The notes beneath the pieces are model-generated. The model had not been told where the DNA came from. It was given only the letters and a program-made list of their open reading frames with translations, and searched no databases. The translations under genes and the position numbers were made by a program. From the NCBI GenBank assembly GCA_963742085.1, contig CAVUKM010000015.1, positions 139,113 to 203,112 on the forward strand: a stretch of 64,000 nt of DNA, in the 5' to 3' direction. Every line of letters starts with the position of its first letter. The stretch's first letter is position 1. Source of the stretch: an uncultured Alphaproteobacteria bacterium. Lineage in GTDB: Bacteria; Pseudomonadota; Alphaproteobacteria; Rhizobiales; Xanthobacteraceae. Below, one piece after another: positions 1 through 64,000 of this stretch.

Positions 1-610
1 CGCCAAGGTTATCTATGGCGCGCTCAAGCGCAATCTAGTCAATGGCGGGACCATCCGCCTGCGGGGAAAGCCGATCCGCTATCGTGTGCCGCGGCAGGCG
101 ATCAATGACGGCATCGCCTACATCACCGAAGACCGCAAGGCGAACGGCTTCTTCGAGACCATGGTCGTCGACGACAATGTCTATCTTGGCAAGCTTGCCA
201 CGAAGAAAGGCTTCAGCTTCCTGTTGTCCCGCGCACGGCGCAGCCAGCTTGCGAACTATTGGGTCGATCGGTTGAAGATCAGCGCGCTGCAGCGGAAGGC
301 GCGGATCATGGAGCTCTCCGGCGGGAACCAGCAGAAGGTGGTGCTGGCCAAAACGCTGGTGCAGGGCCCCTCGATCATCATCCTCGACGAACCGACGCGC
401 GGCGTCGACGTTGGCACCATTCCGCACATCCATGCGGAGATCCGAAGGCTTGCCGACGAAGGCAAGGCGGTGGTCGTGATCTCTTCCTACCTGCCGGAGG
501 TTCTGGCCGTATCCGATCGCATCCTCGTCGCCCGCACCGGTCGCATTGTCGCCGAATTCGATGCAGCCGAGGCTACTCAGGACAAGATCCTCTACGCGGC
601 GGTGCATTGA
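1..610 (+). CDS. Sugar ABC transporter ATP-binding protein, C-terminal part (5' end outside window)
   Basis: Signature LSGGNQQKV, Walker B IILDEPTRGVD and C-terminal TQDKILYAA, as in RbsA/XylG-type ATPases. Confidence 0.9.
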   Translation, partial: AKVIYGALKRNLVNGGTIRLRGKPIRYRVPRQAINDGIAYITEDRKANGFFETMVVDDNVYLGKLATKKGFSFLLSRARRSQLANYWVDRLKISALQRKARIMELSGGNQQKVVLAKTLVQGPSIIILDEPTRGVDVGTIPHIHAEIRRLADEGKAVVVISSYLPEVLAVSDRILVARTGRIVAEFDAAEATQDKILYAAVH

Positions 611-672
611 GGTGTACGGGACCGTTCGCGGGGCTGGCGATCCAACGTTTTTCCATTTGCTGGGACCAGGCA

Positions 673-788
673 ATGACGACGACAAAAAACAACCTGGCGA
701 TCCGGAACAGTCCAAGCGGTTACTAGACGCCGCCAAAGAGGCTGAGGCCGATGAGGCAGCCAAGGGCGCGGACAACGCGTTCGAGTAA
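673..788 (+). pseudogene. Small hypothetical protein, probably frameshifted in an A6 run
   Basis: ATG at 673 reads MTTTK. One extra A would join it to KQPGDPEQSKRLLDAAKEAEADE, which resembles a small alphaproteobacterial protein family. Confidence 0.35.
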
Positions 789-1273
789 CGCGCTGCAAAC
801 GCGGATGCCGATAGCCAGATTTAAGTCGACGGCTTAACTTGCTGATTTATCGACATTATTGTAGCTGGGTATGGGAAGTGAAACATCGCCCATGAATATT
901 CCATAATATACCTTATGCGAATAACAGATATCTTCAGCCGATTGACCCATTTTGTTCCCTAAGAGCAGAAACGAGTCTGTTTAAGGCAATTCGGAGTCGA
1001 GCACGCCGAGTCATTGCGCGGCCTCGGGACACCACGCGGTACCCACAAGCTATGACCAACCGCGTGGGTCGGATCAGCGGTTTTGGACCTTCTGCATCGC
1101 GACCACAGATTTCCAAGATCGTTTGAGTGCGATGGGTAGCAAACTCGAATTTGCTGCCATTTGCGGTTCGTGAGCATGGCGCGGACTGGGCTGGCTGTCC
1201 CTGCCCTGACCCGGCTTGACTGACAGCTCGTCGCGCCGCACGAAAAGCCTGTCGATCTTGTCTGGATGTCCGG

Positions 1274-1723
1274 ATGGCCCCGAAATATCACCCGACACCC
1301 CTCTCCGGCAGCGACCGCAGGGCTCTGAAAAAGGAGCTCGGGAAGGCGCTTGCGATGGCCAACATCCTCGCCTCGCAGTCGGTGGAGATGCGGGCCAAGG
1401 GTGACGCGATGATCCAACAGGCCGACAAGCTGCTCTGTGAAAGCTGGAACGAGCGAATTTGGTCCAACGGCGAACCGATCGACCCATCCCCGACGATTGA
1501 CCAGGCGGTGAACGGCGGCTTCCCTTGGCTCGAAATCCAGTGCGCTCGGTGCAAGACGCCGAGCGACGTCGACCTCGCGGCAATGAAGCATCCGCCGACC
1601 ACCTTCGTCCATGATCTCGCCAGCCGGCTGCGCTGCCGTAAATGCGCCAAGGCGGGCCGACGTCCCGCGGCGACCCTGCTACAACTGGCTTGGCAGCCGC
1701 GCCATCCTCGAACCGAAGCCTGA
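1274..1723 (+). CDS. Hypothetical putative Zn-finger protein (CxxC...CxxC)
   Basis: 149 aa with CARC and CRKC pairs; stop lies 3 nt before the SRAP start; a decayed paralog is at ~22470-22825. Confidence 0.75.
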   Translation: MAPKYHPTPLSGSDRRALKKELGKALAMANILASQSVEMRAKGDAMIQQADKLLCESWNERIWSNGEPIDPSPTIDQAVNGGFPWLEIQCARCKTPSDVDLAAMKHPPTTFVHDLASRLRCRKCAKAGRRPAATLLQLAWQPRHPRTEA

Positions 1724-1726
1724 ACG

Positions 1727-2452
1727 ATGTGCAATCTCTATTCGATCACGACCAACCAGGCCGCCATCATCGCGCTGTTCCGCGTCGTGAACCGATACGT
1801 GGGCAATCTCGCGCCGATGCCCGGGGTGTTTCCGGACTACAAGGCGCCCATTGTGCGCACCGGAGCCGAGGGCCGGGAGCTCGCCACGGCGCGGTGGGGC
1901 ATGCCATCGTCGTCAAAGGCGTTGATGGATGCCACCAAGAAACGGGCGGACAAGCTGCAGGCCAAGGGCAAGCCAGTCGAGTTCAAGGAACTGCTCCGGA
2001 TGGAGCCGGACGGCGGCACGACCAATATCCGCAACGTGAAGAGCAAGCACTGGACGAGATGGCTTGGCACCGGGAGCCGCTGCGTCGTTCCGTTCAACTC
2101 GTTCAGCGAGTTCAACAAGGCCGAGGGCGGCGACATCTGGTTTGCGCTCGGCGACAGCCGCCCCCTCGCCTGCTTCGCCGGCCTTTGGACCAACTGGACG
2201 TCCGTCCGAAAGGTCAAGGAAGGCGAGACCGCCAACGACCTCTACGCCTTCCTGACGACGGAGCCGAACGCCGAGGTCGGCGCGATCCACCCCAAGGCGA
2301 TGCCGGTGATCCTGACTACGTCGGCCGAAGTCGAGACCTGGATGACGGCGCCTCCGGACGAGGCCCTCAAGCTGCAGCGGCCGCTGCCGGACGGAACGCT
2401 CAGGATCGTCGCCCGCGGCGTCAAGGAAGACCCGGCGGGAACGGCAACGTGA
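1727..2452 (+). CDS. SOS response-associated peptidase (SRAP/HMCES/YedK family)
   Basis: N-terminal MCNLY with catalytic Cys2, VVPFNSFSEF, and IHPKAMPVIL. Confidence 0.92.
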   Translation: MCNLYSITTNQAAIIALFRVVNRYVGNLAPMPGVFPDYKAPIVRTGAEGRELATARWGMPSSSKALMDATKKRADKLQAKGKPVEFKELLRMEPDGGTTNIRNVKSKHWTRWLGTGSRCVVPFNSFSEFNKAEGGDIWFALGDSRPLACFAGLWTNWTSVRKVKEGETANDLYAFLTTEPNAEVGAIHPKAMPVILTTSAEVETWMTAPPDEALKLQRPLPDGTLRIVARGVKEDPAGTAT

Positions 2453-2519
2453 CCGACGGCGGGCTGCGGTTTGATGCCCGGCCATGCCACATCGAAATGT
2501 TCGAACCAGCCGGCCTCGA

Positions 2520-3519
2520 CTACGCTGCAATGGCGGCAACGAAATATGGGATCACGTGCTTCAACGCCACGCCAGCGTTGTGCGAAGATGGAAATTCCTG
2601 CGCATAGATGCTCATGGCTTCGTCTGGGAAATGACACACCCGGTTGGGTATGGCCGTAACGTAGATGAATGACGCATCCGGCCACTTGGAGCGAATGACG
2701 CCGTGCGTCGTTTCGACGGAGGTGACGTTCTTGGCTCCGGCCGCCTGTGCTTTCGCGATAGCTCCCGTATCGATATCGCAATACTGAGCGCCAGCCGGAA
2801 TGTTAACAGAGCTGATACCGACCGCGTCGGCCGCCACAATAAGCTGAAGCACGTTCGCAGGCCGGTTTTGGGGCGCGATCATTTCGAGACTGATGGTGTT
2901 AAGCGCTTTTTGGTCGGCGGCCAGAACTCGAAAAGAAGGAGGAAGGAGTTTTGCTCGGAACGAGCGTTTCCATATGGCCTGGCCACGACCAGTTTCCGTG
3001 GATGCCGTCGGCGTCGTTGGACGCATCGTGGATGAAAATCGTGCCGCCGATCGTCGCACAACCGTCATTCGAGGCAAGCCCCGGATAACCTGCTGTGCCA
3101 AAAGCAACGACCCCATCGGGCGTGCTCCCGTAAGCCGTGATCTTGTCCATGGCAGTCACTTTGGCGCCGCTCTCTCCCTTCGTGTTGGCGAGATCGTCGA
3201 TGCACCAAATCTCCATCGTCGCCGAGGGGGTCTTGTCCGATGGGTTCTTGCGGACGTCCATCAGGCAGCGCGGTTTGTCGCTGTCGGAAGGAGGATCTTT
3301 CGGAGCGCGAGGCCAGATGACGCTGTAGGGCGTACTGAGATAGGAGCCGCGTGCCATCTGGTTGCAGACGGCGGCCATGAGTCCATCCGCTTCGTGATAG
3401 CGATTTGCTACGACGACGATCCGGAGCGGCTTTCCGGGAGACGTCTGGGCGAATAATCCCGTGGGACCGGCGACCAACGTCGCCCCGGCCGCCGTTAGAA
3501 AAGCTCTCCTATCCAGCAT
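2520..3519 (-). pseudogene. Tat-signal protein with a nucleoside-phosphorylase-like fold, frameshifted near 2915-2930
   Basis: MLDRRAFLTAAGA after a GGAGGGGG RBS; GVVAFGTAG motif. The frame changes at SFFSS/LAADQKAL and continues through VTSVETTHG and FIYVTAIPN to a stop at 2520. Confidence 0.55.
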
Positions 3520-3747
3520 AGCCCCCTCCCCGCGAAAAACCGACGAGAGTTTGAACGACGCATTCGCAGTTGTCGAGGTGGTATCAAAACGCAACTTTAA
3601 GCGGGACGCGCCAGCTTCCGACGCCCCCAATGATGATCCTTCCGGTCGGCGAACACGCGCTCGACGTTCCGGTTCAGCGCCCGCAGCATTGCGTTGCCGA
3701 AGCGAAAAACGCTACCGGTTCTGAAAAACGCCCCTATGTTCGGGGCG

Positions 3748-3990
3748 GGATTCGGTCGGCATCAAGATCAGGATCGGCGACGGCGCGCGGACAACAAAAT
3801 GCGCCAGCGCGCCGATCAACGCCGCGGTGTAGCCGATGCGCGCCGATTTCAGGACCGAGACGCGCTCAATCGCCGGATCGCCGATGGCGTCGGCAATGCC
3901 GCGCTGATAGGCGAACAGCTTGATCGGTCTCGACTTGGCGGTGACGCCTTCGGGCAACACGACGCTGGCTTCGATCCAGTCGGGCAGCGA
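3748..3990 (-). pseudogene. Phage terminase large subunit (GpA-like) N-terminal fragment
   Basis: LPDWIEASVVLP...YQRGIADAIGDPAIERVSVLKSARIGYT, a lambda GpA-type Walker A region; the rest of the gene is absent. Confidence 0.75.
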
Positions 3991-4126
3991 TTGCTTTCGC
4001 TTGGCGATGACGCGGACCACTTTGCTTTCCGCTGTTTGGCGCGTCCTGCCGGGAGGTCTGCCATCAGGCGCAATGCGGGACAGTATACCTAAAAAATGGA
4101 AACTCACCTCTGTGACCCAGAGCGAC

Positions 4127-5088
4127 CTATGATCGACCTGCGCCCAAGGGGGTGGGTGGTGCGGGCCGTTGAACCTCCGGCCTGAGCCATGAACGCATCG
4201 ATGCGTCCCAGTTGATCGTGCGGTTTCTGCCCGCCGCCTTGGCCGCATAGAGAGCCTTATCGGCACGGTCGAGCAACTCTTGTAGCGGCACGTCCGGGTC
4301 CATCAGCGCCAGTCCAAACGAGACGCTGACGTGAAATACTTCCTCGCCGGGGGCTCTGTGCCCTAACGACGAAAGGTCTTCTCGCAGCCGCTCAGCAATC
4401 TCATAGGTTTCTCTCAGGTCAGTGTCAGGGAAGGAAAGTAAGAACTCCTCTCCGCCATATCGGAACACCTTATCGTAGGGGCGCAGGTGTTCCATGACGT
4501 AGCGCGCAAAAGCAATCAAGACCTTGTCGCCGATGACGTGGCCGTACTTATCGTTGACGCCCTTGAAATCGTCCAAATCCATCATCGCAATGGTACAAGG
4601 GCGCATTTCGCGCTTTACCAACGCTTGCTGCTGGCGCAGGGTCGTCAGCATTCCGGTGCGGTTCGGGACCCCTGTCATCGGATCGAGGTTGTACAGCGCA
4701 TCGGTGAGTTCTCGCTGAACGGTCGCGATTTGCAGCTGCAACTGTTTGAGCGCGGTCACGAAGCGTTGGTAGTCCGCGACCGCTATCGGAGTAACATCCA
4801 CCAACGACCGAAAAAAGTCGCCGCACATTGATGCATGCGCTCATGCTCGATCCCCATTGCTTCAAATCCGATAACGTGTTCGAGCGCGCCGAACCCGGCT
4901 TTGTCATACCATTGCCCAAACCGGCAATTGTGATGCGCATCGCCGTTCAAATCTCGCGGATCCACCGCCGTGCGGCAGATTAACGTGCTGTTGAGCGTCT
5001 CGGCCCATTGCAGATGATTATAGGTAGCCTGATCGAGTTCCTTCAGCGCGGAACGAATTTCGTCGTCGGACATGCTGAAAATGGCCAT
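4127..5088 (-). pseudogene. CZB + GGDEF diguanylate cyclase (DgcZ-like), frameshifted in the A6 run at 4811-4816
   Basis: CZB ligands HLQW, CRFGQW and HERMH in the 5' frame; RPYD I-site and YGGEEF in the 3' frame. One added base restores a single ORF. Confidence 0.85.
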
Positions 5089-5181
5089 TTCAACGCCTCC
5101 CACTGAAAGTCAAGGCCAAGCGTGCAACCACCAAGAATAACAACGATCATGCAATTATCGCTTTTTCTGACTTTTCCAGAC

Positions 5182-5195
5182 ATGATTTAGATCAA
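5182..5195 (-). promoter_or_regulatory. Possible FNR/FixK-type box upstream of the CZB-GGDEF gene
   Basis: TTGAT-CTAA-ATCAT on the minus strand, one mismatch to TTGAT-N4-ATCAA, about 100 nt upstream of the ATG. Confidence 0.4.
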
Positions 5196-5671
5196 GTCCG
5201 CTCGACGTCCTCACATGACGCAGACCATCAAGTAACTGATTGAGCGTTCGTTGCGTCCTGCGGTGCAAGGGAACTTCCACTTTTTTTGGCCGACTAATCT
5301 CGGACATTGCGCTATGTCCGACTTTAAGTCCGCTCCAAAGCGGACACTCAGCAACGATCTTGCGCGGTCATTGAAATTCTGCGAGTTTTTCCCCGCATAT
5401 AGCTTGCCTTAGAAGGACCCGCTTGGGCGTACAGCAAGTAAGAGGCAGATGCTGTCATCTGTTTCGTTTTCTTCCAGCCAAAACGTGGGGAACGGCCTGA
5501 CGCGTCGCTTGCGCTTGCGGGACATCCGCGCCACCTTAGGGTAGCGCACCCGATCTCATATGATGGCCAGGAGTACAAACGCTCCATGCAAGGGCCGGAT
5601 ACAGATGCGCAAGACCAACCCCCTCCATTTATTCACATTCGGCTTGCAACGCACGGCCGGTCCATACAGTT

Positions 5672-5776
5672 GGGTCATTTCGGAAGTCGGGCCGCGTCCG
5701 GGTCAGGTCCGTTCATGCCTCAGGAGCAGACATGCAGCGACTGCATCGGCATGTCGGTTTCGTGCCATAAGCGACC
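5672..5776. repeat. REP-like intergenic mosaic repeat
   Basis: GGGTCATTTCGGAAGT...GTCCGTTCA...AGCAGACAT...CATGTC...GTGCCA; the same motifs recur at ~5300-5350, 9452-9542, 12178-12294, 16836-16915, 27847-27926, 28563-28658 and 33439-33456. Confidence 0.65.
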
Positions 5777-5949
5777 AATGCACCGCAGCAATTTTTTTCG
5801 ATAAGCGATAACAGCACCCCACTTTATGGCCCTCACGTGCCGGTGGAGGAGCCGTCCACAGCATCAAGAGCGGACACCAGTTATCAGATGGGCAGACACG
5901 CCGAAGCACGATAGTTTGCCGATTAGGCTAGGTCCGTTGGAGGCGAAAA

Positions 5950-6855
5950 ATGTTTGAAGTTGTAGAATTTCCATCCGAGGGCGCTCTGTTGCGCGGCCGT
6001 TTTTACCGTCCGGAGCGGACGGCACCGTTTCCGGTCGTCATAATGACCCATGGGACGACCGCCACTATTACCATGGCACTCGACCACTATGCGGAGGTCT
6101 TCTGTCAGGCTGGCTTGGCTGTTTTGCTTTATGATCATCGCAACTTCGGCATGAGTGATGGTGAGCCCCGACAGCAGATCAACCCCTGGACACAAGCGCG
6201 CGGTTACCGCGACGCCGTGAACTACCTGCTGACACGTCAGGATGTCCGAGCCGACCGCATAGCAGCATGGGGCGACAGCTATTCTGGGATGATCACACTT
6301 GTAGTCGGCGCGCTAGAGCCGCGCCTTGCCGCCGTGGCCGTGCAATGCCCCACATGCGGCATAGAAAAGCCAAACGTTGAACCGTCTGATGAACATTTCC
6401 AGATGATGCAGGCGGTCTTTGCCGGCGGGGACGTGCGGGGAACACCCGAAACGACCATCGGCCCTATGCCCGTCGTGTCCTTCGATCAGGCGGGGTCGCC
6501 TTCTTTGCTCAAGCCGATCCAGGCGTTCCGGTGGTTTATAGACTATGGCGGCCGACACGGGTCACTTTGGGAAAACCGCGTGACCCGCGTCGTCCCGCCG
6601 ACGCCGGTGCCGTTCAGTGCTTATCTGGCAGCACCGTATATCAAGGTGCCGACCTTCATGATGGTTGGTCGCAACGACGAGATGGCACACTGCAATCCGG
6701 ACGTGACGCAGGCAACTTACGAATTGATGCGTTGCCCGAAACAATGGGCCGACATCGATGGCGGACACTTCGGGCTGCTCTATTATCCGAGCGAAATTTT
6801 CGCGCAGGCCAGTAAGCAGCAATGTCAGTTCTTGGTTGGCGCGTTGAAAGGCTAA
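5950..6855 (+). CDS. Alpha/beta-fold hydrolase
   Basis: GDSYSG nucleophile elbow, LLYDHRNFG, and C-terminal GGHF His. Confidence 0.85.
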   Translation: MFEVVEFPSEGALLRGRFYRPERTAPFPVVIMTHGTTATITMALDHYAEVFCQAGLAVLLYDHRNFGMSDGEPRQQINPWTQARGYRDAVNYLLTRQDVRADRIAAWGDSYSGMITLVVGALEPRLAAVAVQCPTCGIEKPNVEPSDEHFQMMQAVFAGGDVRGTPETTIGPMPVVSFDQAGSPSLLKPIQAFRWFIDYGGRHGSLWENRVTRVVPPTPVPFSAYLAAPYIKVPTFMMVGRNDEMAHCNPDVTQATYELMRCPKQWADIDGGHFGLLYYPSEIFAQASKQQCQFLVGALKG

Positions 6856-7021
6856 CGCCGGCGGATCAGTGCTGTTGTCGATGTCTGCTGTGGGTCACAG
6901 GACTAAACCGCTCGCGCGGTAGGGCCCTGCTGCGGGCGACACGGCCAATGGGATAGCGCGGTGGGGCGTCCTGTCTTGAGATGAGGGGTTCGCAACCTTC
7001 ATCAAGACAGGAGCATCCCCC

Positions 7022-7900
7022 ATGACCGATGAGGCCACAAGCCCGCTGCGGCAGCGCATGATCGAAGACATGACGATCCGCAAGTTGACGCTGAAGACTC
7101 AGCGTGACTATGTGCAGCGGGTCAAGAACTTCGCCACCTTCCTCGGCCGCTCGCCCGATACTGCGAGCTTCGAGGACGTGCGTCGCTATCAACTTCATCT
7201 GATAGCCAGTGGCGCCGGCGTTCCGACCCTCAACCAAAGCGTCTCGACACTGCGGTTCTTTTTCAGGATCACGCTTGGGCGCGCCGACATCGTGAACCAC
7301 ACTCAGTTCATCCACGAACCACGCAAGCTGCCGGTGGTCCTGAGCCCGGAGGAAGTCGCACGTTTTCTCGATGCGGCGCCAGGGCTCAAATACAAGGCGG
7401 CATTGAGTGTGGCCTATGGGGCCGGCTTGCGCGTGTCCGAGGTAGTTGCGCTGAAGATATCCGACATCGACAGCAAGCGCATGGTGATCCGGATCGAGCA
7501 GGGCAAGGGCCACAAAGATCGCTACGTGATGTTGTCGCCGCATCTGCTCGAGCTGTTGCGCGCCTGGTACAAGGCGGCACGCCCCCAGGGCTGGCTGTTT
7601 CCCGGAATGAACCCGGTCAACCCGATGTCGGCGCGCCAGCTCAGGCGCGCCTGCGATACCGCCGCCCAGATGGCCGAGATCGACAAGCCGGTTTCCCCGC
7701 ACACCCTTCGTCACAGCTTTGCGACGCATCTGCTGGAGCAGAACACCGATATCAGGGTGATCCAGGTCTTGTTGGGGCACGCCAAGCTCGACACCACGGC
7801 GCCCTATACGCGTGTCGTCACCAAGACCATCCGGGAGATCATGAGCCCGCTCGATCGCATCACGGCCAAGCTCAAGGAGGCCACTGAACCGCCCGCCTGA
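7022..7900 (+). CDS. Tyrosine recombinase/integrase
   Basis: YGAGLRVSEV, GKGHKDR, HTLRHSFATHLLE and LLGH...TTAPY catalytic residues. Confidence 0.92.
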   Translation: MTDEATSPLRQRMIEDMTIRKLTLKTQRDYVQRVKNFATFLGRSPDTASFEDVRRYQLHLIASGAGVPTLNQSVSTLRFFFRITLGRADIVNHTQFIHEPRKLPVVLSPEEVARFLDAAPGLKYKAALSVAYGAGLRVSEVVALKISDIDSKRMVIRIEQGKGHKDRYVMLSPHLLELLRAWYKAARPQGWLFPGMNPVNPMSARQLRRACDTAAQMAEIDKPVSPHTLRHSFATHLLEQNTDIRVIQVLLGHAKLDTTAPYTRVVTKTIREIMSPLDRITAKLKEATEPPA

Positions 7901-7913
7901 CACGAACTCGCGC

Positions 7914-9113
7914 GTGTCGCGTCCATCGCTGGAGGTCGCGGGCATCTTCCGCGGCCACGGCCCGGCGTGGCGCCGGGCCAATGCCGGCCATGTCAGCCTC
8001 GGCCAACTGAAGGTGATGTCGGCGATCGAGAACTGCCGCACGGCGGCGCTCGGCGGTCATGTCGCGCGCTGCGAGAAGTGCGCGCACAGCCAGATCTCGT
8101 ACAATTCCTGCCGCAACCGGCATTGCCCGAAGTGCCAGGGCGCGGCGGCAAAGGACTGGCTGGCCGCGCGCGAGGCCGATCTGCTGCCGGTGCCGTACTA
8201 TCACGTCGTGTTTACACTGCCGGCGGCCATCGCCGACATTGCCTACCAGAACAAGGCCGTCATCTACGACGTCCTGTTCAAAGCCTCGGCCGAGACCCTG
8301 ACCACCATAGCGGCTGACCCAAAACACCTCGGCGCCCGCGTCGGCATCACCTCGGTCCTCCATACCTGGGGTTCGGCGATGACCCATCACCCGCACGTCC
8401 ACATGATCGTGCCGGGCGGCGGCATCTCGCTCGACGGTGAGCGCTGGGTAGCGTGCCGCTCCGGCTTCTTCCTGCCGGTGCGCGTGCTCTCGCGCCTGTT
8501 CCGACGGCTGTTCCTGGAGAAGCTCCTCGCCGCCCACCAGGCCGGCCGCCTGAAGTTCTTCGGCGATCACGCCGCTCTCGCCAATGCGCCAGCGTTCGTG
8601 GCCTATCTGGCACCGATACGCCGAGCCGAATGGGTGGTCTATGCCAAGCGCCCGTTCGGCGGACCACAGGCCGTGCTGGCTTATCTGTCGCGCTATACCC
8701 ATCGCGTCGCTATCGCCAACAGCCGGCTGATCGCCTGCGACCGCGGTGCTGTCACTTTCCGATGGAAAGACTGCCGTGCCGAAGGCCGTGATCGCCAAAA
8801 GGTCATGACACTCTCAACCGCCGAGTTCATCCGCCGTTTCCTGATCCACGTCCTGCCGTCCGGCTTTCACCGCATCCGTCACTATGGTCTGCTCGCGAGC
8901 GGTACCCGCGCCGACAACATCGCCCGCGCCCGTGAACTGTTGGCCGTTTCAAACTCTGAAGGCCAGCCCACCGCTACCGCCGTCGATGCCGGCAAGCCGA
9001 AGTGTCCATGCTGCGGCGGTCGCATGATCATCATCGAGGTCTTCGAGCGCGCTGCCACGCCACGGCATCGGCCGACCGCTCCACCCATCGCAATTAGGGT
9101 CGACACCTCATGA
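7914..9113 (+). CDS. IS91-family transposase (Zn-binding N-domain, HUH, Y2)
   Basis: SCRNRHCPKC, YHVVFTLP, HPHVHMIV (HUH), YLSRY and RIRHYGLL. Confidence 0.93.
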   Translation: MSRPSLEVAGIFRGHGPAWRRANAGHVSLGQLKVMSAIENCRTAALGGHVARCEKCAHSQISYNSCRNRHCPKCQGAAAKDWLAAREADLLPVPYYHVVFTLPAAIADIAYQNKAVIYDVLFKASAETLTTIAADPKHLGARVGITSVLHTWGSAMTHHPHVHMIVPGGGISLDGERWVACRSGFFLPVRVLSRLFRRLFLEKLLAAHQAGRLKFFGDHAALANAPAFVAYLAPIRRAEWVVYAKRPFGGPQAVLAYLSRYTHRVAIANSRLIACDRGAVTFRWKDCRAEGRDRQKVMTLSTAEFIRRFLIHVLPSGFHRIRHYGLLASGTRADNIARARELLAVSNSEGQPTATAVDAGKPKCPCCGGRMIIIEVFERAATPRHRPTAPPIAIRVDTS

Positions 9114-9542
9114 CGACATCACAATCCCGCAAATCCGATCGTCGCACGCGCTGCCTCTCAACCGGCCACGGCAGAGCGCGTCCAGACATCCGCCTGTCGT
9201 CACAGATCGTCCGACAACTTACCGAGTTCGACGCGACCCGCCGCTCATCCAGCAGCCGTTTCACCATCCACCAGCTTGCTGGAGCGCCTCAACTCCATTC
9301 ACCCACCTCATCCGCGGCGCTCAAATCCCCATAGCCCAAGCCGCGACACCCACGTCCTCCTCTCGCGGCTTCCTCCCTTGGAGGTTTGCGTACGCCGGCC
9401 CCCGGTGCACGCCGCGCCACCGTCATGGGGCCGCCATCCGCAAACCTTCACAAAAACGGTCCTGATGGCCGCGAAACGCCACTTCCGCGTTACCCCGAGG
9501 AACGGACATCATCAGGTCGGCCCGCTTGGTCCGGTTCGTGCC

Positions 9543-9759
9543 GATTGTGTTGAAAAAGTCCTTTTTCGCGACGATTGAAAATTCTCAGGACCGCTTGTGC
9601 GTCTCGCTCACCGCGATGCGAGGGACCACATCAAATACAGCAAAACCGGCTGCTGGCGTTCGTATCGATTTTACAGAGCATCGCAGCGGCTGAAATCGCC
9701 AACATGCATCATTTGCGAGATTCTCGAAGCCCGCGATTTTCGAGTTTTTCAACACAATC
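9543..9759. mobile_element. MITE copy 1 (217 bp, 18-bp terminal inverted repeats)
   Basis: GATTGTGTTGAAAAAGTC ... GAGTTTTTCAACACAATC (17/18 complementary); no ORF of note; flanked by TGCC and CGCC. Confidence 0.8.
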
Positions 9760-9806
9760 CGCCAAGAACAGACATTCGTTTTATCGCTCTGCTGGTCGGT
9801 CCCGTC

Positions 9807-10043
9807 TCAGACCGCAAGCCAGCGCGCCAAATCGTTCGGTTTGGGCAGACCGCCCGCATGCACCACTTTGCCGTCGATGACGATGCCCGGCGTCGAAACG
9901 ATGCCGTAACCCGCGATCACCGCATAGTCAGTCACCTTCTCGATCTTGACCGTAACACCAAGCTTGTCGGCCTCCGCCTGCAGCATCTCGGCCGTGGCAA
10001 CGCAGCGTTTGCAGCCGGGGCCGAGGACTTTGATGTCCCTCAT
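9807..10043 (-). CDS. Small thioredoxin-like redox-active disulfide protein
   Basis: IKVLGPGCKRC (CxxC) and STPGIVIDG; 78 aa; directly downstream of the permease. Confidence 0.9.
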   Translation of the reverse strand: MRDIKVLGPGCKRCVATAEMLQAEADKLGVTVKIEKVTDYAVIAGYGIVSTPGIVIDGKVVHAGGLPKPNDLARWLAV

Positions 10044-10059
10044 AACTTTTCTCCGTAGC

Positions 10060-11121
10060 TCATTGAAACACTGCGTTGAACAGGAAACCTACCGCTAGGA
10101 TGCCGGTGCCGACAACACCAATGAATACCGCGATCAATTTTACGCTGAGAACCTTGCGCAGGATGATAGTCTCGGGGAGTGACAGCCCGATCACCGACAT
10201 CATGAACGCGAGCACGGTTCCGAGGGCGGCGCCTTTTGCGAGCAGCGCGGTGACCACGGGGATGATCCCCGCGGCGTTGGAATACATCGGAATACCGATC
10301 AGCACCACCGCCGGCACCGACCACCAAGCGTCCCGCCCCATGATCGACGCCAACAGGTCCGCCGGCACGTAACCGTGGATGAAGGCTCCGGCGGCGATGC
10401 CGGCGATGATCCACGGCCAGACATTACCGACGATCTCTTTCACCGCCTCGATGCCCGCTTTGATTCGATCGACGACTGTGAAGTCTTCCGGTGAAAGATC
10501 GACCGCACCAGATCGGATATTGCGAACCCAGTCCTCTAGCCAATTCTCAAGATGCAAACGGCCTATGGTCCAGCCCGAGACGATGGCGACGACAAGGCCG
10601 AAGACGAGATAGGTGAGCGCTACTTTCCACCCAACCAGCCCGAACAGGAGCCCCAGCGCCACCTCGTTCACCATCGGTGCCGAGATCAGGAAGGAGAATG
10701 TCACACCGAGTGGCACGCCCGCGCTGACGAAGCCGATGAACATCGGCACGGCCGAGCACGAGCAAAACGGGGTAACAATCCCGAGCGATGCAGCCAGCAC
10801 GTTTCCGACGCCTTCACGTTTCCCGGCAAGAAGCGCCCGAGTCTTCTCGGCTGAGAAGAAGCTTCGTACAACGCCCATCCCGAATACGACCAAGGTGAGA
10901 AGCATAAGAACTTTCGGTGTGTCGTAAGCAAAAAAGCTGACGGCCTCCCCCAAATGACTTTTTGGATCGACCTGGGTCAATGCGACCACCCAATCCGAGA
11001 GAGCGACGAGCTCTCCATAGACAATGCCCCAAACGACCAGAGCAGCGAGCGTCCATCCGATCCACTTTACGGGCGAAGGCCCGGTGTCCGGCGCATGTTC
11101 GGTAACGGAATTTAGGCTCAT
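10060..11121 (-). CDS. ArsP/DUF318-family permease
   Basis: TPFCSCSAVP, SAPMVNE, GIPMYSNAAG and LSLPE motifs; multiple hydrophobic segments. Confidence 0.88.
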   Translation of the reverse strand: MSLNSVTEHAPDTGPSPVKWIGWTLAALVVWGIVYGELVALSDWVVALTQVDPKSHLGEAVSFFAYDTPKVLMLLTLVVFGMGVVRSFFSAEKTRALLAGKREGVGNVLAASLGIVTPFCSCSAVPMFIGFVSAGVPLGVTFSFLISAPMVNEVALGLLFGLVGWKVALTYLVFGLVVAIVSGWTIGRLHLENWLEDWVRNIRSGAVDLSPEDFTVVDRIKAGIEAVKEIVGNVWPWIIAGIAAGAFIHGYVPADLLASIMGRDAWWSVPAVVLIGIPMYSNAAGIIPVVTALLAKGAALGTVLAFMMSVIGLSLPETIILRKVLSVKLIAVFIGVVGTGILAVGFLFNAVFQ

Positions 11122-11371
11122 GCGGCATGTCTTTCCTGAATTGCGGGCGCAAGCACGGCATCGACAAGAAAATCCATGGTCACTCTCGGAAAGTTCAGCC
11201 TGACTAGCATTTTATGGGCCCAATCAGACCTCCTTGTTGACCTGTATCAACGGCACAAGAACATCCGTTGCGGCTGCGTCAGCGCCCAGCTGGCGCGAGG
11301 GCGCTGAAAGTCAAAGGTCGAGCATTGTCGATCGGGGTCATTCTCGACCAAATTGGCGGGTCCGTCTTGGT

Positions 11372-11385
11372 ATGATCAAGATCAA
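11372..11385 (+). promoter_or_regulatory. Possible FixK-type box upstream of the methyltransferase
   Basis: ATGAT-CAAG-ATCAA, one mismatch to consensus, 52 nt before the ATG. Confidence 0.35.
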
Positions 11386-11436
11386 AGTACAGGGTTTGAT
11401 TTGCTCCGAAAATCTTGAGGGAAAGAGAGGTGTCTG

Positions 11437-12138
11437 ATGCGCAATGTAGCGATATGGATATTTGTTGCTTTTGTGCTTGTTATTGGGAGCGCAGGGCTAG
11501 GTGGTATACGTGCGCAAACGGTTCCCGATCCGCAGGATAATTACAAGCACGGGCAAGGCTATCAGCACTCCTTTGGCGATGCCGAAAAATGGGCTAAGGC
11601 GTTTGACGACCCTGCGCGCGATGCTTGGCAAAAGCCCGACGAGGTCTTGAATGCGCTTCACCTACAGCGAACAGACCGTGTAGCCGATCTAGGTGCTGGC
11701 ACCGGATATTTCAGCGTCCGGATCGCCAAGCTCGTACCCGAAGGAAAGCTATTTTCCATTGATATCGAGCCGGACATGCTCCGTTACCTTCGTGAGCGCG
11801 CGCACCATGAAAATCTCAGCGTGTTGGTTCCCATACTCGCGAGCGCCGAGAGCGCCAATCTTCCCGAGTCGGTGGACCTCGTTCTTGTTGTTGACACGTA
11901 CCACCACATCGACAACCGCATTGCTTACTTTTCCAAATTGAAAGCGTCGTTTAGGCCTAATGGACGGCTTGCCATCGTGGATTTCAAGGCGAATTCGCCG
12001 GAGGGACCGCCCCCTGAACACCGCATCCCACCCGAGGAAGTAATCTCAGAACTGGAAGCTGCCGGCTATACACTGGTTGTGACCAATCAATTTTTGCCGA
12101 GGCAATATTTCTTAGTATTTCAAGCCAAGACTTCCTGA
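11437..12138 (+). CDS. Class I SAM-dependent methyltransferase with signal peptide
   Basis: VADLGAGTGYF motif I, IDIE, and VDTYHHI; hydrophobic N-terminus. Confidence 0.88.
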   Translation: MRNVAIWIFVAFVLVIGSAGLGGIRAQTVPDPQDNYKHGQGYQHSFGDAEKWAKAFDDPARDAWQKPDEVLNALHLQRTDRVADLGAGTGYFSVRIAKLVPEGKLFSIDIEPDMLRYLRERAHHENLSVLVPILASAESANLPESVDLVLVVDTYHHIDNRIAYFSKLKASFRPNGRLAIVDFKANSPEGPPPEHRIPPEEVISELEAAGYTLVVTNQFLPRQYFLVFQAKTS

Positions 12139-12336
12139 AAAAGGCCAACATTAGACCAGCGGCCGACCGAACGCCTAACGTCCGCAACGGGTCAAACTCG
12201 TCATTTTGACGGTGCATCGACCACTTCCGGTCCACCCCTATCAACAGACATTCTCAGGGTCAGTCGGCATGTCGCAAAGGTGCCAGGAGCCGACCTTGTT
12301 TGGTAAGGATCGCATTTGAACTTCGCCGCGACGCCG

Positions 12337-13302
12337 TTACTTCGAATGGATCGCCATCGCCTTTCCCGCCGCGCGGACGGCTTCGATAAACAGCGCCGCG
12401 GCCGGACTCAGGGTACGGTTCTTCAACGTGATAATCGCCATGGGCCGCGAGTTGACGCCCAAATCAACAGGCAATGCCTTTACAGCCACTCCCCTGGAGT
12501 TGAAGGCACGTAGCATCGAAGCCGGAACCGCAGAGAGATAGTCGCGAGTCATCAACAGCTTCTCGCGAAGATAAAACGAGTAGGTCATGATGCTCGGCTG
12601 CGGCGGATCCAAACCTTGCGCCCGGAACGCCTCGTCCACAACCAAAGTCGGCGCCTGACCGGGTGGGAATAATATCCACTTTCCATGAACCAGATCCGCC
12701 AGTTCAATCTTGCGGCGCCTCGCCCATACGCTTTGTGCTCCCGCCACAACGATTAGCCGTTCGTGGAACAGGATTTCGACGCGGAGATCATCTTCCGTGA
12801 ATGCCGGCGCCACCCGGCCTACCAACAGGTCGACATTGCGCTCGCGCAGGTCGCGGATTTCCAATGTGGTGGGATTTACCTGAGCCACATGCAAGACCAG
12901 CCTGGGATACCGATGAGCTAGTCGTTCGATAGCCATCGGAAGCAAAGTCGCGGCGACGCTCTCGGAACACCCGATTCGGACCTCTCCCACGCTGGGATCC
13001 GCGGCGAATTCGATCTCGCCCACACCCTGGCGCAGCTCATCGAATACGGCCAAGCCGCGCCTGACCAATGTGCTGCCGTAAAGGGTCGGTTCAACACCCC
13101 GTGGCCCCCGATCCAGGAGTCGCACATGCAGCGTGCTCTCCAGATCGGCAATCGCTTTCGAGATCGCCGGCTGGGAAATGGCAAGGCGCTGGGCCGCCTT
13201 CGCCATGCTGCCGCAATGGACGACTGTCAGTAATACGTGCAGGTCCCGAAGGCGGAGACGGCGCCCAATGCGCGTCTCCCAATGCTCAAGGGAGGTCGCC
13301 AT
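12337..13302 (-). CDS. LysR-family transcriptional regulator
   Basis: HTH GSMAKAAQRLAISQPAISKAI; divergent from the dioxygenase genes. Confidence 0.93.
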   Translation of the reverse strand: MATSLEHWETRIGRRLRLRDLHVLLTVVHCGSMAKAAQRLAISQPAISKAIADLESTLHVRLLDRGPRGVEPTLYGSTLVRRGLAVFDELRQGVGEIEFAADPSVGEVRIGCSESVAATLLPMAIERLAHRYPRLVLHVAQVNPTTLEIRDLRERNVDLLVGRVAPAFTEDDLRVEILFHERLIVVAGAQSVWARRRKIELADLVHGKWILFPPGQAPTLVVDEAFRAQGLDPPQPSIMTYSFYLREKLLMTRDYLSAVPASMLRAFNSRGVAVKALPVDLGVNSRPMAIITLKNRTLSPAAALFIEAVRAAGKAMAIHSK

Positions 13303-13566
13303 AACTATTTCCTTAAGGGGATAGCGCAGTTTTAGGGATTCCATTTATAGCGCATCGGCCTATGCCTTCAATGTCCAGCTTTGCGGAGTTCTACAATGAC
13401 AATCGCAATAAAAGGTGCATCCGCTCTTCGTCGGTGAGGTATCGGGCATTGACCTCCGTCGTCCGCTCGCGCCGGACACGTTTCACATGATTGCCGGAGC
13501 GCTCGATCGCTTCGTGGCTTAGGGCGGGCCCGTCGCGTGTTGCCAATGAGCCAAGTGGAGGAGGTT

Positions 13567-14938
13567 ATGAACCTACCCATTCGTCAGGACGCGAACTTGC
13601 ACGCAATAGCCGGGCTGATCGATGATCGGCCTGCGGAACATGTTTTCCGGATTAACCGCCGCGTCTTTTTCGATCCTGAAGTCTACGAAGTGGAGATGAA
13701 ACACATATTTGAGGCGACCTGGGTTTTCGTAGGTCTTGAGTCTCAGATCCCAAAGCCACATGACTTCATAACAACCCATATCGGCCGCCATCCGGTGTTA
13801 CTGTCTCGGGACAAAGACAACAAGATTTGTTGCCTTCTGAATACTTGCCGTCATCGCGGCACCCTCGTGTGTCCCTTCAAAAGCGGAAACAGAAAATTGC
13901 ACGTCTGTCGCTATCATGCCTGGTCGTATGATAGTGGTGGTCGCAATGTTGCCATTTCCAGAACGCGCCGCTGGTCAATATCCGACGGCATTTGACGATG
14001 AAGATCACGACTTGATACGCGTGGCGCGGCTCGACAGCTACCGCGGGTTCATATTTGCGAGCCTTTCTGCGGATGTTCCAGCGCTCGATGATTTTCTCGG
14101 CGAAACAAAACCATTTCTTGACCTCGTCATCGACCAGAGCCCGACGGGACAGGTTGAAGTTGTGCCGGGTGAAATTACCTACACGTTCGACGCGAATTGG
14201 AAGCTGCAATTCGAGAATGGATTGGATTATTACCACTTCGGAGCCACGCACGCCTCATATGTCGACATCCTAAAGAAGCGTGCATCTGTTGCCCCATCGG
14301 ATGCAGGCTTCACTAAAGAAGATGCATCCGAAGGCGAGGGACAGGGAAGCTTCAACTTCGACCATGGACATGCCGTCAATTGGTCGATCAAGCAGACGGC
14401 GCTGTACGGCCGGCCGCTGGCATCCGATCCGCAGCTTTTGCAAGCTGCGCGAAGCCGCGTCGGACCGGAGCGCGTGAAATGGATGCTGCGACAACGCAAT
14501 CTGACCATTTTTCCGAATCTTCAAGTCATCGACATCTCGTCGGCGCAGCTTCGCACCTGGCGTCCGATCGCAGCCAACAAGACCGAAATGGTATCGCACT
14601 GCCTCGCGCCCGTGGGAGAGCCGGCAGCGGCGCGCGCCCTGCGCATCCGCAATTATGAGGATTTTTTCAATCCCACCGGACTTGCGAGTTCGGACGACAA
14701 CGTCATGTATGAATTCTGCCAATCGGGCTACGAAGCCGAGCAGGCGGGCTACACGCAAGGTTATCTGCGCGGCGCAGTCGGTCCTGGCATCGGGGCCAGC
14801 CGACATTCGGCCGAGCTTGGCATTTCCCCAGCAGAGTGGACCTTCGGAGCCGTTACCTTTGGAGGTGAGACGAATTTCTACGCCGGTTATCGGGAATGGC
14901 GACGCCTCATGGAACGCGCAGCTGCGAAAGCCATCTGA
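13567..14938 (+). pseudogene. Rieske ring-hydroxylating dioxygenase alpha subunit (benzoate/anthranilate class), frameshifted near 13955
   Basis: CRHRG...CRYH Rieske motif in the first frame; NWKLQFENGLDYYHFGATH iron ligands in the second; removing one T at ATTTCCAGAA joins them. Confidence 0.88.
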
Positions 14939-15429
14939 TGGGAGAGCTTGATCAAGCTGCGGTATTCCTGTTCCAGGAAGCGCGCCACCTGGACAAGCAC
15001 GAATGGGACGCGTGGGTCTCGATGTACCGGGAGGATGCGGTTTACTGGCTGCCGGCTTGGCGCGATGAGTACGAAACCACGGCAGATCCGCAGACCGAAG
15101 TCTCGTTGATCTTTCACAACAAGCGTCTGGGGCTTGAGGAACGTATCGCCCGCATCGAGTCCCGCAAGTCGATCACGGCCCTGCCACTTCCGCGCACGCT
15201 GCACCAGATCAGCAACGTGGAGTTACGCACAGTGAGTCCAGCGCATATTGAGACGGAAGCCACTTTCGCGGTGCATGTCTACGATCCGCGGACGGCGAAG
15301 GAACACACGCGATTTGGACGCTATGAACATGTCATTTCCAAAGAACTGGACACGTGGCGGATCGCAAAAAAGAAGATCATCCTGGTGAATGACAAGGTTC
15401 CGGCCGCACTTGATTTCTACAGTATCTAG
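14938..15429 (+). CDS. Ring-hydroxylating dioxygenase beta subunit
   Basis: FQEARHLDKHEWDAW, YWLPAW, LPRTLHQISNV and WRIAKKKIIL; start overlaps the alpha stop (TGATG). Confidence 0.9.
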   Translation: MGELDQAAVFLFQEARHLDKHEWDAWVSMYREDAVYWLPAWRDEYETTADPQTEVSLIFHNKRLGLEERIARIESRKSITALPLPRTLHQISNVELRTVSPAHIETEATFAVHVYDPRTAKEHTRFGRYEHVISKELDTWRIAKKKIILVNDKVPAALDFYSI

Positions 15430-15492
15430 TCCGAACGTCGGGATGCCAAATAAGACGATAGAGGAAAGTAAGACGACAGAGGAAAGAGAGAT

Positions 15493-16818
15493 ATGTCCGA
15501 TTTGGCGGTAGCGGAGAAAACCTCAGCAGAGTCCAAGTCTGAAATCGTCGGGCTTGCTGTCGTACGAAAAGTTGCGCGGCGCCTGATGTGGTTCGTGATG
15601 GCCCTTTATTTCTTGGCGATTTTGGATCGCGGAAATATTTCATTTGCTGCAATTTCGATGAACAAAGACCTTGGTCTGAATGCGCAGATGTTCGGCATCG
15701 CCGTCGGGGTCATGTTCTTCACCTATTCGATGTTCGAGATTCCGAGCAACCTCATTCTTGGACGTTTTGGGGCTCGTGTGACGCTAACGAGAATTGCCAT
15801 CCTGTGGGGAATTGCGACCGTCTTGATGGCTTTCGCGCAAGGGCCATGGAGTCTGTACGCGTTTCGAGCCTTCCTTGGTTTTGCAAAATCAGGCCTGTTC
15901 CCCGGCGTTATGTTGTTCCTTAGCCTGTGGTTCCCGTTCGCCTATCGCGCTCGATATAATGCAATGTTCAACTATGCTGTGCCCATCTCTTACATTTTTG
16001 GTTCCTTAATTTCCGGAGCAGTATTGAATTTGGATGGCACCCTCGGCATAGCCGGATGGAAATGGCTTTTCATCCTTGAGGGTGCACCGCCGATTGTTCT
16101 CGGAATAATGGGCATTTTCTATCTGACCGACCGGCCGCTCGAAGCGACCTGGTTGGCACACCAAGAGAAACTCTGGCTTGCGGCGGAAATCGAACGTGAC
16201 GCAAAGGGTCTGGCAGTCATTCATGACCGAAGCCTGCTTAGGACATTGATCAAGCCGATGGTGCTGTTGTTCGCGCTATGCAATTTCGGACTGTTTTGCG
16301 GCCTTGCGTCGCTCTTTGCGTGGCTCCCTCAGATCATAAAAACATTTGGCTTGCCGAATTTTGAGATCGGGGTGGTGACGGCGATTCCGCCATTGGCGGG
16401 ACTTGTCGGTATGATCTTGTTGAGCCGCCACTCGGACCGTCTCCGCGAAAGGTTCACCTACAGCTTCTGCACACTGCTTCTGGCGGCGACCGGCTTCGCC
16501 AGCGCCGCGTTCGCCCCGAATCCGACGCTGATCATCATCGGTTTTATGGTCGCAAACGTCGGCGTATACGGAACCCAGGCGGTGTTCTGGACTATCCCGC
16601 AATCGTACCTCTCCCGCGATAGTGCTCCTGGTGCAATTGGTTTCATAGCAATGGTTGGAAGTATCGGAGGCGCGCTTATTCCAATTGCGATTGGACGCAT
16701 AAAGGACTCGACGGGCAGCTTCACCGGTGGCTTTCTCGTCGTATCCGCGGCGCTCGTCATCGCGGCGGCGGGTATAATGGTCGCACGAAACCAGTTAAGC
16801 CATATCAAGGCTCGTTAA
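15493..16818 (+). CDS. MFS transporter, anion:cation symporter family
   Basis: LDRGNIS, FEIPSNL, GWKWLFILEG and DRP motifs; about 12 hydrophobic segments. Confidence 0.92.
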   Translation: MSDLAVAEKTSAESKSEIVGLAVVRKVARRLMWFVMALYFLAILDRGNISFAAISMNKDLGLNAQMFGIAVGVMFFTYSMFEIPSNLILGRFGARVTLTRIAILWGIATVLMAFAQGPWSLYAFRAFLGFAKSGLFPGVMLFLSLWFPFAYRARYNAMFNYAVPISYIFGSLISGAVLNLDGTLGIAGWKWLFILEGAPPIVLGIMGIFYLTDRPLEATWLAHQEKLWLAAEIERDAKGLAVIHDRSLLRTLIKPMVLLFALCNFGLFCGLASLFAWLPQIIKTFGLPNFEIGVVTAIPPLAGLVGMILLSRHSDRLRERFTYSFCTLLLAATGFASAAFAPNPTLIIIGFMVANVGVYGTQAVFWTIPQSYLSRDSAPGAIGFIAMVGSIGGALIPIAIGRIKDSTGSFTGGFLVVSAALVIAAAGIMVARNQLSHIKAR

Positions 16819-16936
16819 AGGCTTCTGTCAATCGCGTCATTTTGGCTATCGGCTGACCACTTCCGGTCTTCTTCGCTGAGCGGACATGCCAAGCGGCGGC
16901 TGGCATGTACGCCTCCAAACCGTGATACGCTGGTCC

Positions 16937-18308
16937 ATGACGACAACCGTCGCACCGAGAGTTTTCCCGCCTGCACCCAAGGTGCATGCGGCGGATTTGC
17001 CGGCGTGGCGGCTGCTTCCCGCCGTCGCGCGTTCGACCCTCTCGATTTGGCCCAACTTTGCCTTCGACATTCTTGTCAATAAGCGCACCATGCTGGGTAT
17101 CACTTCGCTCCTCGTGAACGATCCTGAGGGTGTGCGCCACTTTCTGGCGGCGAACGCCGCGAATTACCGGCGACCGTCGTCGGTCCGGCGTGTCACCATT
17201 CCGCTCGGCGGCTCCGGCGTTTTTCTGGCCGAAGGGACCGAATGGCGGCGCCAACGCAAACTGCTGGCGCCGACCTTCACGCCATCGAGCATCAACCTGT
17301 TGGTGCCGCATTTCCACGAGGCGGCGCGGCATTTGCTGCACGGTATCGAAGGCAAGCTGGGCGTCAATCTCTCGAGGGCGTTCGGGGATACTGCGCTCGA
17401 AGCCGTGCTGCGCGCCTTGTTCTCGATGCCCGAAAGCCAGTCGCGTGAGGAGTTGAGTGCGCTGGTGCGGGGCTACGTCGAAGGTGCCGGACGTCCCGGT
17501 CTCCTCGACGGTTTTGCCCCGCGCGAGGAACTCATTTGGATTCGCGCTCGGAAAGCGCAGGCGGTTTCAATCCAAATGGTTCGATGCCATCGCGGCAATC
17601 ATCGCCCAGCGTAAGGCTGAACCGAGGTCGGCGGACCATCGCGACCTTCTCGATCTGCTGCTCCAATTGAAGGATGTTGACACTGGCGAGATGCTTTCGG
17701 ACGACGAAATTCGCGATCAGTCCGCGACCATGTTTTTCGCTGGTTCTGAGACGACTGCGCGGCTGATGTTCTGGGCTACGCACCTACTGACGCTCGACAG
17801 GGAGGAACAACAGCGGCTCTCCAGCGAGATAACGGCTTTTCCGCCCGACGATGTCCGCACGCTCGAGGATCTGGCGAACTGGCCGCGCCTACGCAATGTG
17901 CTGCTGGAGACACTTCGGCTTTATCCGCCAGTGCCGCATATCATACGGCAGGCCAACGGTCCCGACACGATCAGCGGCATGAGCGTGGCGGCCGACGACC
18001 AGATCTGGGCCAGCGCCTGGATCATGCACCGGCATCGCAAATTCTGGCAGGACCCAACGGCCTTCATACCCGACCGGTTCGCCGGCAAGTCAGCGCCCTG
18101 GGTGCAAATGCCCGGCTATATCCCTTTTGGCGTCGGCCCACGCATCTGTATCGGACTGCATTTTGCATTGTCGGAAGCCCAAATCGTGTTAGCGCACCTG
18201 CTTTCACGGTACCGGATCGCAGTGGTCGGGACACGGCCGGTGATGCCTGTCGGCCGCGTCACGATCGAGCCGGACTACGAACCGATGTTCCGGCTGGAAA
18301 GAATTTAA
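16937..18308 (+). pseudogene. Cytochrome P450, frameshifted near 17527
   Basis: AGSETT I-helix, ETLR (ExxR) and FGVGPRICIG heme motif; frame changes at FAPRE/NSFGF. Confidence 0.88.
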
Positions 18309-18399
18309 TGTCAGAGAAGTGGCCGTGGGAAAGCTACAAAATGATGTCGCCTAATAAGCGCGAGACTCGACACAATGGCTTCCGCCGAAATCTTACGAG

Positions 18400-19398
18400 G
18401 TGGGCACCCTGGTGAAGCAAGCCGAATTGAAGGGTATCTCTGATCAATATGCGGCGTTTGCAGCCGACGAGGCTCGCGGCTCGTCAGAAGCCTATGAGAG
18501 ACTCGCGCTTGCCGCGTCTCAATCCGACGATTTGCTCGAGTTCATCGCCACCCTTCCGGTCGAAAGGCGTCGGCCGAATCTGTTTCTCGCAGCCGTTCGG
18601 CACGTCTGTGGCATCGCTCGAAACGTCGACGATTTGAGACAGTTCGTGCACACAAGCCAGGGGCAAATCCGCGAGGTCATGCTGTCGCGGACGACACAGA
18701 CCAACGAACCTGCTCGGTGCGCTGTGCTGCTCCCCCTACTGGCGCAACTTGCGCAACCGCTCGCCTTGATCGAGGTCGGTGCATCTGCCGGGCTGTGCTT
18801 GCTGATGGATCATTATGGATACGACTACGACAAAGCGCGAATCGAGCCGGCCGTGTCCGATGACGGTCACGCGCCGGTATTCACCTGTGAGGTTTCCGGC
18901 AGCGTTCCCATTCCGACTGCGATCCCTCGCATCGCTTGGCGTGCTGGATTAGACCTCAACCCAATCGATGTGAGATCTGAGCGCGACGCGGCATGGCTTG
19001 AGACACTCGTGTGGCCGGGACAGGATGCGCGAGTAGCGCGACTGCATGCCGCCATCAACATCGCGCGGCGCAATCCGCCGAATGTGATTAGAGGTGATTT
19101 GCTCACAGACCTGGCGCAGTTGGTCGCAACGGCACCGAAGGACGCAACGGTGGTCGTCTTTCATACCGCGGTGCTCGGATACGTTGTGCCGCAGTCAGCG
19201 CGCGAGCAGTTTGCCGCAACCGTGAAGGAAACCGGAGCCGAATGGATCAGCAACGAAGCTCCCGGCGTATTCCCATCCATCGCAAGAAGGGCTCCGCCTT
19301 CGCCTGCAAGAGGACGCTTTCTGATCTCATTGAATGGCACGCCAGTCGCGTGGGCTGGGCCACATGGACAGTCGCTCCACTGGTTCGGCACGACGTGA
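18400..19398 (+). CDS. DUF2332-like protein
   Basis: TQTNEPARC, LIEVGASAGLCL, GLDLNPID and VWPGQ motifs. Confidence 0.75.
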   Translation: MGTLVKQAELKGISDQYAAFAADEARGSSEAYERLALAASQSDDLLEFIATLPVERRRPNLFLAAVRHVCGIARNVDDLRQFVHTSQGQIREVMLSRTTQTNEPARCAVLLPLLAQLAQPLALIEVGASAGLCLLMDHYGYDYDKARIEPAVSDDGHAPVFTCEVSGSVPIPTAIPRIAWRAGLDLNPIDVRSERDAAWLETLVWPGQDARVARLHAAINIARRNPPNVIRGDLLTDLAQLVATAPKDATVVVFHTAVLGYVVPQSAREQFAATVKETGAEWISNEAPGVFPSIARRAPPSPARGRFLISLNGTPVAWAGPHGQSLHWFGTT

Positions 19399-19536
19399 TG
19401 GTCACTGATTAGCCATCGGGCCATAGAATATCGACCTCCCAGCCAGATCCGGGATTTTTCCGCACCCCGAAAGTTGGTCGCTGCTCCGGCATCTTTGAAA
19501 GATGCGCCTACGGCGCCGCGGTTCAAGCCAGTCATC

Positions 19537-19571
19537 CTGCCACAATCGAACTGATCCACGACCAGAACTTG
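19537..19571 (+). repeat. 35-bp direct repeat, copy 1
   Basis: CTGCCACAATCGAACTGATCCACGACCAGAACTTG; 31/35 identical to 21261-21295. Confidence 0.85.
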
Positions 19572-19659
19572 AAAGGGCGACTTCCGGGTTTAAGGGCACC
19601 CGGCGGACCTTGCGCTAGATCATCATGGTCTGGCTTGAGGTGCCGTCATATTCTGATAG

Positions 19660-19833
19660 ATGGTCCATTTCGTTTTCAGGTGCCCGGCGACATCGATGAA
19701 CGTCCAGCATTGGTCGGACGAAGACGATGATGTGCGAGAAAACGAATATGAGGGGATCATCTGCCCCGCCTGCACTCGGTTGCATTTTCTCAACCGAAAG
19801 ACCGGCAAGCTATTAGGTCAGAATGACGAGTAA
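19660..19833 (+). CDS. 57-aa Cys/His microprotein (not in the ORF track)
   Basis: MVHFVFRCPATSMNVQHW...IICPACTRLHFLNRKTGKLLGQNDE; clean ATG to TAA. Confidence 0.7.
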   Translation: MVHFVFRCPATSMNVQHWSDEDDDVRENEYEGIICPACTRLHFLNRKTGKLLGQNDE

Positions 19834-19841
19834 GGTTCGGC

Positions 19842-20051
19842 ATGATCCTGCAATCAACCATCACCTGTCCGAAATGCGGCCATCGGGCCGTCGAGACAAT
19901 GCCGACCGATGCCTGCCAGTTCTTCTATGACTGCAAGGGCTGCGGCGAGCGGCTCAAGCCGCTCGCAGGCGACTGCTGCGTGTTCTGCTCATACGGCTCG
20001 GTTCCGTGCCCGCCGATTCAGGAGAACGGCAAAGGCGCATGTTGTAGCTGA
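19842..20051 (+). CDS. GDCCVxC-domain protein
   Basis: TITCPKCGH...MPTDACQFFYDC..C...GDCCVFCSYGSVPCPPIQ. Confidence 0.9.
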   Translation: MILQSTITCPKCGHRAVETMPTDACQFFYDCKGCGERLKPLAGDCCVFCSYGSVPCPPIQENGKGACCS

Positions 20052-20250
20052 GGCCACCCTCAGTTAGCGGCCATGTTTCGGTAGGTCAGGGACCCGGACA
20101 AAATCCCTCTCCGGGTTCCGCCGCTGTTTCGCTGCGGAATTAACTAGCTTTTCGCGCTCCGTGGCGCACAGTGAATAATCACCGCTCCGCCTCCCAGGCA
20201 TTATCGGTGACAGAGAGTGTTGCGCTCCCGCCTGTTCGAGGGGAAGCACC

Positions 20251-20493
20251 ATGCCCCAGTCTCAACAGCTGTCGTCGGCCATTCCATTCGTTGCGATTGA
20301 GCGCCCCGCCTGTCCGAAGTGTCAGGCCCAAATGATGCTCGTCAACATCGAGCCAGTACGCGCCTGTGTCGTCGACTTACATACGTTCGAATGCGCTGTC
20401 TGCAATCAGGTGCTTCTGACCTTTGCCGCGTATGAAGATCCTATGAGGTCCAAGGCCCTTGGACGCTGGCTTCAAGGCGATTTGCACCACTGA
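20251..20493 (+). CDS. Small Zn-ribbon hypothetical protein
   Basis: CPKC...FECAVC; GGGGAAG RBS-like sequence before the ATG. Confidence 0.65.
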
Positions 20494-20584
20494 AACGGCG
20501 TGGTTCAAAGAGCGACGCGGGACCGATGCCCCGCTCCTTGGTCGTTACCGCCGCAGCAGCCGTGCGTTCGGAAAACTGGCCGTT

Positions 20585-20704
20585 GGTTGCGATGTCGAGG
20601 GCGGCAAACAGCGATGTGGTGCCATGACGCTTGTAGTCGTGACTACGGCGCGCCGCCTGGCCAGGTCGCATGGGTAGCATCGGCTGGCTGCGGTCCAGCG
20701 CCTG
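20585..20704 (-). pseudogene. IS630-family transposase internal scrap
   Basis: [40 protein letters not shown]. Confidence 0.8.
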
Positions 20705-21030
20705 GTCAGGACACTAGCGCTTGAGGCTCAATCCATTTCGACGAGGGCCGCTTCGTTGTCGGGCGTACAAGATAGCCCGCGCACTAAGGACAAATGGACG
20801 ACTGCGGCCGCGGTGGTCATTTTCTGGCCCGTTGCGTTCCTCGTGGGCGGTGACAAACAGACGGCCGCTGAACAAACGGACGGGCCGCTGAATTGGCCCA
20901 GATGAAAGGGCAGATGGTCGCGGGTGAACAGGCGTCGATTGCCAAGAACTGCAGCATCAAGTTCCAGAACAAACCGCCGGCGACCTGACGCGGCTAAATT
21001 GCCAGGTCGCTATGGCTTTTGGGATGGCTG

Positions 21031-21216
21031 TCATTCGGATTCCGTAGCTGGGCAGGCGATAAACCGATATCGAGGCACCCAAGCGGAGTTCCAATTCTCG
21101 ATGGTCTTGCCGCACACGGCGCATTCAAAGCTGCTGATCTCGCGAGCCTCTGCAATGTGCTCGCTGCGGTCATAAACAGCGCCGCATTTACAGGATCGGT
21201 GACCGGATTCTGACAT
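21031..21216 (-). CDS. Small Zn-ribbon hypothetical protein
   Basis: MSESGHRSCKCGAVY...FECAVCGKTIENWNSAWVPRYR. Confidence 0.65.
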   Translation of the reverse strand: MSESGHRSCKCGAVYDRSEHIAEAREISSFECAVCGKTIENWNSAWVPRYRFIACPATESE

Positions 21217-21260
21217 GCCGCTATATGCGCCGCCAATGGCAACTTTTCCAGTAAGGAACG

Positions 21261-21295
21261 CTGCCACAATCAAACTGATCCACTACCGGAATTTG
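21261..21295 (+). repeat. 35-bp direct repeat, copy 2
   Basis: CTGCCACAATCAAACTGATCCACTACCGGAATTTG. Confidence 0.85.
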
Positions 21296-21563
21296 GACAG
21301 TGTTCCCCCGACCCGATAAACATGATTTGCCTGAAAACTCGGGCCGCGCTTCAATGGCATGCCCGCTCTCACCCGCCCTCGATCGCTCAAGCAATTGGGT
21401 CCATGCTATTCTTTTGCTGCGCGGCGTTAAGAGTTTTTAGAGCGGTGGTTGCTTAAGGCAAAATCCTGCCGCCCCTGCCGTCCCGATCAGATGGCCCCGG
21501 CGGTCTACTTCATCGTGGCCGTTTCTTTTTTGGCGCCCGATCGGGCGAGCAAGGATTGTTAGT

Positions 21564-22127
21564 TTGGAAAGCAAAATCGCGATCTTCATCGATGGCAATA
21601 ATCTCTATACGACCGCCAAGACACTCGGTTTCGATATCGACTACAGGCGCCTGCTCAAGGAATTCCAAAGCCGAGGAACTCTGCTGCGCGCGTTTTACTA
21701 CACCACGATCCTTGAAGATCAGGAATATTCGTCGATCCGTCCCTTGATCGACTGGCTCGATTACAACGGCTACACCGTCGTTACGAAGCCCGCGAAAGAG
21801 TATGACGATGGCGAAGGTCGTCGCAAAATCAAACGCAACATGAGTATAGAGCTCGCGGTAGATGCGCTGGAGCTCGCCGAGCATGTTGATCAGATGGTGC
21901 TGTTCTCCGGTGACGGCGATTTCCGCTCCCTGGTCGAAGCGGTGCAGCGGCGCGGGGTGTGCGTGACCGTGGTCTCGACGATTTCGAGCCATCCGCCGAT
22001 GATCGCCGACGAATTGCGGCGCCAGGCCGACGTCTTCACCGATCTGGTGGAATTGCGATCCAAGTTCGGCCGCGATCCAGTCGATCGCCCGCCCCCGCGA
22101 CGCACAACGCCGCCCAGCGGAATATGA
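21564..22127 (+). CDS. NYN-domain (LabA/DUF88) PIN-fold protein; start uncertain
   Basis: IFIDGNNLY, FSGDGDF and ADELRRQADVF motifs. Confidence 0.88.
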   Translation: MESKIAIFIDGNNLYTTAKTLGFDIDYRRLLKEFQSRGTLLRAFYYTTILEDQEYSSIRPLIDWLDYNGYTVVTKPAKEYDDGEGRRKIKRNMSIELAVDALELAEHVDQMVLFSGDGDFRSLVEAVQRRGVCVTVVSTISSHPPMIADELRRQADVFTDLVELRSKFGRDPVDRPPPRRTTPPSGI

Positions 22128-22469
22128 TCGCTCGGCGGCGTTGGCCCTAACTACTGGGCCCTCAAAATCCCCAGCACAATTGTGTCTGTACGAGCCGCGG
22201 CAAGGTTCACGGTCGCCGACAAGATAAATCCCACGATGGTTCGCGCGCGTCGGGATGCTGAGGGCGCTCAGCCGTCCCGACCGAGGTAAATGCAATCGCC
22301 GCTTCCAACGCACGTAGGACCGCGGCGGGTCCGCCAGGTGTCGCTATGACATCATGCTCGTAGGGCCAGACCAGATCACCGCGTTCCGGCATCAGCGGGA
22401 TCAGGTCAGACCGGCGGCAGGCCCGGCACGGGCCACAGGGAACGTCGCCGAGGACACTCATGGCGTGCC

Positions 22470-22825
22470 CCTCATCGGCTGGAGTGCGAAGCCTGGAACG
22501 CGATCATGTGGGCGGGCGGTCCGGCGATGCCCTCGCCCGGCGATCCCCAAGCCGAGCCGACGATCGCGAAATCCATCAACGGCGGCTTTGACCTGCTGGA
22601 GGCCAAGTGCAACCGGTGCGACCGTGTCTCGTTGGTGCCGCTGCACGCCCTAAGCACCCGCCGGAAACGCCGGTCTGGAAGCTGGAGGCGGCACTGTATT
22701 GCGAGCCGTGTAGCGCCGGTCGCCACTACAGCCGCCGGCAGCGAGCCCACATCCTCGGGCTGACCTATGCCCGGCCGGATCGGGAGCCTGGGCGAGCAAC
22801 TGCCCGCAAACCGCCGAAATCTTGA
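22470..22825 (+). pseudogene. Frameshifted paralog of the 1274-1723 Zn-finger protein
   Basis: RLECEAWNAIMW...PTIAKSINGGFDLLEAKCNRC, then after a frameshift KHPPETPVWKLEAALYCEPC; aligns with CESWNERIW...PTIDQAVNGGFPWLEIQCARC...KHPPTT. Confidence 0.75.
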
Positions 22826-22846
22826 AGTTCCCGAAGGACCGACCGG

Positions 22847-22912
22847 ATGTGCAATCTCTACAGCATCACCACCAACCAAGCGGCGGTCATCAGGCTTTTC
22901 CGTGTGGTCATC
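22847..22912 (+). pseudogene. 5' stub of a second SRAP gene
   Basis: MCNLYSITTNQAAVIRLFRVV against MCNLYSITTNQAAIIALFRVV at 1727; similarity stops abruptly. Confidence 0.85.
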
Positions 22913-23139
22913 GTCTTCAGGCCTTCTTACACTTCAGGGATAAGTATCTCGCTCACCTAGGAGCGCCAGATGCCGACATACCTATTCCTACAAACGAGGA
23001 TGTTATTGGTCTTTCCAAACTAACAGCAGAGACATTCGCAAAGCTCGCACTCGCTACAGCGGTAGTGACATTATCTCGGGAATCCCAACTGCCGGCCCAC
23101 AAGAAAAGCACCGAGACTTTTTGGCAAATATGGAAATAG
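22913..23139 (+). pseudogene. C-terminal fragment of an AT-richer gene with a HEPN-like RxxxxxH motif
   Basis: FRDKYLAHL at 22933-22959; no independent start. Confidence 0.4.
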
Positions 23140-23450
23140 GCGTCAGGCACGACCTCGCAGCGCAAGCGTGACAATCATCACGATTACGACGGCGGCTCCG
23201 ATAGCCAGATGTACTGAGGAAGGCGGACACGCTCGTACGCAAGCAATCAAGATGTTATAATCTTGTCAGGGAGCCGTGCTTGCACTGAGATGAGTTTTTC
23301 TTGTGAGAATAGCTGCTCCCAGTATCCACCCAACTGTCGGCATCGGTAATTGCTTGCCCATGTTGCTGCAACGCAGAAAAACAAACGCGCGGAAATTGAA
23401 GGTATTAGAACCCACAATTTAGGCAATCGGATTCAGTGACGATGGCGGCG

Positions 23451-24002
23451 CTAAACGGGTGCCAGCCGACTGATCGTGCTGTGGCTGACATTGTACGATC
23501 GAGCGATATCGGTCAGAACCTCTCCTGCCTCGCGGCGAGCGATTGCCTCCCTCCGCTGATGGCCGGTCAGCTTGGGCTTACGACCGAGGATCACCCCCCT
23601 CGCCTTCGCCCGCTCGCGGCCCTCCCCGGTTCGCGTCCGGATCAGTTCCCGCTCAAACTCGGCGAGACCACCCAAAACGGTCAGCATCAAACGACCGTGC
23701 GCCGTCGTGGTATCGGCCCAAGTGTCTCTAAGCGATTTGAAGCCCGCCTCTTTCTCTCCGATCGTCCCCAGCAGGTTGAGTAGGTCGCGTGTGGACCGCG
23801 CCAGGCGATCGAGCCGGGTGACAACCAATACGTCGCCTTTCGCAAGAGCTGCCATCAGTCTCGCAAGTTGCTTGCGGTCGGACCGAGCACCGCTGATTTT
23901 TTCCTGGAATATCTTCTCGCATTTCGCCGCTTTCAGTTCGGCTAATTGGGCGGACAAGGATTGCCCGTCGGTGCTCACCCGCGCGTATCCATAAACCGCC
24001 AT
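23451..24002 (-). CDS. Serine recombinase (resolvase/invertase)
   Basis: YGYARVSTDGQ, VVTRLDRLARS, AEFERELIRTRT and a C-terminal HTH. Confidence 0.93.
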   Translation of the reverse strand: MAVYGYARVSTDGQSLSAQLAELKAAKCEKIFQEKISGARSDRKQLARLMAALAKGDVLVVTRLDRLARSTRDLLNLLGTIGEKEAGFKSLRDTWADTTTAHGRLMLTVLGGLAEFERELIRTRTGEGRERAKARGVILGRKPKLTGHQRREAIARREAGEVLTDIARSYNVSHSTISRLAPV

Positions 24003-24019
24003 ATCGCCCTCCATTTCGC

Positions 24020-24095
24020 ACATATAATATGCACAACATAAAGCCGCATTTTATATGGGTCAACGAGTTTGTGCATAAATCATGATTTTTGCACA
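24020..24095. promoter_or_regulatory. Putative res site / resolvase promoter
   Basis: AT-rich segment with the inverted repeat TATGCACAA ... TTGTGCATA immediately upstream of the resolvase. Confidence 0.4.
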
Positions 24096-24231
24096 TCTCC
24101 AAGAGAGCTTGGGAGCACGTCGCCGGTTGACCCGCCTGAAGCGGTGGACCACCCTTCAACAGAGAGACGCTGAACGCTGGGGGTCGTTAGGGCCAATCGC
24201 AGCAATCTCCCGCGACGAGAAGGACACCATC

Positions 24232-25476
24232 ATGGCCCATGCCGAACAAGCACTCCCGCGCGCCTACGATCTTATCGTCTACGGCGCGTCCGGCTTTACC
24301 GGCCGTCTGGTGGCAGAACATCTGCTCGGCACCTATGGCGCCACGGGCGAAATCAAGTGGGCGATGGCCGGGCGAAACACCGGGAAACTCGCCGAGGTAC
24401 GCGACCTCATCGGCGGACCATCCAGTCTCCCGCTGATCGCCGCCGATGCGTCCGATCCAGCTTCACTGAAAGCCATGGCGGAAAACGCCAAGGTGATCAT
24501 TTCGACGGTCGGGCCCTACCAGCTTTACGGCGAGGGCCTCGTGGCGGCCTGTGCCGAGGCCGGAACCGACTATGTGGACCTGTGCGGGGAGCCGGCCTGG
24601 ATGGCGGCGATGATCCGCAAATACAGCGACGCCGCGAAAGCATCCGGCGCCCGCATCGTTTTTTCATGTGGCTTCAACTCCATTCCTTTTGATCTGGGAG
24701 TCTTCTTTCTCGAGCAGCAGGCGCGAGCCAGGTTCGGGAGGCCCGCGGCGCGGGTGCGCGGACGGGTGCGCAAAATGAAGGGCGATTTTTCCGGCGGCAC
24801 TGCGGCAAGCCTGATCGCGACTGTCGAAGCCGCCGCGCGAGAGGATGCAGTGCGCAAGTGTCTGTCCGATCCCTTCGCCCTGACGCCGGGATTTGTCGGA
24901 GCGGCTCAGCCCAGCGGAAACGAGGTCGGCGAGGACATCGTCGCGGGCTCGTGGGTTGCCCCTTTCATGATGGCGACGATCAACACCAAAGCGGTGCATC
25001 GTTCGAACCAGTTACTGAACTACGCCTATGGCCGGGATTTTGTCTACGACGAGATGATGATGACCGGCCCCGGCCCGGAGGGCGAGAAGCGCGCCAAAGC
25101 GCTGGCACGCCGCGAGGCGGTCCAGAACGCCCTGATCGGATTTGCGCCGACACGCGCCTTGATCCGTCGTTTTGTGCTGCCAAAGCCCGGCCAGGGCCCA
25201 TCCAAGGCGGCCCGCGACGCCGGCTTCTACGACATCCTGTTTATCGGCGAGACCAGCGAGGGCCACAGCCTGAAGGTCTCGGTCAAGGGTGACAAGGATC
25301 CCGGCTACGGTTCGACGTCCAAGATGATCGCCGAGAGCGGCATCTGCCTGGCGCGCGACGTCTCGCATGATGCGGTGGGCGGAGGATTCTGGACGACGGC
25401 CTCGGCGATGGGAGAGCGGCTCATCGGCCACCTGCAAGCCAAGGCGGGTCTCACCTTCAGGCTGGAGAATGGTTAG
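24232..25476 (+). CDS. Saccharopine-dehydrogenase-like / trans-acting enoyl reductase family oxidoreductase
   Basis: YGASGFTG, TVGPYQLYG, YVDLCGE and DPGYGSTSKM motifs. Confidence 0.88.
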   Translation: MAHAEQALPRAYDLIVYGASGFTGRLVAEHLLGTYGATGEIKWAMAGRNTGKLAEVRDLIGGPSSLPLIAADASDPASLKAMAENAKVIISTVGPYQLYGEGLVAACAEAGTDYVDLCGEPAWMAAMIRKYSDAAKASGARIVFSCGFNSIPFDLGVFFLEQQARARFGRPAARVRGRVRKMKGDFSGGTAASLIATVEAAAREDAVRKCLSDPFALTPGFVGAAQPSGNEVGEDIVAGSWVAPFMMATINTKAVHRSNQLLNYAYGRDFVYDEMMMTGPGPEGEKRAKALARREAVQNALIGFAPTRALIRRFVLPKPGQGPSKAARDAGFYDILFIGETSEGHSLKVSVKGDKDPGYGSTSKMIAESGICLARDVSHDAVGGGFWTTASAMGERLIGHLQAKAGLTFRLENG

Positions 25477-25505
25477 TCCCGGCTCGGAAGCTTAGGAATA
25501 ACTAG

Positions 25506-26959
25506 CACTACTTTGGCAGATTTATTCACGCCGTTGCTTTTCGCCGATTTGTCGTCTGCAGTACGGGCATCGCTGAGGTCGTGGTCGAACGATGAGTTCG
25601 ACGATGGCGTGGCGTACGGCCGGCAGGCTCGGCTGAGGCGGTGGACCGTTGATTTTTTTTTCCGCCCCGCTTGTGCGAGACGGCGATGCTGGAGGAATGC
25701 GTAAGCGATCATGGTCATGAGGGCATGACGATGGAGGCCTTGCCAGGATCGTCCCTCGAAGTGATCAAGCCCGAGTTCTTCTTTCAACTGCTGATGGGCC
25801 TGTTCGCAAATCCATCGCGCTTTGATCGTGGCAGCTAACGTGCGCAGATCCGTCTTGGCCGGCAGATTGGCGAGATAATATTTCCTCTCTCCCGACGCCC
25901 TGTGTTCACCGATGAGCCAGGCTTCGTCCCCCGGAAGATGCTGCTGGCCCTTGTCCTTGATCCGCTGCGGAGGTCCATCAGCGGTCCGCACGCGAACCGC
26001 GGCGAAGCGAGCTTCCAACCGGCCCTTGGTGCCGTTTCGCCAACTCACATTTTGCCACTTGGCATCGGCCAGCATGTCTTCGGCCGCCGTCGACAATACA
26101 TCGGGAATGTGCCGCTTGCGGGGACGACCCCGACCGGCAACCGGCCAGATCAGTTTTACCCCGACCGGATAAACCTTCTGGTGACGAGGGATACCGACGG
26201 CCCAGGCCAGGCCGCGTGTCGTGAGCCCCTGACGGAACGGCGCGCTGAGGCCGTAACCGGCATCCGCCAGCACACAGCCAAAACGCATACCGGCTGCCAT
26301 CACGCGATCGATCTCCGCCAAGGCGATCTCTGGCTTGGTCCGCGCTGCGCGGTGCTCGACCGGAACACCCGCACGCTTTAAACGCACCGGATTACTCGTC
26401 CAACTCTCGGGAACGAAGAGACGTAATGCCACCATTACCGGCACTTCACCCCGCGCAAGCGTCAGCGACACCAATGTTTGGCAATTGGCCGTCTTGCCGA
26501 GAGACGAGGCATATTGCGGAGCGACACCAACCGAACGATCACCCTTCTTCGGCATCGCTGTGTCGTCGATGACCAGCACCGCATCTTTGCCGCCGACCAG
26601 GCGATCGGCCTGAACCAGCAGTTCTGTCTCCAACGGCGCCGCATCCCAGACGCCATCAGCGATGAAATGGTGCAATTGGTCATAGTCGCCCGGTGCCAGA
26701 CGTGCTGCCATCGGCTGGACGCTCTTTCGATCGCCTGGTCCAATCAGTCCCGAGATATAAAGCGGACACATCCGTCGCCGAGCCTTGTGACCCAAGCGAT
26801 CCAGAGAATGGCTTGAGCCAGCGTCCAAGCTCGTCTTCCCACTTCGGCGTCGTGTTCACCATGGTCGGCCCTCCAAAAGCCGACCACCCATGAATCATTG
26901 AAAATCTGATTCGGGAATCCAGTTTCGCCAATCAATCGCCAAAATCTGCCAAAGTAGTG
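25506..26959 (-). mobile_element. IS701-family element
   Basis: Perfect 18-bp TIR CACTACTTTGGCAGATTT / AAATCTGCCAAAGTAGTG with CTAG on both sides. Confidence 0.93.
25522..26862 (-). pseudogene. IS701 transposase with frameshifts near 26805 and at a 9-base A/T run near 25655
   Basis: LVIDDT, VLADAGYG and RWICEQAHQQLKEELGLDHFEGRSW; WLKPF/LDRLGHK lie in different frames. Confidence 0.85.
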
Positions 26960-26963
26960 CTAG

Positions 26964-27792
26964 GGTCGAGACTCATTAAATCCACCATACAAGAGCGGCG
27001 ATCAGACAGACAGAGGCCAAGTAGTTTCGAGCCAGTCTGTCATAACGTGTTGCGATACGGCGGAAGTCCTTCAGCCTGTTGAATGCAGCTTCGATGCGCC
27101 AGCGAAGCTTGTAGAGGCGCTTGCTGAAGCGGAACGGTTGCTTCCTGTTGCTGCGATTTGGAATGACCGGCCTGGTTCCGCGCTCATCCAGTTCCTCGCG
27201 CAATTCGGCGCTTGAAGCTTGTCGCCAAGCATGCGTTTCGGCGACTTTACCCTGCGGATCAGGCGTTCTGCGACGGGCAGTCGTGGGCTTCACCTCCGGT
27301 CAACAGAATGGCGATGAGGCGTCCTTTAGCATCTGCGAGTGCGTGGATCTTCGTGTTGCGCCCTCCGCGCGAGCGGCCAACAGCCTGCTTCTGCTCCCCC
27401 CTTTTCCGCCCGATGCCGAGCGGTGCGCTTTGACGTGTGTGGAGTCGATCATCTGCGTGTCTGTGGATCGTCCGTTCCCAGCAAGCTCCCGGAACAGGCT
27501 TTCCCAGATGCCACGCCGCGCCCAGCGTACGAAGCGGTTATAGATCGTCGTCGGCGGACCATAAGCTTCCGGGCAATCGCACCAGCGGCAGCCGCACCTG
27601 AGCACGTGCACGATCCCGCTGATCACGCGTCGGTCATCGGCGCGCTCGACACCACGCACATCCTTCGGCAAATGCGGCTCAATCCGTGCCCATTGCTCGT
27701 CGCTTAGCCAGAACAGATTTCTGCTCATCAATTCTTCCCCAATACGAATCAACATCGTATTGTTCAAACAGAAAAATTAATGAGTTCTGACC
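26964..27792 (-). mobile_element. IS5-family element (two-frame transposase), damaged
   Basis: TIR GGTCGAGACTCATTAA / GGTCAGAACTCATTAA with CTAG flanks; WLSDEQW, IDSTHVKAH and RRIATRYDRLA; extra indels in the second frame. Confidence 0.9.
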
Positions 27793-27947
27793 CTAGTAGG
27801 CCCTCTCCACTCGTGCAGCATAGCAACCAGCTGCGACAAGATCAGGAAGTCCGCTTTGCCCCACACGAGCGGACGTCGTCAGGGTGACCGGTCATTTCCG
27901 CTAAGTGCCACCAATTTCGGAAGTGGTCCCTTCAGTCGACCATCCAA

Positions 27948-28377
27948 TCAGATAGGCTTCGCGAGCGGCTTGTCCTTCTCCACGATATAGTTGATCAATA
28001 ACCTGGACTTCGTATCGCCGGGTTTGCCTCCAGCGTGGGGCGTCTCGGGCGGGATTTGGAATGCCTCTCCAGCTTTGACTATGCGCGTCGGCTGCCCCTC
28101 GATTGGAATCTCGAAGCCACCACCTTCCATGACATAGCTCAATTCAATTCCAGGATGCGTGTGGCGCGCGATTGTCACGCCCGGCGGTATCGTCACGTCC
28201 ATGACGATGGTTGTGTAGCCCGGGACCGGACCGTCAATCTGCGACAAGATCTTGCGCGTCACCCCACCAGAGGAGGCCGGTTGAGCACCCTGTGCAGAAG
28301 CATCCGTAGCTACAGAATCCCGCAAGTCCGCAAATTGCACACGACGCTAAGCCCGCAAAACCTCGACGTGTTAGCAT
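27948..28377 (-). pseudogene. Cupin-domain protein with a Tat-like leader, frameshifted near 28315
   Basis: MLTRRGFAGLASCAICGLAGF, then VATDASAQ...RHTHPGIE...IPPETPH in another frame. Confidence 0.75.
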
Positions 28378-28658
28378 GATGTCCCTCCCGCTCGCGTCCG
28401 GGTCACTGATGCCTGGACTGCTTTACGCATAGTAGGCTGTGTTTCTTGCGCAGCAAGCGCGAACCGCAGATCGACAGGCCCTTAGGGTATACCAGACAGC
28501 CGCACCACCCTCCTCCCGCAACGCGTTATGCACTTTGCATGCTGCAGGAAGTCCTGCGCTTAGGGTCAATTTCGGAAATCGGCGCTTGTAACCGCGAGGT
28601 CTGCTTTGCTCCCAGGAGCCGACATCGTCAGCTTGGCCACGCACGTCCGGCAAGTGCC

Positions 28659-28877
28659 GATATTGTTGCAAAAGTCTTTTTGCGAGATGGGACTCAAATT
28701 CTCCGACCCGTAGGTGCGGCGATTGAATAATGATGTGGGGGACCACGTGGCAAAGCGCCAAACTCACAGGCGATTCGGGTAGCGCGTTTGAAGCCCTATT
28801 GATCGGCGATTGTCGCTTGTTTCGTTCTTTGGCGGAAAATTTGCCGCTACGCCTTTTGGGACTTTTGCAACAATATC
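28659..28877. mobile_element. MITE copy 2 (219 bp, perfect 18-bp TIR)
   Basis: GATATTGTTGCAAAAGTC ... GACTTTTGCAACAATATC; TGCC duplicated on both sides. Confidence 0.85.
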
Positions 28878-28906
28878 TGCCATGAACGGACATGGCCATT
28901 ATTCGA

Positions 28907-30379
28907 TCACCTCAGCGGCGGCGGCATGTAAGGGTCGGGCGTGCCAAGTGGGATCGGTGGATACTTCTTCAGACTGGCTTCGAACTCGCCAACGATTTTC
29001 ACCACCGGATCGGCAACCCAGCTGTTATATGCGCCAACATCGCGCTCCTCCTTCCGGTCAGTAAGCAGATTGATGATCTTGGGCAACGGTAGCGTCTGAG
29101 GCGGGGCGTACATGTTCTCTTGCCAGATCAAATGCGCTTTCCAGTTCCGCCACTTGACGGCCGACAGGCGGTCGGCGACGTAGGCAGGGAATCCTTCGCG
29201 GTTGGAAGCATCCTGCTTGCCGAGAAGGAAATCGAGCTGGTCCACGCCGTCGATCGGACGATCGGTTGGGGTCGCTGCTCCGCCAACACGCGCGAGGGTG
29301 GTGAACATGTCCACGATGTGAACAATCTCGTTGTTGACGCGACCCGCGGGTACTTTGCTGGGCCATCGAACGATGAACGGCGCGCGTAGCGAGCCCTCCA
29401 TCGCCGTGAAGTACGTTCCCCGCCAGGGTCCGCTGTCGCCCTCCCACGGGTGGGTCGCCTCCGGACCGTTGTCGCTGGTGAAGACGACCAGCGTGTTATC
29501 CTCGATGCCGGCCTCCTTGATGGCGTCGAGGATCTGACCGGTACGGTAGTCCATCTCGGCCAGGCAATCGGCCCAATCGCCGTTGCCGGTTTTGCCGGCA
29601 AACTCCGGATTTGGCAGTGTCGGCATATGAACCAGCGAGAACGGAATGTAGGCAAAGAAGGGTTTGCCTGCACTTGCGTTGCGCTTGATGAACTGTACGG
29701 CACGGCTCGTAATCTCCGCTTCCATGGTTCGACGATTGTCCACGTCTAGTTTCGCGACCACCCGAGGTTTTTCACCCTTGCGCGCTTCGTAAATCGGCTC
29801 CGGCTCGACACGTTTCGTGTTCCAACCCTGCTTGTCGCCAACCGACGGCCACATGCTTTTGGTCTCATTTAGCGATGGCCACATCGCCTCGTCATAGGTA
29901 CGCGGGATGCCGTACCATTCATCGAACCCCTGATTGGTGGGGAACCTCGCTTCGGCGCTGCCGAGATGCCACTTGCCCCACATGCCGGTGGCGTAACCCT
30001 GCGCCGACAACAGCTCCGCAATGGTGACCTCCCACTGCGTCAATCCGTCGGGGACGCCGCCAATCGGGACTTCGTAGGTGCCGGAGCGGATGGAGAAGCG
30101 GCCAGTCATGAGCGCCGAGCGTGATGGCGTGCATTGTGCCTCGACGTTGAAGTTGAGCAGGACCATGCCTTCAGCAGCGAGCGCGTCGATGCGCGGGGTG
30201 GCTGCGCCGCGAAGTATTCCGCCACCATAGACGCCCAGTTCGCCGTAACCCAAATTGTCCGCGAGCATGAAGACGATATTGGGTTTCTTCGGCTGCTGCG
30301 CCGACGCAGGCGTAACCGTCATCATCCCGCCAATCAGCGCAGCCGTCAGAGTAAACCAAATTCGGGCTCCTCTCATCAT
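28907..30379 (-). CDS. Arylsulfatase-family (formylglycine-type) sulfatase with signal peptide
   Basis: NIVFMLADNLG, CTPSRSALMTG (CxPxR), GKWHLG and FTSDNG. Confidence 0.92.
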   Translation of the reverse strand: MMRGARIWFTLTAALIGGMMTVTPASAQQPKKPNIVFMLADNLGYGELGVYGGGILRGAATPRIDALAAEGMVLLNFNVEAQCTPSRSALMTGRFSIRSGTYEVPIGGVPDGLTQWEVTIAELLSAQGYATGMWGKWHLGSAEARFPTNQGFDEWYGIPRTYDEAMWPSLNETKSMWPSVGDKQGWNTKRVEPEPIYEARKGEKPRVVAKLDVDNRRTMEAEITSRAVQFIKRNASAGKPFFAYIPFSLVHMPTLPNPEFAGKTGNGDWADCLAEMDYRTGQILDAIKEAGIEDNTLVVFTSDNGPEATHPWEGDSGPWRGTYFTAMEGSLRAPFIVRWPSKVPAGRVNNEIVHIVDMFTTLARVGGAATPTDRPIDGVDQLDFLLGKQDASNREGFPAYVADRLSAVKWRNWKAHLIWQENMYAPPQTLPLPKIINLLTDRKEERDVGAYNSWVADPVVKIVGEFEASLKKYPPIPLGTPDPYMPPPLR

Positions 30380-30454
30380 CTCAATCCCCATTGGCCTGCG
30401 GAACGGGTCGACATTTCAGATAGTGGAGAGCAGCGTTCGCGTGGAGAAGTCTCC

Positions 30455-31495
30455 TCACTTGTTGCCAAACGGGAATATCTTTTTCCAATCGTTTTTCATG
30501 TCGACGACGGTCCAGCCTTCCGCTTGCGCGGCGTCGAGTGCCTTGTCGAGCTTGCCCACGGAGGATTTGCGGTCGTAAGCCCATTCCCGTTCGGCGTCAG
30601 TGTGGTGCACGATGAGGGCGAAACGGACGCCGCCTCCTCCCCTTGCCCATTCGAGCATCTGCAGGTCGCCGTCGGAGTTGCCGAACGCCGCGATCGGGCG
30701 ACGGCCTATATGCAAATGGATGCCAACCGGCTTGCCCGGACCGTCGTCAATGAAATCGATCTCGGGCAGACGCATCAGCACCGGCCTGGTGTCGCGCAAC
30801 TCGAACTTCACCTTGCCGCTGCTGCCGACGACCTGCTCGGGCGGAATGCCATACACCTTCTCGGTCCACGGTCGCATGAAATCGATGCCACCGCCGGAGA
30901 CGATGAAGGTCTTGAAACCGTTCGCACGCAGATAGGCGACCAGTTCCAGCATCGGCTGATAGACCATCTCGGTATAGAGCCGCCCGGTGACCGGATGCTT
31001 CGCAGTCGCGATCCAGTCGGAAACGATCTGGTCGAACTCCGCGCTGGTCATGCCTGTATGCGTGGCCATGACGATCTGAAAGAGGGCTGGCTCGCCTCCG
31101 GCGAGCGCGCCTTTCACATCGCCCTTCAGCAGCGAGGCAAAGGGCTCGGTCGTGGCCCATTCCGGGTGCTGCGGGGCGAGCACCTTGACGCGGTGCAGGG
31201 CGAACAGCAGCTGGAAATACATCGGCTGCTCGGCCCACAGCGTACCGTCATTGTCGAAGGTGGCGATCCGCTCGGCCTCCGGTACGAACTCGGGTGAACC
31301 TTGCCTGGTCACCCGATCCACGAACGTCACGATGGCTTTTTTTGAAGCGACATCGTTCCAGGATGGCAGGGGATCACCCGCGGCCGGTTGCGCCGACGCC
31401 GCGACCGGAACGATCACCGGCAATGCCGGAAGCGCGGCGAAAGCCGCCAGCATCGTGCGGCGGCTGATCCGGTGAAATGTTTCGCTTGAATCCAT
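30455..31495 (-). CDS. HAD-family hydrolase with a Tat-like leader
   Basis: ISRRTMLA leader; ATFDNDGTLW, IVSGGG and FGNSDGD motifs. Confidence 0.88.
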   Translation of the reverse strand: MDSSETFHRISRRTMLAAFAALPALPVIVPVAASAQPAAGDPLPSWNDVASKKAIVTFVDRVTRQGSPEFVPEAERIATFDNDGTLWAEQPMYFQLLFALHRVKVLAPQHPEWATTEPFASLLKGDVKGALAGGEPALFQIVMATHTGMTSAEFDQIVSDWIATAKHPVTGRLYTEMVYQPMLELVAYLRANGFKTFIVSGGGIDFMRPWTEKVYGIPPEQVVGSSGKVKFELRDTRPVLMRLPEIDFIDDGPGKPVGIHLHIGRRPIAAFGNSDGDLQMLEWARGGGGVRFALIVHHTDAEREWAYDRKSSVGKLDKALDAAQAEGWTVVDMKNDWKKIFPFGNK

Positions 31496-31566
31496 GATGG
31501 GCACTCCTGTCCCAAGGCTGTCCCACGGCGCCCTGCGAATCGAATTCTCGGTCAATCGACAAAGCT

Positions 31567-31599
31567 GCGGCGGGCGACCTTTCGAAGGCCGCCCGCCGC
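31567..31599 (-). terminator. Strong stem-loop between the sulfatase and HAD genes
   Basis: GCGGCGGGCGACCTT-TCG-AAGGCCGCCCGCCGC. Confidence 0.55.
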
Positions 31600-31613
31600 G
31601 AACGTTGTTGCGC

Positions 31614-33245
31614 TTACTGGCCAGGGCCTTTGCTCGCCGCCTGGGCCTGCTCCATCCGTTTCGTCATCTCCGCCTTGACGGCGTCGAGATTGAAGCTCGC
31701 GCCCCGCTGCATCGGTGGATACTCGATGAAGGTCTGGAGTGCCTTGCCCATCACCTGCTGAACGAACACGAAGCGCCAGAACTGGTACTTGAACCAGTCG
31801 AAGTACTGCTGGCCGCCTTCCTTCGTCCCACTGTTCGGCCAGCCCGTCCGCTCGAACGGATCCAGCCGCAGGTTGGTGATGTAGGGCACGTCCGGTTTGG
31901 TCTTTTCACCCAGCCAGCCCGCGGGCTGGTCGATGAACCGGAACTTGTAATCGTCAATGCGCACCGCGCCGACCGTGCTTTCACCGAGGTAGAAGATTTC
32001 GTGACGTGCAGAAGGACCTTTACCGGTAAGAGGGGCCAGCTGGTTGTAGCCATCGAGGTGGTTCTTGTAAGTCTGGCCAGCGATCTCCTTGCCCTTCAGC
32101 AGTTCTTCGGTGATGTTCGGATTGCCGGCTGCGGCCGCGAAGGTCGGTAACCAGTCAAGTCCGGAGAAGAGGCCGTTCTGGACCGTATCCGCCGGCACCT
32201 TGCCGGGCCAGCGGATCATCGCCGGAACGCGGAAGCCACCCTCCATCACGGTTCCCTTGGACTGTGCGAACGGGGTCTGACCGCCATCGGGCCAGGTGAA
32301 GACTTCGGTGCCGTTGTCAGTGGTGAAGACGACGATGGTGTTGTCGTCCACGCCCATGTCCTTGAGCTTCTTCATCACCAGACCGATGTCGTCATCGAGC
32401 TGGGCCATGCCGGCTTCTTCTTCCGACCAGCCGTTCTCTGCATTGCGCAGCGCTTCATACTTCGGTGAGAGATGGGTGACGATGTGCATCCGCGTCGGGT
32501 TGAGCCAGACGAAGAACGGCTTGTTGTCCTTCTTGGCCTTGTCCATGAAATTGATGGCGAGATCGCGAATTTCGTCGTCGACCGTCTCCATGCGCTTGGG
32601 ATAGAGCGGACCGGCGTCCTCGATCCTCTGTTTGCCGATCTTGCCCCAGCGCGGCATCTCGGTGGGATCATCCTTGTCGGTGGCGTAGCTGTGAACCATG
32701 TTGCGCGGACCGACGACATTCAGCAGGTTCTGCGGATAATTGGGATGCGCCGGATCTTCCATCGCATCGAGGTGATAGAGATAGCCGAAGAACTCGTCGA
32801 AGCCGTGGACGGTCGGCAGGAACTCGTTCTTGTCGCCAAGGTGGTTCTTGCCGAACTGGCCGGTGGCGTAGCCCATCGACTTCAACACCGTTGCGATGGT
32901 CACCGCTTCCGCCGGCAGGCCGACCGACGCGCCGGCCTGGCCGACCGTTGTCATGCCGGTGCGGATCGGCAACTCACCGGTGATGAAGTTCGCGCGACCC
33001 GCCGTACAGCTCGCCTCGGCGTAATAGTCCGTGAACAACATGCCTTCCTTGGCGATCTTGTCCAGGTTGGGTGTACGGCCTGCCATCAAACCGCGATGAT
33101 AAGCGCCGATATTCCACATGCCGATGTCGTCACCCATGATAACGACGATGTTGGGCTTTGACTGCTGTGCAGCGGCTGGTGCGCCTGCGATTGTTGCAGC
33201 GGCTAAACAAGTGGCCAACAGGCCAAGCCATTTCATTTCCTTCAT
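31614..33245 (-). CDS. Arylsulfatase-family sulfatase (CxAxR variant) with signal peptide
   Basis: NIVVIMGDDIG, SCTAGRANFITG, GKNHLG and FTTDNG. Confidence 0.92.
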   Translation of the reverse strand: MKEMKWLGLLATCLAAATIAGAPAAAQQSKPNIVVIMGDDIGMWNIGAYHRGLMAGRTPNLDKIAKEGMLFTDYYAEASCTAGRANFITGELPIRTGMTTVGQAGASVGLPAEAVTIATVLKSMGYATGQFGKNHLGDKNEFLPTVHGFDEFFGYLYHLDAMEDPAHPNYPQNLLNVVGPRNMVHSYATDKDDPTEMPRWGKIGKQRIEDAGPLYPKRMETVDDEIRDLAINFMDKAKKDNKPFFVWLNPTRMHIVTHLSPKYEALRNAENGWSEEEAGMAQLDDDIGLVMKKLKDMGVDDNTIVVFTTDNGTEVFTWPDGGQTPFAQSKGTVMEGGFRVPAMIRWPGKVPADTVQNGLFSGLDWLPTFAAAAGNPNITEELLKGKEIAGQTYKNHLDGYNQLAPLTGKGPSARHEIFYLGESTVGAVRIDDYKFRFIDQPAGWLGEKTKPDVPYITNLRLDPFERTGWPNSGTKEGGQQYFDWFKYQFWRFVFVQQVMGKALQTFIEYPPMQRGASFNLDAVKAEMTKRMEQAQAASKGPGQ

Positions 33246-33378
33246 AGGCACTCCATTCCAAAGCTGATTGAGTTCAATAACTTCGTGAGTTCAGCGACGT
33301 CGAGCAGACACTTGCCCGATCAAGTTTGGCGACATTACCCGACGCTCGGTTCAATCGCATGACACGGCAAGCCGTGGC

Positions 33379-33392
33379 TTGATTTGGATCAA
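33379..33392. promoter_or_regulatory. Perfect FNR/FixK consensus box
   Basis: TTGAT-TTGG-ATCAA, 134 nt upstream of the sulfatase start. Confidence 0.55.
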
Positions 33393-33456
33393 GGGAGGGA
33401 ATTGTGTGGTGGGTGATGAGTGCCGAGGTTGGCCGTTTGACTTCCGAGATGGGTCC

Positions 33457-33757
33457 AGGCCGTGTGAAAACCCCATCGATGCTATGGTTCCCTTGCTGAA
33501 TCGCGGGGGGATGATGAAGGGTTTCGTTCAAGGGGCGGATCGCCAGCAGACGACGCTGTTGCCGGAATGCCTTGATGATTGGGTCGACGAGAGCAATCCT
33601 GTTCGCGCGGTCGATGTGTTCGTCGATGCGCTGGAACTCCGCGACCTCGGGTTCGATGGCGTCGATCCGGCAGCGACCGGCCGGCCCGCGTATCATCCTT
33701 CGCCGATGCTCAAGCTTTACATCTACGGCTATCTCAACCGGGTCCAATCGAGCCGGC
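33457..33757 (+). mobile_element. IS1182-family element, 5' remnant cut by IS21
   Basis: End-like GGCCGTGTGAAAAC; MKGFVQGADRQQTTLLPECLDDWV...GRPAYHP...YGYLNRVQSSR; 3' part not found. Confidence 0.8.
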
Positions 33758-33880
33758 TGCAAATTCGCGGGCAATAGTGACCCCCTGAGGGGGATTATCG
33801 CATCCAATTCCGACCCCTTCTGACGTCTTGTGTCAGCGTCCTTCCCTTTAGCCCTGATGGGCTGGGGAGGACTTTGGGGA

Positions 33881-35380
33881 ATGATTGGCGTGGACAAGAT
33901 CGGGGAGATACGACGCGCCTATTTTGAGCAACGCCGCTCCATCAAGGAGATCGTGCGGACGCTGTCGGTGTCGCGCGCGACGGTGCGCAAGGTCATCCGC
34001 AGCCACAAGACTGAGTTCAAGTACACGCGTGGAGTCCAGCCCACGCCGAAGCTTGGCGACTGGGTCGAGGATCTGACGGAGATCATCGAGAAGGAAGCCA
34101 AGCTGCCGAAGCGGGAGCGCCGCTCGACCCAACGCTTGTTCGAGGAACTTCGTGGGCGAGGGTATGACGGCGCCCATGACAGCGTGCATCGGTTCGTGAA
34201 GGCTTGGCGCGACGAACGCGCTCGGGTCCCGGTCCATGCCTATGTGCCGATGAGCTTCGCGCCTGGGGAGGCCTACCAGTTCGACTGGAGCCACGAGACG
34301 ATCACGCTTCGGGGCCTGCCGCTAACGGTCAAGGCGGCGCACATGAAACTATCGCACAGTCGCATGCCGTTTGTGCGCGTCTACATCCGGGAGACCCAAG
34401 AGCTGGTGTTCGACGCCCACGACAAGGCGTTCCGGTTCTATGGCGGCGTCTGCCGACGTGGCATCTACGACAACATGAAGACGGCGGTTGAAGCGATCTT
34501 CGTCGGCAAGGCGCGCCGGTATAATCGCCGCTTTCTGCAGATGTGCTCGCACCATCTGATCGAACCGGTAGCCTGCACCCCCGCGTCGGGATGGGAGAAG
34601 GGTCAGGTTGAGAACCAGGTCGGCAATCTGCGCGACCAAATGTTCCGGCCCAAACCGCGGGTAAAGAGTCTCACCGAACTCAATGCGTGGCTGGAAGATC
34701 AGTGCATCGCCTACGCCCAGCGAACCAAGCATCCAGAGTTCAAGGATCGGACCGTCTGGGACGTATTCCAAGAAGAGCGTGTGAGCCTGATGGCGCTACG
34801 CGGCCCATTCGACGGGTTCGTCGAGAAGGCAGTCAGGGCCAGCACCACTTGCCTGATCATGGCCGATCATAACCGCTACAGCGTTGATGCGCGGGCCGCC
34901 GGCCGGATGGTGCTGGTGCGCTCCCATGCCGAACGCATCGTCGTGCTAATGGGGGACGAGGTCGTCGCCGATCATCCACGCCACTTCCGGCGCGACCAGA
35001 TCATCTACGATCCCTGGCATTATCTGCCGGTGCTGATGAAGAAGCCCGGCGCCTTGCGTAACGGTGCTCCGTTCAAAGACTGGGCACTGCCGCCCGCGCT
35101 GACCCAGGTTCGCGCCAAGCTGAAGCAACACACCGACGGGGATCGACAGTTCGTCAAGGTGTTAGGCGCGGTGCTCGATCACGGCCTGACCGCGGTCGAG
35201 GCCGCCTGTGCGGAAGCGCTGGAGGCCGGCATCGCTAGTGGCGATGTGATCCTGACAGTGTTGGCGCGCCGCCGTCAGCCCGCGACCCCGCCCAGCATCA
35301 CTACGCCCGACGCGCTTCGCCTGAAGATCGAGCCCACGGCCGATTGTGGCCGCTACGACAGCATAAGGAAAATCGCCTGA
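33881..35380 (+). CDS. istA: IS21 transposase
   Basis: YQFDW, IYDNMK and WEKGQVE DDE motifs. Confidence 0.93.
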
Positions 35381-36108
35381 TGGAACGCCACGAGATTCTG
35401 GAAGCCATGAGCGAACTGAAGCTTTACGGCATGCGCGCCAGCTTCGATGAGATTGCCGGCAAGGGTCTTGCCCGGCGCGATGAGATCTATCCCCTCATCG
35501 CCAGCCTGATCCGGGCCGAACGCACCCACCGCCAGGCCCGCTCGATAAGCTATCGTATCGGAGGAGCCAAGTTCCCGGTCCTCAAAGATATCGACACGTT
35601 CAACTTCGCCGATACGCCGATCGATGAAGGGCAAGTTCGCGAACTCGCCACCGGCACCTTCCTGGACGCTAAGCGCAATGCAATCTTCATCGGCGGCACC
35701 GGCACCGGCAAAACCCATCTGTGCATCGCTGTAGCCTCGGCGGTCATCCGCACCCGCGCCAGGGGGCGCTTCTTCAACCTGGTCGACCTGGTCAATCAGC
35801 TAGAACAGGAAAAGGCCGCCGGTCGCAGTGGCCGATTGTCCGAGAAGCTCCTGCGCCACGATCTCATCGTCATCGATGAACTCGGCTACCTACCGTTCAG
35901 CCAATCCGGCGGCCAGCTGTTGTTCCACCTGATCAGCAAGCTCTATGAGAACACGTCGTTGCTGATAACCACCAATCTCGCTTTCGCAGATTGGCCGCAA
36001 GTCTTCGGCGACGCCAAAATGACCACCGCCATGCTCGACCGGCTGACACACCACTGCGACATCATCGAGACCGGCAACGAAAGCTGGCGCTTCAAGAACC
36101 GCGCATAA
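35380..36108 (+). CDS. istB: IS21 ATP-binding helper protein
   Basis: GGTGTGKTH Walker [14 protein letters not shown] and DRLTHH; start overlaps the istA stop. Confidence 0.94.
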
Positions 36109-36159
36109 CCTCACGCTCGCCACTCGCCGCCCGCCAAGACCGGCTCTGCTCCGCTATGT

Positions 36160-36520
36160 ACTGTGAATCGATTACCTGCGACGTATCCGGACTGGCCGAG
36201 CCGGGTATCAAGGGCTGAAGAAGTGCCTGACATGCCGGCGGCCACGTTCGGCGGGTCACTTTGGCGAACGGGGCGAAAGTGGCGACGCCCGCGTTGGCGA
36301 ACAGCATGCCGGCCCGCCATGTGGCGGGCGACGTGGTCGCGGAGTGTGGCAAGGTGCGCTTCTTGTGATGTCTGCGTCGATCGAATCGAAGCCCTGTCCC
36401 ACTCCATTGACCGCGCACCGGACGTCGCCCACGCGCTGGTCGACCATGACGACGGTCGCTCCCTCGTCCGCAAAGCGCTTCAACGTCGCGAGGCCGCTCG
36501 CCGCGCTCCAGGGTGCCCCG
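36160..36520 (-). pseudogene. Degenerate short-chain dehydrogenase (SDR) remnant
   Basis: SGLATLKRFADEGATVVMVD and LFANAGVATFAPF occur in different frames. Confidence 0.6.
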
Positions 36521-37147
36521 ACTTGGATCCTGATCCGGCTCAGATGGCCTTAGAAATCTTCCACCCCCCACTCCTGACCGTCCCAGCGGCCCTTTTCGCG
36601 GCCGAGTCAGCCCCGGCGCCGGCCGGCGATAAGAACGCTGCTTACCAGTCTTCTGTTTGTGGGCAGGCCGCCGCTTCGCCGGCTTTTCGGGGGTTTTCCC
36701 ACTCGTACGCTGGGCCCGACGGGACTCGGAATTCGATAGGGTCAAATGCCCGGGACTCGCAATTCACTTCAACCTGACTCGAAATCCACTTTCCGATGTG
36801 TATTGAAATGATTGACCCTTTTAGCTCACCAAACTCGCAGTTCGCTTTAGGGCACACCATTCCTCCCACTCCATCGCGGGCCTGCATTGGCTGGGGGTCC
36901 AGATTGGACGGAGCAGCAATTCGAAGAGAGCTTCTCTTCCTTTTGAGGTTCTTTGGTGAGGTTCTTTGGGAGTTCCGGCTGCTGGCTCGTCAGTTGCGGG
37001 TGTCCGCTTGCAACCGCGTAGAGCTCCAAAAGGCTGGCTCAGATGGGAGCGCCGCGCCGGTGGTCCGCGTCCAAACCGAGCGAGCCGCGAGCCTGCCGGG
37101 CTCGAGTTTGGCGCGGGCGCCCTCCTCCTCCCACACGGTCGAAAAGC

Positions 37148-38083
37148 TCAGTCGCCGGTACCCTTCGGGAATACCCGGCTTGCGAGCACATCAGAGGCTT
37201 CCAGCGACATGGCGTCGTCGGCGGTCAGCACGCGATCGAGATCGGCAACAAGGCGGCTTGCCTGCCGCAGCCGCATCCGGTCCAGCGCATTGCGGATCGA
37301 GCGCGCGTTGGAGAACAGCGGCTGGGTCTTGCGCAGGCCGATGTAACGCACAAAGGCATCACGGGCGTCCGGGCTGAACTTGTAGTTCATGTCGCGCAGC
37401 ATCAAATCGGCGATGCGAAGCAGCTCATCCTCGCTATAGTCCGGAAAATCGATGTGATGCGCGATCCGCGAGCGGAAGCCAGGATTGCTGGCGAAGAATT
37501 TGTCCATCTGCGCGCCATAGCCGGCCAGGATCACCACCAGATCCTCGCGCTGCGATTCCATCACCTGCAGCAGTATCTCGATCGCCTCCTGTCCATAGTC
37601 GCGCTCGTTATCCGGGCGATGCAGATAGTACGCTTCATCGATGAACAGCACACCGCCCATGGCCTTCTTCAATATTTCTTTCGTCTTCGGTGCCGTGTGG
37701 CCGATATATTGTCCCACCAGTTCGTCTCGCGTCACCGATACCACCTGCCCGCGGCGCACGTAGCCGAGCCTGTGCAGGATGCTGGCGATCCGCAGCGCAA
37801 CGGTGGTCTTTCCGGTACCTGGATTGCCGGTAAACGACATGTGCAGCGTCGGCACGTCAGAAGTCAGGTTCATTCGCTTGCGGATACGCTCGATCAGCAG
37901 CAGCGACGCAATCTCGCGGATCCGCGTTTTCACCGGTCTCAACCCGATCAGTTCGCGATCGAGCTGATCGAGCACCTCGCCGATGCCGACCTCGTTGAAT
38001 TCGCGGCGCAGGTCAACCTGCACGTCAGCCTGCCCGGTTAGCGCCGTCTCGTCCAGGCTCGGCGCGGCAGCCGGCAGGCTCAT
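37148..38083 (-). CDS. cbbX: CbbX AAA+ RuBisCO activase
   Basis: [23 protein letters not shown] and FSNARSIRN; directly after cbbS. Confidence 0.95.
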
Positions 38084-38505
38084 GATGCACCGTAGCGCCG
38101 GCCCTCGGGCCGATCGGCGGCATAGGACGTTGTTGTGTAGCGGATTCGGCGGCCCGCGACCTCGTGCCGGTCGAGACGGAACCCCGGCTCGTCTTTCGGG
38201 CGGTTGACGATGAAGGACAGCCGCACCGATTCCCAGCCATGGCTGGAATCGAACGCCGACAACCGGATATAGCGGTCGCCATAAACCTTGCGGCATTCGT
38301 TCAGCTCCATCAGCACGCCTGCCGCATCACGGAGATCGAACATCGGCAATCCCCACATTTCCCAGAAATTGTTGCGGGGATGCGGGTCGTCGGTGAATTC
38401 GATGTTCACCGCCCAGCCATGGCCGAGGCAATACTGAACCTGGGCGGCAATCTGCTCGTCGGTGAGATCGGGGAGAAACGAAAAGCATCCTTGGGTAATG
38501 CGCAT
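38080..38505 (-). CDS. cbbS: RuBisCO small subunit (red type)
   Basis: [16 protein letters not shown]...[10 protein letters not shown]. Confidence 0.97.
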
Positions 38506-38519
38506 GATCTTGGATCTCC

Positions 38520-41118
<2,599 letters not shown>

Positions 41119-41130
41119 CGGTGCCTCCGT

Positions 41131-43194
41131 TCAAACCTTTGCGTCATGCAAGACGTCGCCGTCGCGGGTCCGCATCCTCGATCGAGCCATGCATCGCATC
41201 GCTGCCAGGGCGACGGCTTCCGGCGTAATGCGGAATTCGCGATAGAGCACTTCCGCCGGCGCGGATGCACCGAACCCGGTCATCCCGACGAATTCGCCGG
41301 CATCGCCAAGCCACCGCGACCAGTCGCCTTCGACCGCGGCCTCGACGCCGACGCGTGGCGCGTGGCCCAGCACTTCCGCCCGGTATTCCTGCGGCTGCCG
41401 GCGAAACAGATCGAAGCAGGGAGCCGAGACAACCGCCGCTTCGACGCCGTCCTTCGCGAGTAGTCTTGCCGCCTCAATCGCGATGGCCACTTCCGAGCCC
41501 GACGCGATCAGGGTGACGTCGCGGCCGCCCTCCGGTTCGACAATCACATAGGCGCCGCGCGCGACCAGATTTGCCTCGCCGCTAGCGTCACGAAATGTGG
41601 GAAGCGCTTGCCGGGACAGGCACAACACCGAGGGGCTTGCTTCGGCGCGCAGTGCGCAATCCCAGGCTTCCGCGGTCTCGACAGCGTCGCCGGGCCGGAA
41701 CACAAGCAGGTTGGGAATCGCGCGCAGCGACGCAAGATGCTCGACCGGCTGATGGGTTGGGCCATCTTCGCCCAGTCCGATGGAATCGTGCGTCATCACG
41801 TGGATGACCCTGATGCCCATTAGCGCCGCCAGCCTGATTGCTGGGCGGCTATAGTCGGCAAAGCTCAGGAATGTGCCGCCATAGGGGATAAATCCACCAT
41901 GTAGGGCGATGCCGTTCATCGCAGCCGCCATTGCATGCTCGCGCACACCGTAATGGATATAGCGACCCTCGAAGGCACCCTGCCGCACCGGTTGCTGGGT
42001 TTTGGCCTGCGTGAGATTCGAATGCGTCAGATCAGCCGAGCCGCCCAGCAAATTCGGCAAGACCTCTGCAATCGCGTTGATCACCAGCTGAGAAGCCTGC
42101 CGGGTGGCGATGGTTGGCCGTTCGGCGCCGAAGCGATTACGCGTCTGCGCCATCGCCGCGGCATATTCGCAGGGCAGATTTCAATTCAGCGCGTCGTGAA
42201 ACGGCGAGCGTGGCGCCGAATTGAGACGCCTGGTCCGCTCGATCCAGGATCGCCGCGTTCGCCCTCCCCGCGCGCCGATCTTGCGCCACGCCTCGGCAAT
42301 GGAGGCCGGGATCTGAAAGGGCGGATGCGGCCAATCGAGCGCGGTACGCGTCTTCGCGATCTCGTCGGCGCCAAGCGGCGCACCGTGAGCTTTTTCGGTA
42401 CCCTGGCGATTGGGCGCGCCGAAACCGATAATGGTCCGGCAAGCGATCAATGAGGGCCGGTCGCTTTGCCGCGCCTGCTCGATCGATGCCGCGATCGCCT
42501 CGGGATCGTGGCCGTCGATGCGCAGGGCCGACCAGCCCGATGCCTTGAACCGCGCAAGCTGGTCGTCCGAACACGACAGCGACGTCGATCCGTCAATCGA
42601 GATTTGGTTGTCGTCGAACAGCACGATCAGCCTGCCAAGCCGGAGGTGACCGGCGAGCGAGATCGCTTCGTGGCTGAGCCCTTCCATCAGACAGCCGTCG
42701 CCGGCGATCACGTAGGTATAGTGATCGACAAAATCGTTGCCAAAACGCGCATTCAGCAGCCGCTCCGCCAGCGCCATGCCGACTGCGGTGGCGATCCCCT
42801 GCCCCAATGGACCGGTCGTCGTCTCGACGCCCGGCGTATGCCCGTATTCGGGATGGCCGGGTGTTTTCGACCCCCATTGTCTGAACGCCTTGAGCTCATC
42901 GAGCGTCATGTCCCGGTAGCCCGTCAGGTGAAGCAGCGCATACAGCAGCATCGAGCCGTGGCCGGCGGACAGAACGAACCGGTCCCGGTCCGGCCACGTC
43001 GGGTCGTCGGCGTCGAATTTGAGAAAGCGCGAAAACAGCACGGTCGCCACATCGGCCATACCCATGGGCATGCCGGGGTGGCCCGATTTTGCCTTCTCAA
43101 CCGCGTCAATGGCCAAAAACCGAATCGCGTTCGCCGTGTCCGCATGTGCGACGTCCGCGCGACCGGCGATGGAAGGTTGGGCTTGAATGTTCAT
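41131..43194 (-). pseudogene. cbbT: Transketolase interrupted by one in-frame TGA at 42181-42183
   Basis: SGHPG and GDGCLMEG in the first part; HYGVREH and GEDGPTHQP in the second. AAT TGA AAT CTG CCC shows both halves share one frame. Confidence 0.92.
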
Positions 43195-44066
43195 ACCGTG
43201 CGCCTCTTTCGTTCGATCAGTTGCAGGATCAGCGGAGTGAGGATGAGTTGCATTGCAAGATCGAGCTTCGCGCCGTGGATCACGATCGAATTGGCGCGCG
43301 ACATGAAGCTGTTCGGAATCATGGATAGCAGGTACGGAAAGTCGATCCCGCGCGGGTTTTTCAGCCGGATCACCACCATCAACTCGTCGGGAGTCGGGAT
43401 CCAGCGCGCGATGAATGGATTCGAGGTATCGACCGTCGGCACCCGCTGAAAGTTGATGTCGGTCTCGGCGAACTGCGGGCAGATGTAGTTCACATAATCC
43501 GGCATCCGCCGCAGGATCGTGTCGGTGACCGCTTCGGTCGAATAACCGCGGTCGCCGCGGTCACGATGCAGCTTCTGAATCCATTCGAGGTTGATTACCG
43601 GCACGACGCCAATCTTGAGGTCGGCGTACTGGGCGACATTGACCTTGTCAGTTACGACAGCGCCGTGAAGCCCCTCGTAGAACAGGAGATCGGAGCCTTG
43701 CGGGATCGGCTCCCATTCGGTGAAGGTTCCAGGCGCCGCGCCATATAACCTGGCCTCCTCGTCATCATGGACATAGTGACGCGTGGTGCCGCAGCCCACC
43801 TCGCTGTAGTCGCGAAATAACTTCTCCAGCTCCTCAAAGAGATTGGTTTCGGGGCTGAAGTGGCTGAAGTGCCTGTTACCACGCTCGCCCTCCTCGCCCA
43901 TTTTAATGCGCATCTCGGCGCGGTTGTAACGATGGAACGCATCGCCCTCGATGTAGGCAGCCGAGACCTTCTCGCGGCGAAAGATGTTCTCGAACGTCTT
44001 CTTGACCGACGTCGTGCCGGCCCCTGACGAACCCGTAATCGATATGATGGGATGACTGCGCGACAT
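43191..44066 (-). CDS. cbbP: Phosphoribulokinase
   Basis: [19 protein letters not shown] and [14 protein letters not shown]. Confidence 0.96.
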
Positions 44067-44081
44067 CGGCCTTGTCCAGCT

Positions 44082-45119
44082 TCAGAGAAACAGGCCGCGC
44101 CGCGCAAAGAGCGGAGCGTTGCTGTTGTCGAACATCGGCTCAACCCGCTCGTGGATCGCGACGACATCACGCACGGCGCGCGCCGAGCCCATGATCAGCG
44201 GCACGCGCTGGTGCGGCGATTTCGCGGAAAGCTCGAGAACACGACCGCGCCCTGTCGTCGCCGCGCCGCCGGCCCATTCCATCACCAGAGCCATCGGATG
44301 CGCCTCGTACAACAGACGCAGGCGTCCCTCGCGGTAGCCCGGCCGAGCGTCGGCGGGATAAAGAAACACGCCGCCACGAACCAGGATGCGAAGCAACTCG
44401 GCGACCAGCGAACCGATCCACCGCATGTTGAAGTCGGCGCCATGACTGCCGTCGGCGCCGGCAAGGCACTCGTCGATGTAGGCGCGGACGGGACCGTACC
44501 AGTGCCGGCGATTGGACGCATTGATGGCAAATTCCGGCGTGTCGGGCGCAATCCGTACGCCCTGCCTAATCAACAGGAATTCGCCCATTCTCACGTCGAG
44601 AATGAAGATATCGACGCTGCCGTCGAGTGCGAGAACCAGCGTGGTTTGCGGGCCATAAACCACGAATCCCGCGGCGCACTGAGCCGTACCTGGCTCAAAG
44701 AAGGTCGACAGCACGTCGTTTCCAACCGGACGGATCGAAAAGATGGTGCCGACCGAGATGTTGTTCGCGAGGTTTGCCGATCCATCGAGCGGGTCGATTG
44801 CGACGCAGAGCGGCGCGTCTGCATTCAGTAATTCCGGTACCGCCAACTCTTCGGACAGCATCGCCGCAACCGGACACGCGCGCAGCGCGTGGCGCATCAT
44901 CGCATCAGCCGCGAGATCAATGTCCTTCTGTTGATCGCCATCCGGATTGAAGCCACGGTTCTCCCCGGTAATGCCACCGAGCGGCCCGTCTGCAATGATG
45001 GCTGAAAGATCAATCGCGACCGTCGCGATCGCGGTGATCACGGCAGCGATCGCCGGTCCCAGTGGCGTCTGCGACGCCGAGCGGTCGAGATACGAACGCA
45101 ACGTTTTGCGCTCCTCCAT
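44082..45119 (-). CDS. cbbF: Class I fructose-1,6-/sedoheptulose-1,7-bisphosphatase
   Basis: DGDQQK, IDPLDGS and RLLYEAHP. Confidence 0.94.
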   Translation of the reverse strand: MEERKTLRSYLDRSASQTPLGPAIAAVITAIATVAIDLSAIIADGPLGGITGENRGFNPDGDQQKDIDLAADAMMRHALRACPVAAMLSEELAVPELLNADAPLCVAIDPLDGSANLANNISVGTIFSIRPVGNDVLSTFFEPGTAQCAAGFVVYGPQTTLVLALDGSVDIFILDVRMGEFLLIRQGVRIAPDTPEFAINASNRRHWYGPVRAYIDECLAGADGSHGADFNMRWIGSLVAELLRILVRGGVFLYPADARPGYREGRLRLLYEAHPMALVMEWAGGAATTGRGRVLELSAKSPHQRVPLIMGSARAVRDVVAIHERVEPMFDNSNAPLFARRGLFL

Positions 45120-45207
45120 GGCATTTTCCCCTGTACGCGCTCTTCACGGCGATACCGCGGATGGCAGGCGACGCGTTTTCAAATGAGAACCCAGTTTGCA
45201 AAATTAG

Positions 45208-45247
45208 TAAAATTTTCTTATCTTTGGTATCGGCAAAGTTTTTCTTA
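45208..45247. promoter_or_regulatory. Putative CbbR binding sites (T-N11-A)
   Basis: TAA-AATTTTC-TTA at 45208-45220 and a similar AAA-GTTTTTC-TTA at 45235-45247, between divergent cbbF and cbbR. Confidence 0.6.
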
Positions 45248-45263
45248 TAATTGGAGGCTTGTC

Positions 45264-46235
45264 ATGTCGAACCGATTTGTCCGCGAGCTAACCCTCCGTC
45301 AGTTGCGCGCGCTGGCGACCGTTCAGAAGACCCGATCAGTGACGGCCGCGGCCAATCAGCTGCATCTCACCCAGCCGGCCGTCACCCTTCAGCTTCGCAA
45401 TTTGCAGGAGCTTGCGGGACTGCCGCTGATCCAGCGCACCGGCGACGGCATGCTCTTGACCGATGCCGGCCGGGAGGTGCTTTCGCTTTGCGAGCGCATC
45501 GAAGCGGCGATTGCGGACTGCGCGACGTCACTGGAGATGATCGCAGGCAGAACCGCTGGCCGCATTTCGATCGGAGCCGTAAGCACCGCTAAATATTTCG
45601 TGCCGTTTGCGATCTCCGGTTTTTCCAAGCTGCATCCCGACATCGATATCAAGCTCACGATCGGCAACCGGCAGGAGACCGTCGAGGCGCTGCGGGGCTA
45701 TGAACTGGACTTCGCGATCATGGGCCGTCCTCCGACGGATATCGACATGGATGTACACCTGATCGGCGATCATCCTCATGTCATCGTCGCACCGACCGCC
45801 CATCCCCTCGCGCGGAAGCACCGCCTTGCGCTGGCCGACCTTGCCAACGAGACTTTTCTGACGCGGGAGCCCGGCTCCGGCACCCGCGGTTTGATGGAAA
45901 ACCTGTTCGAAACTGCCGGCGTGCGGCCGAAGATCGGCATGACGATGAGTAGCAACGAGACCATCAAGCAGGCCGTGATTGCCGGTCTTGGAATTGCTTT
46001 CATTTCCGCCCACACCGTGGCGACGGAGCTCGACGAGCGCCGCCTCGTGACGCTCGATGTCGAAGGCCTGCCCATCGTACGGCAATGGTTCGTGCTTTGC
46101 CGCAAGGATAAGGTGCTGATGCCGCCCGCGCGTGCGATGCTGGAATTCCTGAGCGCCAAAGGCGCCCGGTTTCTCCCGAGAACCCACGGCAGGATACGCC
46201 TGACTCGCCCATCGGCCCGCGCACGGCGACGATGA
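45264..46235 (+). CDS. cbbR: LysR-type regulator of the cbb operon
   Basis: TLRQL...HLTQPAVTLQL, STAKYFVP, REPGSGTR and SNETIKQAV; divergent from cbbF. Confidence 0.94.
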   Translation: MSNRFVRELTLRQLRALATVQKTRSVTAAANQLHLTQPAVTLQLRNLQELAGLPLIQRTGDGMLLTDAGREVLSLCERIEAAIADCATSLEMIAGRTAGRISIGAVSTAKYFVPFAISGFSKLHPDIDIKLTIGNRQETVEALRGYELDFAIMGRPPTDIDMDVHLIGDHPHVIVAPTAHPLARKHRLALADLANETFLTREPGSGTRGLMENLFETAGVRPKIGMTMSSNETIKQAVIAGLGIAFISAHTVATELDERRLVTLDVEGLPIVRQWFVLCRKDKVLMPPARAMLEFLSAKGARFLPRTHGRIRLTRPSARARRR

Positions 46236-46332
46236 GCGGGCAACCGCGGTCGCCCTGCCTCACCGCGCCTGAATGACGTCCTTTGTAAGCATCTGAGCCT
46301 AACCGGTTGTTATCTAACGACTTGAAGTGATT

Positions 46333-48751
46333 TCAGAATGTTGCCTTCAGGCCCGCGTAGAAGGCGCGTGGTCGCGCCGGACTGAGCGATCGAGGATCGG
46401 TGAACGGTGCGCCGCCATTGGCGAAATTGGGGACGGCTCCGGTATCGAAGAACGTTCCGTACGTCGCATAACGGTTGTCGAGGACATTGTCGGCCCGGGC
46501 GTAGATCTGGAACGTCTTGTCGATCTGGTAGGATCCATGCAGGTTGAAAACTGCGTAGGAAGGCACCCGCTGCGCCTGGTTGGATTCGTCGCCTACAAAA
46601 TACTGGCTGCTGATGAACAGCGCATCGCCGCCAACCTTGAGTGCATCGGTGATGGAATAGTCGATGCCGGCCTTGACCCGATTGCGGGGGATTGCCGGGA
46701 TCCGATTGCCCGGCAAAATCTGGACGTTCCCGTTGGCGTCGGCAAAGGGGCTGTTGGAGCCAACCTTCAGAGCGTCAAGAAAGCGCGCGTCGACGAGGGC
46801 ATAGCTGGCGTATAGCTGAACCACGTCTCGACTTCAGGGTGACTTCGGTCTCGATGCCCTGACGTCGCGTCGAACCGACGTTCTGGAAATAGCCAAATCC
46901 CTGAAGCAACGGACTTGGAATGGCCAGAATGTCATCGGTGTTGTTCGTGCGGAAAACCCCGGCCTTCCACCCGAGCGTGCCGATGTTCAGATCCTTGCTG
47001 CCGCGCAGGCCGGCCTCCTCCGTGCGGGCCACGACCTGCTTCAACGGCGGATCCGAGACGAGGAAAGCACCGATAATGCAGGGACGCGCCGGGTCGGCGC
47101 AGCCCAGTTCCAGCGGCGTGGGCGCGCGATTGGCTTCAGAATAGCCTGCATAGGCGCTCAAGCCGGGAACGATCTTGTAGGTAGCGCCGATCATCGGATT
47201 GAAACGGTTATAGGTATCATTGCCGTTGAGCGCGCTGCCAATCTGATCCTCAAGCGCGATATGCGCGACGTTAAAGCGGCCTCCCCCTGTGATCGAAAAT
47301 GCACTCGTGACGTCGAACGTATCGAGGACATAAAGCCCGCTGTACTGATTGGTGGCGCGAAGGTCGACCGGGCCGATCGATACCGGGTTGCCCGATTGCC
47401 CGAGAAATATTCCGCTGCCGCTGACGACAAAACCCGGACCAATCGTGCCCAGTTCCGCGCTGGCCGAGAAGTGCGTCACGCTGGAATCGAAACTGGCTCC
47501 GAGGACGAATTTGTTGGTATGCCCGAAGAGCTGCTCGGAGTTGGTGGCCTGCAGCGAGATACCCGTCGTCGTCGAGCGGGTGGTCGTTCGATCGTTCTCT
47601 CCCAAAACCGCGCCGGGAAAGGTATTGGCGAGCTGCGCGCCATTCAGGCCGTTAGCAGGGGCCACACCGTTGCCGAAGCAAAGCAGCGCCGGATCGGCGG
47701 TGCAAGGCTGCGTGCCGGTCGGATTGGCATCGAGGAGGTCCTGATCGTAAAGCCGCACATGCGCCGATCCTTCGATCGTCCAGGCCGGCGTGGCGTCGAC
47801 CTTCCCTGTCAGATTGACATAGCCAACGCGGTTGCTTGTCGTTTGCGGCGAGGTGTAGGTCGCACCCCAAAATTGCTGCAGCAGTTCGATCGGCGCTGTC
47901 GCGGTTGCGCCGAAATTGTTGTCGGCCGCACCCATATTGAGATGAAATTCGCTGGCATCATTTCTGTAACCAACATCGCCGTAAAAGCGGCGGACATTGG
48001 ATGCCGAGAAATTCCTGAATCCGTCGTCGTGCAGCCCTTCGATCGCGCCATAGACGGCAAACTGATCGTACTGCTTGCCCCACTGCGCCGAGCTTTGAAC
48101 ACGTCCGAAAGACCCGCCCATCGTGTCGATCTCGGTGCCGCGATAGTTGAAGCCGTTCTTCATCTGAACATTGATCGCTCCACCCAGCGCGTTAAGACCG
48201 AAGGCCGGATTATTGGTCACCACGGCCACCGACTGAATGGCCGCGGTCGGGATCAGATCCCAATTGACGGTGTCGCCGAACGCCTCGTTGATGCGCACCC
48301 CGTTCTGGTAAACCGCAAGTCCCTGGGGGGTGCCCGCCACCGGAGAAGCAACGAAGCCGCGAAATTGGACGTTGGGCTGAAACGGATTTCCCGAAACCTC
48401 GTTGACGACAACGCTCGGAACATATTGCTGCAGCGCAACCGCGATATTCGCCGACTGGACGCTACCAATCTGATTTGCATCAACAATGTTGACACTTGCC
48501 GGCACCTTGTCCACATCGATCCCCGAGCCCGACACCGGGGTAGTCGGGTACACTACCGGGGTTGGCGCTGGGTTGACGGCGCGCGTCGCATTGCGGGCGC
48601 GGGCCGGCTTGGGGTTTGTCGCCGTGCGAGAGACCACGATGGGGGGCAAGGTCTGGACGTCGCTGGGCTGGCTTTGGGCGCGCGCGGACCTGGTCCCCGG
48701 CGACAGGCCTAGCACTACCAAAACGCAAAACACGATCGATCGGGCGCCCAT
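46333..48751 (-). pseudogene. TonB-dependent outer-membrane receptor, frameshifted near 46825
   Basis: Signal peptide, plug region and C-terminal RAFYAGLKATF; the last ~160 aa are in another frame. Confidence 0.85.
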
Positions 48752-48845
48752 CCACCTCTTCCCATTTCGCTCCGGCTGTCGTGGCGGGCGCCGGTCAGGC
48801 GTGGGTGATACTAGTGTACCCAAAGGTTTCGTCTAGCTCAGGAAC

Positions 48846-48892
48846 TTGACTGAGAGAGAAGTGACGGTGCCTTGTTGACTGAGAGCGAAGTG
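48846..48892. repeat. 18-bp direct repeat pair upstream of the TonB receptor
   Basis: TTGACTGAGAGAGAAGTG (48846-48863) and TTGACTGAGAGCGAAGTG (48875-48892). Confidence 0.75.
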
Positions 48893-49129
48893 GGGCGGTC
48901 TTGCCGTTGTTCTCAGCGCGGGCTAATTGGATGAGTGGACCGCTCGTTGACAGTTAAAGTTGTGCCGAACGCCCGGTCGTCCGGTGGCGAGGCGGCAATT
49001 TTGATTGCAGCAGCAAAATAGCTGATCGCGATATCTGCCATCGCTTTGCCTCCGGGGTAAGGACGCGCGATCTAAGAATCGACAAGTTTGGCGTCGTGAA
49101 TCCCAGCGACGCCGGGAACCGCGAAAATC

Positions 49130-49975
49130 ATGACCTTGGAAACCGTTTCCCTGAACCGATCGCACGGCGGCACGCAGGGTGTCTACAGGCACGCCAGCCG
49201 CGAGACCGGTACGGACATGACCTTTTCGGTCTATGTTCCCCCGCATCAAGGCGGTGCGAAGCTCCCGGTCGTCTGGTATCTGTCGGGCTTGACCTGTACC
49301 CACGCCAACGTCACCGAGAAGGGCGAGTATCGCAAGACATGCGCCGAGCTGGGTTTGATTTTTGTCGCGCCCGACACCAGTCCCCGCGGCAAAGACGTAC
49401 CCGGCGATCCGGCTGGCGCCTATGATTTCGGGCTTGGCGCCGGCTTCTATGTCGACGCCACGCTGCCGCCGTTCTCGCAAAATTACCGCATGTGGAGCTA
49501 CGTGACCAATGAGCTGCCCGAACTGGTCGCCGCCAATTTCCCGGCCGATTTCAAACGGCAATCGATCCTCGGGCACTCGATGGGGGGCCACGGCGCGCTG
49601 ACGATAGCGCTCGCGCACCCCGACCGCTACCGCGCCGCCAGCGCCTTCTCGCCGATCGTCGCGCCCTCGCAAGTCCCCTGGGGTATCAAGGCGCTCGGAG
49701 GCTATCTCGGCGACAACAAGCAAGCATGGCGCAAGCATGATGCAATCGCGCTGATCGAGGACGGCGCCCGATTTTCAGATTTGCTGGTCGACATCGGCGA
49801 TGCCGATCCGTTTCTCGTCGAGCAACTCCGCCCGGAATTGCTGGAACGTGCATGCGCAAAGGCAGGTATACCTCTGAATCTGCGTCGGCAAAGCGGCTAT
49901 GACCACAGCTACTACTTCATTTCCACCTTCATGGCCGATCACCTGCGCTGGCATGCGGCGCGGCTCAAGGCATAG
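49130..49975 (+). CDS. fghA: S-formylglutathione hydrolase
   Basis: LSGLTCTH, APDTSPRG, GHSMGGHGA and YDHSYYF. Confidence 0.95.
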   Translation: MTLETVSLNRSHGGTQGVYRHASRETGTDMTFSVYVPPHQGGAKLPVVWYLSGLTCTHANVTEKGEYRKTCAELGLIFVAPDTSPRGKDVPGDPAGAYDFGLGAGFYVDATLPPFSQNYRMWSYVTNELPELVAANFPADFKRQSILGHSMGGHGALTIALAHPDRYRAASAFSPIVAPSQVPWGIKALGGYLGDNKQAWRKHDAIALIEDGARFSDLLVDIGDADPFLVEQLRPELLERACAKAGIPLNLRRQSGYDHSYYFISTFMADHLRWHAARLKA

Positions 49976-49991
49976 TCCCTCGCCCACCACC

Positions 49992-50290
49992 TCATTGCGG
50001 CGCGCCGCAATTGGGCCCGAGCAGCCGGTTAAGCGACAAATAGCTCATACCACGCGACCAGGAATCGTCGGTGTTGCTGCTAAAGTCGCGCTCATGGCCT
50101 TGATGAACTGTCCTGTATGCGCATCCCGCAAATAGATATTCATGTTGAGAATGAGGGCAGAGGCCTCTTGCACGACGCCGTTGATGCGAGATCCGCACCA
50201 AGCTCACGTGCATCCTGCAGATCACAGCCGCCACAAGCCTCCGGATTACCGGCGTGCGCCGCAGCATTGACCGGACCGAACATGCGCATA
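49992..50290 (-). pseudogene. DUF3280-like exported protein remnant
   Basis: ACGGCDLQDARELGAD, GVVQEASALILNMNIYLRD and NTDDSWSRGMSY are spread over three frames; no 5' end. Confidence 0.6.
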
Positions 50291-50399
50291 GTCGTGATCC
50301 GTGAACTCACCCAGCGGGTTGTATAAGGTAGTTTGGCCAAGTATCAAACCGGGACCAGCTCCACTACTGGCCGGCGGAAGAAACTCTCAGGGAGAAACA

Positions 50400-51587
50400 A
50401 TGATCCGGCTGCTTGTCGGTCTCGTCGTCGGCATAAGCGCGCTGGGTAGCAGCGCACTTGCGGCCGATCCGGTCGAAATCGGCATCGGCTATCTTCGCCG
50501 CGTCGGCGCAAAGCCGACATTGTCGCTGGTCGAACAGCCGACGGCAGATGACGGCGTTGCCGGCGCCCGGCTGGCGCTTGAAGACAACAACACGACCGGC
50601 AAGTTCCTGAATCAACATTTCACCCTCGAGGAGCTGCGGCTCAAGGAAGGTGACGACCCTGCCGCCGCGGCCAGGACGCTGGCCGACCGGAACATCGCTT
50701 TCATCATTGCCGACCTTCCCGCGGACGCGGTTCTGAAGGCCGCCGACGCCATCCGCGACCGCGGCGCGGTGTTGTTGAATGCCGGTGCGATCGACGATCG
50801 CCTGCGCGAGGAAGATTGCCGGCCCAACGTGATTCACGTTGCCCCGACACGTTCGATGCTGGCTGACGGCCTCGCTCAGTATCTCGTCTGGAAGCAGTGG
50901 AAGCGCTGGCTACTGGTGGTTGGCTCGCATGAGGAGGACAAGCTCTATGCGGAAGCACTGCGCCGCGCCGCCTCTCGCTTTGGCGCCAAGATCGTCCAGG
51001 AACGGGTCTTCGAGGATACGGGTGGCGCGCGGCGCACCGACAGCGGCGTGACGCTGATCCAGCGTCAGATGCCGGTATTCACTCAGCAGGCGCCCGCCTA
51101 CGACATTCTTGTCGCCTCCGATGAAAGTGAGGTCTTTGCCTCGTACCTGCCCTACCGGACCTGGGACCCGAGGCCGGTCGCGGGATCGGCCGGCCTGGTT
51201 CCGAAAAGCTGGGACGCCGCTCAGGACCAATGGGGCGCGGTGCAGATGCAAAACCGGTTCCTGAAGCTGAATTCCCGCCGCATGACACCCCTGGACATGC
51301 AGGCATGGACGGCGGCACGCATGATCGGCGAGGCAGCCTCGCGGGTGAATTCAGCCGATCGCGCGGCGTTGCTCGGTTTCCTCAAAGGACCGGATTTTTC
51401 CGTGGCGGCATTCAAGGGACAGCGGCTAACGCTGCGATCGTGGAACCTGCAGCTCCGTCAGCCTATTTTACTGGCGGATGGCCGCATGGTGGTTTCGGTG
51501 TCCCCGCAAGAGGGATTCCTGCACCAGGTCTCGGAACTCGATACGCTTGGCATGGATCAACCCGAAACCAGGTGCAAGCTGCACTGA
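50400..51587 (+). CDS. Periplasmic binding protein of the PQQ-dehydrogenase-associated ABC system (LutA/PedA2-like)
   Basis: Signal peptide; DNNTTGKFL, LADGLAQY and QWGAVQMQNRF; first gene of an ABC operon. Confidence 0.8.
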   Translation: MIRLLVGLVVGISALGSSALAADPVEIGIGYLRRVGAKPTLSLVEQPTADDGVAGARLALEDNNTTGKFLNQHFTLEELRLKEGDDPAAAARTLADRNIAFIIADLPADAVLKAADAIRDRGAVLLNAGAIDDRLREEDCRPNVIHVAPTRSMLADGLAQYLVWKQWKRWLLVVGSHEEDKLYAEALRRAASRFGAKIVQERVFEDTGGARRTDSGVTLIQRQMPVFTQQAPAYDILVASDESEVFASYLPYRTWDPRPVAGSAGLVPKSWDAAQDQWGAVQMQNRFLKLNSRRMTPLDMQAWTAARMIGEAASRVNSADRAALLGFLKGPDFSVAAFKGQRLTLRSWNLQLRQPILLADGRMVVSVSPQEGFLHQVSELDTLGMDQPETRCKLH

Positions 51588-51593
51588 CGTGCG

Positions 51594-52580
51594 ATGGAGA
51601 ATTACCGGATGTGGCATCGTTGCCTGCTCGTCGGAACTGCGCTTTGGTTTGCAGGCACCCTGCCCGCCCGCGCCTACGTCGCCTATGTGTCGAACGAAAA
51701 GAGCAACACCGTTTCGGTGATCGACACCGACAAGTGGGCCGTCATCAAGACGATCAAGGTTGGCCAGCGGCCGCGCGGGATCGAATTCACCCGGGACGGT
51801 AAGTTCGTGCTGGTTGCGGTTGGCGACGATGACACCATCCAGATGATCGATACCGCCACTCAGGAAGTCGCCGACACCCTGCCCTCCGGGCCAGATCCCG
51901 AACTGTTTGTTCAGGACAAGGCCGGCAAAATTCTCTATGTCGCCAACGAGAACGACAACACCGTCACCATCATCGATCTCGAAAAACGCGCGCGGATGGG
52001 CGACATTCAGGTCGGTGTCGAACCTGAAGGCATGGCGATCAGCCCGGATGGAAGATTTCTGATCAATACGTCCGAGACGACCAACATGGCTCATTTCATC
52101 GATACCCAGACGCGCCAGATCGTGGCCAATGTCCTGGTCGCGTCGCGGCCGCGTTTTGCCGAATTCAAGCGCGACGGCTCGGAATTGTGGGTTTCCTCGG
52201 AGATCGGCGGTACCGTGTCCATCATCGATCCGGTCAAGCATACGGTCGCGACAAAAATCACCTTCGATATTCCGGGTCTCCGCAAGGAAGCAATCCAGCC
52301 CGTGGGAATCAGTATCACCGCCGACGGCAAGACCGCATTTATCGCGCTCGGGCCCGCCAATCGGGTCGCCGTCGTTGATACCACCAGCCATACGGTCATA
52401 AAATATCTCCTGGTCGGGCAACGGGTCTGGCACATGGCCTTTACACCAGACGAAAAATGGCTCCTGGTCACGAACGGCATATCCAACGACGTGTCGGTCA
52501 TCGATGTTGCGGCGCTCAAGGTGATCAAGACCATTCAGGTCGGCGAACTGCCCTGGGGCATCACGATCGCGAAACAATGA
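51594..52580 (+). CDS. YVTN-type beta-propeller protein
   Basis: Repeated TVSVID...IKVGxxPxG units. Confidence 0.88.
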   Translation: MENYRMWHRCLLVGTALWFAGTLPARAYVAYVSNEKSNTVSVIDTDKWAVIKTIKVGQRPRGIEFTRDGKFVLVAVGDDDTIQMIDTATQEVADTLPSGPDPELFVQDKAGKILYVANENDNTVTIIDLEKRARMGDIQVGVEPEGMAISPDGRFLINTSETTNMAHFIDTQTRQIVANVLVASRPRFAEFKRDGSELWVSSEIGGTVSIIDPVKHTVATKITFDIPGLRKEAIQPVGISITADGKTAFIALGPANRVAVVDTTSHTVIKYLLVGQRVWHMAFTPDEKWLLVTNGISNDVSVIDVAALKVIKTIQVGELPWGITIAKQ

Positions 52581-53395
52581 TGACACCTGACATTTCCGCC
52601 GCCAGCGGCGAGGCAACCGGCCTTCACGATCGATCCCATCCGGAGGCTGCAGCTCTGGCGATCGAAGGCGTCAGCCACAGCTACGGCCCCCGCAAGGCGC
52701 TCGACAACGTCAGCTTCACCGTGGCGGCCGGCAGCTTTACGGCGCTCCTTGGCCTCAACGGCGCAGGCAAGAGCACGCTGTTTTCAATCGTCACGCGGCT
52801 CTTCGGCATGCAGACCGGACATATCCGTATTTTCGGCAACGATATCCAGCGCGAGCCCGGCGAGGCCCTGCGCCGAATGGGCGTGGTGTTTCAACCGCGC
52901 ACGCTGGACCTCGATCTCTCCGTCACGCAAAATCTACTCTATCATGCCGCCCTTCATGGTATCGACCGGCGCGAGGCGCGGATGCGTTCGGACGAAGTTT
53001 TGTCACGGATGGGTCTTGCCGACCGGCTCGGCAGCAAGGTGCGCGATCTCTCCGGCGGGCAAATGCGGCGACTGGAAATCGCGCGGGCACTTTTGCACCG
53101 GCCGCGTCTCCTGCTGCTCGACGAGGCGACGGTTGGACTGGACGTCAAGGCCCGGACCGAGATCCTCGGCCATGTGCGGGGGCTCGTAATTGAGAAAGGC
53201 ATCGGCGTGTTATGGGCCACGCATCTCTTCGACGAGATCAAGCCAAGCGATGATCTTGTCATCCTCCACCGGGGACGCATTCTCGCGGAAGGCAAGGTGG
53301 CGTGCATCGTCGCGAAAGCCAAGACGCGCGACCTGAATTCTGCGTTCGTAGAGTTGACCGAAACCGGTCCGGAATCCGAGGGCACCGTGCCATGA
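52577..53395 (+). CDS. ABC transporter ATP-binding protein
   Basis: GLNGAGKS, LSGGQ and LLDE. Confidence 0.93.
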   Translation: MMTPDISAASGEATGLHDRSHPEAAALAIEGVSHSYGPRKALDNVSFTVAAGSFTALLGLNGAGKSTLFSIVTRLFGMQTGHIRIFGNDIQREPGEALRRMGVVFQPRTLDLDLSVTQNLLYHAALHGIDRREARMRSDEVLSRMGLADRLGSKVRDLSGGQMRRLEIARALLHRPRLLLLDEATVGLDVKARTEILGHVRGLVIEKGIGVLWATHLFDEIKPSDDLVILHRGRILAEGKVACIVAKAKTRDLNSAFVELTETGPESEGTVP

Positions 53396-54240
53396 GCGCC
53401 GTGATCATACACGACAGGCCGGCGGGATTTTCGCTCGCGCAATATCTTGCCTGCATGAACGGTATCGTTTGGCGCGAGGGATTGCGCTTCGTACATCAGC
53501 GCGAACAATTCATCTCGGCGCTGGTACGACCGCTGGTATGGCTGTTCATCTTCGCCGCCGGCTTCCGCCAGGTGCTCGGCATTTCGATCATCCCGCCGTA
53601 CGAAACCTATATTCCCTACGAGGTCTACATTACGCCGGGGCTGATGGCGATGATCCAGCTCTTCAACGGCATGCAATCGTCGCTTTCGATGGTCTACGAC
53701 CGCGAGATGGGTAACATGCGCACCCTGTTGGTGAGCCCGCTGCCACGCTGGTACCTGCTGTTCTGCAAGCTTCTCGCAGGTGCTGCAGTCTCCGTCCTCC
53801 AGGTCTCCGCTTTCCTCCTGATCGCGTGGTTCTGGGACATTGAACCGCCGCCGATCGGCTATCTCACGGTGTTGCCCGCGCTTGCACTTTCCGGACTGAT
53901 GCTCGGAGCGCTGGGCATGCTGATCTCGTCCGGTATCAAGCAGCTGGAGAACTTTGCGGGTGTGATGAACTTCGTCATCTTCCCGATGTTCTTTGCTTCC
54001 TCCGCCCTTTACCCGCTATGGCGGGTGCAGGAGGGCAGCCCGATGCTTTATTACGTGTGCCTGCTCAATCCCTTTACCCATGCGGTCGAGCTGATTCGCT
54101 TCGCATTGTATGGAAAGATGAACTGGATTTCGCTGGCGGTTGTTGGCGGCTGTACGGCCGCCTTCATGATCGGCGCGATGCTCGCCTACGATCCGTCACG
54201 CGGGCTGAGCCGCCGCGGTCCCGCTGGAGGCGAGACATGA
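53392..54240 (+). CDS. ABC-2-type permease of the alcohol-dehydrogenase-associated system
   Basis: ALVRPLVWL, SMVYDREMG and NPFTHAVELIR. Confidence 0.88.
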   Translation: MSAVIIHDRPAGFSLAQYLACMNGIVWREGLRFVHQREQFISALVRPLVWLFIFAAGFRQVLGISIIPPYETYIPYEVYITPGLMAMIQLFNGMQSSLSMVYDREMGNMRTLLVSPLPRWYLLFCKLLAGAAVSVLQVSAFLLIAWFWDIEPPPIGYLTVLPALALSGLMLGALGMLISSGIKQLENFAGVMNFVIFPMFFASSALYPLWRVQEGSPMLYYVCLLNPFTHAVELIRFALYGKMNWISLAVVGGCTAAFMIGAMLAYDPSRGLSRRGPAGGET

Positions 54241-54851
54241 AATGGTTGACGACGCTCTGCGTGGTGGCTGCGGTGGCCGGGCCGATTGATCAAGGTTTCG
54301 CCGCCGATCCGCGCTATCCGGACTGGCCGTGCGCCCAGGCCAAGGTGCCGGAAGTCTCGCTTGCGGCGGTCTGGAACGGTCCCGCTCTCGATGACGCCAC
54401 AAGCAAGTGGAAGGATGATCCCAGGGTCAGCGCGCTCGTTCCACGATTGGCGGCGCGACGCACGCCGCTCGATCAGGCGGAGAAAACGATCGTCGAGTTT
54501 TTGTCGGAATCGGCCGCTGAAAAGAAAGACAGAGGCAAGCTTCTATTCGCCGGTCTGTTTGAAACGCTCAACGCCGAGCGCGCCACCGTGATGAATGGAC
54601 TTGAGCGCGTCACCCGAAAGCAGCGCGAAGCCGCCGAGAGGGTTCGCAGCGACACGCTGACGCTGCAGGCGCTGCAGGACGCGCCTGCCAAGGACCAGGC
54701 CAAGATAGATGAACTCGGCAACCAGCTGGTGTGGGAGACGCGGATTTTCGAAGACCGGCGGCGTGTCGTCAAATTCGTGTGCGAGGTACCGACCGCGATC
54801 GATCAACGGCTGTTTGCGTTGGGACGCGTGATCCAGCAGGAAGTGGAATAG
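54237..54851 (+). CDS. Exported hypothetical protein (position equivalent to lutG)
   Basis: Signal peptide; WPCAQ and FVCEVP motifs; start overlaps the permease stop. Confidence 0.75.
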   Translation: MKWLTTLCVVAAVAGPIDQGFAADPRYPDWPCAQAKVPEVSLAAVWNGPALDDATSKWKDDPRVSALVPRLAARRTPLDQAEKTIVEFLSESAAEKKDRGKLLFAGLFETLNAERATVMNGLERVTRKQREAAERVRSDTLTLQALQDAPAKDQAKIDELGNQLVWETRIFEDRRRVVKFVCEVPTAIDQRLFALGRVIQQEVE

Positions 54852-54891
54852 CACGCACGACGCACGGTCCCGCCCCTGCCCCTTCGGTGGG

Positions 54892-55467
54892 TTAACGCGG
54901 GAGCGATTTCTCCTCGTTGGCCCGCGGCTCCGGCTGTAAATCGGCGAGCGGCAAATCGGCACGCTGCCAGCCGTCCGTGCCTTCGGGATACCATGCGATG
55001 TTGGAATATCCGTAGGACATTGCCCGTTTTGCCGCGTTCCACGACATCCAGCAATCGGCCAGGCAGTAGATCACCAGAAGCTTCGCGCTATTGCCGCCGG
55101 AGGCGCGGACAAGGCCATTGCGCAGATAATCCTCGGTCGCCGGCGCCAGTGTTCCGTATCCCGTATCGGGCAGCCAGACGCTGCCGGGGATGTTTGACCT
55201 TGGCTTATCGCGCCAGACCGTACCGGCGGGAAGATTTGGCGGCTTCGGCGGACGCGGTAGCACATCGACGAAGGCGGCAGCCCCGGAACGCCAGACCGCT
55301 TCGGCCTGCCCGGTCGTAAGAACGCGGGCACCGGCGAGCGTTGCCGGCACCGTCGCCCGATAATTATCCGTGCGGTATCCCTCTGGCTCTGGAGGATTTT
55401 CCTGTGCGCGCCCAAACGCTGTCAGCGCGAGCATCGCCGCAATCAGGCTTGCAAGTGCTAACCTCAC
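54892..55467 (-). CDS. Exported rhodanese-like protein with a CxxCW motif
   Basis: YCLADCWMSWNAAKR and WYPEGTDGW. Confidence 0.85.
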   Translation of the reverse strand: MRLALASLIAAMLALTAFGRAQENPPEPEGYRTDNYRATVPATLAGARVLTTGQAEAVWRSGAAAFVDVLPRPPKPPNLPAGTVWRDKPRSNIPGSVWLPDTGYGTLAPATEDYLRNGLVRASGGNSAKLLVIYCLADCWMSWNAAKRAMSYGYSNIAWYPEGTDGWQRADLPLADLQPEPRANEEKSLPR

Positions 55468-56360
55468 GGCTGCTTCGCCGACATCTCCGCTGTGATCGGC
55501 CGATCGTTCTCGTCGAGCAACGGCACGCCGAAATCGAGCAATATCTTGTTGATCTCCGGCTGGTTCTCCTGAATCAAACGGTTGAGCACCCGTTTCCAGT
55601 TCTGATCAGACGGACGAACTCCCATGCCGATGCGGTAGATCAGCTTTGGCCCCGACGTTTCCTTGACCAGCGGCGTGACGTGCAACGGCGGATTGGCATG
55701 CTTGGCGTAATAGCCCGCCATCGGTCCCCACAGCACGCCGGCGTCAATCTCTCCCGCCGTCAAATCCTTGATCATCGTATCCACCGAGGAGTCGACGCGG
55801 GTGTCGATCATCAGCGGATAAGGCCTGGCATTGGCCATGAGGCCGTTGGCGGCCATGTTGGTGGCGGGCGGCGTGCCTGCGACGATGCCAAGACGTTTAC
55901 CCTTCAGGCGATCATCGCCGAGCGATGCGACGTCCTCCAGTCCGCTACCAGACTTGGCTACCAAAGCATAGGCCGTACGATAGTAGGGATTGGTGCCCTG
56001 GACGAGCTCATCGCCTTGCGGGAAACCCATGATGACGTCGCACCGATGAGCGGCCAGCGTCATTCGAACGAAACCGGTCGCCTGCGGAAAGTACATATAG
56101 TCGAGCTTCTTCTGCAGCTTTTCGGCGAACAGTTCAGCAAGCTTGTTCTCAAATCCCTCGCCCTTCTCGTCGGAAAATGGGAGATTGCGCGGGTCAGCAC
56201 ATACCCGCAAGACCTTGGGGTCGACCAGTTCGAATGACAGGTCTGCGTTGTCCGGCGGCTGCTGTGCCATAGCGGTTTCCCGGTCGCCCATTACCGCGGC
56301 GGCGATACAAAGCGCTGCAATCATCTGCCATCGGCGCAACGCGGTATTGTTCATCGTCAT
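55464..56360 (-). CDS. xoxJ: XoxJ/MxaJ-like periplasmic binding-fold protein
   Basis: LRVCADPRNLPFS...GFENKLA and TNPYYRT; adjacent to xoxF. Confidence 0.82.
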   Translation of the reverse strand: MTMNNTALRRWQMIAALCIAAAVMGDRETAMAQQPPDNADLSFELVDPKVLRVCADPRNLPFSDEKGEGFENKLAELFAEKLQKKLDYMYFPQATGFVRMTLAAHRCDVIMGFPQGDELVQGTNPYYRTAYALVAKSGSGLEDVASLGDDRLKGKRLGIVAGTPPATNMAANGLMANARPYPLMIDTRVDSSVDTMIKDLTAGEIDAGVLWGPMAGYYAKHANPPLHVTPLVKETSGPKLIYRIGMGVRPSDQNWKRVLNRLIQENQPEINKILLDFGVPLLDENDRPITAEMSAKQP

Positions 56361-56485
56361 CTCCCTTGTCGCTTGGCGCAGCAGCGCAAAAATTTTGACG
56401 CCGGTATGTTGGCTGGCGCCATTATTCCTCATTTCCTACTCATGCGTGTATCTTCGGCTTTTTGCGCGGCGGGTCAAATCCACAG

Positions 56486-56519
56486 ATCGTCCCGGCGCGG
56501 TATTTTGCGCCGGGACGAT
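56486..56519 (-). terminator. Perfect 13-bp stem-loop after xoxF
   Basis: ATCGTCCCGGCGC - 8-nt loop - GCGCCGGGACGAT. Confidence 0.6.
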
Positions 56520-56528
56520 TGGTTTGGC

Positions 56529-58334
56529 TCACTGCGGCAGTGCGAACACCGTCAGCGTGCCGCCGAGCGCGGTATAGTTGCTCAGCGCCGCATAGCCGCC
56601 GACGGCGCCCAGACCCGCGGTCGGATCGGTCAGGCCCGCCGCAAGCCCGATCCCCGCCCAGCCGCCGACCCCGGACAGCACCGCAACATACTGCCGGCCG
56701 CCCTGCTCATAGGTCGTGACGTTGCCGATGATCCCCGACGGCGTCTTGAACTTGTACAGTTCCTTGCCCGTCTTGGCATCGACCGCCTTCAGATAGCCTT
56801 CCAGCGTGCCGTAGAACACCACCCCGCCCGCGGTCGCCAGCGCGCCCGACCACACCGAGAACTGCTCCTTGTTCGACCACACGATCTTGCCGGTCTTGCC
56901 GTCCCAGGCGATGAAGTTGCCCATGTTGGTTTCACCGGGAGGCGGATACATCGACAGCGTCGCCCCGACATAGGGCTGGCCCGCCGTGTAGCTCACCTTG
57001 AACGGCTCGTAGTCCATGCAGACGTGGTTGGTCGGCACGTAGAACAGCTGGGTGTCCGGCGAATACGCCGCCGGCTGCTCGTCCTTGCTGCCCAGCGCCG
57101 CCGGGCAGATGCCCTTGACGTTGTGGTCCTCACCCGCCTTGTCGGTCGAGTACTGGTCGAGGACCTTCGGCCGGCCATAGGTCGGCGAGCTCTTGTTCAT
57201 GTCGACGCCCGAAGTCCAGTTGACCTTCGGATCGTACTTTTCGGCAACCAGCAATTCGCCGGTGGCGCGGTCCAGCGTATAACCGAGCCCGTTACGGTCG
57301 AAATGGGTCAGCAGCTTGCGCGGCGCCCCGCCGACCTGCTGGTCGGACAGGATCATCTCGTTGATGCCGTCGTAATCCCATTCGTCATGCGGCGTCATCT
57401 GGTAGACCCATTTGGCCATGCCGGTGTCCGGATCGCGCGCCCAGATCGTCATCGACCATTTGTTGTCGCCCGGACGCTGCTTCGGATTCCAGGTCGAGGG
57501 ATTGCCCGAACCGTAGTACATGAGGTTCAGAGCGGGGTCGTAGGAGATCCAGCCCCACGTCGCGCCGCCGCCGATCTTCCACTGATCGCCCTGCCAGGTC
57601 TTGAGGCTGGAATCCTTGCCGACCGGCTTGCCAAGTTCGGTGGTCTTCGCCCCATCGACCAGGATCTGGTCGTCCGGTCCTTCCGAATAGGCCCGCCAGA
57701 CCTGCTTGCCGGTCTTGATGTCGTAGGCCGTCATGTGAGCCTGCACGCCAAACTCACCGCCGGAAATCCCGATCAGCACCTTGTCCTTGATCACCATCGG
57801 CGCCGAGGTGCCGGTGGCGCCCTTGCTCGGATCGCCGTTCTTGGCCGTCCATACCACCTTGCCGGTCTTGGCATCGAGCGCCACCAGCGTGGTATCGGCC
57901 TGATGCAGGAAGATCTTGCCATCGCCATAGGCGACGCCGCGGTTGACCGTATCGCAGCACATCACCGGAATGACGTTGGGATCCTGCTTGGGCTCATACT
58001 TCCAGACGATCTTGTTGTCATGGGCAAGATCGAGCGCATAGACCGTGTTGGGGAACGGCGCATGCACATACATCATGTCGCCGATGATCAGCGGGCCACC
58101 CTCATGGCCGCGCAGCACGCCGGTCGAAAATGTCCAGGCCACCTGCAGCTTGCCCACATTGGCCGCCGTGATCTGATTGAGCTTCGAATACCGATGATTG
58201 GAATAGTCCCCGGTCGGCATCACCCATTCCTTCGGGTTCTGCGACATCTTGCTCAGTTCCTCATTGGCATTGGCGACGCCCGCGCCAAATGCCGCAAAGG
58301 CAAGACAGGTTGTTGCGAGTAGCACCTTGCGCAT
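56529..58334 (-). CDS. xoxF: Lanthanide-dependent PQQ methanol dehydrogenase
   Basis: 601 aa with signal peptide; vicinal MCCD; EWDYDG carrying the extra lanthanide-binding Asp (MxaF has DYAG). Confidence 0.95.
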
Positions 58335-58628
58335 AACGAAACCTCCCATGTTTTTTTCACGTTCTGTTTTGGTGCAGTGGGCACACGCCCAACGCCCATC
58401 GCCGGCTAGGGAATGCGTTGCCGAGATCCGGCAGCCGCATCCACTCACTTCTGTGAGACGTCGGCATCAAGTAAGCAGCCAACCGCGGTTCAATTGAGGC
58501 CGGCAATCATTCAAATGCTATGCTCGTCAACTGGAGCCGGCAAATAAAATTACTTTTGAATCTCTTGTCGCGCATGCTGCAATGCAGTCCATGGCATCAT
58601 GCTGAATTCGGCGATGGAGACGGCGCAG

Positions 58629-59558
58629 ATGACCATTCGTCACTCACTCTTTTTTGCCGCGGTCGCAGTGCTTGCCGGGCCGATATTTGCGCAGGAGCAG
58701 CACGGCGCTTTGCCCGTCAGCGAGATCGCCCCCGGTCTCTTTCTGCACCTCGGAGCAACGGCGCTGATGACGCGGGAAAATGAAGGCGACATCGCCAATG
58801 TCGGGTTCATTATCGGCGACGACGCGGTCGCCGTCATCGATACCGGCGGCAGCTTGCGCGAAGGCCGGCGGCTCCTTGCAGCTATTCGCTCCCGCTCAGA
58901 GAAGCCGATCCGGTACGTCATAAATACGCACGGCCACCCGGATCATATCTTTGGCAACGCCGCATTCATGGAAAACGGAACCCGTTTCGTCGGTCACAGG
59001 AATTTGCCGAGGGCGTTGGCTGTGCGCGGGCAGTTCTACATCGATGCTTTTCGCCGGATCATGGGCGACGATTTGATCGACGAAGTGCGCATTGTTCCGC
59101 CCACGCTTCTCGTCGATGGTACACTCACCCTCGATCTCGGGCACAGGAACCTCACTCTGCGGACTTGGCCGACAGCGCATAGCGACAGCGATCTCACCGT
59201 GCTCGACGAGCAAACCGGTACGCTGTTCGGCGGCGATCTTGTCTTCCTCGATCATGTACCCGTGGTCGACGGCAGCATTCGTGGCTGGCTGACGGCAATC
59301 GATGAACTCGGCGCAATTTCCGCGCAACGGCTGGTTCCCGGTCACGGACCCGAAAGCAACTGGCCAGGCGCTTTGGCCGACGAACGCCGATATCTGGAGA
59401 AGCTGGCGGCCGACGTCCGCGCGATGGTCGCCGATGGCAAACCCATAACGGCGGCTGCCAATACCGCCGCCGTGTCCGAGCGTTCACGATGGAAGCTGTT
59501 CGACGATTACAATGCACGAAACGCGACTGCCGCTTTCTCGGAAATTGAATGGGAATAG
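58629..59558 (+). CDS. Exported metallo-beta-lactamase-fold hydrolase (quinoprotein-associated)
   Basis: VIDTGGS, THGHPDH, AHSDSD and PGHG. Confidence 0.88.
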
Positions 59559-59611
59559 TCGACGTAGTGGACTATAGTGGGCTTGTTCCGGTCGTCGAAA
59601 GGACCGCGCCC

Positions 59612-60445
59612 ATGTTGAGCCGTCATTCCAGCTTGTTCTTGGCCACCGGTCTCCTGGCGGCCATGGTGCTTGGCGCGAGTCCGATACATGCCGCCACGCC
59701 GGATGCCTACGATCCATGGCCCGGCCTCGTTCAGGACATCTTCAACAATCGGCCGATGGACGATGGCGCAGGAGTCGTCGCCATCGAGATGCCATACCGT
59801 GCCGAGGATGCAGCGATCGTTCCCGTTACGCTGCGCGTCAAGCTTCCTCCAACCGATGGCCGCCGCGTCTTGGCGATCACCCTGGTCATCGACCAGAACC
59901 CGGCGCCGATGGCGGCGCGTTTCGACCTTGGCAAGGATTCCTCGGTATCCGAGGTCTCCACGCGGGTGCGGGTCAATAATTACACCGACGTCCATGCGGT
60001 CGCTGAACTGAGCGACGGCAAGCTCTACATGGCGAAAACCTTCGTGAAGGCTTCTGGCGGGTGTTCGGCGCCTGCGGCCAAAAACGCTGACGAAGCAAAG
60101 GCGCGACTAGGCCAGATACAATTCAGGCAATTCGCAAAGTCGACCGACGGTCCTCAAAGCGGCGCCCGCGAGGCCCAGATCATGATAGGGCACCCTAATA
60201 ATTCCGGCCTCCAGATGGACCAGGTCACCCGGCTCTACATTCCAGCGTTCTTCATCAACGAATTGCGGATTTGGCAGGACGACACGCTGGTCCTGGCGAT
60301 GCAAGGTGGAATCTCCATTTCGGAGGATCCCAACATTCGCTTCTCCTATGTGCCGAATGGCGCAAAGCGCATCCGCGTCGAGGCCAAAGACACCGAGGGC
60401 CATTTGTTCGAGAACGAATGGAAGGTCGAGAATTCAGGCATTTGA
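59612..60445 (+). CDS. Fused SoxYZ-like carrier protein (quinoprotein-associated)
   Basis: IDQNPAP, TRVRVNNYT, VKASGGCSAP and HPNNSGLQMDQ. Confidence 0.85.
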   Translation: MLSRHSSLFLATGLLAAMVLGASPIHAATPDAYDPWPGLVQDIFNNRPMDDGAGVVAIEMPYRAEDAAIVPVTLRVKLPPTDGRRVLAITLVIDQNPAPMAARFDLGKDSSVSEVSTRVRVNNYTDVHAVAELSDGKLYMAKTFVKASGGCSAPAAKNADEAKARLGQIQFRQFAKSTDGPQSGAREAQIMIGHPNNSGLQMDQVTRLYIPAFFINELRIWQDDTLVLAMQGGISISEDPNIRFSYVPNGAKRIRVEAKDTEGHLFENEWKVENSGI

Positions 60446-60499
60446 CACGGCGCGATAATTGCCTGAACCGGCAGGAGCCCGGCCGCGAGCGACCCGGCC

Positions 60500-60859
60500 T
60501 CAGAAACACCTCACTTCGGCTTCGGCCTGAGCCCTTCGCAGCTCATTGACCGCGCCTGTGGCCTGTTCGGAAGACCGGAATTGCCCGCCGAGGTTTCCAC
60601 GCACCTGCGACATGCTCAGGACCGTTTCTGCGGTGACGTACCGGTCATAAGGCACCAGCGACGCAATGACGTCGATCGAGCAGGAGCACTGATTGATCGC
60701 CTGCCGCGTTTCGCCATTGGCTTTCAGGCAGCCAAACACATACTCTGATCGCGCTGCGGTTGGATAATCGTTGACCTCGTCGGCGCGAACGGGAAGGCCA
60801 GCGGCCCCAAGCACGGCCAGCGCACAGCCAATAAGTCGCATCGATCCGGCAAGCGTCAT
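60500..60859 (-). CDS. Exported Cys-containing hypothetical protein
   Basis: Signal peptide; YVFGC, QCSCSID and terminal RCF; AGGAAGGA RBS. Confidence 0.7.
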   Translation of the reverse strand: MTLAGSMRLIGCALAVLGAAGLPVRADEVNDYPTAARSEYVFGCLKANGETRQAINQCSCSIDVIASLVPYDRYVTAETVLSMSQVRGNLGGQFRSSEQATGAVNELRRAQAEAEVRCF

Positions 60860-60995
60860 CGCGTCCTTCCTGCTGGTGAGGCGGTGAACTCCGGCTATTA
60901 TAGGGAAAAGAAACGCGACAAGGAAACGACCCATTAGATATTTGTCGACCCAATTGCATTGGCCCGCCGGGCGTGCGAGTTCGAACAAGGGCAAA

Positions 60996-61976
60996 ATGAA
61001 AAATTTCGTTCGCATTCTGTTGGCCATTGCCGTTCTTGCCGGGGCATCAGGCCCTCCTTGCCGCGCCGCGGAAACCATTCGGCTTGCAGTGCAGAAGACC
61101 GGAACATTCGCCTGGGAACTTGCGGTGATCCGGGCCCACGGCCTCGACAAGAAGGCGAACCTCGCGCTGCAGGTTGATGAGCTCGCCAGCCCGGAAGCCG
61201 GCAAGGTGGCGTTGCGCGGCGGCGCCGCCGACGTCATTGTCTCCGACTGGCTGTGGGTGGCAAGGGAGCGCGGGCTGGGCAGCAAACTTACATTCTATCC
61301 GTATTCGAGCGCGCTCGGCGCAGTAATGGTATCGAATGCTTCTCCGATCCGCACGTTGGCGGACCTCAAGGGCAGCAAATTGGCCGTCGCCGGCGGGCCC
61401 ATCGACAAGAGTTGGCTGTTGCTGCAGGCGTCGATGAAACAGGACGGCATTGACCTGAAGTCGGAGGCCACGATTGTCTACGGTTCGCCGCCGCTGCTGG
61501 CGGCGAAGACGCTCAGCGGGGAAATGGACGCTACGTTGAATTATTGGAATTTCTGCGCCGCATTGGAAGCGAAAGGCTTCCGACGCCTCACAGCGATTGA
61601 GGATATTCTGCCGAAGCTTGGCGCCAAGGGCCGCACGGCAATGGTCGGCTACGTCTTCGACGAGGTCTGGGGAAACTCAAACCGCGACGTGGTTGGCCGT
61701 TTCATCGCAATGACTCGCGTTGCGAAGGAGATTTTGACGACTTCGGACGAAGAATGGGAAAGGATTGCGCCGCTGACGGGTGCCACTGACGCGGCAACCC
61801 TGCGCGCATACCGCGATCGCTATCGGGAGGGAATTCCCCACCGTCCGGTCGCGGACGAAGAAGCCGATGCACGCGTTCTCTACCACGTGCTGGCCGAGTT
61901 CGGGGGCCGCGAACTTGTGGGCCCGGCCAGGGAACTCGATCCCGGCACCTTCTATCACGCGATCCCCGGGGATTGA
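60996..61976 (+). CDS. ABC substrate-binding protein (SsuA/NMT1-like)
   Basis: Signal peptide; KTGTFAWEL, DWLWVAR and LNYWNF; first gene of an ABC triplet. Confidence 0.82.
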   Translation: MKNFVRILLAIAVLAGASGPPCRAAETIRLAVQKTGTFAWELAVIRAHGLDKKANLALQVDELASPEAGKVALRGGAADVIVSDWLWVARERGLGSKLTFYPYSSALGAVMVSNASPIRTLADLKGSKLAVAGGPIDKSWLLLQASMKQDGIDLKSEATIVYGSPPLLAAKTLSGEMDATLNYWNFCAALEAKGFRRLTAIEDILPKLGAKGRTAMVGYVFDEVWGNSNRDVVGRFIAMTRVAKEILTTSDEEWERIAPLTGATDAATLRAYRDRYREGIPHRPVADEEADARVLYHVLAEFGGRELVGPARELDPGTFYHAIPGD

Positions 61977-61977
61977 G

Positions 61978-62715
61978 ATGCTCCGTCTTTTGTCCTTCGC
62001 CGTCTTTCTCGCGACCTGGTGGATTGCCGCGCTGTTCGCCGGCGGAGCGAAGCTGCCCGCTCCGCCCGCCGTGCTAGCGGCGATCGTTGTGGCGGCCGAA
62101 TCCGGCGCGCTGTTCGTCAATCTCGGCGTGACCCTGGCCCGCGTGGCCCTCTCCTTCACCTTGGCGATGACGCTGGGCACCGCGATCGGTTACCTGATGG
62201 GTCGGGTACGCCTTGCCGATCGACTGGGCGATCCCTGGCTCATATTGCTGCTCAACCTTCCGGCGCTCGTCGTCATCGTGCTCGCCTATATCTGGGCGGG
62301 ACTGACCGAGGTCGCGGCGATCGCGGCGATTGCCATCAACAAGCTGCCGACTGCCGTCGTGACGGTGCGCGAGGGAACCCGCGCGCTCGATCCATCGCTT
62401 GACGAAATGGCGAGGGTATTTGCTATTCCGCCCTGGAAAGCGTTCCGGCACGTCATATTGCCGCAACTGGCGCCCTACATCGCGGCTGCCGCGCGATCCG
62501 GTCTCTCCCTGGTATGGAAGATCGTGCTGGTTGCCGAATTGCTCGGACGCTCGAACGGCGTCGGCTTCGAGATCGGTGTCGCTTTCCAGCTCTTCGATAT
62601 CCCCCGCCTGCTCGCCTATTCGCTTACCTTCGTGGCGGTTGTGCTCGCGATCGAAACCGCGTTGGTTCAGCCGTTTGAAACCCGGCTATCGAGATGGCGC
62701 CCCCGTGCAGCTTGA
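61978..62715 (+). CDS. ABC permease (SsuC/TauC-like)
   Basis: GVTLARV, DEMARVF, AELLGRSNGVG. Confidence 0.88.
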   Translation: MLRLLSFAVFLATWWIAALFAGGAKLPAPPAVLAAIVVAAESGALFVNLGVTLARVALSFTLAMTLGTAIGYLMGRVRLADRLGDPWLILLLNLPALVVIVLAYIWAGLTEVAAIAAIAINKLPTAVVTVREGTRALDPSLDEMARVFAIPPWKAFRHVILPQLAPYIAAAARSGLSLVWKIVLVAELLGRSNGVGFEIGVAFQLFDIPRLLAYSLTFVAVVLAIETALVQPFETRLSRWRPRAA

Positions 62716-63433
62716 AGTCAACATCGCACGCAAAGCGTTTACGAACGTGGCGGGCGAGCGGCAAGACGTGCTCGTCGATTTCAATTTTGTGCTCGGCGCG
62801 GGAGAGGTCGGCGTCCTCGTCGGCCCGTCCGGCTGCGGCAAAAGCACATTGCTGAAGATCCTGGTCGGCCTCGACCATGACTATTTGGGTCGCGTTGAGC
62901 GTTCGGCAGATGCACGGATCGGCATGGTGTTTCAGGAACCCCGGCTCCTGCCATGGCGGTCGGTCGAGGAGAATGTGCGTCTTGCAGCGCCACAAGCGGA
63001 CGACGCAAAGCTTTCAATGCTGTTCGCCATTCTGGAATTGAACGCCCATCGCAACCATTTTCCCGGCGAATTGTCGCTCGGCCTTGCCCGGCGGGTCGCG
63101 CTTGCCCGGGCATTTGCGGTCGAGCCGGATCTTTTGATTCTCGACGAGCCGCTGGCCTCGCTGGACGACACCCTTGCAGTCCGCCTGCGCGACGAGATTG
63201 CCACACTGGTGGACAGCCGATCCATAACGACACTGCTTGTTACCCACAATGTCGATGACGCGATCCGCCTCGGTGACCGGGTATTTCTGCTGTCGCCGCG
63301 CCCGGCAAGGATTCTCGCCGAACTGCCAATTCGCACGCCGCGCAACGCGCGCGGCCAGGCCGAGATCGCCGCGATCAGGGCCGGCATTGAGCACTTGATC
63401 AACGGCGACCGCGCGAAGGAAGATGGCATATAG
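62705..63433 (+). CDS. ABC ATP-binding protein (SsuB/TauB-like)
   Basis: GPSGCGKS, VFQEPRLLPW, variant signature LSLGL, and ILDEP. Confidence 0.9.
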   Translation: MQLEVNIARKAFTNVAGERQDVLVDFNFVLGAGEVGVLVGPSGCGKSTLLKILVGLDHDYLGRVERSADARIGMVFQEPRLLPWRSVEENVRLAAPQADDAKLSMLFAILELNAHRNHFPGELSLGLARRVALARAFAVEPDLLILDEPLASLDDTLAVRLRDEIATLVDSRSITTLLVTHNVDDAIRLGDRVFLLSPRPARILAELPIRTPRNARGQAEIAAIRAGIEHLINGDRAKEDGI

Positions 63434-63479
63434 CGGCGCTTGCAGCGCATGCTAGAATGCGTTGGCGGAGGAGCTGGCG

Positions 63480-64000
63480 ATGAAGTGTTTTCTTGCAGGT
63501 GCGGCGCTCAGCCTCGGTCTCATTACCTTAACCGCAACGGCGCAGGATATGATGCGCGGCGTCGATCTTGCGTCGCCCGACATGGTTTCGGCTGAAATGA
63601 CTCGCGCCGAGGTCGTGACCGCGGTTGCGACGGCAACCCCCGCGCCCGCCGATTTCACTGGAAAGAGATTGTCCAACCTCGACCTGTCCGGGCTCGACCT
63701 CGCCCGCGTGATTTTTCGCGCAGCCCGGCTCAACAAGACGAAGTTGGCGGGCGCGAATCTCGACCATGCCGTCCTCGACCAGGCGTGGCTTCTCGAAGCG
63801 GATCTGACCGGTGCCAATTTGAGAGGTGCAAGCATATTCGCCGCGCAAATGGCCCGCGCCCATCTTGACGGTGCCGACCTCTCGAAGGCGCGTATTGCCG
63901 CCGACCTTACCGGCGCAAGCCTCGTCGGCGCCTCGATCGCCGACGCGCAGCTGGGCGCCGACATGCGCAACCAGTCGATGGGCCTCATGCGCGCGGTACT
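63480..64000 (+). CDS. Exported pentapeptide-repeat protein (partial; not in the ORF track)
   Basis: GGAGGAG RBS, signal peptide, then A(D/N)LxxA repeats such as ANLDHA, ADLTGANLRGA and ADLSKA; open to the window end. Confidence 0.85.
   Translation, partial: MKCFLAGAALSLGLITLTATAQDMMRGVDLASPDMVSAEMTRAEVVTAVATATPAPADFTGKRLSNLDLSGLDLARVIFRAARLNKTKLAGANLDHAVLDQAWLLEADLTGANLRGASIFAAQMARAHLDGADLSKARIAADLTGASLVGASIADAQLGADMRNQSMGLMRAV

Follow-up and report, generated by a model that had tools for sequence, protein, structure and literature searches.

Genes of the xox island

The window, a stretch of 64,000 nucleotides, was analysed together with a survey sample of 401 genomes, a set of 40 diverse loci, and a set of 62 related loci. 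The four exported proteins that the original prediction had placed around xoxF at positions 54892-60859 were confirmed there, in coordinates and strands, and the three from named families scored well over the curated cut-offs. Each accessory protein carries a Sec-type signal peptide, recognised in the translation by a positive N-terminus, a hydrophobic core, and an A-x-A-like site. The rhodanese-like protein (54892..55467, minus strand) matched TIGR03865 with 237 bits (cut-off 128). The SoxH-like MBL hydrolase (58599 or 58629..59558, plus strand) matched TIGR04559 with 401 bits (cut-off 280), and the SoxY-SoxZ fusion carrier (59549 or 59612..60445, plus strand) matched TIGR04557 with 285 bits (cut-off 140) as well as the Pfam models SoxY and SoxZ. 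The fourth is a small exported four-Cys protein (60500..60859, minus strand) with conserved synteny.

XoxF (56529..58352, minus strand; TIGR03075, 779 bits) contains a vicinal Cys-Cys (VMCCDTVN) and a lanthanide-coordinating Asp (WDYDG), and by these motifs it is assigned as a lanthanide (Ln)-type PQQ methanol dehydrogenase. No xoxG was found after this gene. A duplicate xoxF of 1869 bp with 99.73% nucleotide identity lies at G000:C15:209881-211749 and is followed by xoxG-flhA-gfa. The block encodes two further exported proteins. One is XoxJ, a XoxJ/PedG-type periplasmic binding-fold protein (55464..56432, probable start 56354, minus strand; TIGR03871, 309 bits), which occurs in 56 of the 62 related loci. 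Homology to MxaJ, the function of which is described in PMC12276312, marks XoxJ as a putative PQQ-insertion chaperone; it is a context gene outside the thiol set. The other is a helical protein of 204 aa (54237..54851, plus strand) with no family match, whose gene lies downstream of an ABC permease gene and divergent from the rhodanese gene. Two Cys are invariant in its alignment (DWPC... and ...VCEVP). It is conserved in 53/62 related loci and also stands beside the ABC transporter in the carrier-less genome G392 (L078); its 7182 homologue clusters are each called 'hypothetical' wherever the source gives a name. It is a context protein of an unnamed family.

The permease belongs to a PedA1A2BC-like ABC transporter (50301..54240, plus strand) consisting of a binding protein (TIGR03863), a YVTN propeller protein (TIGR03866), an ATPase, and the permease. 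By analogy with the ped cluster, for which the role of the PedA1A2BC transporter in P. putida has been reviewed (PMC12997753), it is classed as the lanthanide-uptake type. It is present in 42-46 of the 62 related loci and also in many carrier-less Ln-type alcohol dehydrogenase (ADH) loci, and is a context gene. Context, too, is the NMT1/THI5-like (NitT/TauT-type) ABC transporter on the other side (60942..63433, plus strand; binding protein with Pfam NMT1, permease, and ATPase), which SsuA/TauA models matched weakly in the profile search and which was found in 33/62 related loci. The S-formylglutathione hydrolase gene fghA (49130..49975, plus strand), an ORF assigned from reading of its translation, occupies the equivalent position in 27/62 loci, and gfa and flhA are located beyond the window end. 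The xox island is framed by the glutathione-dependent formaldehyde route (fghA, flhA, and gfa), and it is almost certainly a Bradyrhizobium-type xox island.

Properties of the accessory proteins

Three of the accessory proteins form a core trio. In the rhodanese-like protein, the motif is C-x3-C-W (YCLADCWMSWNAAKR), invariant in 22/22 aligned homologues, rather than the CxxCW given by the original prediction. Its AF2 model (pLDDT 83) matched the rhodanese fold with a probability of 1.0, the matches being bovine rhodanese, Sud, YgaP, TSTD1, and YnjE; the closest folds are sulfane-sulfur transferases, including the periplasmic Sud and YnjE. In alignments, the first Cys of the motif falls on the catalytic Cys in YOR285W and in YgaP.

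The only Cys of the carrier lies in a GGC[ST]xP loop (here KASGGCSAP), which is invariant. This residue is aligned with the C-terminal GGC Cys of the solved SoxY structures 4uwq, 2ox5, and 2oxg, in agreement with the predicted SoxYZ fusion that keeps an arm Cys. Of 42 carrier copies, 41 keep the GGC arm and one, L052, has GAC; the arm Cys is frequently the sole Cys of a copy.

The hydrolase, the third member of the trio, has the complete binuclear ligand set (HxHxDH, H, D, and H); all seven ligands are conserved family-wide, and no Cys is conserved. Among the best 60 of 162 PDB matches to its profile, the closest solved relatives were 8d2z, chlorothalonil dehalogenase, and B1/B2 lactamases, and neither glyoxalase II nor a persulfide dioxygenase of the ETHE1/PDO type was found there. 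The ETHE1/PDO-type family was likewise not among its NCBIfam matches.

The fourth protein had been predicted as a small CxC protein and a relay member. It is indeed small, exported, and Cys-bearing; its invariant Cys, however, number four (C21, C35, C37, and C95, in the order C..CSC..C-terminal RCF, with the end AQAEAEVRCF). AF2 predicted a five-helix bundle (pLDDT 87), for which no fold match was found in the PDB, and the Pfam and NCBIfam searches gave no match. Its 6201 homologue clusters (758 at 50% identity) are each 'hypothetical' wherever the source gives a name. The protein occurs in three carrier-less XoxF5 genomes (G107, G352, and G392); the search of 10 PedH-type genomes with the carrier did not find it. 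Since its distribution follows XoxF5 and not the carrier, the protein belongs with the XoxF5 island as a companion and is not a core relay member, contrary to the original prediction.

Distribution and co-inheritance of the trio

The fused carrier was found in 36 of the 401 genomes. A PQQ-ADH is encoded in all 36, compared with 79/401 overall, a very strong link that upholds the association with quinoproteins noted beforehand. The SoxH-like MBL hydrolase is likewise present in 36/36 carrier genomes. The rhodanese occurs in 31/401 genomes, all within the 36, and never without the carrier. At the diverse loci, the MBL gene lies less than 600 bp from the carrier gene in 33/40 and the rhodanese gene less than 10 kb from it in 25/40; a stand-alone MBL-carrier-rhodanese operon was seen at nine loci. 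An exported thioredoxin-like WCPIC protein is encoded near the carrier in 5/40 diverse loci.

In 19/24 diverse loci the closest ADH belongs to the Ln-Asp type, and so does the closest ADH at each of the 62 related loci that has a XoxF5-type gene in its vicinity. At five loci, the only ADHs in the neighbourhood are of the Ser type (Ca) or otherwise lack the Asp. The Cys-Cys was present in every ADH examined. At least 14 genomes encode Cys-Cys, Ln-type ADHs and lack the trio; the trio is therefore an accessory of Ln-type ADHs that is not obligatory, and any protection it gives is dispensable.

In four genomes (G298, G277, G123, and G256), the first three of which have no PQQ-ADH, SoxH-like MBL genes were also found at a distance of 3-4 kb from soxYZ genes of the canonical, unfused kind. 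The carrier-hydrolase pair was therefore inherited jointly from Sox clusters of bacteria without PQQ-ADHs.

Comparison with known systems

The trio is almost certainly the accessory set of Ln-type PQQ alcohol dehydrogenases that is catalogued as the 'quinoprotein relay' and that NCBIfam/TIGRFAM lists as TIGR04557 (carrier), TIGR04558 and TIGR04559 (relay zinc metallohydrolases 1 and 2), and TIGR03865 (CXXCW protein). The three window proteins surpass the curated cut-offs by factors of 1.4 to 2, the genomic association with PQQ dehydrogenases is the same, and nothing of substance differs, except that the name 'CXXCW' misstates the C-x3-C-W spacing. These families were defined through comparative genomics only. 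The trio has thus been described already, by the TIGRFAM names and by two publications with similar hypotheses, a paper in mSystems (2024) and a review in AEM (2026), and the copy here is an ordinary member. Our literature search found no demonstrated function for it, as the original prediction had stated.

The same families are found in P. putida KT2440, within its ped cluster, as PP_2666 (rhodanese), PP_2677 (SoxYZ-like), and PP_2678 (SoxH-like), and in M. extorquens AM1 as META1p1703-1705 (PMC12997753). A PedA1A2BC-type transporter, PedG/XoxJ, a Ln-type ADH, and a pentapeptide protein are neighbours common to these loci and the window. The window represents the XoxF5/TIGR04559 variant with the arm KASGGCSAP, whereas the arm of Pseudomonas-type loci is AAGGGC[ST]xP and their MBLs fall under the TIGR04559 cut-off. 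Relative to those loci, the island here adds the four-Cys protein and the two-Cys 204-aa protein.

The likeness to canonical Sox is close in that each domain of the carrier is homologous to its Sox counterpart, the carrier Cys occupies the SoxY arm position, and the hydrolase is SoxH-like, with relatives adjoining true soxYZ in other genomes; the thioredoxin-like partner of some trio loci recalls SoxS. Distinct from canonical Sox, SoxY and SoxZ are fused here, and the arm is therefore an internal loop instead of a free GGCGG C-terminus. The trio is also linked with PQQ-ADHs and not with sulfur oxidation. SoxXA, SoxB, and SoxCD were not found within the locus, so the predicted lack of soxABCD applies to the locus, but not to the genome, where soxB and two soxA accompany soxYZ on contig C10 as a true Sox system. 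Persulfide dioxygenase (PDO)-rhodanese systems (ETHE1/PDO with TST; bacterial CstB and PRF fusions) share with the trio an MBL-fold enzyme, a rhodanese domain, and a thiol carrier. They differ in that the window MBL groups with lactamase-like hydrolases, not PDOs, and is periplasmic, and in that the carrier is a protein, not glutathione.

Possible roles of the trio

Overall, the interpretation in the original prediction is partly supported: family scores, signal peptides, and the SoxY arm alignment agree with a real, exported, Cys-based, and Sox-derived gene set, and the two functions proposed for it fare less well, as set out below. Ancestry and parsimony lead us to favour, tentatively and at somewhat less than even confidence, a cysteine-carrier cycle of Sox origin, in which inorganic sulfur adducts are captured and hydrolysed and the dehydrogenase is thereby protected. 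A reactive inorganic sulfur species would become covalently attached to the Cys of the carrier GGC loop, most likely as an S-sulfonate or thiosulfonate derived from sulfite or thiosulfate, or as sulfane sulfur. The rhodanese-like protein may load, unload, or redox-reset this Cys by means of its own catalytic Cys and the other Cys of the motif, four residues further along. The zinc-type hydrolase would then cleave the adduct in a SoxB-like manner, with sulfate released and the free thiol regenerated. According to Li et al. (2023), as cited in PMC11237559 and PMC12997753, thiosulfate inhibits the growth of H. denitrificans on methanol, not on formate, an effect attributed to sulfur adducts on PQQ; both citing papers propose a protective role against such adducts. 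Several points count against the cycle. In RB-TnSeq, PP_2666, PP_2677, and PP_2678 gave minimal phenotypes, with rare earths absent (PMC12997753). A SoxXA-like loader for the adduct was not found at the locus, and a rhodanese acting on thiosulfate would itself liberate sulfite. The metal-bound hydroxide chemistry of the MBL would suit a thioester or some other adduct just as well. The 14 or more Ln-ADH genomes without the trio and the five loci with only non-Asp ADHs nearby also fit it poorly.

That the trio repairs the XoxF disulfide is possible. The fuller proposal, in which the C-x3-C rhodanese and the carrier Cys act as a thiol-disulfide relay that forms or re-forms the vicinal disulfide of XoxF/PedH, is in our judgement unlikely. 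It draws on the ubiquity of Cys-Cys in the ADHs examined, the two invariant rhodanese Cys four residues apart, and the WCPIC protein added in 5/40 diverse loci, and the same role has been put forward in the ped-cluster review (PMC12997753). It leaves the hydrolase, the tightest-linked partner (adjacent in 33/40), without a task, and the carrier is homologous to SoxY and has no thioredoxin fold. The idea that the trio forms the disulfide is further weakened by the trio-less genomes with Cys-Cys, Ln-type ADHs (at least 14), by P. aeruginosa ExaA, which also lacks the trio, and by MxaFI, an enzyme with the same Cys-Cys whose active form was assembled in E. coli with no more than nine mxa genes (PMC12276312).

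The predicted carriage of formaldehyde as a thiohemiacetal can be extended to a cycle in which the carrier Cys binds an aldehyde, the PQQ-ADH oxidises the adduct to a thioester, and the MBL hydrolyses it to free the acid. Such a scheme would mirror glutathione-dependent formaldehyde oxidation with a protein thiol in place of glutathione, and its MBL step would resemble that of glyoxalase II. Some XoxF enzymes oxidise formaldehyde, MBL-fold thioesterases exist, glyoxalase II being one, and fghA, flhA, and gfa frame the island; the trio, moreover, is confined to genomes with PQQ-ADHs and usually adjoins the ADH gene. Nonetheless, the hydrolase profile finds B1/B2 lactamase-like hydrolases, glyoxalase II being absent from the best 60 of 162 PDB matches, and the rhodanese, never seen without the carrier, has no role in the scheme. 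The carrier-MBL pair comes from Sox clusters of bacteria without PQQ-ADHs, many methylotroph-type Ln-ADH loci have no trio, and the trio also occurs alongside PedH-type ethanol dehydrogenases. With the nearest relatives of the carrier, hydrolase, and rhodanese all in sulfur-handling systems, formaldehyde carriage is unsupported and the whole scheme improbable.

Also improbable is a periplasmic persulfide/sulfide detoxification of the PDO-rhodanese type, in which sulfide attack on disulfides yields persulfides, the rhodanese puts sulfane sulfur on the carrier, and the MBL acts as a persulfide dioxygenase. An MBL paired with a rhodanese is the hallmark of such systems, the solved MBL-rhodanese fusion 3tp9 is among the fold matches, and the carrier may stand in for glutathione, which is absent from the periplasm. 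The hydrolase, however, keeps all seven binuclear ligands, as hydrolases do, no ETHE1/PDO appeared among its NCBIfam matches or the best 60 of 162 PDB matches, and a sulfide:quinone reductase was not found at the locus. Help in delivering or inserting lanthanide or PQQ, for instance by freeing Ln from a chelator, with no thiol adduct, would suit the position among the PedA1A2BC-like lanthanide transporter genes, a TonB receptor gene, and xoxJ, the ABC permease gene that often directly adjoins the rhodanese gene, and the association mostly with Ln-type ADHs, but it is very improbable, as the invariant carrier Cys and rhodanese Cys pair argue for covalent thiol chemistry, a chemistry not used by hard Ln3+ ions, the ABC transporter and a Ln-ADH occur without the trio in at least 14 genomes, and the rhodanese tracks the carrier, not the transporter.

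If the sulfur-adduct cycle operates, the trio would be an optional protective or repair accessory and not a maturation factor, with the four-Cys protein outside the cycle. Its benefit would be to hold sulfur nucleophiles off the Ln-PQQ centre, which is strongly electrophilic, and off the strained Cys-Cys disulfide of XoxF/PedH; alternatively, it may strip sulfur adducts back off the dehydrogenase.

Sequence analysis and genome sampling

The window was mapped from an open reading frame (ORF) listing combined with NCBIfam/TIGRFAM and Pfam family scans, and signal peptides were read from the translations. The distribution of the genes was assessed in a sample of 401 genomes of the same phylum, in which a SoxYZ-like carrier was counted if it was fused, stop-free, and full-length. 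Forty diverse loci of approximately 20 kb each (L numbers) were fetched around the carriers of carrier-bearing genomes (G numbers). Sixty-two further full-length named loci, from Bradyrhizobium, Tardiphaga, Rhodopseudomonas, Methylocystis, Methylosinus, Mesorhizobium, Phyllobacterium, Rhodopila, and others, were found via an alignment of seven sequences of the metallo-beta-lactamase-fold hydrolase (MBL).

Gene organization of the xox island

The stretch at positions 54892-60859 belongs to a xox island. On the minus strand, it encodes a rhodanese-like protein (54892-55467; TIGR03865, 237 bits vs. a cut-off of 128), a XoxJ-type protein (55464-56432; TIGR03871), and XoxF (56529-58352). The plus strand encodes a SoxH-like MBL (58629-59558; TIGR04559, 401 bits vs. 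280) and a SoxY-SoxZ fusion, the carrier (59612-60445; TIGR04557, 285 bits vs. 140). The carrier, the MBL, and the rhodanese-like protein, hereafter the trio, thus all score above the curated NCBIfam cut-offs. The stretch closes with a minus-strand gene for a 119-aa protein with four Cys residues (60500-60859), which matches no family. To its left lie, all on the plus strand, fghA (49130-49975; named by reading its translation), the genes of a PedA1A2BC-like ABC transporter (50301-54240; TIGR03863 binding protein, TIGR03866 YVTN propeller, ATPase, and permease), and the gene of an exported 204-aa protein (54237-54851). By motif reading, XoxF has its vicinal Cys-Cys in VMCCDTVN and the lanthanide-coordinating Asp in WDYDG. 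All accessory proteins begin with a Sec-type signal peptide. The original prediction had placed four exported proteins around xoxF, an observation that is therefore correct, coordinates included, on the evidence of the ORF map, the family scans, and the signal peptides. Between 54000 and 61200, neither promoter-like sites (4 vs. a mean of 1.8, sd 1.5, in shuffles) nor terminator-like sites (7 vs. a mean of 6.3, sd 2.9) were in clear excess.

A second copy of xoxF lies approximately 13 kb away in the source genome (G000:C15:209881-211749; L001:6882-8750). It shares 99.73% nucleotide identity with 56484-58352 of the window over 1869 bp, an extent limited to the coding region. Downstream of the window copy come xoxJ and the rhodanese gene, without xoxG, and downstream of the second copy come xoxG, flhA, and gfa. 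In most Bradyrhizobium relatives, xoxF is absent between xoxJ and the MBL gene. The pair of copies seems to have arisen recently, by duplication or gene conversion into the ancestral slot.

An NMT1/THI5-like (NitT/TauT family) ABC transporter (60942-63433, plus strand) adjoins the gene of the four-Cys protein, as it does in 33 of the 62 related loci, and several genomes without the carrier also have such transporter genes close to those of a lanthanide-dependent alcohol dehydrogenase (Ln-ADH). The binding protein of the window transporter gives weak matches to sulfonate and taurine models. The protein encoded at the edge of the window (63462-63998, plus strand) is exported, has pentapeptide repeats, and is similar to PedD of the ped cluster; genes of this kind occur in 14/62 related loci.

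Features of the carrier, the rhodanese-like protein, and the MBL

The sole Cys of the carrier lies in KASGGCSAP; in alignments with the solved SoxY chains 4uwq, 2ox5, and 2oxg, it matches their C-terminal GGC Cys. Among 42 copies from diverse genomes, this Cys is often the only one in the protein and the arm reads GGC[ST]xP in 41, the exception being GAC in locus L052. The GGC carrier-arm Cys is thus kept, as originally described, both here and in nearly all of these copies.

The rhodanese-like protein had been described as a CxxCW rhodanese; this is the spacing of the family name, whereas the motif is actually C-x3-C-W (YCLADCWMSWNAAKR; YCLADCW), invariant in 22/22 homologues. In a Foldseek search, its AF2 model (pLDDT 83) matched bovine rhodanese, Sud, YgaP, TSTD1, and YnjE with a probability of 1.0, and its closest folds are sulfane-sulfur transferases. 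In alignments with YOR285W and YgaP, the first Cys of the motif occupies the position of their catalytic Cys. The loop, CLADCWMS, is unlike the CRxGx[RT] motif of thiosulfate sulfurtransferases. Judging from the model, the protein has a rhodanese fold with a Cys opening the active-site loop and is a putative sulfurtransferase.

The MBL has a complete ligand set for a binuclear site (HxHxDH + H + D + H) and no conserved Cys. The ligands, namely HGHPDH, H194, the bridging D213, and H249 (numbered from an ORF start at 58599), are kept in 16 of 18 diverse homologues. Among the best 60 of 162 matches in a profile search of the PDB, the nearest were 8d2z (uncharacterized), chlorothalonil dehalogenase (Chd), and B1/B2 lactamases; with E-values up to 1e-6, these 60 included no GloB/glyoxalase II and no ETHE1/persulfide dioxygenase, and both were set aside as identities for the MBL.

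Two carrier-adjacent SoxH-like MBL paralogues (L041:10175-11140 and L056:8724-9665) have lost metal ligands, with HTRPEF or LNLHPDY instead of HxHxDH and GGG/GGV instead of GDL. Both are probably catalytically dead.

Association of the trio with PQQ-dependent alcohol dehydrogenases

The fused carrier was present in 36/401 genomes. All 36 also contained the SoxH-like MBL and a TIGR03075 PQQ-ADH, the latter being found in 79/401 genomes overall. The rhodanese family occurred in 31/401 genomes, all of them among the 36. The core therefore consists of the carrier, the hydrolase, and the rhodanese, nested by prevalence (36, 36, and 31 of 36 carrier genomes), and in this sample it is restricted to genomes with PQQ-ADHs. 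A candidate role of the rhodanese as a part of the ABC transporter was rejected, because genome-wide the rhodanese tracks the carrier instead.

Gene neighborhoods gave the same picture. Of the 40 fetched loci, 33 had the MBL gene no more than 600 bp from the carrier, 25 had the rhodanese gene within 10 kb of it, and 24 had a PQQ-ADH gene within 10 kb (including an enzyme with the lanthanide-coordinating Asp in 19/24); nine loci were a bare MBL-carrier-rhodanese operon. The 62 related loci have a stable order: the ABC transporter and 204-aa protein genes converge on a rhodanese-xoxJ-xoxG-xoxF block, and next to this block the MBL-carrier pair converges on the four-Cys gene. Genome-wide co-occurrence and conserved loci together show that the carrier, the hydrolase, and the rhodanese are truly inherited together, as a core linked to PQQ-ADHs. 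The association with quinoproteins mentioned in the original prediction thus holds in the window, where XoxF lies between the trio genes, and beyond it.

The association is one-sided. At least 14 carrier-less genomes encode ADHs with both the Cys-Cys and the lanthanide Asp (WD[YF]DG). As a rule, these loci include a PedA1A2BC-like transporter and lack a neighboring MBL. The trio is optional for Ln-ADHs and is not an obligatory maturation factor; an obligatory role in forming the disulfide was set aside on this evidence and on the assembly of active MxaFI in E. coli (see Discussion).

In 5/40 loci, a gene approximately 1.2 kb from that of the carrier encodes an exported protein (motif WCPIC) that is thioredoxin-like and recalls SoxS of the Sox system; in locus L038 (10949-11359), this gene lies just beyond the rhodanese gene. 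No such gene was found at the window locus.

Companion proteins outside the core

The four-Cys protein had been counted as a member of the proposed relay, and its distribution speaks against this. Its gene lies beside xoxF in three carrier-less genomes (G107, G352, and G392), it stays with xoxF in two genomes with the trio elsewhere (G096 and G048), and a search of 10 carrier-bearing genomes of the PedH type did not recover it, with a positive control of 5/5. The protein is outside the core and tracks XoxF5-type islands independently of the carrier. Its alignment has invariant C21, C35, C37, and C95 (mature form) and a C-terminal AQAEAEVRCF. A five-helix bundle was predicted (pLDDT 87), for which the fold search of the PDB gave no hit below E = 1 and hence no functional lead. 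The family falls into 6201 clusters when grouped at 90% identity and into 758 when grouped at 50%, "hypothetical" wherever named.

The 204-aa protein is helical, with invariant DWPC and VCEVP motifs, and matched no Pfam or NCBIfam family; its 7182 homologue clusters are likewise "hypothetical" wherever named. Its gene is directly 3' of the PedC-like permease gene, an arrangement conserved in 53/62 related loci, and it accompanies the ABC transporter also in the carrier-less G392. It is possibly an unnamed partner protein of the lanthanide-type ABC transporter. The four-Cys and 204-aa proteins are separate, unnamed companions of XoxF5 islands.

Relationship to the Sox system

The resemblance to Sox chemistry had been noted as occurring without any soxABCD. 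This is true of the xox locus, as the window has no soxA or soxB, but not of the genome. Canonical Sox genes lie far from the island on another contig, C10, where soxA, soxY-like, and soxB genes and a second soxA-soxYZ set occupy 24735-28546 and 230223-231754 (soxB, two soxA, and soxY-like genes in all). In the canonical system, SoxZ is a separate protein and the GGCGG arm forms a free C-terminus of SoxY, whereas the carrier here is fused and its Cys is internal, followed by SAP and a linker; against TIGR04488, it scores 73 bits, below the cut-off of 125. In canonical Sox, the SoxXA loader and the SoxB thiosulfohydrolase are encoded with the carrier; neither was found in the window.

SoxH-like MBLs also occur 3-4 kb from canonical unfused soxYZ genes in four genomes (G298, G277, G123, and G256), and no PQQ-ADH was found in the first three. 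Because of this adjacency, the carrier-hydrolase pair looks to have descended from Sox as a pair, which would imply that the hydrolase acts on something bound to a SoxY-type Cys.

Discussion

The gene set, its association with PQQ-ADHs, and the competing ideas on its role are already in databases and papers, and it is no new kind of system; the window copy is an ordinary, correctly located Bradyrhizobium-type member of it. A 2026 AEM review of the ped cluster lists the trio as PP_2666, PP_2677, and PP_2678, and as META1p1703-1705 in M. extorquens, notes that P. aeruginosa lacks it and that RB-TnSeq without rare earths gave minimal phenotypes, and proposes disulfide formation, cofactor stabilization, or shielding of PQQ from sulfur nucleophiles (PMC12997753). 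SoxYZ fusions and soxH beside ADH and xoxF genes were described in a 2024 mSystems paper, which suggests that methanol dehydrogenase is shielded from thiosulfate (PMC11237559), and the same genes are present in H. denitrificans according to a 2024 Commun Biol paper (PMC11582611). The papers found on phenotypes or expression of PP_2666/2677/2678, and on META1p1703-1705, SoxH/SoxY with lanthanides, and rhodanese with xoxF contained genomic mentions and hypotheses only and reported no function, in agreement with the original prediction.

We tentatively favor a Sox-derived Cys-carrier cycle for reactive inorganic sulfur. A reactive inorganic sulfur species would be bound by the carrier Cys, the rhodanese would load, unload, or reset that Cys, and the hydrolase would release the adduct; the cycle would thereby protect or clean the Ln-PQQ site of the dehydrogenase and its strained Cys-Cys disulfide. 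This cycle is favored because it is parsimonious, every part deriving from sulfur-handling systems, and because thiosulfate is reported to inhibit growth of H. denitrificans on methanol and not on formate (as cited in PMC12997753 and PMC11237559). Against it, the locus has no loader for the carrier. The trio could be a molybdenum-independent scavenger of sulfite or thiosulfate dedicated to protecting the Ln-PQQ enzyme, a less radical proposal than one based on aldehydes.

The trio might instead serve the vicinal disulfide of the dehydrogenase, which we consider unlikely. Repair is possible; formation is weakened by the carrier-less Ln-ADH genomes and by the finding that nine mxa genes yielded active MxaFI in E. 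coli (PMC12276312), and it leaves the hydrolase without a role. More doubtful is a thiohemiacetal relay, in which a protein thiol in the periplasm would take the place of glutathione in aldehyde oxidation. In this improbable scheme, the aldehyde from the Ln-ADH would be held on the carrier Cys, the ADH would oxidize it to a thioester, and the SoxH-like hydrolase would free the acid. The evidence disfavors it: nothing speaks positively for it, the rhodanese is unexplained, and the relatives of the MBL fit it poorly. Persulfide dioxygenase activity of the MBL is also improbable, less likely still than a disulfide role, and a cofactor-logistics role for the trio is the most remote of the readings.

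The present analysis adds sharper boundaries to this gene set, in the membership of its core, its optionality for Ln-ADHs, the apparent Sox descent of the carrier-hydrolase pair, and the separate companions, with the four-Cys protein to be dropped from the proposed "relay". Public data contain over 7800 clusters of the carrier. The trio is among the most conserved uncharacterized gene sets attached to lanthanide-dependent alcohol oxidation, and its chemistry bears on how Ln-PQQ enzymes survive in a sulfur-rich or aldehyde-rich periplasm.
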